A stretch of 45,455 nucleotides of DNA, the filler included, from Jimgerdemannia flammicorona (taxonomy: Eukaryota): NCBI GenBank assembly GCA_003990765.1. It is 2 parts of 2 records of this genome, joined end to end, with 100 filler letters (N's around TTAATTAATTAA, not from the genome) between each part and the next. Parts side by side here need not be neighbours in the genome. Positions count along the whole stretch, not along the records: positions 22,782 to 45,455 come from RBNJ01001229.1; 1 more part is not named here. One strand, given 5' to 3'. Shown here piece by piece: positions 1-45,455 of the stretch. The notes under the pieces are model-generated. The model was not told the DNA's origin, ran no database searches, and was given only the letters and a program-made list of their open reading frames with translations. The translations under genes were made by a program, and so were the position numbers. Numbering within the stretch: position 1 is the stretch's first letter; each line of letters opens with the position of its first letter.

Positions 1-1388
1 CCCCCTACCCCTTCTTGGTGAAAGACCACTTTATCCAACACCATCGCCACCCACCCACCACTCTGTTCACAGATCCCTTCCACCAAATGGTGGCACTGCC
101 CACCTTGTGGTCCCCATCCAACCCACCACCCCATCAGCAGATCCGCCACCAACTCCTCCCATCTCCACAACTTCTCCTGTATCCCTATCTGTCTCCCCTC
201 CTCAAAAACAAAAAGCCAAAGTCCAGCCAACCCCACCCATACCGCCACAATCCATCCTACAGTAAGCCACCAATTGCCAACACCACCCACAAGTCTAGAT
301 TCTAAATCTTCCCAGCGACCTCTCTCCCCATCTGGTCTCCTTTCAACCCCTGGCCGGTCTCCAATAGCTATCCAAAAGTCCTACAGCACCTCACATTCCC
401 CCAGCCAATGTTCCGGCGTTTGTACAAATCCCCCAGCTTGCCAAACATTATAACACTCCTCACAATCCAGCTGACCACCATCCACCAGATGCCCAGCATG
501 GAAGTTCAACATAACATTCCTCTGCAACATCCACCACCACACTACCCAGAATTTGGGAGGAAGCCATTGCCACACCTTGGTACTCCAAGACCAGATCCCT
601 GCCCAATTCCACTCCTCACCAATCCTCACCACCTGCCAGCTGCTCGGCCAAAGATCCTGGCCCATTCGCCGCTGACACTCCACTCCATCTCCAATGTCAA
701 ACTCAGTGAGTGAAACTCCCCCTAGAAGCAGACAGTCCCATCTCCACATAGCCGGACCCCATACCACCTCCCCCTCATTACCATGCCAGTGCAAGCCTAT
801 CCAGTGCGCTCCATCGACCACTCCCCACCAGAAGCCCTTATACCATAACCGTCGGCTCCCATTCAGATCCACCAAAGAGAGTAGATCACCTGAGGACCCC
901 CGGGGGGAGACTCTCCTCTCCGACACCTTCTTCATCAACGGTACCCAACCCCCACCCTGCAGCTCGACAGCCCTTCTCAACCACCAAGCTCGCAAGCAGT
1001 GTAGGCACTTAGGGAAATCAATAAGGCCCAGGCCTCCCCTAAGCACTTGCTCAACAAGGGTATCCCAACTGATCTGGGCCCTTCTACCCACCCAAATCCA
1101 ATCCCTAGCCAGTTTCATCAACCTCTTCACCACCCAAGCAGGAAAGTCTAAGTGATATGCCACATACCACAGCTTGAGGAACCAATATACATTCAGAATC
1201 GCCACCCGCCCCGCCAGGGAGATGTGATGACCCCCCCAGCCTTTCAGAGCCTCCCCCCAAATGTCCACCCTCCTCTCCCACCATGCCCATGGCAGGACTG
1301 AACCATATAAAGAGAGGAAGATACCTAGATACCACACTACCTCTCCCTTGGGGACAATTGTTCCAATGACATCCCCTTCCACCAGCCC
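1..1388 (-). mobile_element. L1/Tx1-like LINE, 3' part of ORF2 (post-RT region and Cys/His C-terminus); copy A
   Basis: ORF 381..1382 has YLGI, W...ISLAGRVAIL, SWDTL...GGLGL and a terminal C-x2-C...H-x4-C, typical of L1-clade ORF2. Homologous to 23455-24520. Runs off the window start. Confidence 0.85.
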
Positions 1389-1389
1389 A

Positions 1390-1710
1390 ATGTGTTTGGA
1401 TCCTCACTCATTCCTTGGTATGTTGTATTGAGCTGATCCTTCAGAGCTTGCTTGATCTCATCTGTATAATAGGTATTTTGGAGCCAGGTCTTCTGTGCTG
1501 TCAGTATAGCATCGGCATCATTTTTTGCATGGGTTGTAACTGTGAATGCTGCTCTAGCAGGACCTCATAGGCTGAAGGGCATGAGGGCTACTTGCTGTGC
1601 TGCTGTCAGGGTCCTTACAGCAGCATACTGCTCGAAATCATCAATGAAGGTAATGATTGATTCATCTGAGGTATATCCATGGAATACTGGTGGTCTCATA
1701 TCCATTTTGT
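1390..1710 (-). pseudogene. Ty3/gypsy gag N-terminal fragment
   Basis: Minus strand reads MRPPVFHGYTSDESIITFIDDFEQYA...DEIKQALKDQLN. Homologous to the gag at 39860-40160 and lies downstream of an LTR and PBS. Confidence 0.75.
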
Positions 1711-1799
1711 CTGAGTATTGGGGCTTGGTTTATGTAGTTGCTCAGGGGGTGATTGTTCATTGTTCAGCTTGAAAGTGAGGGATTCATCTTGAATTACCA

Positions 1800-1813
1800 G
1801 CCAATGGGCACCA
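1800..1813 (-). promoter_or_regulatory. Primer-binding site TGGTGCCCATTGG
   Basis: TGG-initiated motif 3 nt after the LTR end. The same PBS and leader occur at ~4833-4845, ~6640-6652 and 39742-39754. Cognate tRNA not identified. Confidence 0.7.
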
Positions 1814-1816
1814 AGT

Positions 1817-2276
1817 TGTAATGTAGCAGACGCTTACTCTTGAAAGTATGTCAGATTTCTGTATCTTGAATACTTGATCTTCTCTGACTCCTTGGAGTCC
1901 TTGGGATGCAGGGGTGGATGAGTTCAAAGTGTATCTGCCCACAGGCTTACTAGTTCCTTTGCTACCTCTTTGCTTTTGAACTATTTCGATCTGAGGTTTA
2001 TTCACTCTAAGATACTGGGTTATTTATACAAGTTTGCTAGCTATAAGGTGGCTAAGTAATGGCTCATTTCGTAAGTATTGAATCTTTTAACATCTGCTAA
2101 GATTTTGCTGATTGCGAAGATTCTAACATCTCCTAAATCTTTGCAAATGTTAAAGTTTCTACACTTTGTAGAATATGACTGCTATTTATGTGACTATATT
2201 GGGAATTGGATTCAGGTACCGCAATCAAATGTCCAATTCCCCTGTTTCACATTACTAATTCGGATCAGCCATCACA
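1817..2276 (-). repeat. 5' LTR of a gag-bearing gypsy element (LTR family A)
   Basis: TG...CA ends. Near-identical to 5521-5976 and 6656-7111 except at the U3 tip. Contains TATAAA and AATAAA on the minus strand. Confidence 0.85.
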
Positions 2277-2991
2277 ATATATATATCATAGTATTGCTAA
2301 CTTCTACTCAGTATAAATATTCTTGTCTAGTAGTATTGATTATTATATATACTATTTCTATAGCTATATAGTTGAATTAGTCAGCTATGCTATTCTGCTG
2401 AGATATATAGAGAGCTATTGTCTGATGATATATACTATGTTTCAATTAGAAATTATCTAAATTAGCTATTTATATTCTCCTGGCCATTGTTAGAATATAT
2501 AGTATACATATATTCTATATTCTGTTTTATTCTCAGTAATTATTTTAAATTTTTTGAATTTCTCTAAAGCATTGCTCTTTACTATTAGTAAATATATATA
2601 TGTCTTATATATATTATTATCAATAAATATCTAAAAATATCTCTTACTAGACTATAATATTATATATATATATTGCTCTATATATATTAGTATTAATATG
2701 ATCTAGAATAACTGAGGCATACTTTAATATTCTTCAAACAGATGCTGCAATACTCTATTTATCATATAATCCTCACATAAACTATCATTTATACCAGTAA
2801 TCTACTTATCAAGCTACTTCTTATTATTCTTTTGAGACTCAAAATGCTAATATATCTTAAATACTTATAACATATATGGTATAGTAATTGTGATATATGC
2901 AGAGGTATTTGCTCTATTTGGTATATTATTAATAATATAAAGATTGTCTCATTTCAAAGAGTTATCAACTATTTGTTATAATTATTACTAT

Positions 2992-5236
2992 TGTAACAGT
3001 GCAGATGTAGAGCTGGGTAAGTTGGACAGATTTTATGTAGGGAGAGAAAGAATATGTAAAGAAAACTTTTTTAAATTGAACTGACTTGATCTGACTGTAC
3101 TGACTGAGGTTTATTCACTCTAAAATACTAGGTTATTTATATAGATTTGTGTGCTAATTCTGCTACTAAATATGTGGCTAAGTATTAAGTCTTTTCATGT
3201 GAAATTCTCAGATAGAATCTCATATAAAATCCTATCTGAAATTCATGAAAGTAAAAGAGTTTCACTGATAATGTTTTAGATGCAGTGTCCACAGTAAAAG
3301 ACTATACTAAATTGGAAATCAGATTCAGGTACCACAATCAAATGTCTATTTCCTGTTTCTATTTCATACCATATGTCACATCCTCCCCCTGAATAAGTTA
3401 TTTTTGACACAAAAATACCCATTCAAATTCCTATTATGTTTACACATTTGTTCCCCCTATATGGACTTGAATCTTAATTCAGCCAGTTCAGGCAAAATTT
3501 GGGTGACAGCCTTCAAAAATCAGGTGGCAGCATCTTTAAGAATCAGGTGGCAGCTCATCATCAAATTCTTCAGGGCAGTCCATTCCATTCATATGTCATC
3601 AAAAGTCGGATGGTGTTCTTCACTTGAGTGGTTCGTATACGACGTCTTTTTAATTCTCCATGGCAGTCCATTCGTATGTTGGACAGTATTCTTCACTTGG
3701 GTGATTCATATATGATGTCTTTTTAATTCTTCGGGGCAGTCTATTCCATTTATATGTCATCAAAAGTCGGATGACATTCTTATGTTGGGCGGCATTCTTT
3801 ACTCAGGAGGTTCATATATGATGTCTTTTAATTCTCCGGGGTGGTCCATTCATATGTTGGGTGATATTCTTCACTCGGGCAGTTCATATATGACATCTTT
3901 TTAATTCTTTGGGGTGGTCCATTCGTATGTTGGGTAGTATTCTTCACTCAGGTGGTTCATATATGATGTCTTTTTAATTCTTCAGGGTGGTCCATTCTGT
4001 TTGTATGTCATCAAAAGTCAGGTGGTATTCTTATGTCATTAAAAGTTGGGTGGTATTCTTATGTTGTCAAAAGTCGGGTGGCATTCTTCACTCAGGTGGT
4101 TCGTATATGATGTCTTCAGCTCTCCGTGGTGGTCCATTCATATGTCAGGTAGTATTCTTCACTCAGGCAGTTCATATATGATATCTTCAGTAGGGCGGTC
4201 TATTTGTATGTTGTGGGACATTCTTCAAAAGTGGTAGTGGTAGCATTCGGCATAGTGGTTTATTTGGCGTTTTTTAGCGATTAATTCTTGTAATGTTGTC
4301 CCTCGAACTAAGGAGTGACCCAGCTATTAACTCAATGATGCAGTCCTTTACAGAGCATCTATTGTTCAATACTGATGGTTCACAGAAATGAGGCTGACAA
4401 CCAGAATAACCAATTAACAGCAGATGGTACAGACAAATAATGTCTTCAAAATTCGGGTGGCAATGGCAGTCTGTATGGCGGTCTGTATGTTATTTGCTTT
4501 GGGCATTCATCTTTTTTAAAATCAGGTAGCAGTGGCAGTCTATACAGTGGTCCATTTGGCATGGTAGTTTGTTCAGTGTTTTTTGGCAATTATTTCTTGT
4601 AACATTGTCCCCCAATTAAGGAGTGACCCAGCTATTTACTCAATGATATGGTTCTTTGCAGAGCATCTATTGTTCAATACTGATGGTTTATAAAAACAAG
4701 GCTGACAACCAGAACAACCAATTAATAGCAGATAGTGCAGACAAACACCATGTGTGACATGACAGTCTGTACAGCAGTCTGGTGGTTATTCATTTTTCAG
4801 CTTAAAAGTGAGGATTTATCTTGAATCACCAGCCAATGGATACCAAGTTATAATGGTATAGACGCAGAGCTTGGTAAGTTGGATGGATTTTGTGTGGTGA
4901 GAGAAAGGATATGTAAAGAAGACTTTTTGAATTGAACTGATTTAATCTGACTGTACTGACTGAGGATTATTCACTCTAAAATACTGAGTTATTTATATGG
5001 ATTTGTGCACAAATTCTGCTACTAAATATATGGCTAAGTATTAAGTCTTTTCATATAAAATTCTCAGATAGAATCTCATGTAAAATCCTAACTAAAATTT
5101 GTGAAAGTAAAAGAGTTTCACTGATAATGTTTTAGATGCAGTGTCCACAGTAAAAGACTATACTAAATTGGAAATCAGATTCAGGTATCACAATCAAATA
5201 TCTATTTTCTGTTTCTATTTCATACCATATGTCATA
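2992..5236 (-). mobile_element. Non-autonomous LTR retroelement NA2
   Basis: LTRs 2992-3380 and 4849-5236. PPT at 3381-3393, PBS at ~4833-4845, CTAT TSD at 2988-2991 and 5237-5240. Non-coding interior. Confidence 0.9.
3550..4210. repeat. Tandem array of ~72-74-bp units with longer variants
   Basis: Recurring ttcttcactcrggyrgttcatatatgatgtctttttaattc near 3617, 3690, 3796, 3867, 3941, 4086 and 4156. Confidence 0.85.
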
Positions 5237-5496
5237 CTATATAGACTACATATATATAGTAATATATATCTTCTCATTACTATATGATATTATCTTGCCT
5301 ATGAAAAGGAATTTCTTTCCTATCTCTAGAGTGTACAATATATCTATAAGAGTAGTAGTAGGCTCAGTAATATTGTCATAAAGATATATCTCTTTATTCT
5401 CTTATCTTAGATATATATTACATTATTATTATCTAGTTTAATAAGTTCTAGATATTTAAATAACTTATATATAAAGAACTATTTTCTATATACTAT

Positions 5497-8480
5497 TGTT
5501 GAGATGGCAACTTAATATATTGTAATGTAGCGGATGCTTACTCTTGAAAGTATGTCAGATTTCTGTATCTTGAATACTTGATCTTCTCTGACCCCTTGGA
5601 GTCCTTGGGATACAGGGGTGGATGAGTTCAAAGTGTATCTGCCCACAGGCTTACTAGTTCCTTTGTTATCTCTTTGCTTTTGAACTATTTCGATCTGAGG
5701 TTTATTCACTCTAAGATACTGGGTTATTTATACAAGTTTGCTAGCTAGAAGGTGGCTAAGTAATGGCTCATTTCGCAAGTATTGAATCTTTTAACATCTG
5801 CTAAGATTTTGCTGATTGCGAAGATTCTAACATCTCTTAAATCTTTGCAAACATTAAAGTTTCTGCACTTTGCGGAATATGGCTGCTATTTATGAGGCTA
5901 AGCTATATTGGGAATCGGATTCAGGTACCGAGATCAAATGTCTATTTCCTGTTTCGATTTCATACCATATGTCACATCTTCCCCCTGAATAGGTTATTTT
6001 TGACACAAAAATATCTATTCAAATTCTTATATTGCAATGTTTATATATTTGTTCCCCCTACATGGACTTGTTTATAATATTGTATCCAAGTGGTTGTCAG
6101 AATGTTTTTCGAGGTCCCAAAAAATCTTCAAATAATTAATTCAGGATGTCGTCAAAAAGTCAGGTGGGTGATGGCATCTTCAAAAATCGGGTGGTGTTCA
6201 TATGTTGGGAGGCGTTTGTATTTCGTCAAAAGTCGGATGATGGCATTTTTCAAAAGTTGGGTGGCATTCTTCACTCGGGCAGTTTATATGACGTCTTTTA
6301 ATTCTTTGTGGTGATTTGTTTGCATTGGTATATTGTCAAAAGTCAGATGATGGCATCTTCAAAAGTCGGGGTGATGGTATCTTCAGTTCTCCAGGGCGGT
6401 CCATTCCATTCGTATGTCATCTCAGGAGGTTCATATACAACATCTTTTAATTCTTCATAGCAGTCCTTTGGATGGCGGTTTGTTTGGCATTTCGGCCATT
6501 AATTCTTATAACATTGTCCCTCGAACTAAGGAGCAACCCGGCTATTAACTCAATGATATGGTCCATACAAGGTGCGATAGTCTGTATGGTGGTTATTTGT
6601 TTTTCAGCTTAAAAGTGAGGATTTATCTTGAATCACCAGCCAATGGGCACCAAGTTGTAACATAGCAGATGCTTACTCTTGAAAGTATGTCGGATTTCTG
6701 TATCTTGAATACTTGATCTTCTCTGACTCCTTGGAGTCCTTGGGATGCAGGGGTGGATGAGTTCGAAGTGTATCTGCCCACAGGCTTACTAGTTCCTTTG
6801 TTATCTCTTTGCTTTTGAACTATTTCGATCTGAGGTTTATTCACTCTAAGATACTGGGTTATTTATACAAGTTTGCTAGCTATAAGGTGGCTAAGTAATG
6901 GCTCATTTCACAAGTATTGAATCTTTTAACATCTGCTAAGATTTTGCTGATTGCGAAGATTCTAACATCTCCTAAATCTTTGCAAACGTTAAAGTTTCTG
7001 TACTTTGTGGAATATGGCTGCTATTTATGAGGCTAAGCTATATTGGGAATCGGATTCAGGTACTGAGATCAAATGTCTATTTCCTGTTTCGATTTCATAC
7101 CATATGTCACAATATTAATATTAGACTTATATCAGTTTTATATCATTTTTCAGTAATGTATGAAATATATAATCTATACAACTTCAATAAAATCATCTCT
7201 CTTTTACAACAAAGATTATGAGTCCCACTAGAACTAAGTAGCTATAATATCTCTTTAATATTCACTATGCTAGAAATATCAGATATTCAGCCTAGTAATA
7301 TAGATACATATATCAATTATGAGCATTCCCCCAAATATAATCTTAATTGGTATGAGAAATGCAGTCCTAGTTATAAGTGTAAATATAGCCAAGAGGTCTA
7401 TTCTGATCTTTGATAAGATAGATTGCATTATATGAGCATTTTATATGACAAATATTCTTGATGAATTTAGCTTTGCAGAGCATACAAAGTCATAAGTACT
7501 GATTAAAGGTTATGATACTACAAAAAATTACTAAGCATTATATGAGATCATATTCATATTTGCAAATTCTTAAAATAAAGCTTGAAATGTGGGAAACTCT
7601 ATATAATCATTATATAAGTATCTACATCAAATTAAATTCATCTAAAATCTCAGCTATTTAATATATAAATAAAATCTAAGGAGAGTATTTCTAAATATAC
7701 TAGTTTCATATATTGACAATCAAGTGAATCAAGTGAATTCTCTCACCACATCTGCAGATTGTATTAGCAATAAAGAAAGTGTTATAGTACATAGAAGAGG
7801 ACTTTCAGATTTATATAATATTATTATTATAGTTATGCATAAGAGTGGCAGACTCATAGACTATGTCCACATGATAATGAGACTTATAAATTAGAAAATA
7901 CATCAAGGAAATAGTGGCAATAATGATGAAAACACCTTCAATAGGTCCTACCAAATAAGCTCAAAAGTACAGACAATAAGGCCAATATACTCAAATACAA
8001 AATTAATATAATAATCACCAGTCTACTCAATCAACCAAATATATATGATAATTACTGTGAATACTACAGCAAGTATAGATACAGGAAGTACAATTGCTAT
8101 TATAGGGAAAATGTTAAGGAGAGTAGTGAAAATAAGTTTGGAAAAAGTCAGTTTAGGTATAGATATTATTGAGATAAAGGAAAGTGTAATAATGCAAAAA
8201 TTGCTAAAACTGATAGTGGAGACATATTTTTCATACAAGTAACATATATAAATAACCATATTCCTACTATGAGTTCTATCAGCATAAGATCTATTAGTAG
8301 TTTCAAACCTATCAAATCTACCAACCCATTATCTATAACTAAGTATTGCCTTATTCTAGATCATTTCAGAGTTTGTTTCTACTATCCTAAAAGTATTAAC
8401 ATACTTTATTTTATCTTAAATATTTTATATAGTTTTAATATGCAAATTTATTTATCTAAGACCTATGTATGAGGCATTGC
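5497..8480 (+). mobile_element. Decayed Ty1/copia 5' part (short LTR split by NA1, PBS, gag)
   Basis: LTR 5497-5520 plus 7116-7211 matches the reverse complement of 22303-22429. It is followed by the copia-type PBS-like gattatgagtcccactag. Downstream sequence is homologous to 21100-22280. The 3' limit is approximate. Confidence 0.7.
5521..7111 (-). mobile_element. Non-autonomous LTR retroelement NA1 (TRIM-like)
   Basis: LTRs 5521-5976 and 6656-7111. PPT tcttccccctgaa at 5977, PBS at ~6640-6652, ATAT TSD. ~680-bp non-coding interior related to NA2. Confidence 0.9.
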
Positions 8481-8589
8481 AAATATAAAATATAGTTATA
8501 ATAAATAAATATCTTTGGCTCTCACAGAGTCCCCTTTAGCTATTTTGAAAGCTTGGCAGTTTGTCTCTTCTTATAACACACTTGATTAT

Positions 8590-9240
8590 AAATGATGAAC
8601 AACTCCAGCAACAATAACTTAATTAGACTGCTTTGGCCAAATATGCTAAATTTCTTTAACAGAGTATTGAGGTTGTCACAGTCAGCCTCTGCTCTCTTCT
8701 GCTAGATCCAGAGGTTGTAAATAAGTATGAGTAACAATACATCATTGATGCCCTCTTTCTATAATGCTACAAAGAATACCCTAGCACCTCCTCCTCTATC
8801 TCAAGAGATAGCTCTGACAGCATGGACCTCTAAAACAATGATTCTGATAGTAGCAATGATGAATTTCTTACTACTGTCAAGACATTGGACATTGGCCAAT
8901 ATTACATCCCCCTGACTTTCTCCAATGTGATCCCTGATGAATATGTCAAGGTCAACCTCGCCTCTACTAGTTTCTGAAAACTACTCTATTGCAATCCTAA
9001 GCCATAATGGGGAGTTTTCTACACTCTCTCTGTTGATGATACCTTTACTGATAATTTCAGCAAGGCAGCTAAAGAAGCTTTCAAGGTTCTTGCTGAGACC
9101 CAACAAGTAATCCACAATATCCTTAGACCTATTGTCATCACCCTCTATACTCTCAAGCTATGGGCAGAGCAGCTAATCTCTACTATAACAGGTTAATTCA
9201 TTAAGCTATCATTATACCTCTGGTGGAAAAGTTGCAGGAT
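8590..9240 (+). pseudogene. Stop-riddled ORF of unknown origin, possibly a retroelement gag-like fragment
   Basis: One frame stays protein-like across CAA/CAG/CGA-derived stops (...FKVLAETQQVIHNILRPIV...). Composition differs from the flanking copia DNA. Confidence 0.3.
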
Positions 9241-10561
9241 TCCCTTCAAATCAGTTTCTATAAGGCTGAACATATTCAGATCTATAGATAGGTTGAGCTT
9301 GTCAAGTCAGCTAGCTAGTCTTCTCTCATCTCTATATGCTATACCTTAGTCTCTGGGTCAGAATAGAACTATTATCTCTTTAGTACTAAATTCATCAGTT
9401 ATTTTCAGAATAATACCAAATACTAAAGACACTTCAGTATAGCTCATATGGTCTATACATTTTACTGTCTAGATCTTACTGGTATATCTCAATAACTTCC
9501 TAATTCTGAATGAGTTCTCAGTAAATATTAGAGTGCCTTTACTTATTCTTTATAGAGGATCTCTTATTGATATATGTTTCAACATTATCTTCATCTTTAA
9601 TCTTTATTATTCTTAGTTCAGATAACTCTGGCTGAGGCTCAGATATATATAGTAGTTGAAAATCATTTGGATTAATCACTGGAGAGGTTGGAGATGATCA
9701 CTGGAATATAGAAATCCTGATAGATATATCTATATGAGATTCTTGATTTTCTTTTTCTCTGAATTGTACATTATGCAAAATAACTATATTATATAGATTT
9801 CAGAGTCTATATGCTTTGCCAGAATACTCCAAAAATATATACTTGTCAACTTTTGGTTTAAACTTATTCCATTTGGCAATACTCTTATCAAGAATAATAT
9901 ATATATTATATCTGAATATATATAGTATGATATGTATATCTGACTTAGATCTGCTACATAATTCTTCAAGGCTAAGATCATTATTTCTATACATATCATT
10001 GCTAAATTTCTTACTAAGTACTTAAGAAGTATATCAATTATAGATATATACTTCTGTATAAATAGCTTTAGCCTAATAAGAATACAATAATCTGGTAATA
10101 TTAATTATCATTTGAGCCATTTCAATAATTGTAAGATTAAATTGCTTGGCTATATCATTTTGCTGAAATATATAAAGAGCTGTTATTTAATAGTATATGC
10201 AGTATTTTTTCAGAAACTGCTTGAGAATATCATTGATATATTTGTATTATTTATCAAATCATATAGTGTACACTTGATGTTCTGTCTCATTCTTGATAAT
10301 CACTTTGAATTCTTTCAAATTATCCAAGGCTTAACTCATAATCAATAGGAAATATATATATCCTATATATATAATCATCAATAAATAAAATAAAATACTT
10401 CTTTCTAGAGTATGATAGTATATATATCAGCCTACATATATCTAAATGCAAGGTTGAGGATTCTAAATATGCACTTTAATTGTTTCTCAAATAGTTGCCA
10501 AGATGTCTTGTTTTCCATATATATGTACCTTATAAAACCTATCCTCTACATATATATGTAT

Positions 10562-11784
10562 TGTAATGTGCCTGGCTCAATAGAGGCCAATTATAAGGTT
10601 GGAGATTGATGTAGTTTGGCTTGAGCCCCCAGTTACTTTGTTAAAAGCAATAAAATGTTCTTGGTGTTTAGTGGTATAATAGTCAAGAACTAGATACTAT
10701 GCAAGTGGTTTCCTTTTTGGGACAGATTCTTGGGTGTAGTGGCAGTTTGTGTAAGTGGTTTCCTTCTTGGATGGCAGTCAATTTATATGTAGCATGAGTG
10801 GGTTCCTTATCCAGATCAACTGGGAATGCTATGATTTTGTGTAGCACTATGATCTCTGTATGATGGTCTGGCAATTTAGCAGTTCTCCTTCTTGAGTGAC
10901 AGGTGATCTCTGTGTAGTATGACAATTACCAAAAGTATGCGATTTCTGGTAGATGGCTTGATTTGGCATGGCTTTCCTGAAACAGCAGCTTACTGAGAAT
11001 TATACTGGCAGCAGATAACTCAATAACTTGGGCTCACTAGGGACAAATAACTTGGAGGTCATGGAAACTCAGATGACATGAATCGAGTTCTTCTGGGAAT
11101 GCAGATAACTCAAAAACAATGGCTTCAACTGAGAATTAACTTGGATGGCATAGATTCTTCCTGAATTGGTGGCTTCAACTGAGAAACAGCAGCAAAGTTC
11201 TTCCTTGAACTTGGGCAGCAAATCTTTAGGCTTATCTAGTAAGTGAATGAAAAATGGACTCATTCTTTGTATTGGAAAGTGGACCAGAGTGGAAAAAGGG
11301 AACCAATGCTCACAATCTCCTAGTAGTGGATTTAGAGCAGGTATTTCTCCTAAGTGTTGCAATCCTTCCTGGATCAAGTGGCTTTTGGCAGGTGTATCTC
11401 TCAAAGTATAGTAGGCAGACTTGCCTTTTGCTTTTTGGATTCAATTTCGGACTCTTCTTTGTATCAGAAAGCAAACCAGAGTTCAAATGTGTTCTGAATT
11501 TCGGACTGAGGTTTATTCACTCTTGTCTCTGGGGTATTTTATACATTGTGGTTGCTATCTGATTATATCTGGCTAACTATAGTTTTGCTATGTTTGGGTG
11601 GACAGCCACTGTCCGGCGGACAGTCACTGTCCAGGAAACAGCCACTGTTCACATTATTCCCTTTTCTAGCTATCTGGTTATTTATACATTTTTTCACAGC
11701 AATTATTGCTGGTTACTATGCTATGCTAATGTTCACATCACCCAGTTAGGTTTTGAGGTTGCAATGTTTTTGTAGTTTGTCACA
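10562..11784 (-). repeat. 3' LTR (family B)
   Basis: Direct repeat of 19317-20539 with TG...CA ends. PPT-like tccttcagtgggggctga adjacent at 11785-11802. Confidence 0.95.
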
Positions 11785-11823
11785 TCAGCCCCCACTGAAG
11801 GATAGTCTGTCCCAGACTGTTCT

Positions 11824-12330
11824 TCAGTCACCATCCCAATAAGCATAAGTTGCTTCTACATCTATGTCTATTCCATCATCTTCATTGTCTGTACCAGGGT
11901 CACTCCATTCTAACTCTGAATCTTCTTCTTGTCCTTTGGGGAATAGGATGTCCACCTGTTGAAGAATACTCTGAAAGGTGGTCTCATTCATCTGATGAAT
12001 ATCATTGAGGTAGAAGTGAGACTGCACCAGGGCACCAATATTTCATTTGTACAAGGTATCGATTCATTTGGCAGTTCTTGCTTCTTGACAAGTTATGCCA
12101 GCTAGTTCTCCAATATATGGCTATTCTTGAAGTAGTTGTTTGATATTGTAGAAGGCCTGTAGATAGTGGATCTGTAACAATCTTTGAGTGATGACAAAGT
12201 TCTCTTGATGCTTCTGGATCAATTGTATTGGAATTCCTTCAAGTTGGTGAAACTGGGGTAAGGAAACTGGTAGAGCCTAGAAGAAGCTGAGGACCAATGT
12301 CTGAAGATGCTGATCAATCCTTTGGCTCAT
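11824..12330 (-). pseudogene. Extra ORF3 between integrase and PPT (~168 aa, acidic tail)
   Basis: ATG at 12330 is in frame with ORF 11824..12027. Internal TAG/TGA stops are consistent with C-to-T changes from CAG/CGA. Confidence 0.6.
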
Positions 12331-12399
12331 GGTGTAGAGGGAAAATATAGTTTGAGGTGATTGATGTATACTGGTATTCTCAGGATTCGTCCATCCATA

Positions 12400-13300
12400 C
12401 TTCTTAAATAGATGCTGGTTCTTCTGATATTGTGTATGAGATAAGATCCTTCCCATTTGGTTTTCAGTTTGGTGGCAAAATTCATTTCAATCATGCTTCT
12501 CCCAACTAGTACTTGATCTCCAATCTTAATCTCCTGATCCTTCTGTTTTTGATTATAGTACTTCTTCTGTCTTTCTTGGGCTTCGATAATCTGACCTTGG
12601 GCTTAATTATGTAACTGTTTTGCTTTTTGAGAAGGTCTCCAAGATTCTCATGGTCAGCAGTTCTGGTTTTCTTGGCAAACATCATTTCAAATAGCTTCTG
12701 TTTGGTGGAGGCAGTAGGGGTGTTCTGAATTTCCCATAGGATCTCAGGTAAGCAAAGGTCCCAATTGGTAGGATTGACTCAGGCAAGTCCTTTCTTGATG
12801 GTCTGGTTCATTCTCTCTATCATGCCATTGGTCTGAGAGTGGTATGATGTGGTCTACTTGGGTGGATCTTGTGAATTCGGGTATAACTTGTGATTATGTT
12901 ATTGATGAATTCTGTGCCTCAGTCAGAGATGAGTTCTTCTGGGGGTCCATATCTAAGTTTGAGTCCATAGAGAAGGCCTACAATAGTTAAGGCATCTGTA
13001 ATTTCCATTGGGAAAGCCTTAAGCCACTTGGTCAGATGTTCTACAAGTACAAGAATATATTTGTTTCTTCTTGGTGTAACTGGTAAAGGTCTAATTATAT
13101 CTACTCCTCATCTTTGAAAGATGTAAGTAGGTGGGGGAATTGGTTGCAGAGGGGCTTGATAGTTCTTCTTTCCTTGATACTTCTGGTGGGTGTCACATTT
13201 CTGAATGGTGTCTTGGACTTATGCTCTGAGGTGGGGCCAATGTTGATATTGTTTTTTAATCTTGTCTTCTGTACTTGTCTGTCCTTGGTGGACTCTCTGG
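12400..13300 (-). pseudogene. Gypsy integrase
   Basis: KCDTHQK (HHCC relic), FQR*GVDII-PLPVTPRRNKYILVLVEHLTKW, YHSQTNGMIERMN, and the GPY/F-like WEGSY. Confidence 0.85.
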
Positions 13301-13523
13301 TGTTCTTGTCAGATGAGATCTTCTTGTTTTTTGATGGTCTGAGGAGCTTTCATTAGGGTGTAGTTCCTCAGGACACCCTTCTTCTGGTTTATTGGGGCTG
13401 GTGGAAAAGTATATCAACATTGTTGTGAGCTTTCTCTGCTTTGTGTATGATGGTGATTTTGTAATCCTGAAGGGTAAGGATCCAGCAGACTAGGATTCTG
13501 GTGGGTTCCTTGTAGTTGAATAG

Positions 13524-14036
13524 CTATTTGAGAGCTGCATGGTCTGTAATCAAGGTGAGCCTTTTTCTGATAAGGTAATGCTTGAACAGGGTGACTGCCC
13601 ATATGACTGCAAGACATTCCAGTTTGGTGCTACCATAGTTCATCTGCTGCTGATTGGTAGCTCTACTTGTATAAGCTATTACATAGTGCTGTTGATCAGG
13701 TCCTTCTTGGGCTAGAACTACTCCAAGGCCATCTTTAGAGGCATCTATATACAAGATGAATGACTTCTGTAGATTGGGGCACATAAGGATTGGTGCTGTA
13801 GTCATGTGGTTCTTGAGTTCTTTGAAGGCTTTTTCTTGTGATTCTGTCCATTTGAATGATACTTCTTCTTTGAAAAGAATTTGGATTGGGGCAGCGATTT
13901 GGGTAAAGTCCTCGATAAACCTTCTGTAGTAGGATACTAGTATCAGGAATGATAGTGTTTCCTTCAGGGTTTTGGGTATTGGCCAATTGTTGATCTTCTC
14001 AGTTTTCTTTCGGTCTGCATGAGTCCCTTCTTTCAA
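13524..14036 (-). pseudogene. Gypsy RT thumb/connection and RNase H
   Basis: YYRRFI, FKWTESQEKAF, LYIDASKDGLGVVLAQ, NYGSTKLECLAVIWAV, ITDHAAL. Confidence 0.9.
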
Positions 14037-14790
14037 AACTATAAATTTAAGGAATTCAAGTTTCTATTTCCCAAAGTAGCATTTCTTTGCATTCAATCTT
14101 AAGTGGTTCTTGCAGGTGAGCTTGAAGAAATCCTCTAGGTAGTTCAGGTATTCTTCAAAATTTGCTAAATAGATGTTGGAATCATCCATATATACAATCA
14201 GACAGTGGTGGTTAAAGGGGGCATAGAGTGAATTCATCATCCTCTGAAAAGTAGGGAGTGCATTGCAGAGTCCAAAGGGTATTCAGAGATATTCAAACAG
14301 TTTTCCTAAGACAAGGAAGGCTGTCTTTTGAATGTCTTTGGGGTCTATGGGAATCTCATGAAATTCTGCAAAGAGGTCTATACTGCTGAAGTATCTGGCA
14401 TCTTGTAACTGATCCAAGAGGTCATTGATTCTGGACAAAGTTTAGGCATCCTTTTCAGTGACTGAATTGAGTTTCCTGTAATCCACACAGAGTCTCCATC
14501 CTTCCTTCTTTGGTATGATAAGTATAGGGCTGGCCAAGGGACTGGTAGAGGGTCAGATGACTCCATTGTCTAAGAGTTCTTGAATGTGCTCCTTTTCAAA
14601 TGTTTTCAAGTGATGGAGTATTCTATAGAGTTTCTACCAGATGGGTGTTGCATTTACTGTATTTATACTGTAGTGATATGATAGATTATATGGCAGGTTG
14701 CCATAATTGGTAGTGAAGATATCTTGATACTTGTTGAGAAGTTCTACTAGTTGTTACTGTTGTTGAGGTGTCAATTCTTCTCCAATGTTG
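14037..14790 (-). pseudogene. Gypsy reverse transcriptase core
   Basis: [29 protein letters not shown] and YMDD read on the minus strand. Confidence 0.9.
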
Positions 14791-15204
14791 GTGGAAGGCT
14801 TCACTGTCTCCTGGGTCACAGAGGGGCCTTTCCTTTCTTCTGAAACCTTTTGTCATTTCCCGATAGGTTTAGTTCATAAACTTCTCTATGAGTTTGGTTG
14901 AGAAAAGGCACCAGATGTCCTATGATTGTTCTATTCAGCAAGATGATGGTTTCCCAACTTTGGTTGGTTACTCGGGAGAGTACTGGATTTATCTTGTCAG
15001 GGAATGTGTATCTCTCTATATCCAGATGGGGAATATCTTCCTTGGCTTCAAAGAAAAGAATTCTGAGGTCGGGTGGTACAAAGATTTCAAAGGTTGTTTG
15101 TTCTCTGGGCTCCAGGATAAGATTCTTGTGCAGTCTTACTTGTTGCCAGTACACTAGCTGGGGAACATTCCTCTTGAGGTAGTTGACTTGAAGGAGGTGT
15201 ACTT

Positions 15205-15630
15205 CTTTTCTGTCTGAACTTCCAAATCCCTTGGCTTGTCTTGTTCCTTCAGTTAGTTCAGAGACTTCTTGTAACAGTGGGGTCTTGACCTTCATGAAGA
15301 CTGTTTGGGCAATCTTCTGTTCTCTAATGATTCAGTGCCATTCTACACTACTGTTGTGTAAGATAACCTTAATTTCGCCTGTATATCCTGGGTCAATGGT
15401 TCCTCCTTCTATAGTTATTCCTTGTCTGGCAAGTCCAGACCTTGATGTCAGTTGGATGTAAGCTCCTTGGGGTGGCTGCATGGCTAATCTGGTTCTGATC
15501 ATGAAGGTTTTTCCAGACTTGATAGATTCATCCTCCAGACTGTGAAGATCATACCCTGTATCTTCTGGGTGAGCTTTGGTCAGGGGTTTGGCCTTGGGAT
15601 GTAGCAGACCATACTGGGCAATGTCCTTGC
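15205..15630 (-). pseudogene. dut: Trimeric-type dUTPase domain within gypsy pol
   Basis: Motifs I-V are all visible: TGYDL, SRSGLA, GGTIDPGYTGEI, IAQ, RQAKGFGSS. Confidence 0.92.
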
Positions 15631-16899
15631 TGAGTTTGGGCTGTCATAGGGCTGAAGCTCTACTAGCAGAGAGCCTCCAAGCTTTAAGATTGAGGTGTGG
15701 CCATCTGGCTCCAATAGAGGGGTCTTGGAGATAGTTGATTCCTCTTCTTCCTGTAGGGTCTAGGGCTTTCATAAAGTTGGTGGTATCTTCTGCCCATCCT
15801 TGGCAGATTGCATGTCTGATGAGAGCTTAGATGTCTTCTCCTAAATCATAGATCTTGAGGATCCTTTTTCCTGGCTTTTTGGTCTGGCTTTTTCAGAACT
15901 GGTTTCAGTTATCTCCTCTCTTCAAAGTATGGATTGCAACATCATGACTGAGATGAATCTTCTGATGTCTGCAGTCTCAGCAGTTGGAATGTCTTCCATG
16001 GTTGCAATATCCCATTGCTTGGAAATGATGTTCCCAGTTATTGATCTCTTGTTGTCTTGGGAATCAGTACCCATCTTGGTCATAAGTGGGTGGAAGAGTA
16101 GACAAGGGATATATTTCTGTCTGGGTAAAGAAGCCTTGTCCCCTGAATCGGCTTTACAACTTAGTGGTAACTTCTTGGAAGGTAGTTGACTGTGCAAGTG
16201 TGTTCAGGGGTTCTGGTCTCTGGGGTCTCTGTCTCTTCTGTTAGTCTAGAAAATGGCACTGATTACAGTAGTCTCGAGGAGAGTGGAAGACCATTTGGTG
16301 TGGACATCTTCCTAGTCAAAAAGCCTTTTCTTGGTGAGTTTCTTTCTTGGGAATAATGGTGATTATACTGGGTCCTTCTTCTGTATTCCAAGGGTCATTG
16401 TCTTCTGGTGGTGTCCAGTGAGAATCATTCCAGAGAATGAGTTCAGGGACCTCTTCTTCTTCAGGTGCTTCTTGTTCAGGGACTTCTTGGTCAGAAGTTT
16501 CTTCTTCCTTGGATGATTCTTGACCCAAAATTACTTGTACTTCTGCAGCTTTGGTTGCAGGTGTTTTCGGAACATGTCTCCATTTCTTTTTCTTCTTTCT
16601 GCATTCTGGGCAGGCTGTGCCAGGCGATTACCTTGTTCCCATGATCTTGGGGGAATGCTTGGGACACTTGTGTGATAGGACATCCTTTGCTTCTCCTGCA
16701 ATAGCTCCAATGGTGATAGGAATGGTGTTCTTGGCCCACACATTGTCTTCTGGTCTGTCATCCACCAGGTTAATTCGGGGATTGAGTCTGGGATTATTTC
16801 CATCTTCAGATTCTTTTTCCTCTTCTGTAGTCGACTCCTCACTGCTGGCATATTGTTCCTGAATAGTGACCTTTTTCTTCTTCTTCGATTGCTCAAAGC

Positions 16900-17280
16900 T
16901 GGTCACCTTAACTCTGTACTTCTTGCCTTGGTATTCAAACTTGAGTACTTGATGACCAATATCAACAACTGCATTCATTTCCTTCATCCAGTTGGTGCCA
17001 AGAATAATGTCATAGGTGACAGCTTCTGTGACAACAGCTTTGGGGATAGAGAACTGAATGTGTCCAAGAGAGATAGTGATGTTTCATACTTCTCCAAGGG
17101 GTTGAGTTTGGGCTCTATCTGCTACTATGATGCTGAGATTGTATAGTCCATCAATGGGCCATTGAAGGGTGTCCAGGAACTGTTTGGCAATGACACAGAT
17201 GGCTGCTCCTGTGTCAATGAGGATCTTTACCTTTTGTCCTCCAATATCTCTATATAGGTAGGTGCTGACATGTCTTTCAG
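16900..17280 (-). pseudogene. Retropepsin aspartic protease
   Basis: VKILIDTGAAICVI followed by YDIILGTNW. Confidence 0.9.
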
Positions 17281-17721
17281 CTGCTTCGACAGGGATGGGA
17301 GCTGGTTCTTGCTGTGGGATTGGGACTTGGCCAGTGCTAGACCTGGTAGTTCTCAACAATTTGTTTTGGACTCCAGCTGGTATCAGTTGCAGGAACTGCA
17401 GGAGAGGGACTTCTATCTTGGCCTCTTAGATCTTCTGCCAGGCTTCAGTGTAGATGTCTCTAGGCATAGTCTTTGGGATGTACATTTTCTTGAGCTTTGG
17501 GGCGACAGGTTGCTGTTCTTCTTGTTACATTTCTTTATCTTCTGGTGGCAACTCATTTGTCTCTGGGACAAAAGGTGAGGGAGTCCAGGGAGGTGTTTCT
17601 ACTTGTTCCTCCTCATGTTCTTCATCTTCTTCTTAGATGATTCTTCTGCTGACTACAGGTCTCTTCCTTTTCTCTGCTGGGTACACTATTTTTCAGGTGG
17701 TAACCTTAGTAGGGTACAAGT

Positions 17722-18922
17722 CTAAGTTACTGTAATCTTCACTGTTACTTGCTTCCTTGAAATCTTCAACAGGATGGGCTTCAGTTTTCTTATACTGAGT
17801 ATCATTCCTTTGGTTTGGTGGTTCTGAGTCCCTTCAGTTATTTCTTTTGTTGTCACATTCAGTAGCATAGTATCCAAATTGTCCACAATAGAAGCATTGG
17901 ACTTGGGCTCTGTCTCAGACAGAGCACCTTCTTTCTTCTTGCTGATAATTCCTGTTATCTCTTGGTGGATAACCTTGGCTCCTCTGTGGTGGGTATCCTT
18001 TGTTGTCTTGGTAGCCCTGATTTTCGCATGTGGTGAGTTTTTCAATCTGTCCAATCAACCAGTCCAACTTGGAGCTGAGGTCTTGGATTTCACTTCTGTC
18101 CTTCATTCCTTCCTTGACTGGCCTTCTTTCTTCAGATCTCTCTTGCCCTTGAAGGAGTCCTTGTAGGGCTTTAACCAGGATGTCTTCTTTATCTTCCTTC
18201 TTATCATGATCACTCCAGGTAGTTCCTTGTCTGACATCAAAGAATCCTTGGGCTGCATCTACTTGCTCTTTAGATCTTCTGATGCCTAGGGTGTGGATGT
18301 GCTGGGCAATATTTGGAGGAATTTCATTCATAAAGGTCATTGAACCTATGATGTCCTAGTTGGTGGCATTGAACTCTGCAGTATGCATTCTCTTCTGGAT
18401 TCTTGTGAAGAAAGCTCTGGGTGATTCTCTAATATTCATCTTCATCTCCATGATGGATTCTTGAGCCTTGTGGTGGGTTTTGTTTCCTGCATACTTTTCA
18501 ATGAGCCAGTGGACCATGGCCACATATTCTAGCTCATAAGATGCTGCTGCCTGTATCTGTCTTACCAATTTGGAATCAGGATTGTTTGCTGTTTGATGGA
18601 AAATTCCTCTGGCTGGTTCTCTGAGCTGAGCCTTGTAGATGGCGATTTTTCTTTTATCTGAGAGATTCCTCAGGGCTGCGATTCCTTCCATTCTGTCAAG
18701 GAATTCTATGGGGTCTTCCTCCGGGTATCCTGCAAAGGTTGGCAATGAGGTGGCCATTTCATCATCACTTACTTCTGATTCTGGTTTGTGTTTGGATTCT
18801 GATTCTGATTCACTTTCTGAACTATCACTGGAGATGAGGGTGGTTGGGTATCTTGAGGATAGTGTTTGGGACCTTGGATGAAGTGGAATAAGCTTAGTTA
18901 TTTTTGTAGGAGCTACTTCCAA
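17722..18922 (-). pseudogene. Gypsy gag with CCHC-type knuckle relic
   Basis: LPTFAGYPEEDPIEFL...ESPRAFFTRI, and CFYCGQFGYYATEC at ~17855-17900. Confidence 0.8.
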
Positions 18923-19297
18923 CTCTGCAAGGGGTTGTGGTAAAGGTTCTATTGGTGAGATTGATGGTACTGATATGGGGTGTCTGGCTGTAAGGTCTTG
19001 GGTTCATGTGATAAGATCTTCTAGTTCATGTACAAGTTCTTCAAAATCTCTAGCAGAGCTGCCTGTATTGTCTGATTGATCTGGTTGGGGATTTTGGGCT
19101 GTACTGCCTTCTGGTTCTAGTTGGGATCCTTCTGATGCTGGGTAGTTGGCAAGTCTTGATGTGATTACTTCTCTTCCTGTCCAAATGATGGTGATAACTG
19201 GTTCTCCTGTAGTAGCAGAGATTGGTGTTGTATCAAATGTATCCAGTTCGACTGTGGGTTCTTGTGAGCTGAAAAGTTATGTTGAAATTCTATTTGT

Positions 19298-19314
19298 TCC
19301 CAGTTGAGCCCCCA
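19298..19314 (-). promoter_or_regulatory. tRNA-Pro-type PBS
   Basis: TGGGGGCTCAACTGGGA lies 2 nt after the LTR and resembles the classical Pro PBS TGGGGGCTCGTCCGGGA. Confidence 0.8.
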
Positions 19315-19316
19315 AA

Positions 19317-20539
19317 TGTAATGTGCCTGGCTCAATAGAGGCAAATTACAAGGTTGGGAATTGATGTAGTTTGGCTTGAGCCCACAGTTACTTTGTTAAA
19401 AGCAACAAAATGTTCTTGGTATTTAGTGGTATAATAGTCAAGATCCAGATACTGTGCTAGCAGTTTCTTTTTGGGACAGGTTCTTGGGTGTAGCAGTAGT
19501 TTGTGTGAGCAGTTTTCTTCTTAGATGGCAGTCAATTTGTATGTAGTGCAAGCAGGTTCCTTATCCAGGTTGACTGGGAATGCTATGATTTTGTGTAGTG
19601 CTACAATCTCTGTGTAATGGTCTGGCAATTTAGCCGTTCTCCTTCTTGAGTGATGGGCGATCTCTGTATAGTGCCACAATCTCCAAAAGTATGCAATTTC
19701 TGACAGATGGCTCAATTTGGCATGGCTTCTCTGAAACTGTGGCTTACTGGAAATTATACTGGCAGTGGATAACTCAATTACTCAGGCTCACTGGGGACAA
19801 ATAACTCAGAGGTTGCAGAAACTCAGATGGTACAAATCAGGTTCTTCTGGGAATGTAGATAACTCAGAAATGATGGCTTCAACTGGAAATTAACTCAGAT
19901 AGTGCAGATTCTTTCTAAATCAGCGGCTTCAACTGGAAAATGGTGGCAAAGTTTTTCCTTGAACTTGGGTGGCAAATCTTCAGGTTTATCTGGCAAGCAA
20001 ACCAAAAACGGACTCATTCTTTGTATCGAAAAGTAGACCAGAGTGGAAAAAGGAAACCAATGCTCACAATCTCCTAGTAGTGGCTTTAGAGTGAGCATTT
20101 CTCCTAAGTGTTGCAATCCTTCCTGGATCAAGTGGCTTTTGGCAGGCTTATCCCTTGAAGTATAGTAGGCTGACTTGTCTTTTGCTTTTTGGATTCAATT
20201 TCGGACTCTTCTTTGTATTGGAAAGTGAACCAGAGTTGAAATGTGTTCGGAATTTCGGACTGAGGTTTATTCACTCTTATCTCTGGGGTATTTTATACAT
20301 TGTGGTTACTATCTGGTTGCTATCTGGCTAACTATAGATTTGCTATTTTTGGGTGGACAGCCAATGTCTCGTGGACAGTCACTGTCCAGAGAATAGCCAC
20401 TGTTCATATTATCCCCTTTTCCAGCTATCTGGTCATTCATACATTTTTCCACAGCAATGGTTGCTGGTTACTATGCTATGCTAATGTTCACATCACCCAG
20501 TTTGGTTTTGAGGTTGCTACATTTTTGTAGTTTATCATA
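19317..20539 (-). repeat. 5' LTR (family B)
   Basis: Direct repeat of 10562-11784. Confidence 0.95.
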
Positions 20540-22554
20540 GTATTAGTAATCTATTTATTAGACTACTTCAGATTATTCTTTTGAGGCTTAATTTGCCAAA
20601 ATGTCCCAATTGTTGAAGCCATATATTGAATATAGTTATTATATATATATATAGAGATATTCATACTATTCCTATTCAACATACTATTGATATTTAAAGA
20701 TTACTATATTTTGAGATTGTCATTAGCTCATTTTTATCCAAATTATATACAGTTATATACTTTGAGTAAATATATATCTCTTTATTACTATGGGACATCA
20801 TTTTGCTGATCAAAAAGTAGTTTTTACTAATTTCTAAGATATATAGTATATATATCAAAAAAGATACTATCAGGTTCTATAATATTACTATAGAGATGTA
20901 TCTTTATATTTTCTTATCCTTAAGTATAGATAATGTTGTTATCTCCTCGTTTGATATGTATAGAGTATTTAAAAGACTCATATATAGAAAACTATTCTCT
21001 ATATAGTATCATATATTATATGGCTCCAGAATCTATTAGCCAGATATTGTTATCATTGGCTATGTTTGTAGTATATTTTCTGCTGGTAGTACTAAGTGAA
21101 AAGAATTTTGCTACTGACCAGAATTCATAGATTATAGATTGGAAGATGACAGATTGGTAAATTTGATAGTAGTAGAACTACTCATTGATCTCATACTGAT
21201 AGAACTAGTAGGAATATAGTTATCTATATGTATTGTTTGCATGAAATACATATTACTATTGTCATCTATTTTAGTAATGTTTATATTATCACACTTCTCT
21301 TTACCTCAATAATTCTTTCCACATCTATACTGGATTTTTCTGTACTTATTTTCATTACTCTCTTTGTTATTTTCTCAGTGATAGCAATTGTACTTCCTAT
21401 ATCTCTACTTGCAACAATATTCACTATAACTATTATACTTGGTTAATTGACTGGACTGATTATTGAATTTATTTTGGATTTGGGTTCATCAGTCTTATTT
21501 CCTATGTTTTTGACTATTTTTGTAACTACTATCTATCTACAGAATTCTAGAAGATATTTTTATCATCATTGCTACCATTTTCTAGACACTTTTCCTTATT
21601 TATGAGGCTCATTATTATGTCAGTATAGTTCATAAGTCTGCTGCTATTATGACAACAACATTATATATACTAGAAGATCTCTTATAAGTAATATAATCTT
21701 ATTATCATTGCCAATACAATTTGCAGATATGTCAAGAGAATTTACTTAATTCACCAGATTGTTAATATAACTGGTGTATTTGTGAAAACTCTTCTTAGAT
21801 TTCATTTATATATTAAATAGCTGAGATTTCAGATAGAATCAATTTAATGCAAATACTTATAAGTAAAAATTATAAGAGTCTCTCAAACATTGTATGCCAT
21901 TATAGCATACATTATAAGCTTTGTTTGCAAATTTGATAATGTGAATATAATCTTGTATAATGCTTAGTAAATGTTTATAGCATCATAATCTTGAACAGTG
22001 CTTATGGTTTCATATACTCAGCTAAGTCATATTTGTCAAGGAGATTTAATATATAGAATGTCCAAATGGTATAATTTTTCCCATTGAAGATTAGGATGGA
22101 TCTCTTGACTGTATTTACACTTTCAACTAGGACTGTGTTTTCTGTATTTATTGAGGTTACATCTATAGGAATACTCATGATTAATATATCCATATTACTG
22201 TGTATATTGCTAGATGGATCATCTGATATTTCTATCACAGTGTATATTAAAGAGATATATTCTTTACTATAGCCACTTCATACTAGTGGGACTTATAATC
22301 TTTGTTATAATTAGGAGTGATTTTATTGAAGTTATATAGGTTGTATATTTGATATATTACTGATAAATGATGTAAAACTGATGGAATAGTATAAGTCAGA
22401 TGCTAATATATCAAGTTACTATTCCAACAGTAGTCTTAAATTAAGAGGCTGAGAGTAGTCTTAATTTGTATGACCAGATAGCTTAAATTGTAGAAAACTT
22501 TATATATTTACTATCTTGATTTAAGACCATCTGACTTTTAGATTTTATAGCTAT

Positions 22555-22681
22555 TGTAACGTGCCGGCTCAATGGAGGCAAATTACAAGGTTGGGGGTTG
22601 ATGTAGTTTGGCTTGAGCTCCCAGTTACTTTGTTAAAAGCAACAAAATGTTCTTGGTGTTTAGCGGTATAATAGTCAAGAT
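22555..22681 (-). repeat. Edge of a further family-B LTR, cut by the gap
   Basis: Matches 10562-10688 and retains more CpGs. Preceded by CTAT. Confidence 0.9.
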
Positions 22682-22781
22682 NNNNNNNNNNNNNNNNNNN
22701 NNNNNNNNNNNNNNNNNNNNNNNNNTTAATTAATTAANNNNNNNNNNNNNNNNNNNNNNNNNNNNNNNNNNNNNNNNNNNN
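22682..22781. other. Artificial gap/contig linker
   Basis: 44 N + TTAATTAATTAA (stops in all six frames) + 44 N. Confidence 0.98.
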
Positions 22782-23059
22782 CTCAAAAAGGGTTTAATAC
22801 TGGCAATTAAAGATAAGAATGAGTTAAAACAAGACCTAGTCCTCAGATAAATATAACTACTCACCCCAAAGGCTTTTAAGAAGACTTATAAGGAAGAACA
22901 GAAGATCCTCTCTCACCAACCTTTGGAGATCTTTATAATTGAAGACAATAATAACAGTATCTATACTATCATATGGGCCCTCTAGATCACTCTATCTATC
23001 TATAAAAAATATTGAAAAAGGTATCCAATAAGTAAGGAAATCAACATGGCCTTTCACCA

Positions 23060-23455
23060 GTAACATTCAGGTGACACAAGACTCAGACAACACTTTTTAC
23101 AATGTTTTTGATGTCCGATGACTAACAACATGGATGGCAACAATCAAACTGGTGAGCGTACTGGCCAGGGGGGTGACAGCACCTTTGGCTGACAGCAGGT
23201 GGGGAGGAGGGGAGATGGTTTGGGGATGCCAGGGGCCTCGATGGCTAGCTGAGGCCCTGGTGGCAGAGGGAGGGGCAGTCTGAGGCAGAGAGGAGGGGAG
23301 AGGTCGACCTTTGCTGACAAGGTCAGAATGGGGAAGATGGCTTCTGGGCTAGATGGTTGGCTGGGCCTAGGGAAGACATCAATGGCTACTGCTGGGGGTC
23401 AGGGAGGTGCACCCCAAGGTACTTCTGGTGGTAGGGAAGGGGCCGGAGCAGTGCC
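23060..23455 (+). mobile_element. 5' end and ORF1 start of another LINE (copy D)
   Basis: actggccaggggggtgacagcacctttggctgacagcaggtggggagg matches the ORF1 start at 41057-41104. Gly-rich. Confidence 0.65.
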
Positions 23456-25901
23456 CCCCCTCACCTGCTGGCCTTTACTCCATACCCAGTCTATTCCCTA
23501 TTACTACCCAAAAGTCCCCCAACATCTTGCACTCTCAGCCAGTGTTCTGGCATCTGCACCAGACCCCCAGCTCACCCTATATTGTAACACTCCTTACAAT
23601 CAAAACGGCCACCTTCTACTAGATGCCCAGTGTAGAAATTCAACATGACATTCCTCCGCAACATTTGCCACCATACTACCCAGAACTTGGGAGGAAGCTG
23701 TCTTCACACCTCAGCAGTCCATGACCAGATACCAGCCCAGTCCCACTTGCCAATCCCTACTGCCTGCCAGCCACTTGGCCAAAGATCTTGGCCCAGCCCC
23801 TGCTGACACTCTACTCTCTCCCCAATGTCAAATGTAGCAAGTAGAGCACCCCCCATGAGCAGTCTATCCCAACACCACATATTAGGCCCCCACATCACTT
23901 TCTCCTCATTGCTTTGCCAGCATAGGCTAATTTGGTGTGCTCCATCTACCACTCCCCACCAAAAGCCCTTGAACCATAGCTGCTGATTTCCATTCAGCCC
24001 CACCAGAGAGAGCAGATCTCCAGAGGACCCTCGAGGGGAGGTGCTCATCTCTCACACCTTCTGCAGCAGAGGCACCCAACCTCCACCCTGTAGTTCCACA
24101 GCTCTCTTCAACCACCAGACTCACAAGCAGTGCAGCCTCTTAGGGAAATCTACAAGGCCAAGACCTCCCCTGACCACTGGTCTCGCAAGAGTATTCCAAC
24201 TGACCTGAGATCTCCTCCTAGCCCAAATCCAATCTCTAGCCACCTTTGTCAGCCTCTTCACTATCTATGCTGGGAAGTTGAGTTGATAGGCCATGTACCA
24301 CAGCTTGGGGAACCAGTATATATTCAGAATTGATACCCACCCTGCTAGAGAGATATGGCAGCCTCCCCAACCTCGAAGGGCCCCCCCAAATGGCCACCCT
24401 GCTCTCCCACCACACTTGTGGCAAGACAGAACCATAAACAGAAAGGAAGATATCCAGATACTGCACCACCTCACTAGTAGGGACAATTGTTCCAATGACA
24501 TCTCCACCCACTAGCCTATTCTCTAGCACTATTGTCTCATACTTATGCCAGTTGAGCTTTGCCCCAGAGTGAGCCTTATACCACTCCACTGTCTCCTTAA
24601 GTGCCTCTACATCTGCCACAGACCCAAGTCCAACCACCATGTCATCAGCAAAGGCCCCCACCTTCCACACTATACTATATATAGAGAGCCCTACCACCTT
24701 TCGGTGAATCCTATCCATCAATGGCTCCAGCAAAAGAGCATAGAGAATAGGGGACAGAGGGTCCCCCTGAGGAACTCCTCTTCCCAAGGAAAATGCCCTC
24801 CTATAGTATTCATTATACATCAGCACTGCCTGACTACTTTCTAGTAGATTCAATATAGAGGCCCTAAATCTTGATAGAATACCAATTCAGTCCAACACCT
24901 TGCCCAGCCAAACCCACCATATATGGTCATAGACCTTCTCTTGGTCCAAAAAGACCAACCTTCCATCCAGTCCACAGACCTGGGCCCCTTCAATGACACC
25001 ATATACCCATGCAGTCCCATCTCTTATAAGTCTGCCCCCAACAAAGTCCCACTGCTCCTCCCCCAGCACCTGTTGGGCAACTTTCTGTAGCCTTGTGACA
25101 ATTACCTTAGTCACCATCTTTCTGTCTATATCCAGAAGCATGATTGGTCTCCAGTTCTTCCAGTCTTCCCTCCTCCCCTTGTCTTTGTACAATAAGGCTA
25201 CCAGCCCAAGGTCCTGCTCTCCAACCCACTCACCACTCTGAAGAATATGGTCACAGAGAGCAGCCATCTCACCCAAAACTCCAGGGACCTATACCATCTT
25301 CTTCCAGAAGTCCCATAGCAATCCATCCTCCCCTGGCACCATCCCAAGTTTAGTTGCTGCCAGGATACTCTGGATCTCCTCTCCTTGCACTGGTAAGATC
25401 AAGTCAAGGAGGAAGAAGGCCCAGCGGGAGCCAAGGGAGCGAACCCAGAGCCAGTATCAAAGCAAATGGAAGACATGTGGAAAAGTGTGTATAAGGGGGA
25501 TAAATAAAGAACATAACCAAAAATACATCAGCCATTTATTACCATGTAAAAACGTGGTCCTTATATACAAAATACAACGTCCCAAAAGGGAGGATGCACC
25601 ACAACTTGGAGCAAACTGGATTAGGAACCATATGACTGCTGGAGATAGGCAGAGATAAAGGGGGAGCCAATCCCAGTTGCAGGATAAAAATCACAAACAA
25701 ACACAAACAAAACAAATCCAAATCGAGATTAAAAAACATCCACAGACCCCAGAGAGGTGAGCATGAGTGAGGGGTGAGACCAAAATGGAGCGAGCTGCAG
25801 TGAGCCCAAGCAAAGTGAGGGGCCGAAGGCAGTGGAGGGGAGTGGAGTAAGGCTGAGACCCTGGAGTGAGCACGAGACCCCGGAGGGGGCAAGGATGTTT
25901 T

Positions 25902-27959
25902 TTAATCCTCTCCAGCAGAGCTGGAGGCACCAGAAGGTAACAAAAACACAAAACGAGAGCGATGGATTAAAGAAGAAATGGAAGGAAGATGCGAATGAGC
26001 AATCAGAGGGCATCGAGAAAGAGATGAAAGTCTATGGTATGAAAGAGAAGAGTGCAGGACAGTATCAGGGCATTGAGCAACCCAGCAAGCATGATCAAAT
26101 AGTATAACAAGAATCGGGGGTGGGAAAGAAGAGGGGGTACAGAGAGAGTAAGGGGGGAGGGAGGGAAGGGAGGGGGAGTAAAGAGGAGAGAGTAGGGAAG
26201 AGCAAACAACAGACCATTCAACAGAAGCAAGCAGATCATGAATGATAGAAATAGGGTAGGCACAATGATGGACCACGAAGTTGCCAAGAACCTGAACAGC
26301 AGACACCCAGTCAGAATGACAGGAGTAGCAAAGTGCAAGATGACAAACCTCACCATGAATACATTCAAGAAGAGTATGACGAGGATGATTGGACAAGAAG
26401 TCAGGGAACTGTTGGGAATGGGGAAAATGAGAATAAACAATAGTTTGGAAGGGAGAAAGAGAAATGGAAAGATCCAAAAAGGGAATACTAGTTATACTGC
26501 ACACCCAGTTAATAGAATGGTGGAGAGGATAGATGCCCAGAAACACACTAGGGATATCAATACCAGCAATAGCAAAGACAATAAAGTTATCAATATATCG
26601 GTGAAAGAAGATATCTCCAGCCCAGAATGTAATGGAAAGAGGTGAAGTAATATCACGTAATGCATGCAATTCATGGGACAGGCCAACAAGGTTGGCAAGG
26701 GTGGGGGTACAATTCATTTCCATAGCAATACCAGAAATCTGATGAAAGGAGCCAAGGGCTGACTCAAAATAAATAGAGTCACAGATGAGAAGCATGAGCT
26801 CTATAATGGAAGCCAGTGAAACTGGGGAATCCAAAGGAAAAACAATGGAGCCCAAGAAGCGAAGGCAAGCATCAATCTCATCAAAACGAATAGCAGTATA
26901 AAAGGAGGAGAAATCACCAGAGGCCAAATGGGAAAAACAGTGAACAGGTACAATGGTGGAGCAGAGAAGGGCGAGCTCCTGAGTATCACAAAGAATGGTA
27001 TACTCAGGTCCAAGACAGTGTTGTAAAAGAGCCATCCAGGAGAGAAAGAAGCAGGATAACCACTTCGAAATCTCAGTAGTAGGAGAACTGTAAGCAGCCA
27101 TAATGGGATGCCAAGCCAGAGTAGGCTTGTGAACTTTAGGAAGAGCATAGAAAACTGGAAGAGAAATATCCAGGGAGGATAAAGAGTCCTGGAAGAAGTT
27201 AAAAATGGGGTTTGCGAATAGGGAATCCAAAAGCGATCTGGCGTGAGCCAGAGAAACCCGAAGAAGAGTAAGAATCTCATCCAATCCAAGAGCACTAGGC
27301 TTGTAAGCCATGGCTCGAAGGAGGGCAGAAAGGCCATCAAGGTAGAGCAACTTAGGAATAAGTGCAAAACCCTGATTCTTATCAGTGACTGTGAGCAAAT
27401 GCATAGGCAATTGCTTGACTGATTTAAGTGCGGTACACACGGCACGGTCCAAAACCAAGCAAGAGCAAGCATGTCCAGGAATGGACAGCGAATAAGCCAT
27501 GTTGAGGAATATGCAGTATGAAGAGACATTGAAAGGGGGGACCCAATTGCTAGGAACAAAATAGTGAGAGGGCATCTTACCACAATCTTGAAAGAAAATG
27601 GCAAGGTCAAGAGCATGATGAAAACATGTGAGACGAGCCAGATTAGTGAAGGAGAATTGTAAGAGAGTCACAGGAAAAACAAAGCAAGGACCCAAGGATA
27701 AGGCAAAGACTTGAAGGGGAGAAAGGGGACAGTCAGCTGAAGAAAAAGGAGGAGACAAAAGAGTTCCAAGAGAAGAATAAACCTGAAAGTTTGGGACAAG
27801 CAACTGGGAAAGGCGAAGGGGGGACAATATGAGGAACCACTCAGGGCACACCAGAAGTGACAATGGAATCCGAGAAGGGATGGGGACACTGGGGGAGAAC
27901 TATACCGGGGGGAAGTTTAAGAGCAGGAGGCCTTCCCCTTCCCTCTGACTTTTTTTGAA
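25902..27959 (-). pseudogene. PLE reverse transcriptase (left copy)
   Basis: DKNQG, YALPKVHK...HPI, GDFSSFYTAI, QISGIAM, RYIDN (catalytic DD decayed), IPFLDL, SNHP. No GIY-YIG before the stop. Confidence 0.9.
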
Positions 27960-29132
27960 GGCGGCAAGTCTGACGAATGGGAGCACACCCCGTCAGAGTG
28001 CCAGACCTTGTGGCCACAGGCTTTCGTGCAGCCCTTACATTCAGGGGTATGGGTGGAGGAGGCAGAGGAGGAACTGGTGGAGGAGGCTGAAGGCAAGCAA
28101 GCAGCCGAAGGGGCAGCAGTATGAGGAACATCACCATGAGGACAGATGGACTTGGCCAGGTGCCAGTAGGCATGGTGGAGGCGACTGGAGCAGACAGTGC
28201 AAGGCCAGGCTCTGACAGGGTGAGAACCAAGTTGGCGGCCATGCTTGGGGGCAGGGGAAATGGAGGAAGAAGCCTTGGTGGGGGAGGGGGACCAGGAAGA
28301 GGCTGACGAAGCCTGATTGGGCTTGGCAGGGGTCTTGGCGGGGGTCTTGGAGGGGGCCTTGGTAGCGGCAGCAGTGAAGGAATGAACCTCAGCATGAGCA
28401 GCAGCACGAGCTTCGGTATGAATGGCCTTGGAGACTGAAACCTCAGGGAGGAAGGCAGGGAAGCAGTGGTGGTGGCACAAGCAGTGGTGGCAGCACATGA
28501 CATCTCCTGCTCATGAAGGCAAGCAACAAAGGAGGTGCTGGCAAGGAGGAAACGATGCACAGCATCGATGTCGGTGGCGACAGAAGGAACATCTTAGATG
28601 GCGAAGCCATAGAAGGGGGCGGCATCCAAAAGACAAGAGGAGGTGAAGGCCATGAAGGCAGCACAGGTATGGTGGAAGGAGGTAGAGACAGTAGCGGCAG
28701 AAGCAGTGGTGGCATCAGTAGCGGCAAGTTTGGTGGTAGCAGTAGCAGCACAAACCTCTTTAGAGAGGGCTTGGTGGCGGGCCTCAGGGAGAATGGAGTA
28801 GCAGATGATGGGTGGAGTGATGACATTGATGTCATGGTGGAGATGAGCCTCCTTGGCGGAGAGGGTAGAACCAACCAGAATTGGGAGAGGAGCAGATGAC
28901 CAGAGGGACAAAGGTCCAAGGGGAGGGAAAGGATGGCAGATGAGATATAAGTCTCAAACGAGACAGTAGTGGGGGTGAAGGTGGGGGGAGAGAGAGAAGG
29001 AAGCTCCTCATCCATGAGCTCGTCGATAAGGACAGAGACCCCGAGAGTAGGTGATATAGTAGAGAAGGAAAAAGGCCCAGCAGGAGCCAAGGGAGCGAAC
29101 CCAGAGCCAGTGTCAAAGTGAATAGAAGACAA
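27917..29132 (-). pseudogene. PLE ORF1 (left copy, frameshifted by decay)
   Basis: Pieces in ORFs 28443..29144, 28594..28911, 27841..28560 and 27917..28498. Ala/Ser/Pro-rich with a Cys/His C-terminus. Confidence 0.7.
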
Positions 29133-29382
29133 GTGGAAAAGCATATATAAGGGAGATGAACAAAGAATGTAACCGAAAATGCATCAGCCATTTATTGCCA
29201 CGTAAAAACATGGTCCTTATATACAAAATACAACATCCCAAAAGGGAGGATGCACCACAACTTGAGGTGAACCGAATTAGGAACCACATGACCACCAGAG
29301 ATAGATGGAGATAAAGGGGGAGCCAATCCCAGTTACAGGATAAAAATCACAAACAAACACAAACAAAACAAATCCAAATCGA

Positions 29383-29563
29383 GATTAAAAAACATCCTTG
29401 CCCCCTCCAGGGTCTTGCGCTTGCTCTGGGGTCTTGGCCTTACTCCGCTCCCCTCTGCTGCCTTTGGCCCCTTGCTTTGCTCGGGCTCACTGTGGCTTGC
29501 TCCATTTCGGCCTCACCCCTCACTCACACTCACCCCTCTGGGGTCTGCAGATGTTTTTTAATC
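29383..29563. repeat. 15-bp inverted repeat enclosing a 151-nt GC-rich spacer (also at 25727-25907 and 33041-33221)
   Basis: GATTAAAAAACATCC...GGATGTTTTTTAATC is perfect in both terminal copies, with one transition in the central copy. Confidence 0.92.
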
Positions 29564-29720
29564 TCGATTTGAATTTGTTTTGTTTGTATTTGTTTGTGAT
29601 TTTTATCCTGCAACTGGGATTGGCTCCCCCTTTATCTCTGCCTATCTCCAGCGGTTATGTAGTTCCTAATTCAGTTCACCTCAAGTTGTGGTGCATCCTC
29701 CCTTTTGGGATGTCATATTT

Positions 29721-29755
29721 TATATATAAGGACCGCATTTTTACGTGGCAATAAA
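29721..29755 (+). promoter_or_regulatory. TATA-like box and AATAAA in the PLE terminal repeat
   Basis: TATATAAG and AATAAA upstream of the ORF1 start, conserved in all four repeat copies. Confidence 0.4.
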
Positions 29756-29813
29756 TGGCTGATACATTTTCAGTTACGTTCTTTGTTCATCCCCCTTATA
29801 CATGCTTTTCCAC

Positions 29814-31031
29814 ATATCTTCTGTTCGCTTTGACACTGGCTCTGGGTTTGCTCTCTTGGCTCCTGCTGGGCCTTCTTCCTCTTCTGCTGTACTGCCTGCC
29901 CTTGGGGCCTCTGTCCTCATCAACAAGCTCATGGATGAGGAGCTTCCTCCTCCCCCTCCCCCTGCCTTCACTCCCGCCACTGTCTTGTTTGAGACTTACA
30001 TCTCATCTGCCATCCTTTCCCTCCCCTTGGACCTTCATCCCTCTAGTCATCTGCTCCTCTCTCAATTCCGGTCAGTTCTTGCCCTCTCCACCAAGGAGGC
30101 TCATCTCTACTGTGATGTTGACATCATCACTCTGCCTGCTGTCCACTACTCTGTTCTCCCTGAGGCCTGCCGCCAAGCCCTCTCTGAAGAGGTTTGTGCC
30201 GCCACTGCTGCTGTCAAACTTGCTGCTGCTGATGCCGCCACTGCTTCTGTCACTGCTGCCTCCACCTCCTTCCACTGTACCTGTACTGCCTTCATGGCCT
30301 TCACCTCCTCTCACCTTTCAGATACTGCCCTCTTCTGTGGCTTTACCATCTAAGACATTCCTTCTGTTGCCACCAACATCGATGCTGTGTGTTGTTTCCT
30401 CCTCGCTGGCACCTCCTTTGTTGCTCACCTTCATGAGCAGGAGATGTCACATGCTGCCGCCACTGCTTGTGCTGCTGCCACTGCTCCCCTGCCTTCCTCC
30501 CCTGAGGTTTTGGTCTCTGAGGCCATTCATGCCAAAGCTCATACTGCTGCTCATACTAAGGTTTGTTCCTTCACTGCTGCTGCCATCAAGGTCCTCTCCA
30601 AGACCCCTGCCAAGACCCCCGCTAAGCCCAATTAGGCTTCGTCAGTCTCTTCCTGGTCCCCCTCCCCTGCCAAGGCTTCTTTCTCTATTCCCCCTGCCCC
30701 CAAGCATGGCCGCCAACTTGGTTCTCGCCCTGTCAGGGCCTGGCCTTGTGCTGTCTGCTCCAGTCGCCTCCACTGTGCCTACTGGCACCTGGCCAAGTCC
30801 ATCTATCCTCATGGTAGTGTTCCTCGCACTGCTGCCCCTTCGGCTGCTTGCTCGCCTTCGGCCTCCTCTGCCAGTTCCTCCTCTGCCTCCTCCACCCATG
30901 CCCCTGAATATAAGGGCTGCATGAAAGCCTGTGGCTGCAAGGTCTGGTACTCTGATGGGGTGTGCTCCTGTTCATCGGGCTTGCTACCTTCAAAAAAAGT
31001 CAGAGGGAAGGGGAAGGCCTCCCACTCTTAA
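29814..31031 (+). pseudogene. PLE ORF1 (~405 aa, right copy)
   Basis: Start is ATA here but ATG in the terminal-repeat copies (33472). In-frame pieces 29802..30353 and 30387..30635. Ends ...PSKKVRGKGKASHS-stop. Confidence 0.7.
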
Positions 31032-33046
31032 ACTTCCCCCTGGCATGGTTCTCCCCCAGTGTCTCTGTCCCTTCTCAGATTCTGTCATCACTTCTGGTGT
31101 GCCCTGAGTGGTTCCTCATATTGTCCCCCCTTCATCTTTCCCAGTTGCTTATCCCAAACTTTTGGGTTTATTCTTCTCTTGGAACTCTTTTGTCTCCTCC
31201 TTTTTCTTTGGCTGACTGCCCCCTTTCTCTCCTTCAAGTCTTTGCCTTATCCTTGGGTCCTCACTTTGTTTTTCCTGCAACTCCCTCACAATTCTCCTTC
31301 ACTGATCCAGCTCATCTCACACATTTTTGTCATGCTCTTGACCTTGCCATTTTCTTTCAAGATCATGGTGAGATACCCTCTCGCTATTTTGTTCCTAGCA
31401 ATTGGGTCCCCCCTCCCAATTTCTCTTCACACTGTGTATTCCTCGACATGGCTTGTTTGCTGTCCATTCCAGGATGTGCTTGCTCTTGCTTGGTTTCAGA
31501 CTGTGCTGTGCATACCATGCTTAAATCGGTCAAGAAATTTCCTATGCATTTGCTCACAGTCACTGATAAGAATCAGGGTTTTGCACTTATTCCTAAGTCA
31601 CTCTACCTTGATGGCCTTTCTGCCCTCCTTTGAGCCATGGCTTATGAGCCTAGTGCTCTTAGATTGGATGAGATTCTTACTCTTCTTCAGGTTTCTCTGG
31701 CTCGTGCCAGATCGCTTTTGAATTCCCCATTCGCGAACCCCATTTTTAACTTCTTCCAGGACTCTTTATCCTCTCTGGATATTTCTCTTCTGGTTTTCTA
31801 TGCTCTTCCTAAAGTTCACAAGCCTACTCTGGCTTGGCATCCCATTATGGCTGCTTATAGTTCTCCTACCACCGAGATTTCGAAGTGGTTATCTCGCTTC
31901 TTTCTCTTCTAGATGGCTCTCTTACAACACTATCTTGGGCCTGAGTATACTATTCTTTGTGATACTCAGGAGCTTGCCCTTCTCTGCTCCACCATTGTGC
32001 CTGTTCACTGTTTTTCCCATTTGGCCTCTGGTGATTTCTCCTCCTTTTATACTGCTATTTGTTTTGATGAGATCAATGCTTGCCTTCACTTCTTGGGCTT
32101 CATTGTTTTTTCTTTAGATTCCCCAGTTTCACTGACTTCCATCATAGAGCTCATGCTCCTCATCTGCAGCTCTAATTATTTTGAGTTGGCCCCTGGCTCC
32201 TTTCATCAGATTTCTGGTATTGCTATGGGAACGAATTGTGCCCCCACCCTTACCAACCTTGTTGGCCTGGCCCATGAATTGCATGTGTTATATGATATTA
32301 CTTCACCTCTTTCCATTGTGTTCTGGGCTGGGGATATCTTCTTTCGCCAATATATTGATGACTTTATTGTCTTTGCTGTTGCTGGTATTAATATTCCTAG
32401 TGTGTTCCTGGGCATCTACCCTCTCTACCATTCTATTAACTGGGTGTGCAGTATGACTAGTATTCCCTTTTTAGACCTTTCCATTTCTCTTTCTCCCTTC
32501 CGAACTGTTGTTTATTTCTGTTTTCCCCATTCCCAACAGTTCCCTGACTTCTTGTCCAATTATCCTCATTGTACTCTTCTTGAATACATTCATGGTGAGG
32601 CTCATCATCTTGCACTTTGCTGCTCCCATCATTCTGACTGGGTGTCTGCTGTTCGGGTTCTTGGCAACTTCATGGCCCATCATTGTGCCTACCCTATTTC
32701 TATTATTCGTGATCTGCTTGCTTCTGTTGAATGGTCTGTTGTTCACTCTTCCCTACTCTCTCCTCTTTACCCCCCCTCCCTTCCCTCCCTCCCCCCTTAC
32801 CCTCTCTATACCCCCTCTTCTTTTCCACCCTCGATTCTTGTTGTACCATTTGATTGTGCTTGCTGGGTTACTCAATGCCCTGATACCATCCTGCGCTTTT
32901 CTCTTTCATGCCATGGACTTTCATCTCTTTCTCAATGCCCTCTGATTGCTCATTCGCATCTTCCTTCCATTTCTTCTTTAATCCATCACTCTCATTTTGT
33001 ATTTTCATCACCTTCTGGTGCCTCTGGCTCTGCTGGAGAGGATTAA
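30989..33046 (+). pseudogene. PLE reverse transcriptase (right copy)
   Basis: In-frame ORFs 30962..31633, 31637..31912 and 31913..33046 are separated by single stops. GIAMGTNCAP, YIDD, PFLDL. Confidence 0.9.
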
Positions 33047-36000
33047 AAAACATCCTTGCCCCCTTCGGGGTCTTGCACTTGCTCCAGGGTCTTGGTCTTA
33101 CTCTGCTCCCCTCTGCTGCCTTCAGCCCCTCACTTCGCTCGGGCTTGCTGTGGCTCACTCCATTTTGGCCTCACCCCTCGCTCACACTCACCCCTCTGGG
33201 GTCTGTGGATGTTTTTTAATCTTGATTTGGATTTGTTTTGTTTGTGTTTATTTGTGATTTTAATCCTACAACTAGGATTGGCTCCCCCTTTATCTCTGCC
33301 TATCTCCAGCAGTCATGTGGTTCCTAATTCGGTTTGCCCCGAGTTGTGGCATGTCCTCCCTTTTGGGACATCGTATTTTGTATATAAGGACTGCGTTTTT
33401 ACATGGCAATAAACAGCTGATGCATTTTCAGTTACATTCTTTGTTCATCCCCCTTATACATACTTTTCCACATGTCTTCTATTCACTTTGACACTGGCTC
33501 TGAGTTCACTCCCTTGGCTCCTGCTGGGCCTTCTTCCTCCTCTCCAGCTACTTGTGGTGGCCCCCACTCTTCTAGTGTATCTGCAATTGCCTCCTCATCA
33601 GCACCTCCTTCTCCCTCACTTCACAAACCCTGCCATCTCTCCTTCAAAACCCCTAAGATTTGTTGTGTACTATGCACCATATCCCCATTGGCATCCAGGA
33701 CCCCATCCCACCAATGTTGCACTCTCCTAGCTTTGAGAAGTCTTGATAAGTACCTAGTAGGCCACTCACTCTCCTCAAGCCCCTGCTACCATAGCCTAGT
33801 AGCCATTCCCCACATATGTGTCTCCTCCTCTTCTCCCAACATCTGTTGTAGTTCCACTATCTCTAATTTCACCCTCTCTATTCTCCAATCCTCCACCCCA
33901 TCAGCAGTGAGCAAATCTGCCCACTCTATTTGTAGTCTCCTCAGCCTGCTGGAAGCACATCCCATGTGCCTCCTCCTCCTCCTCCCAGCCTCTCTACTAG
34001 TAAACTCTTACAGCCTCTTTCAATCTCATCCAATAGACATCTACAGGCAAACCCTCATGCCTCTAGATAGAAACCTTCGCCTGAATGTCCTCTATCCATG
34101 ATTTCCACAACTCCTTCACAGCCAGTAGGGAGAAGTTAAGACACCAATGTCTGGGTCCATCTCCACTCCCCCCAAACTGCCCCTGCTCCAACAGTCTCCA
34201 GTGATCAGACCACAGGTACCACTCCACCTCCAATGCCTTCCAAACATCTGAACCCCAGCACTCTGCCATCAGAATTCAGTCAATTCTTGTGCCCAAGCCA
34301 TTCATCCAATGTGTGTAGACCCTGGCATCACCCCACAGTGTTCTGCCCATATCCCCTAAGAAGCTCAATATCTCCACTCCTCCCAAGCATCCAGACCTCT
34401 ACTTCTCCTCCCTGCACTTCTCCCTCCATCAGTTCTGTCCAGATGCTGATCCCAAACCATATTAAAGTCCCCACTGAGAACATTGACCCCTTTCTCCAAG
34501 AGAATACCTTCCTCCAGCAGCTCCCTAATCCACACAGTCCTCTCACCCCTAGCTGCGGGGCAGTAGCAAGAGCCCACCTTCACTGATTCCCACCCTGGCC
34601 AATGCCAATCTCCCCAGACCAAGTGATCACCCCAGCTCCAGATTCCCCCCAAGTCCCCTCTGCCCTTTCTCATCAGAATTGCCACTTTCCCAAACCAAGT
34701 AGTAGCCCCACCCCATTCCCTAGTCCACTCAACTCAATCATCCTCATCCTTATACTGAACATCCTATAGTAAAAAGAGATCAGCCTCCAATCCCTTGAGC
34801 CAAGTAAAAATATTCGTACACTGCCCAGAGCCCCTCAACCTATTTACATTTAAAGAGAAAATATTAGTTGTACTGTTCATAAAAAATAATGATATATCAC
34901 AATTCCATCCTCTACAAGTCCACATTTGGCTCCTCCTACACCAAGTCCAAGTCATGTTCAGCAGCTAGTTCCCTTTCTCTAGCTTCCTGTACCTCCAACT
35001 CTCTCAGAAGTTCCACCATTGCCCCATCTTCCCACTCCTCAAAGTTCTCATGATACTCCAGACAGGCCTCCTGCCAGAGCTGCAGACCATGATGCTCTGC
35101 CCAACAGTAGACCACCTGCTCACCAGTGACCACCACCAGCTCTGCCTTCCTCACCTTATCAACCTCATATCCCTCCTCCTTCAGGAAAATTGTGTGAATC
35201 TCCACCTTCAGTGTCTCTATCACCCCATCACCATACAGAATCTGTGCCCAATGCTCCTCAGGTATTGCCTGCAGGTCCACTTCCCCCAAAGCCTCTGCTG
35301 CGAGGTTATCCATCACCTTGCTCATCCACAGCAAGTTCCCTACCTCCTTCCCTCCTGGAGTCCCCAGCCACCCTGCATCCAACATCATGGTGTCAGCTCC
35401 TATACTGGCAGCCTCATTCCACTCCTCCTCAGGGACATCCACCAGCTCATCCTCACCAACCACCACCACCTGGCCCCCTTTCGCCATATCAGGGACCCCA
35501 AAGTACACTCGCTGGGCCCCCTGCATCAGTACATCCTCCATCACCCCTCTCTTTCCAGCTGGGCCCCTCCTGATAAGTGGGGGGGGGGGTGGTATCCAAC
35601 TCCTGCTCCCATACTTCAAGGGTACCATTAGCATATAGATTCCTGTCCTGCATCTTCCCAGCCCCTGCCTCATTTGCCACTACCTCCTCTCCTCCTTTAC
35701 TAGCCCAGACACTGGCTTTGATGCCTCCAGACTCCTCAGCTCCAACCAACTTCTCTTTCACCCCTCCTGTCATATTCGCCAAAAGCTCCCTCTGCCTCTT
35801 ACATCTCTGGGCCCATTCCCACTGCTTCCTATCAGTATGGATATACTTCCCATCCACAACCTCCAGATGTGTGGACTCCTCATACAGCTTCCAGGCCTTC
35901 ACCCTCCTCTCTACAGCACCACTCAACTCCTCCAGTGCCTCCAACAAGTCCTCCTCCTCCTCTTCACTCCTTTTTACCCTCGATACCTTACAGATGAAGG

Positions 36001-37039
36001 CCCCCCACATCAGCACTGATGGCCAGTCACTTGTCTTCCCTGTGGCCTCCTTCCCCACCAAACGAATTCTGACATTGACATCACCTGTCCTGAATGTCAT
36101 CCCCTCCCACAACTGAAAGCCTATGTCCACTATATCACCATATTCAACCATCACCTCCTCCACCCTCCTCCTAGTCTCCTCCTTAGTCACCATGGGCACC
36201 CCCCTCACCAGAAGCTGCACCACCCTGGGGTCTCACCTCAAGCATCTCACCATGGGGACCACTATCTCACCAACTACCACTCTAGTCTTCATAGCCTCGT
36301 TCAGTAGGCCTATCTCCTCAAAGCCCACCTCAACCCCCTCTAGGCCCTTCAAGAACTTCACCAAGGCCACCCCAGCCACCTGCTTCAAAATAAGCCCCAG
36401 GACCATCCTCACCATCACTGCTAAGCCCCGGAAGTACAAGGTAGCTGCAAACTCCGAGATTGACTTTTTGAGCAATAGGGCCACCACTAGTCCCATTACA
36501 CCATTGGTCAGGTCTCCCTTCTGCTTCAGGAACCCCTGCCCTCTCTGGCCATCAGCTATCACATCTCTTTTTTTTTCCTGATTCACCATCATACCACCAT
36601 CAGCAGTCCCACTACTACCCCCAGTAGCTACTCCACTACCTCCACCTCCCACCAGTAAAGGTCCAGCTCCCCCAGCATTCCTAGCCTTCTGCTTCCCCTT
36701 CCCATCTGCCTGTTCTCTATGGGCTCCTATTGGCCATCCCCCAGTCTGCAGTGTGTCCACAAAGCTCCTTCCCTGCTGCCCTTCTGCCCCCCCACCAGTG
36801 CCTCCTCCACTGCTCGAGCTGCCCTGCCCACTTGAGCCACCAAAAGACCCCATCCCCAGTCCATACCCTCTCCCAACATACTGCCAGTCAAAGGCCCCAG
36901 GTCTGCCCAATCTAGTATACACATCAGCTTGCCTGCTGGTTGACATTGTCTTATTATCTTTCTCCAATAAACGAGTTGAAAGTATGTTATAAAGTGTGTA
37001 TAATATGAATTATAGTGGAGAAAGATGTATCTGAGCATC

Positions 37040-38021
37040 ATTAACTATATTGAAGTCCTATTCTCTAAAGAAGAAAAATAATTTCTAGAATAGAGTAATT
37101 CTGATATAAAAGATAATAATAGCATAGGTATAAATATAGAAAATATTTATAAATATCAGAATGATGACTAAAGAATAGTCTAAAACAGATTATCCTTTAG
37201 TGGGGGCTGATGTAATAAGCAAATACTATAGTATAGTCAGATGATATATAAAGAATACTTAGTATAGTTATTCCATATAGTTATTATATATACTATCAAT
37301 TTATATAAATAATTAAATTTATCAAATCAGAGTATACTAACTCCTGAAGAAATACTTGTTTTAAGTAGAATACTCATCTTATATAGAATACTTATTCTGT
37401 ATAGAATCAAATAGTCATACCTTTTTTAAATTAATACTACTGTATATTCTATAATTATTCAAATAATAATTAGATAGCAATCAAACTTATATAAAATACT
37501 TCAGAGATTTAAGTAAATAAACCTCAGTCTGAAAAATCAAAGAAAAAGCAAAAGACAAGTCTGTCTATAATATACTTTGAGAGATATATCTACTAAGAGC
37601 CATTTGATCTAAGAAAAGAATTACAATACTTAGAAGAAATATCTACTCTAAAACCACTATTAAGAAGACTGTAAGCTTTATTCTCTTTTCTACTTTAGTC
37701 TACTTTCTGATATAAAGAAGTCTGCTATTTTTTTATAAAGCCAGAAGAATATAAGAGATCTGCTTTTTTGGTCTACTTGTCAGACAAAGTCTGAAGAACT
37801 TAGCCACTATTTAGAGAAGTCTGCCAAATTGTGCATTATGCAGAATCTGCACCTATTAAGAAAATTACCAAAATTGTCCACATTATACAAACAAGAGAAC
37901 TCATACTTTTAGAAATCAACTGAACATTTTGTCACTTTTTGACAAAGTAACTAGGGGCTCAAGCCAATCTACATAGCCACCCCAATCTTATAATCTGCCT
38001 CTATTGAGCTAGTACATTACA
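37040..38021 (+). mobile_element. Decayed gypsy 3' end: PPT and family-B-related LTR (37211-38021)
   Basis: tcctttagtgggggctga PPT, then an LTR ending ctattgagctagtacattaca, matching the reverse complement of LTR B. Confidence 0.8.
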
Positions 38022-38099
38022 ATAGATATAAGAGTGTATAGTAATGATCTAGGAATAGTTTAGAAGGGGTTAAATTGCAATCCAGATATTTATATCTAC

Positions 38100-39208
38100 T
38101 ATCCAAATCTTTCAAAGATATCTAGTATAATGGTGACCCCATAATGATGACATCAGCACAGAAGACAGCCTTTCCTTACAAGCCACCAGATTGGAGTACA
38201 AGAAGATCATATAGCATATGAGATGAGTAATGATGACCAACTGTGAGTCATGGTGATCACAGTACAAGTATCTTAAGGAATATATAAGAAGGATCAAGAA
38301 ACTGCAGTAATAGCAACTAATAAGACCCACTAATCCCAAAATAGCTCAAAGACTCACTATAAATGAAATACCTACTGCCTGCCAAACCTCAAGGTCAAGA
38401 AACCACCAAGGCACCTCAGTCAAAGAAAGGATTTTCCAAGACATCAGAAGAGCCATGAGGACCTGCTCAAGAAGGACTCCTAGTGTCAACCTGGGTACTG
38501 ATGACCCTTATTACTATATCCTCTATCACTATGAAATGGAAACAAGGATCACCATTACTACCAAATGCCTCTAAATATGGCAGGAGTATGAAATAGAAAA
38601 CCTCCTCTACTGGGAGTTCCCACAGGCCAGCACTCAAGAGCTACAAGATGCCACTCCCATGGATATATGTATGCAAAACAAGAACAGCTAAGAAGATCTA
38701 TCAGATCTTCAGGCATACACCATGGTTGATTCCCAACTTGGAGTATGTTAGAGTCTCAGATTTCAGAGATCTATCATTCTGCCATATCAATGCACTAGAA
38801 GCCAGGGTGACTACAGAAGCCCAGTCCACTATCACCCTCAATAGTGATGAAGTAGAAGACTTCTGATACCCCATCTTCCAGGACAACCCAGACCAATTCC
38901 TGCAAGGGTTGATCTCAGTATTCTAAGGCTCAAGCATCCAGGTTAGACCTCCCCAAGATCCTACATTTGTCCCCTATTTTGTGGAAGAGAACCTCATAGA
39001 CTAGAGAGCTCTAGATCTCCTTATTTCCACTACTGCCGAATGTGATGATGTCATCAGTGATGACATCATCCTGTGTGACTTTGATATATATGAAACATAT
39101 GACCTATACAACCTTGATGAAATATTTATAGACCTCATCTCCTTCAAAGATATCCTGACCTCTGATGATAAGGATGAAGCCTTCATGATCCTGAACATTC
39201 TGCTTTAA
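38100..39208 (+). pseudogene. Decayed ORF resembling the gypsy 3' accessory ORF3
   Basis: CKTRTAKKIYQIF resembles CQEARTAK(R)IDTLY of ORF3. Acidic C-terminus. Confidence 0.4.
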
Positions 39209-39214
39209 GTCTCT

Positions 39215-40936
39215 TAGTTATACTGAATAATACCAGCACTGGTATTTGATGTAACACTGAATAATGCCAGCACCAGTATTTGATGTAACACTGAATAATT
39301 CCAGTACTGGTATTTAATATAATACTGAATAATACCAGTACCAGTATTCTGATGTAACATTGAATTATACCAGCATCTTGAACCTATACAACCATCAGTG
39401 CTAACTCTGGAACTTAGCAGTTTTTCCTGTCCTGGCATTTTATTTTAGTTATTGGAAGTTATATTTAGCTTTATATCTTAGCAACCATTGAATTATATTT
39501 TGTATAAATACCTCTCTTATTTCCTCTGAAATAATGTCAGTCAAGTTCACTTATACACACTTTCTTGCAAGCAATCTAAGAGATAACAAGATAGTTAAAG
39601 ATAAGAAGTTTGAGGACTATAAGACTTTGGGAAGGCACTCCAATAAGAACTTGCTTATAACAAACTTGAGTTAGTCTAAGAGATATACCTTGAAGAGAAT
39701 CTGGCATATTTGAAGGACTCAGTGACCACTACATAACAACTTGGTGCCCATTGGCTGGTAATTCAAGACAAATCCCTCACTTTCAAGCTGAAAAATGAAC
39801 AACCCCCACAATAACTATCTTGACTACAAGAGTCTGCAAGAATTCAAGACAAGATAGAAATATACCCCCCCACATTCTATGGATATATTACTGAAGAGTC
39901 AATCCTGACCTTCATTGAAGACTTTGAACAATTTGCTGTCATAAAAGCCCTTGGTGTGGATACACAATTGGCCCTTCTACCAGTCAGTCTCAGAGGACCT
40001 ACCAGAGATAAGTTTGCAGCCACTATTGCTGATAATGGTGCAGCCAAACTTGCCAACATAAAGGCCTTCCTCAGAACAACATATTATACTGAAGAAATCA
40101 AGTAAGCTCTCAAGGATCAACTCAATACTATCTGCCAGAGACTTAGTGAAGATCCCAACTTATTCTATACCTGAATCTGCCACCAGATTGTCTTGGCTAG
40201 CTATGATGATGCCCTCAAGGAACAAATAGTGGATTCAACCTTCCTCAAAGGAGTTCACTCTGAAATTGCCCTAGCAATCCAGTCTACCCCAGCTGCACTG
40301 ACCCTTGATCAGAAAGTAGTCTTTGCACAGAGATATTGGCCTGTCAGACACCCTGCTGAACACTCAATAGAGAAAATAACTGGTATCAAGATGGAGCCAT
40401 CAAAGCCAACCAGCATTATATCTACCACAGTTGTAAACAGACAACCATTCCCACCTACCCCCAAGACAGCCAAAGCTGACCCAGTAGAAGAACTTGCCAA
40501 GCAGTTCACCAAGATGACTGCACACCTTGGTGATATTGTTAGAGAAGTCTGAAGTGCTAACAGGAGACCAGTGCAGAGATTTGCAGCTACTACAGAAGAA
40601 TACAATATCATATGCTTCAGATGTGGAGAAGAAGGCCACTATGCAAAGAACTGCATGACCAAAACAAGATACAAAGCCCAACCAAGCAATGTTAGCAAAA
40701 CTAGAGAACAAACCAATGCAGTAGTTATTGAGGAGATTAGTGATACTGATGATGAAGAATACTATGAGGAGCTCAAATTCTACCCTACTACTGAAGGTAC
40801 CAGAACCTGGTCCAAGCCCTATGACAGGAAGAGCAACAGCAAGCCAGTTGGAAGACCAAAGAAGACCCCAGCTGTTACTATTCAAAGCAAGACTCAATCC
40901 AAGGAGATTGATCAAGACATGGAGTTAGATGAAGCT
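39215..40936 (+). mobile_element. Gypsy 5' part: LTR (~39215-39738), PBS (39742-39754), gag
   Basis: LTR ends ACATAACA, followed by TGGTGCCCATTGG. Gag with CFRCGEEGHYAKNC knuckle. Interrupted by LINE copy C. Confidence 0.85.
39221..39376. repeat. ~4.5 tandem copies of a 34-35-bp unit with an internal palindrome
   Basis: Unit yactgaataataccagyacyrgtatttgatgtaa. Confidence 0.9.
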
Positions 40937-43900
40937 GCCCAGACTCACCTTTATCAGCTACCACTCATGTTACACATACTTTACAACATACTTTCAAGTC
41001 ATTTATTGGAGAAAGGTACTAAGGAAACAGCAAATAGCAAGTAATCTGGAGTGCATACTGGGCAGGGTGGCCCTAGTGCATTCGACTGGCAGCAGGTGGG
41101 GAGGGGTCCTGGCCTGGGGGGAGGCATGAGGGGGTTGTTGGCAGGAGGACAAGGTGGGGGAGGAGGCAGCAGGGGAGGACAGGGGTCAGAGAGGGCAAGC
41201 TTTGTGGAGATGGTGAAGGAGAGGCAACAGGTGATAGGGCTGGAGGGCTGACTGAGGAAAGGCAAGGAGATGGAGAAGACAGCCATTTGTGGGGGAGCAG
41301 TTCTTGGGGGTGAGGGCGGTGGAGCTGGGGGAGTAGTGGCTGGGGGGAATGTAATGGCTGATAGTGATGGGACTGCCAATCTGGAAAAAAATCCAGATGC
41401 AACTGCTGATGGGGTGGCTGAGTGACTGAGGCTTAGAAGACAAGGAGATTTGGTGGATGGTGTGATGTGCCTGGCAGTGGCTCCATTACTTAAAAAATCA
41501 ATCTCAGTATTTGCAATGATGTTGTGCTTCTGGGGCCTGGCAGTGATAGCAAAAATGGTGCTAGGGCTTATCGCCAAGCAGGTGGCAGGAGCAGTGTCAG
41601 TGAAGTTCCTGAAAGGATTGGAGAGAGTAGAGGTTAGTTTTAAGGAGGCTGAGCCCCTGGAGGAGGCACTGAAGGTTGAATTGATAGTTGGGGAGATGTG
41701 TGTCCCAATGGTGCACTCTCTGAAATGAGACCCCAGGGTGGTCCAGCTATTGGTGAAAGGAGTGCCCATGGTGATGGCAGTGGAGACAAGAAGGAGAGTT
41801 GAGGAGGTCATGGCAGAATATGGCAAGGTAGTGGATATTAGATTCAGAGTCTGGGAGGGGACCTCACTCAGGATGGGAGTTGTGGATGTGAGGATTTGGC
41901 TGGCAGGAAAAGAAGCCACTGGGAAGACAAGAGACTGGCCATTAGAGATAGTCTGGGGGGCGATCTTGTGCAAGGTGACGAGGGTGAAGGGGAGTAAGGA
42001 GGAGGAGGAGGACTTGCTGGAGGCACTAGAAGAACTGAGTGGAGTAGTGGAGAGGTGGGTGAAGGCTTGGAAGGCTTTCAAGGAGTCGACCACTTGGAGG
42101 TAGTAGATGGGAAGTCGATTCGAGTGGACAAGGTGCAATGGGAAAAGGTTCAGGAATATAAGCATCAGAAGGAGCTACTGGCCAAGTTGGAAAGTCAACC
42201 ACAGAAGGAGGCTGATGGAATGGTGGAAATGGGGGGTACTAAAGCAAGTGTCTGGGCTGGCGAAGATAGTAGGGGTGCCAAGAAGGGATCAGGAGAGAGC
42301 AGGAAGGCAGCTGGCAGTGACCCATATGCTGATGGTACACTTGAGGTCTGAAAAGAAGACTGAGTAAGATTGCCTACCCCTACACTACTTATCAGGAGGG
42401 GTCCAGCCTCCTGGCACAAGGTGGGGGAGGATGTGCCTATGAAGGGGGCCCAGAGAGTGCAATTTGGAGTCCCAGAGGTGGCAAATAGAGGACAGATAGA
42501 GGCAGTTGGTGAGGAGGAACTGGTGGATGTCCCAGAGGTGTGGAATGAGGCTGCAAGTACTGGGGCTGATACCATGATGTTGGACAGTGGGTGACTGGCA
42601 ACCCCAGAAGGGAAGAAGGTAGGAAACCTACTTTGGATATATAGAATGATGAATAATCTGGTAGCTGAAGAGCTGGGGGAGGTGGACTTGAGGGTGATGA
42701 GTGATGAGCATTGAGTGTGGGTCCTGCAGAGGGATGGGGTAGAGTTGGCATTGAAGGCAGAGATCCTTACAGTATATCTGGAGGAGGAAGGGTATGAAGT
42801 GAATGAGGAGCAGGAGGCTGAACTAGCTGGGGTCACTGGTGAGAGGGCCAAATACTGTTGGGCCAAGTGTCATGGATTGCAGCTCTGGCAGGAAGCATGT
42901 CTGGAGTACCGAGAGGAGTTTGAGGAGAAGGCAGATGGGGAGATGAATGAACTGTTGACAGGATTGGAGGCTCAGCAGACAGAGGAGGAGGAGGTGACAG
43001 CAGAACATAATCTGGATATGGCACAATAAGAGATGAACATGGAGCAGTAGGATTGGACTGGATTAATACTCTATACTTCATTATGAATAGTATGATCAAT
43101 ATTTTTTCTTTAAATGTGAATGGGTTATGGGGTGTGGTTCGATGTAGAAACATTTTTACTTGGCTGAAGAGATTGGAGGCCAATCTCTTCCTCTTGCAGG
43201 ATGTCAGGTGTAATGATGATTTGGATAGACTGGAATGGACAAGGGAATGGGGAGGTGAGACAGTTTGGAAAGGCAAGGTTGGGATTCTGATGTGGAAAGG
43301 CAGAGGAGAGATAAGGAACATTCAGAGCTAGGGGGACTGATTGGTCTGGGGGGAGTGGATATGTTCGGGATGGGAGCCAGTTATAGTGGGCTCTTGCTAC
43401 TGCTCCATGGTATGGGGTGAGCATATGGATTGGATGAAGGGCCTTCAGGAAAGTGGGATCCTCACAGAGGCTGGGGTGGATATACTGGGTGGAGACTACA
43501 ATATGGTCTGAGATATACTGGAGGACAGAACAGATAGAGAATGGGGAGCTGAGGGTTGGAGAGGTGGACTGATGGCATGGAAGGAAGTGGAAAGGCTGAG
43601 TGTACTGGTGGATGCAGGCAGAGAGTGCTGGGGGAATAGGAGGGTTTACACATATTGGGCAGGAGACTTGGGGATGAGGATTGATTGGATCCTGATGGCC
43701 AGCTACTGGGGCTTGGATGTTTGGAAGTCACTAGAGGTTGAATGGTGTTCTTGGTCAGATCATTGGGGGCTTTTAGGACAGGGACAATTTGGGGGGAGTG
43801 GGGATGGGTCTGGACATTGGCACCTCAATTCCTCCTTGTTAGATGATAAGATCTGATGGGATGAGTGGGCTGCAGACATTTAACTGAGGGTAGAGTACTG

Positions 43901-45326
43901 GAGATAAGAAGGTGTCCCAGTTGGTGTTCAGTGGTTATGGATAAAAGAGATGGCCAGGATCTACTGGAGTGAGGCTGGCAAGGAGGCTGGGAAACAGTGA
44001 AGGTGATGAGTGCAATGGGCTTCTAGTAGACTGGCTAGGCTTTTAGAGGATTGGGCAAGGCTGGTGACATTGGAGGGGGAGGGGAATTGGAGAGCTATGA
44101 GGGCAAAGAAGGAGGTTGGTGAACTACAACAGATATTGTGGGAGGAGGAAGAGGCAAAGGTGCAAAGTTTGGTGGTGAGGCTCTGTTGACAGAGTTTGGA
44201 AGAAGGAGAGAGACCCTCAAAGTTCCTCATGAGAGCCCTTTAGGCAAGAAGGGTGCAGCAGAGGTGAGAAGGGGTGCTTGACTTTGATAGTATACTGGTG
44301 CATGGTATACAGGACATCCTTGGATCTTTAAAGGAGCATTGGAGTGATTTGTAGAGTAAGAAGGAGGGTGGAGTGGATGCTGAGGCCATTGGCCATGCTT
44401 TAGAGGATTGGTACTCCCTGTATGTAGATGGGGTGGGAGACTTGGTGCTGCTCATACAAGAAGAGGAGATCCTCCAGGTTCTTGCTATGACATCACTGGG
44501 TATGGTATCTGGAGAGGATGGTTTGCCCTGAGACTTCTGGAAGAAGATGATGGGGATCCCAGGAGTACTGGGAGAGATGACGGCACTGTGTGATTTCATT
44601 CTACAGACAGGGAAATGGGTGAAAGAGCAGGATCTGGGATTGGTGACATTGCTTTATAAGAACAAAGGAAGGTATGAGAATTGGAAGAATTGGAGACCAA
44701 TTATGCTGCTGGATATGGACCAAAAGCTGGTTACTAAGGTAGTGGTTGCAAGGCTTCAAAAGGTGGCCCAGCAAGTCTTGGGCATTGAGCAGAGGGGCTT
44801 TGTGGGAGACCAGCTCATTAGAGATGGTACAGTCTGGGTATATGGAGTCATTGAAGGGGCATGAGCATGTGGATTGAATGGGCACCTGATCTTTTTAGAT
44901 CAAGAGAAGGCTTATGACTGGGTGCAGCAAGTCTGGCTAGTGAAAGTACTGGATAGGACTGGGGTTCCACACCAGTTCTGGTCAGCAATAATCAGCCTAC
45001 TAGAAGGGAGTAGGGCTGCACTCATGTGTAATAGTCATAGAGGGGTAGTATTTCCTCTAGGCAGAGGGGTGCCCCAGGGGGACCCATTGTCCCCCATTCT
45101 ATATGCCCTGTCACTGGAACCCTTAATGAATAGAATCAGGTAGAAGATAGTGGGGCTCTCCATCTTTGGCATTGGCTGGAAAGTAGGGGCATTTGTGGAC
45201 AATATGGTGGTTGGACTGGGATCGATTGCTAATGTTGAGGAGCTCAAAGAGACAGTGGAGTGGTATGAGGGGAATTCTGGAGTGAAGCTCAACTGACATA
45301 AGTGTGAGATGATGGTATTAGGCAGT
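40937..45326 (+). mobile_element. L1/Tx1-like LINE copy C, 5' end to RT
   Basis: 5' UTR shared with 36960-37035. ORF1 ~41007-43029 with an RRM-like VKGVP...YGKVVDI. ORF2 from 43083 has SLNVNGL, LLQDV, GGDYN, RIDWIL, SDH and RT motifs. Breaks at 45326. Confidence 0.92.
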
Positions 45327-45327
45327 G

Positions 45328-45455
45328 TGAGGAGCTTTGTTGGTATCTTCAAGTTTCGACGCATCTCTTTGTTAGGGTCGTCGTCATGTTTTAAAAGAAA
45401 CAAATTTTTAAATGAGGAACTCGACCTCTTTTTAGCCCTTACGCATACAGAAAAA
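45328..45455. other. Unrelated CpG-retaining sequence abutting the broken LINE
   Basis: Six CpGs in ~128 bp against a CpG-depleted background. No match elsewhere in the window. Confidence 0.5.

Follow-up and report, generated by a model that had tools for sequence, protein, structure and literature searches.

A head-to-head dimer of an apparently endonuclease-less Penelope-like element, joined at its own inverted repeat, in a genome assembly of Jimgerdemannia flammicorona

Introduction

The origin of the tandem and inverted structures of Penelope-like elements (PLEs) is an open question in the field. A close described case is the endonuclease-bearing (EN+) Penelope of the rotifer Adineta vaga (e.g. 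Pen2a_Av), which shows head-to-head inverted pseudo-LTRs, a 15-bp junction overlap and junction palindromes, interpreted as self-priming (PMC3846280). The usual PLE layout is a 5'-truncated inverted copy beside a longer copy (PMC8557442, PMC3846280), and the available part of PMC3846280 describes the inverted organisation as absent from EN-less PLEs of fungi and protists. Extension of both target strands has been demonstrated in vitro for an EN+ PLE (PMC11167929), and the available part of PMC9977147 contains nothing on inverted PLE structure. Here and below, statements drawn from these papers and from PMC13159263 refer to the parts of them that were available. A hammerhead motif in the pseudo-LTR is reported throughout the PLE groups, with the exception of Naiad and most Chlamys.

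Inverted products are also formed in other systems. In L1 twin priming and EN-independent L1 insertion, a second target 3'-OH primes cDNA and inverted segments result; EN-independent L1 insertions lack target-site duplications and carry small deletions. In the parvovirus rolling hairpin and in the snap-back second-strand synthesis of classical cDNA cloning, a 3'-terminal hairpin primes the same strand, giving a hairpin-joined duplex dimer.

Here we describe a PLE dimer in J. flammicorona (GCA_003990765.1), found in a stretch of 45,455 nucleotides that was analysed as a whole and is called the window.

Results

Architecture of the dimer

In the assembly, from which alone its anatomy is known, a LINE is interrupted by a head-to-head PLE dimer (Table 1), which confirms in all points what a first-pass annotation of this DNA had observed. 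Global alignment of 25407-29397 with 29549-33543, one arm being reverse-complemented, upholds the two arms and the 151 nt between them, with 89.0% identity (3553 matches, 430 transitions, 8 transversions and 4 gap columns). The segments 25407-28448/30500-33541, 28446-28865/30082-30501 and 28867-29396/29550-30079 form one interrupted inverted repeat. Each arm consists of one unit of about 3.66 kb together with a partial tandem repeat, the pseudo-LTR, and the arms overlap by a 15-bp inverted repeat (IR). The reverse transcriptase (RT) genes point outward, giving a 5'-to-5' junction. Each outer end is formed by the 3' terminus of the element, reading ...GGGCCTTCTTCCTCCT, and the two agree within ~2 nt, as had been claimed. 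This is the only copy of the element in the window.

Table 1. Features of the dimer and its flanks (positions along the window)
Feature	Position	Strand	Remarks
Left flank, RT part of interrupted LINE	23504..25406	-	RVT_1, E 1.9e-11
Arm A, PLE copy	25407..29397	-	3656-nt unit + 337-nt partial tandem repeat; 3' end 25407, 5' end 29397
Arm A 3' UTR / 3' pseudo-LTR	25407..25907	-	native IR pair 25727-25741 + 25893-25907
Arm A RT frame	25902..27899	-	665 codons, no stop; DKN, LPKVHK, GIAM(G/E)xN, YID(D/N) motifs
Arm A 5' pseudo-LTR, 337 nt	29061..29397	-	terminates at proximal IR arm
Central IR, left arm, GATTAAAAAACATCC	29383..29397	.	common to 5' ends of arms A and B
Central 151-nt "spacer", loop between element IR arms	29398..29548	+	single occurrence, arm B (sense) orientation
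Central IR, right arm, AGATGTTTTTTAATC	29549..29563	.	one G>A vs native copies
Arm B, PLE copy	29383..33543	+	3658-nt unit + 503-nt partial tandem repeat; 5' end 29383, 3' end 33543
Arm B 5' pseudo-LTR, 503 nt	29383..29885	+	entire 3' UTR starting at last codon
Possible ORF1 of arm B	29755..30924	+	389 codons, ATG within pseudo-LTR
Arm B RT frame	30956..33046	+	single frame throughout; internal stops TGA 31631, TAG 31910
Arm B 3' UTR / 3' pseudo-LTR	33041..33543	+	native IR pair 33041-33055 + 33207-33221
Right flank, upstream part of same LINE	33544..37037	-	collinear with second LINE copy at 40936-43820

The direct repeats within the arms (337 nt at 3656-nt spacing in A, 503 nt at 3658-nt spacing in B) have the form of PLE pseudo-LTRs. 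The RT stop codon of arm A (25902-25904) falls within the distal IR arm. Both internal stops in the RT frame of arm B are transition products, their counterparts in arm A being CGA and TGG. A homologue search with the ORF1 candidate of arm B found none, and this may be a chance open frame on the pyrimidine-rich strand.

A Penelope-like RT with no detectable endonuclease

The TDKN, LPKVHK, GIAMGTN and RYIDD motifs of the protein align, and its RT core is of the PLE type, with the DKN motif upstream. A phmmer search with the RT yielded 1244 matches at E ≤ 0.001, including RT + GIY-YIG proteins such as P0021. No family was returned by a Pfam search of the RT ORFs, even at E ≤ 10, or of the upstream ORF pieces; a word-based homologue search of the RT ORF gave no match, and neither did a PDB sequence search at E ≤ 10. 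For the endonuclease, we built a GIY-YIG profile from 5 Pfam-positive matches and rebuilt it from all domain matches of that profile. Over six frames its best score was 1.9 bits (E 0.067), and the C- or N-terminal GIY-YIG domain of the EN+ groups (Penelope/Poseidon, Neptune, Nematis, Naiad/Chlamys) was not detected; the positive control, an RT profile built without the query, recovered the arms at E 6e-99 and 2e-94.

In a FastTree phylogeny of 142 tips, the query lies in a 16-tip clade (support 0.917) nested in a 25-tip clade that contains none of the tree's 16 EN+ tips. The nearest named relative is the fungus Racocetra fulgida. Distant PLE matches carry the cluster names Racocetra and Stenamoeba only; P0002 is a 622-aa ORF without endonuclease. 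An atlas search returned only generic, rotifer-rich RT clusters. Separately, a gypsy element carries the cluster name Rhizopus. The element is Penelope-like, with no detectable endonuclease, as first proposed, and by its clade in this tree it sits in an EN-less RT lineage.

The first-pass annotation had also invoked Athena and Coprina, but searches for the hallmarks of these elements, 3' telomeric repeats and a hammerhead motif, detected neither. Rfam hammerhead families gave nothing at E ≤ 1 over 24000-35000 or at E ≤ 10 over 32950-33600, and no other credible Rfam family was detected either; a former hammerhead motif may be hidden by transition decay. Reverse-complement telomeric repeats are absent from the 3' end of the element, and no dimer of the telomeric motif TTAGGG (≤1 mismatch) occurs in the entire window. 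The element lies inside a LINE, with telomeric repeats absent from these 45 kb.

Among 75 metagenome PLE loci, all are just 21-35% identical and none belongs to the family of the dimer. Repeats of at least 80 nt are direct in 36 of these loci and inverted in 6, counts that include many exact end overlaps from assembly.

The target site

Both flanks are collinear with one second LINE copy (40936-45309), in agreement with the earlier view that they are two halves of one LINE. On that copy the left flank stops at index 261 and the right flank resumes at 262-269, so 0-5 nt of target were lost and no target-site duplication was formed. Junction overlap is at most 1 nt on the left versus a possible CTCC-type overlap on the right, a weak asymmetry given a reference LINE copy only 68-71% identical.

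These flanks bear on a duplication at the DNA level, in which a break or a replication template switch at the short IR would have copied a resident single insertion inversely. The dimer junction does lie at the IR, and large palindromes can be seeded by short IRs where DNA breaks. However, such an event predicts an inverted right-hand LINE flank beyond the element; arm A instead ends with the 3' base of the element itself, and beyond it the left flank takes up the LINE in collinear order, making this origin highly improbable.

The flanks also make it very doubtful that the dimer is an assembly artefact, arising from a chimeric palindromic read or from two loci falsely joined via the common pseudo-LTR, although PLE tandem and inverted structures are reported as troublesome for assemblies (PMC8557442). 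Arms that differ at 438 aligned positions and 4 gap columns do not stem from a single folded-back read. To explain the dimer by a false join, two independent insertions, opposite in orientation, would be needed at one and the same base of two LINE copies, whereas the flanks are collinear parts of one LINE.

The junction and the inverted repeat

The orientation switch falls exactly on the 15-bp IR of the element's 3' UTR. The same IR pair, with an identical loop length of 151 nt, is found in both native 3' UTR copies, bearing out the claim that the switch point is built into the element. The central "spacer", by contrast, is not foreign as its name implied: the element's own 3' UTR supplies it as the loop of the IR, contiguous with arm B. 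Owing to one G>A change, the central IR now pairs at 14 of 15 positions.

No perfect IR in the 3658-nt unit with a loop of up to 400 nt is longer than this one, and no other measures 15 bp; none of 200 dinucleotide shuffles of the unit reached that length. In the predicted fold of the 181-nt antisense 3' terminus, the final 15 nt form the closing stem, with concordant MFE and centroid structures (dG -27.2, z -3.37) and an equally good fold in 0 of 200 shuffles. Among 51 of the 75 distant metagenome loci, an IR of at least 12 bp downstream of the RT stop occurs in 4 of 40 EN- and 2 of 11 EN+ loci, and a post-stop IR beats all 30 mononucleotide shuffles in 8 and 1 of them, respectively.

Divergence of the arms

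Substitutions between the arms are mostly transitions (430 of 438), as previously noted, and 266 of the 430 lie in CpA context; 51% of CpA sites are changed, versus 2.5% of CpT sites. Both arms are mutated equally (213 and 217), and changes polarised on four copies comprise 44 C>T/G>A versus 11 reverse. This is the kind of spectrum that RIP leaves, namely C-to-T transitions in both strands of duplicated DNA with a preference for CpA. The classic composite RIP indices, which call for a high TpA/ApT and a low (CpA+TpG)/(ApC+GpT), fail in the arms, at 0.62 and 1.65-1.78, respectively, and we therefore name the process RIP-like, a term that the pairwise and polarised spectra support. Such a spectrum makes a fungal host probable. 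APOBEC-type editing of cDNA was considered and rejected, since the bias concerns the base 3' of the changed C (CpA), counts by 5' neighbour are even (99, 117, 107, 107) and the two strands are affected to the same extent. With differences of this RIP-like kind, the arms were probably identical at origin, as the first-pass annotation had supposed.

All six pairwise identities among the four pseudo-LTR copies are 88-90%, with 13-16 singleton changes per copy. This star-like divergence points to a simultaneous origin; the 2:2 site patterns (7 vs 3 vs 3) do not separate the models. The pattern weighs against two separate insertions, in which arm B came first and a copy in opposite orientation then landed exactly at its 5' junction. 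EN-less PLEs presumably exploit exposed DNA ends (PMC8557442, PMC13159263), and a palindrome-prone junction might break again and again. Nevertheless, the second break would have to hit the LINE/B junction exactly, with the LINE contiguous to 0-5 nt, and the overlap of the two 5' ends coincides exactly with the IR. Equal divergence of the pseudo-LTRs, near-equal singletons and an inter-arm difference of 8 transversions and 4 gap columns add to the difficulty, and we regard this sequence of events as very unlikely.

A model for the formation of the dimer

We tentatively favour a single EN-independent retrotransposition at a double-strand break in the LINE, with snap-back of the cDNA through the IR. 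The anatomy, the IR, the missing target-site duplication and endonuclease and the mutation spectrum are observed; the break, the succession of steps and the intramolecular nature of the pairing are inferred in the following scenario. The 3' end of the element RNA would pair with the right-hand break end, and RT would make an antisense cDNA longer than one unit (arm B, 4161 nt). This cDNA would cross the upstream 3' UTR copy and reach the distal arm of the 15-nt IR, where its 3' end would fold onto the proximal arm (15-bp stem, 151-nt loop) and prime DNA-templated synthesis to the cDNA 5' end, producing arm A. End-joining would then link the snap-back end to the left break end, and the complementary strand would be filled in. 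Later, a RIP-like process converting C to T at CpA in each strand of the repeated DNA would have made the arms 11% different.

Snap-back is favoured because the junction lies exactly on the unit's only 15-bp IR, the loop is single and contiguous with arm B, and the terminus is predicted to fold. If arm A is a DNA copy of the first cDNA, this would explain why both arms reach the IR and share their 3' base within 2 nt, and just one full-length reverse transcription would be needed. The ratio of 430 transitions to 8 transversions and 4 gap columns, the star-like pseudo-LTRs and the transition-derived stops argue for a single event with identical arms. EN-independent insertion is suggested by the lack of a target-site duplication, the loss of 0-5 nt, the lack of GIY-YIG and the EN-less clade. 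A precedent exists in the palindromes at inverted PLE junctions interpreted as self-priming (PMC3846280). Against snap-back, the window holds a single copy, the 51 distant PLE loci show no general post-stop IR, and something, for example an RNA 5' end there, must make the cDNA end at the IR or be trimmed back to it.

Furthermore, annealing of two cDNAs would yield the same structure. The first-pass annotation had named both this route and snap-back self-priming; each fits the anatomy, which does not separate them. In priming from both break ends, which is possible if somewhat doubtful, each 3'-OH would prime on its own element RNA, and the two antisense cDNAs would anneal, distal to proximal IR arm, with flaps trimmed and gaps filled. 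This would still be one event, endonuclease-independent and IR-mediated. It suits two outer junctions that are both 3'-end-to-target and the missing target-site duplication. The IR is the sole substantial complementarity of two antisense cDNAs, and a junction there is expected without requiring a cDNA terminus at that point. In vitro, both target strands are cut and then extended by an EN+ PLE protein for which a dimer is predicted (PMC11167929), and the unequal arms usual in published PLEs are better explained by two independent cDNAs (PMC8557442, PMC3846280). However, two independent cDNAs of ~4 kb or more are required in a class known for heavy 5' truncation (PMC8557442), together with two independent primings at one base within 2 nt and with little homology on the left side.

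A further-reaching version of the snap-back reading is unlikely: that the 3'-UTR IR, its distal arm over the RT stop, is a built-in second-strand primer and that the snap-back hairpin dimer is the normal cDNA product, integrated at breaks. A single copy cannot carry the earlier wording of a "programmed" route with the dimer as "the integrated form". If the built-in primer were real, this would be a hairpin-replicating retroelement, and the tandem and inverted architecture of all PLEs would stem from RT and RNA ends, not from the GIY-YIG endonuclease.

Discussion

What is new here is only the EN-less context, non-telomeric as far as the window extends, and it rests on one copy; the architecture and palindrome self-priming are known from animal EN+ Penelope. 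The novelty first attached to the dimer is reduced accordingly, its layout and self-priming being already in print for the EN+ rotifer element (PMC3846280). A clean head-to-head dimer with pseudo-LTRs, no endonuclease and no target-site duplication argues that RT and cDNA ends suffice. Its junction, a 15-bp IR with a 151-nt loop, is unusually legible for distinguishing snap-back from both-ends priming. As a single decayed copy, the dimer is a lead and not a demonstration.

Comparison with known systems

L1 twin priming inverts part of one copy, with no duplication. The dimer differs from it in consisting of two complete facing copies with 3' termini, and the presence of a full unit and 3' terminus in each arm sets it apart from an L1-type twin-priming product. 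The likeness to hairpin-primed synthesis is an analogy only: nothing in the dimer points to cycles of replication, to terminal resolution or to flip/flop isomers.

The dimer resembles EN+ Penelope/Poseidon insertions in its partial tandem, which creates pseudo-LTRs, and in its head-to-head inverted copy on the 5' side (PMC3846280, PMC8557442), as well as in the ~15-bp overlap of inverted and direct pseudo-LTRs and the palindrome at the junction (PMC3846280). Unlike them, its element shows no GIY-YIG domain, target-site duplication, 30-40-bp "tail" or detected hammerhead motif. Both its arms exceed unit length, whereas theirs include one short 5'-truncated copy; its palindrome takes the form of a 15-bp IR around a 151-nt loop, whereas theirs is contiguous; and its host shows RIP-like mutation.

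Unlike Coprina/Athena, the dimer is not telomeric within the window, and it has neither 3' reverse-complement telomeric repeats nor a hammerhead. With them it shares an RT-only protein of ~620-665 aa with a DKN motif and no endonuclease, direct terminal repeats as in Coprina-1_Alen, and insertion apparently at an exposed DNA end (PMC8557442, PMC13159263). In contrast to EN-less fungal and protist PLEs as described in the available part of PMC3846280, this element forms an inverted dimer.

Architecture of the dimer

A repeat search across 24000–35000 returned inverted pairs that define two arms, 25407–29397 and 29549–33543, around 151 nt, as well as two families of direct repeats, spaced 3656 and 3658 nt apart. 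The inverted arms had been proposed in the first-pass annotation, and alignment confirms them. When arm A and reverse-complemented arm B are aligned globally, 3553 positions match, 430 are transitions and 8 transversions, with 4 gap columns and 89.0% identity; the arms thus differ mainly by transitions, as had been stated. No further copy of the Penelope-like element (PLE) was found in the 45-kb window beyond the two arms and their internal repeats (BLAST, arm B as query).

The reverse transcriptase (RT) frames of the two arms, on opposite strands, represent one gene, so the RT genes diverge: the arms meet 5′-to-5′ at the central junction and have their 3′ ends on the outside. The terminal direct repeats of both arms are pseudo-LTRs (pLTRs) from partial tandem duplication.

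Coordinates of the features of the dimer and its surroundings
Feature	Position	Strand	Description
Arm A	25407–29397	minus	3656-nt unit + 337 nt; 25407–25741 recurs at 29061–29397
Arm B	29383–33543	plus	3658-nt unit + 503 nt; 33041–33543 recurs at 29383–29885
RT frame, arm A	25902–27899	minus	open, 665 codons
RT frame, arm B	30956–33046	plus	same gene as arm A frame; two internal stops
Candidate ORF1, arm B	29755–30924		389 codons
Distal IR arms	25893–25907 and 33041–33055		contain RT last codon and stop
Overlap of arms A and B	29383–29397		exactly 15 nt
IR loop	29398–29548		once in dimer, orientation of arm B
LINE family	368–1387; 23504–25406 + 33544–37037; 40936–45309		three pieces/copies, mutually 68–75% identical
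Ty3/gypsy-type remnant	13000–19000	minus	RT/RNase H at 13524–14063

Alignment of the four terminal copies reveals an inverted repeat (IR) in the 3′ UTR, GATTAAAAAACATCC and GGATGTTTTTTAATC, with 15 nt per arm separated by 151 nt. This is the longest perfect IR of the unit at loops of up to 400 nt, and none of 200 dinucleotide shuffles reached 15 bp in the same search. The distal IR arm includes the last codon and stop of the RT (GAT TAA), making the 503-nt pLTR exactly the 3′ UTR. On the 5′ side, arm B begins with base 1 of the distal IR arm, and arm A with the proximal IR arm; the two arms overlap exactly at the IR, where the earlier reading had placed the switch. What had been described as a 151-nt spacer is the IR loop of the element itself.

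Identity of the element

The RT frame matches no Pfam family, and a word-based homologue search was also empty. Phmmer returned 1244 matches at E ≤ 0.001, the best being the related RT protein P0001 (47% identity over 400 residues, E 1e-96), and the motifs DKN, LPKVHK, GIAMGTN, and RYIDD are aligned between the RT and its relatives. Pfam places a GIY-YIG endonuclease (EN) behind the RT in 5 of the 98 matches scanned, and the superfamily is on this basis Penelope-like. The five were used to build a GIY-YIG profile, which recovers 24 of 163 proteins; it detected no GIY-YIG in the six frames of 25301–33650 (best 1.9 bits, E 0.067). A control RT profile, made without the window sequence, gave E values of 6e-99 and 2e-94 on the two arms.

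We built a FastTree phylogeny from 142 RT cores and 365 columns, with no named reference RTs among the tips and with proteins below 350 aa or 250 matched columns omitted, P0001 included. The window RT has a Racocetra fulgida protein as its sister (support 0.78) and lies within a 16-tip clade (0.917) nested in a 25-tip clade; none of the tree's 16 EN+ tips falls in these clades. P0002, another related RT protein, comes from a 4.6-kb contig; its ORF of 622 aa has a start methionine and stops ~100 residues past the RT, without an endonuclease. The RT relationship, the lack of GIY-YIG in six frames, and the clade without EN+ tips together identify the element, as judged from sequence, as an EN-less PLE, in line with the first-pass annotation. 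No hammerhead motif was found in the PLE, and no telomeric repeat occurs at its 3′ end or anywhere in the window.

Across 25407–33543, pyrimidines make up 67% of the PLE sense strand (A 15%, C 31%, G 17%, T 36%), and this purine loss cannot come from transitions. K, R, E, D, N, and G are scarce in the protein; P0001 is of ordinary composition. Open frames are expected by chance on such a strand, so neither the 665-codon RT frame nor the ORF1 candidate says much about integrity. AATAAA overlaps the ATG of the ORF1 candidate, for which no homologue was found. Within 29721–29757, and also in the other pLTR copies, a TATATATAAGG run lies ~26 nt upstream of this ATG.

Mutation pattern of the arms

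With the C-bearing copy taken as ancestral, 266 of the 430 arm transitions are at CpA. Changes affect 51% of CpA sites, versus 24% of CpG, 8.6% of CpC, and 2.5% of CpT, and the 5′ neighbour is unbiased. Changes number 213 in one arm and 217 in the other, with C>T and G>A in even shares, and relative to the arm A codons a transition accounts for each stop inside the arm B RT (CGA to TGA and TGG to TAG). In the 337 nt present four times, 44 singletons are C>T/G>A (26 at CpA) versus 11 in the reverse direction. Each of the four copies has 13–16 singletons over these 337 nt, and pLTR identity is 88–90% in all six pairs.

We take this spectrum to be the pattern of repeat-induced point mutation (RIP), as in Neurospora. 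The classic RIP indices do not indicate RIP in the arms (TpA/ApT 0.62; (CpA+TpG)/(ApC+GpT) 1.65–1.78), and for this reason the process, read from base changes, is termed RIP-like instead of RIP. The spectrum suggests that the host is probably a fungus, and that both arms and all four pLTR copies were probably identical at the time the structure arose. The 11% divergence of the arms rules out a folded-back read.

Elsewhere in the window, AT-rich blocks of 26–32% GC lie between transposons (2001–3000, 20001–23000, and 37001–38000), with TpA/ApT of 1.0–1.1 versus 0.6–0.75 in the transposons.

Insertion site

The outer ends of both arms read ...GGGCCTTCTTCCTCCT and, by comparison with the internal unit boundary, agree to ~2 nt, which upholds the earlier claim of a common end position. 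The flanks belong to a minus-strand LINE (Pfam RVT_1 at 24236–24886, E 1.9e-11). In a second LINE copy (40936–45309), 68–71% identical, the counterpart of the left flank stops at index 261 and that of the right flank begins at index 262–269, indicating a single cut point in the target. The flanks are thus the halves of one LINE, as previously suggested, with 0–5 nt lost and no target-site duplication relative to the second copy. A false assembly join would require two oppositely oriented insertions to have hit one and the same base of the LINE, and is very improbable. Two separate insertions are just as improbable, since the second break would have to fall exactly at the first junction.

No 30–40-bp "tail" is seen at the dimer ends. 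The element/LINE overlap at the left junction is at most 1 nt; at the right junction, a short CTCC-like run may be common to the LINE and the element end, the reference LINE copy being diverged. The LINE sense strand is strongly G-rich and C-poor (G 36–38%, C 14%, GC skew ~0.5 in the two copies measured).

The window also contains a Ty3/gypsy-type LTR retrotransposon remnant with a protease-like LIDTGAA motif. Its best relative is 70% identical, and the best named ones are from Rhizopus delemar (46–48%) and a frog (42%).

Possible origin of the dimer

The 3′-terminus-to-target junctions on both sides, the missing target-site duplication, the near-zero loss, and the lack of an endonuclease suggest that the dimer would have arisen at a double-strand break in a single event, independent of an endonuclease, in which the IR joined the 5′ sides. 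Complementarity between two antisense cDNAs, or between the two halves of one, is confined to the IR, and a junction there is thus expected. In the fold of the antisense 3′ terminus (181 nt), the last 15 nt form part of the closing stem (dG −27.2, z −3.37, 0 of 200 shuffles); the sense RNA forms the same stem (z −2.07, 10 of 200 shuffles).

We tentatively favour snap-back of the cDNA at the IR, since a single reverse transcription of full length suffices, in an element class with known 5′ truncation, and since it predicts equal arms and identical outer ends. Also in its favour, the loop directly adjoins the arm that may have priming homology at its 3′ junction. Both break ends may instead have primed synthesis, the cDNAs then annealing at the IR; this route fits the geometry as well as snap-back and has external support. 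PMC11167929 reports in-vitro extension of both target strands by an EN+ PLE protein, and in PMC8557442 and PMC3846280 the arms of PLE insertions are usually unequal. This route is possible, and somewhat less likely than snap-back. Fold-back at the DNA level should have copied the flank too, and is very improbable.

Comparison with other Penelope-like elements

No general IR behind the RT stop was found among 51 distant PLE loci. Among 75 metagenome PLE loci, GIY-YIG is detectable in only 15, and 36 contain direct repeats of at least 80 nt. Many of the repeats are exact 99–127-nt contig-end overlaps, as expected from assembled tandem PLE arrays, and one locus (L043) has tandem units of 3196 nt. 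A few distant EN-less loci contain IRs near the RT stop: 43 bp at a contig end in L073 (~1902–2012), 17 bp at 13–72 nt past the stop in L075, 14 bp at 81–178 nt past it in L041, and 11 bp across it in L063/L064. These may be further inverted junctions or 3′-UTR hairpins.

For the EN+ Penelope of Adineta vaga, the accessible part of PMC3846280 describes a pLTR-ORF-pLTR unit with an adjoining inverted pLTR that has a 15-bp overlap with the direct one, and 18- and 38-bp palindromes at pLTR 5′ ends; head-to-head is the commonest arrangement, and self-priming was inferred. An inverted 5′-truncated copy is drawn as the typical PLE layout in PMC8557442, in the portion available. From these descriptions, the head-to-head architecture and the self-priming idea were already known; of the earlier interpretation, the IR-joined head-to-head EN-less dimer is retained and proves less novel. 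The same two sources, in the text available, state that fungal and protist EN-less PLEs lack this organisation, with the endonuclease very likely its determinant. For a telomeric Coprina of an ascomycete, direct repeats are reported and an inverted dimer is not mentioned in the accessible text of PMC13159263. We found no report of an EN-less PLE with a head-to-head or inverted structure in the available literature text, supplements aside.

The dimer, a single copy in the 45-kb window, has in common with the EN+ Penelope of Adineta vaga, as described in the available text, the pLTRs, the head-to-head inverted partner, and the 15-bp overlap at the junction. New are its occurrence in an EN-less lineage, a site that lacks a target-site duplication and is, as far as the window shows, non-telomeric, two arms that are both longer than full length, and a long-looped IR overlapping the RT stop codon.

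Follow-up and report, generated by a model that had tools for sequence, protein, structure and literature searches.

A predicted strand-asymmetric rod at the hinge of inverted pseudo-LTRs in Penelope-like elements of Jimgerdemannia flammicorona without a recognisable endonuclease

Two high-copy families of Penelope-like elements (PLEs) in the genome of Jimgerdemannia flammicorona, neither with a recognisable endonuclease, have inverted ends that are set with single-base precision and hinge on a sequence of 181-200 nt. In family 1, a dispersed PLE, this sequence is a module that makes up the first 181 bases of the pseudo-LTR (pLTR). The inverted junction lies precisely at the foot of a strand-biased rod predicted in both families, the outer ends of the elements are fixed, the insertions show no target duplication, and the arms derive from a single template. 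It seems fairly probable that the minus-strand form of the predicted rod lets the 3' end of new cDNA prime its own second strand (fold-back priming). The module bears on the question of how PLEs synthesise the second strand and come to have head-to-head ends.

The window, i.e., the whole stretch of 45,455 nt of assembly GCA_003990765.1 that was analysed, contains three copies of the 181-nt module with a mean column identity of 88% (Table 1). A preliminary description of this DNA had listed three copies with a 15-bp stem; all three were recovered, and the closing inverted repeat is 15 bp long in the two outer copies but 14 bp in the copy 29383-29563. The short motifs quoted in that description were found where it had placed them, and the left arm of the inverted repeat overlaps the last RT codon and the stop codon (33041-33046), as it had reported. 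An 8.1-kb head-to-head palindrome (25405-33543), which the preliminary description had not mentioned, has its hinge at the copy 29383-29563. The two arms of this palindrome are 89% identical, with 430 of their 441 differences being transitions, and have locus-private variants in common. Because the left arm of the rod foot is the reverse complement of the right arm, it is common to the 5' end of the left element and the module. The palindrome was inserted into a LINE, the halves of which rejoin with an overlap of 0-2 bp when compared with an uninterrupted relative, so no target duplication accompanied this insertion. An assembly artefact was rejected because the arms differ at 11% of sites; in each of the public runs X1 and X2, a single contig shows the inverted joint as a loose end.

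Table 1. Annotated parts of the palindrome locus (positions along the window; u, unit coordinates)
Feature	Position	Strand	Remark
Central module, u1-181: closing inverted repeat and 151-nt spacer	29383..29563	+	Palindrome hinge; rod predicted without branches, minus strand giving the best fold
Left arm of rod foot	29383..29397	+	Reverse complement of the right arm (14/15 bp in this copy)
Right arm of rod foot	29549..29563	+	14/15 bp complementary in this copy
Rod apex	29474..29480	-	Family consensus GCGAAGC on the minus strand; one CpG-type change here
3' module of right element, directly after RT stop	33041..33221	+	
3' module of left element	25727..25907	-	
3' pLTR of right element, u1-503	33041..33543	+	Stops ~70 nt inside the ORF1 start, at the fixed end of the family
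3' pLTR of left element	25405..25907	-	
Palindrome right arm, full decayed element	29550..33543	+	
Palindrome left arm, full decayed element	25405..29396	-	89% identical to the right arm
ORF1	29814..31031	+	Decayed here; ~405 aa in intact copies
ORF2, RT	30956..33046	+	Stop-broken here; 696 aa open in other copies
ORF2 of left element, 665-aa open stretch	25902..27899	-	
5' part of the LINE hit by the palindrome insertion	33544..37037	-	
3' part (RT region) of the same LINE	23504..25404	-	

The family-1 unit (u1 = 29383) is 3658 nt long and consists of the module, a 5' region, ORF1 and ORF2, in this order. A TATA-like box is located in the pLTR at 29723-29729 (u341-347), ~90 nt before the ORF1 start, and is a possible internal promoter. 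The window also holds a probable LTR retrotransposon (10553-20537, minus strand) with ~1.2-kb direct repeats 8.75 kb apart and gag-, protease- and RNase H-like fragments inside, decayed L1-type LINE copies that are mutually 68-75% identical (368-1403, 23504-25404, 33544-37037 and 40936-45309), and a tandem array with ~72-nt units (3577-4187), around which the region 1816-7165 contains further repeated blocks.

ORF2 encodes a reverse transcriptase (RT) that resembles telomerase. In a 70-sequence alignment, the DK motif was nearly invariant and the catalytic Asp invariant, and the top two Foldseek matches of the predicted structure (pLDDT 83) were telomerase. Pfam returned nothing beyond a weak RVT_1 match for ORF2, and the model stops ~20 residues past the thumb extension. 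Homologues of ORF2 were assigned to PF26215, with one GIY-YIG-type PLE-like protein recognised among them from its sequence. When the PDB was searched by sequence, the single protein gave no match and a profile gave weak RT matches only; the nearest named protein is a fragment from Racocetra fulgida (38% identical over 214 aa). ORF1 has an alanine-rich helical part and two Cys/His motifs. Two intact copies had no Pfam match, and the search for ORF1 look-alikes returned a single low-score match. ORF1 and ORF2 overlap at an A-run slippery heptamer in both families, which suggests that ORF2 is expressed via a -1 frameshift. No GIY-YIG endonuclease was recognised in ORF2 (Pfam, model) or in ORF1 (Pfam, two intact copies), and ORF1 may hold a nuclease of unknown fold.

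The telomerase/PLE-type RT with its upstream DK motif and thumb, as read from sequence and model, identifies the element as a PLE, and its pLTRs, which occur in direct and inverted orientation and run into the ORF start, are those of a PLE. The terminal GIY-YIG domain of the endonuclease-bearing groups (Penelope/Poseidon, Neptune, Naiad/Chlamys) was not found, and the element has in common with Coprina/Athena that it carries no recognised endonuclease domain. Telomere attachment was rejected: the consensus of neither family contains telomeric repeats, runs of at least three repeats were present in 2 of 285 loci, neither of them from families 1 or 2, and the element ends join unrelated DNA. A telomeric PLE found in the same genome shares no more than 22% identity with it, over 245 aa. 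By these features, the element is outside both the endonuclease-bearing and the telomeric PLE groups as these are described. DIRS-type retrotransposons carry a tyrosine recombinase and an RNase H beside inverted termini; this combination was not found here, and the class was rejected. Other PLE-type loci of the genome were also noted. At G000:C787:12500-20500 (L171), a decayed, distant PLE-type RT (22% identical) lies in tandem units with TTAGGG repeats at the unit joints and represents the classical telomeric kind. A locus retrieved with a PLE RT query (L208, G000:C5076:2000-11500) has a direct repeat that ends in a run of telomeric repeats. Short contigs on which the termini are not visible (L206 and L207; G000:C24122 and C34014) carry yet another, third lineage of PLE-type RT, with 28% identity to ORF2.

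A pattern built on the module gave 401 exact matches in the genome, and its reversed control gave none. Column counts over ~100 copies showed that the variation within the module is CpG decay. The copies decay neutrally, and the modules of families 1 and 2 can be aligned only at the apex. The preliminary description had drawn attention to a C(UUCG)G RNA loop at 33060. The T that creates this loop occurs in 7 of 99 copies and the family base is C; the loop is therefore a copy-specific change, and a UUCG RNA tetraloop was rejected. The sole clear non-CpG polymorphism in the module lies at u58-59 (29440-29441), with C at u59 in 9 of 100 copies and in both modules of an element. This C, as well as a one-base insertion in older copies, turns a minus-strand AA loop into GA or GAA and adds one G·A loop end.

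For folding, the consensus was CpG-restored by rule, which raises the folding energy. For the restored module, the predicted fold was one rod built from short helices, without branches, across which the quoted motifs pair. The stem enclosing mini-hairpins that had been described earlier was not obtained, as the CpG-restored module, a natural copy and the minus strand of the copy 29383-29563 all gave the unbranched rod. With RNA parameters, the z-score of the whole module was -7.2 for the minus strand versus -5.0 for the plus strand, and that of the spacer alone was -4.3 versus -0.85. With DNA parameters, the whole module reached -3.9, whereas the spacer alone (+0.4) was no better than its shuffles. 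A little-decayed natural copy formed the same rod (spacer z -3.6 minus versus -1.5 plus); with DNA parameters, its rod centre was not resolved. The same rod was also predicted for the minus strand of the copy 29383-29563 (spacer z -2.2). DNA energy parameters leave out sheared G·A pairs, so a rod in DNA rests on motif logic.

The motifs themselves are strongly asymmetric between the strands. The minus-strand loops consist almost wholly of G and A, with G first and A last. In family 1, 16 of 23 loop ends on the minus strand are G·A (shuffle mean 4.6), a count that none of 300 refolded shuffles with the foot kept equalled. When the test was repeated on the structure derived from the plus strand, which has no G·A bonus, 14 of 21 loop ends were G·A, again with 0 of 300 shuffles. 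GNA-type DNA motifs, as named in the preliminary description, are indeed present, with 10 C-GNA-G motifs on the minus strand and none on the plus strand. The GCTC repeats, which it had compared with those of parvoviral termini, are what the GA-loop/GC-helix units of the rod look like when read on the plus strand. Parvoviral termini are branched (T/Y) hairpins that carry Rep-binding repeats, and the virus encodes its Rep; this class was rejected for the unbranched rod described here, with no Rep-like family and no recognisable Rep nuclease in either ORF. The minus-strand apex GCGAAGC corresponds to a DNA mini-hairpin with a sheared G·A pair and a GAA triloop, and d(GCGAAGC) is far more stable in DNA than related RNA hairpins (PMC13037366, in the parts available). 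The predicted structures would amount to a mismatched design, with a firm rod in the cDNA and a weaker one in the RNA.

A second family of the same genome (family 2) has an RT that is 38-41% identical to that of family 1, a unit of 3895 nt and a 200-nt module of different sequence. Conservation in a sister family, which the preliminary description had made a point of, was observed for the rod, for the foot junction and for 13 nt around the apex that are identical between the two families. The inversions of family 2 are located at its 10-bp foot, which was rewritten in register in both directions, and its fixed end is at u698 (22 of 26 tails). On the minus strand, the family-2 module is also predicted to form a rod (z -5.6; spacer with DNA parameters, -1.2, no better than its shuffles), with G·A at 11 of 13 loop ends, a count found in 0 of 300 refolded shuffles. 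The structure derived from the plus strand gave 3 of 6, which 69 of 300 shuffles reached and which is not significant. The overlap of the module with the RT stop codon, pointed out in the preliminary description, is not kept in family 2, where even the furthest RT stop leaves a gap of 32 nt to the module (in 19 of 49 reads, with earlier stops in the rest and overlapping loci kept in the count), and was rejected as a conserved trait. Double-arm palindromes are the commonest class in family 2 (12 of 29 classified junctions in 32 loci, with many others truncated). One of them lies immediately next to a family-1 palindrome that has a single unit on the left and two on the right (G000:C270:1-21700; L213, L037 and L038). 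The comparison comprises two families, both from one genome: a pattern search for a third rod family returned family 1 only, three further RT loci were short or unrelated, and metagenome scans gave no relatives with DNA context from outside this genome.

Genome-wide, the family-1 module was found in two contexts, which were searched with separate patterns. In 235 cases it directly follows the RT end, and in 164 cases it directly follows an inverted downstream copy that begins exactly at the closing repeat, i.e., at the rod foot. These sum to 399, compared with 401 module matches. A pattern search of the genome gave no RT end with a loop behind it that was flipped or rewritten. Among 100 listed inverted junctions, 60 were assigned to forms: 44 had a short inverted arm and a loop oriented like the long body (form A), four had the loop flipped (form B), six had two long arms as in the window (form C), one was a solo form with two short arms (form D), and five were damaged. 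When 30 loci were instead chosen by their element body and counted by eye, 13 were form A and eight were form B. The share of form B is therefore uncertain and depends on the sample (4 of 60 when chosen by junction, 8 among 30 when chosen by body), and the ratio of 8 to 13 is above what simple fold-back predicts.

Some junctions are located inside the rod instead of at its foot. Eleven distinct family-1 junctions of this kind were found, seven at u27-31/150-154, one at 35-38/144-147 and three at 54-57/127-130. All 11 fall on predicted helices and in register, while just 9 of the 22 possible 4-nt inverted matches in the module are in register. A pattern that was also able to catch an identical out-of-register helix gave five matches, all in register, and further patterns for out-of-register joints gave none. 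No inner-rod junctions were seen at RT-end modules; they occur at inverted junctions only. Some of the seven junctions at u27-31/150-154 may be of common descent, later repair of an extruded hairpin could produce the inner junctions as an alternative, and two cDNAs pairing with each other would be expected to give the same register. In a further set of loci (L166, L315, L317, L010, L031 and L136), the end of an element runs straight into the interior of a different module. The join follows the A-tract in family 2 and the u503 end in family 1, and it looks as though folded cDNAs or the ends of modules had primed or received further copies.

These data bear on one alternative, according to which only the short foot repeat matters, the spacer is a promoter, a protein-binding or packaging site or GC-rich low-complexity filler, and the inversions are accidents of host replication. 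The unremarkable spacer folds with DNA parameters are compatible with this, as are the short repeats in the spacer, which give rise to deletions. Nevertheless, we regard it as improbable. Shuffles that kept the foot formed unbranched rods in only 7 of 300 (family 1) and 5 of 300 (family 2) cases, none of them at the observed energy or G·A count. In addition, the inner junctions follow the register of the rod, at inverted junctions and never at RT-end modules, and both apex and rod are kept in two families despite their different sequences.

The outer ends of family-1 elements cluster near u503, with 52 of 89 tails and 28 of 46 arms ending at u502-504. Only ends within 14 nt of 503 were counted, and the element maps show few ends elsewhere. 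Target duplication was rejected, with none above chance in 62 complete elements, where the longest flanking repeat was at most 7 nt, equal to that of shuffled pairs. The origin of the arms was examined by non-CpG variants. In six of six family-1 double-arm palindromes, no other locus had as many of these variants in common with an arm as the opposite arm had. In two further palindromes, arm-to-arm sharing was highest in one, and the other (L241) was equivocal, with 16 variants in common between its arms versus 17 with another locus. In family 2, the arms were closest to each other in five of five full comparisons and in 12 of 12 partial ones, the 12 including the five. Each locus having its own haplotype indicates that the inversion has been remade often, each time from one template.

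In short-arm elements, the three pLTR copies usually have variants in common (31 in 18 elements, 64 in 36). Where the copies differ, the arm matches the adjacent internal copy at 14 and 5 variants and the tail at 2 and 1. The ends of family-2 elements carry A-tracts, and so do all eight short-arm ends seen, two of which lie at contig ends (one arm merely running into a contig end was left out), while the internal copy has no A-tract at this position. An A-tract that is present on the short arm and absent from the internal copy indicates that the outer end arose either through a separate, second priming or by jumping to the tail.

Some of these observations would also fit twin priming without fold-back, in which both break ends prime cDNAs at the fixed site, the two cDNAs anneal via the foot repeat, and the rod merely protects or presents single-stranded ends. 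The end site is identical on both sides of the elements, short arms of family 2 carry A-tracts, flipped and solo forms occur, and in vitro a Penelope protein from a vertebrate starts at a single internal site and extends both strands (PMC11167929, in the parts available). We consider this explanation unlikely, as locus-private variants in double-arm palindromes would not be expected from two independent RNAs of many active lineages. Moreover, the arm equals the adjacent internal copy where the tail differs, and loop orientation is 44 versus 4 in the junction-chosen sample, i.e., not even.

Another alternative concerns the strand in which the rod acts. Tandem G·A pairs are stable in RNA too, and the best fold statistics were those of the minus strand with RNA parameters, which would suit a rod acting in an antisense RNA that self-primes reverse transcription. 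In both families, in contrast, the apex forms a GAA triloop of the kind typical for DNA mini-hairpins, and the A-tracts of family 2 lie where a sense RNA template would put them, at the sense strand's 3' end. An antisense RNA of this kind, as proposed for rotifer Penelope elements (accessible sections of PMC3846280), therefore has little probability for the families described here.

Fold-back priming, which we favour, would proceed as follows. The 3' end of a DNA break that is already present would prime reverse transcription at the fixed site u502-504; both ends of the insertions lie at u502-504 and have no target duplication, which is the basis for this step. Once the module has been copied, the cDNA would fold into the rod and its 3' end would be placed on the foot stem. 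Extension of this 3' end on the cDNA itself would then generate the mirror arm, as suggested by the shared variants and the in-register junctions. Finally, and more tentatively, the plus strand may be joined to the other break end via another cDNA, a short one for which priming again takes place at the fixed site. Joining at the first pLTR reached would leave a short arm, the common form, whereas joining at the second would give a double-arm palindrome as in the window, and a flipped loop would result if the short cDNA were the one that folds back. The preliminary description had proposed a cis-acting priming or recognition element standing where other PLEs carry hammerheads. Its cis-acting part holds in that the module is a structured pLTR module of a PLE, and a priming role would fit the junction geometry. 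It was also right that the element lacks a hammerhead: no hammerhead or other Rfam family reached the gathering score in the window stretch or in four little-decayed loci, and the CTGANGA core is absent from both strands of the pLTRs of both families. Nothing suggests self-cleavage, so the module stands in the place of the hammerhead and its job is probably a different one.

Fold-back priming would explain how mirror-image ends can be made without a nuclease. With the inverted ends hinged on a defined sequence of 181-200 nt, a vague idea of self-priming becomes testable at the bench with oligonucleotides and one enzyme, and the two families bear on the use of free DNA ends by telomerase relatives away from telomeres. 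The wider scenario is that a nuclease-less PLE branch left the telomere and spreads by patching DNA breaks, with both ends priming at one fixed site, while a strand-asymmetric rod of sheared G·A pairs with a GCGAAGC cap releases the cDNA and primes the second strand. To this scenario as a whole we assign somewhat less than an even chance. If it is true, the module would be a natural structured DNA origin of 180-200 nt in a eukaryotic retroelement, and inverted pLTRs would need no endonuclease.

Inverted pLTRs and self-priming have precedents in endonuclease-bearing elements. In the accessible sections of PMC3846280, rotifer PLEs with an endonuclease are described as having an inverted pLTR that overlaps the direct one by 15 bp, palindromes at the junctions and inferred self-priming, and fungal endonuclease-less elements are stated not to have the direct and inverted pLTR organisation. 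The endonuclease was considered very likely to determine inverted structures (PMC8557442, in part), and the fungal endonuclease-less PLEs were described as telomeric, with hammerheads (PMC13159263, PMC4209133 and PMC6431247, each in part). The accessible parts of PMC3681739 and bioRxiv 10.64898/2026.07.22.740005 contain nothing on such a junction. In the literature searched, which comprised openly accessible main texts, no asymmetric rod in a PLE without an endonuclease was found.

The closest organisation is that of the Penelope/Poseidon elements Pen2a_Av, Pen2_Av and Pen3a_Av of Adineta vaga, which, like family 1, have direct and inverted pLTRs. As described in the same sections of PMC3846280, they differ in having a GIY-YIG endonuclease, often target duplications of 8-10 bp, a hammerhead in most clades and near-perfect palindromes of 18-38 bp. 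The present element is without a recognised endonuclease, duplication or hammerhead, and has two ORFs and an imperfect 181-200 nt rod with strand-specific G·A loops. With Coprina and Athena it has in common an endonuclease-less RT, a telomerase-like fold and terminal direct repeats (parts of PMC8557442, PMC13159263, PMC4209133 and PMC6431247), and with Coprina-1_Alen and Athena also two ORFs and a helical ORF1. However, in these sources Coprina/Athena attach to telomeres via telomeric repeats beside a hammerhead, whereas the present family is dispersed in hundreds of copies, has neither telomeric repeats nor a hammerhead core, and has precise inverted ends. In PAc, a Poseidon element of Anolis, reverse transcription starts at a fixed site slightly inside the ORF that equals the element end, and both target strands are extended, as would be the case here; unlike here, its own endonuclease cuts the target and a hammerhead is present, and second-strand synthesis was left open (available text of PMC11167929). 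The apex heptamer is that of the d(GCGAAGC) mini-hairpin of the phage G4, ssiA and N4 single-strand origins, and sheared G·A pairs are likewise common to both. In the rod the heptamer is on the strand expected to be single-stranded as DNA, and its resistance to nucleases and SSB would suit an exposed cDNA end. Those origins recruit primase or RNA polymerase in bacteria, whereas the rod described here is ~180 nt long and would prime from its own 3' end (PMC13037366, in part).

More distant counterparts are found among DNA viruses. Parvoviral and poxviral termini are imperfect terminal palindromes that prime by folding back and occur in two loop orientations (flip/flop). The present element resembles them in its imperfect terminal palindrome, in the fold-back priming proposed here and in its two loop orientations. 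It differs in that it has no recognisable Rep/HUH nuclease or DNA polymerase, its rod is unbranched, its GCTC motifs are complements of the rod units, and it is a retrotransposon with an RT.
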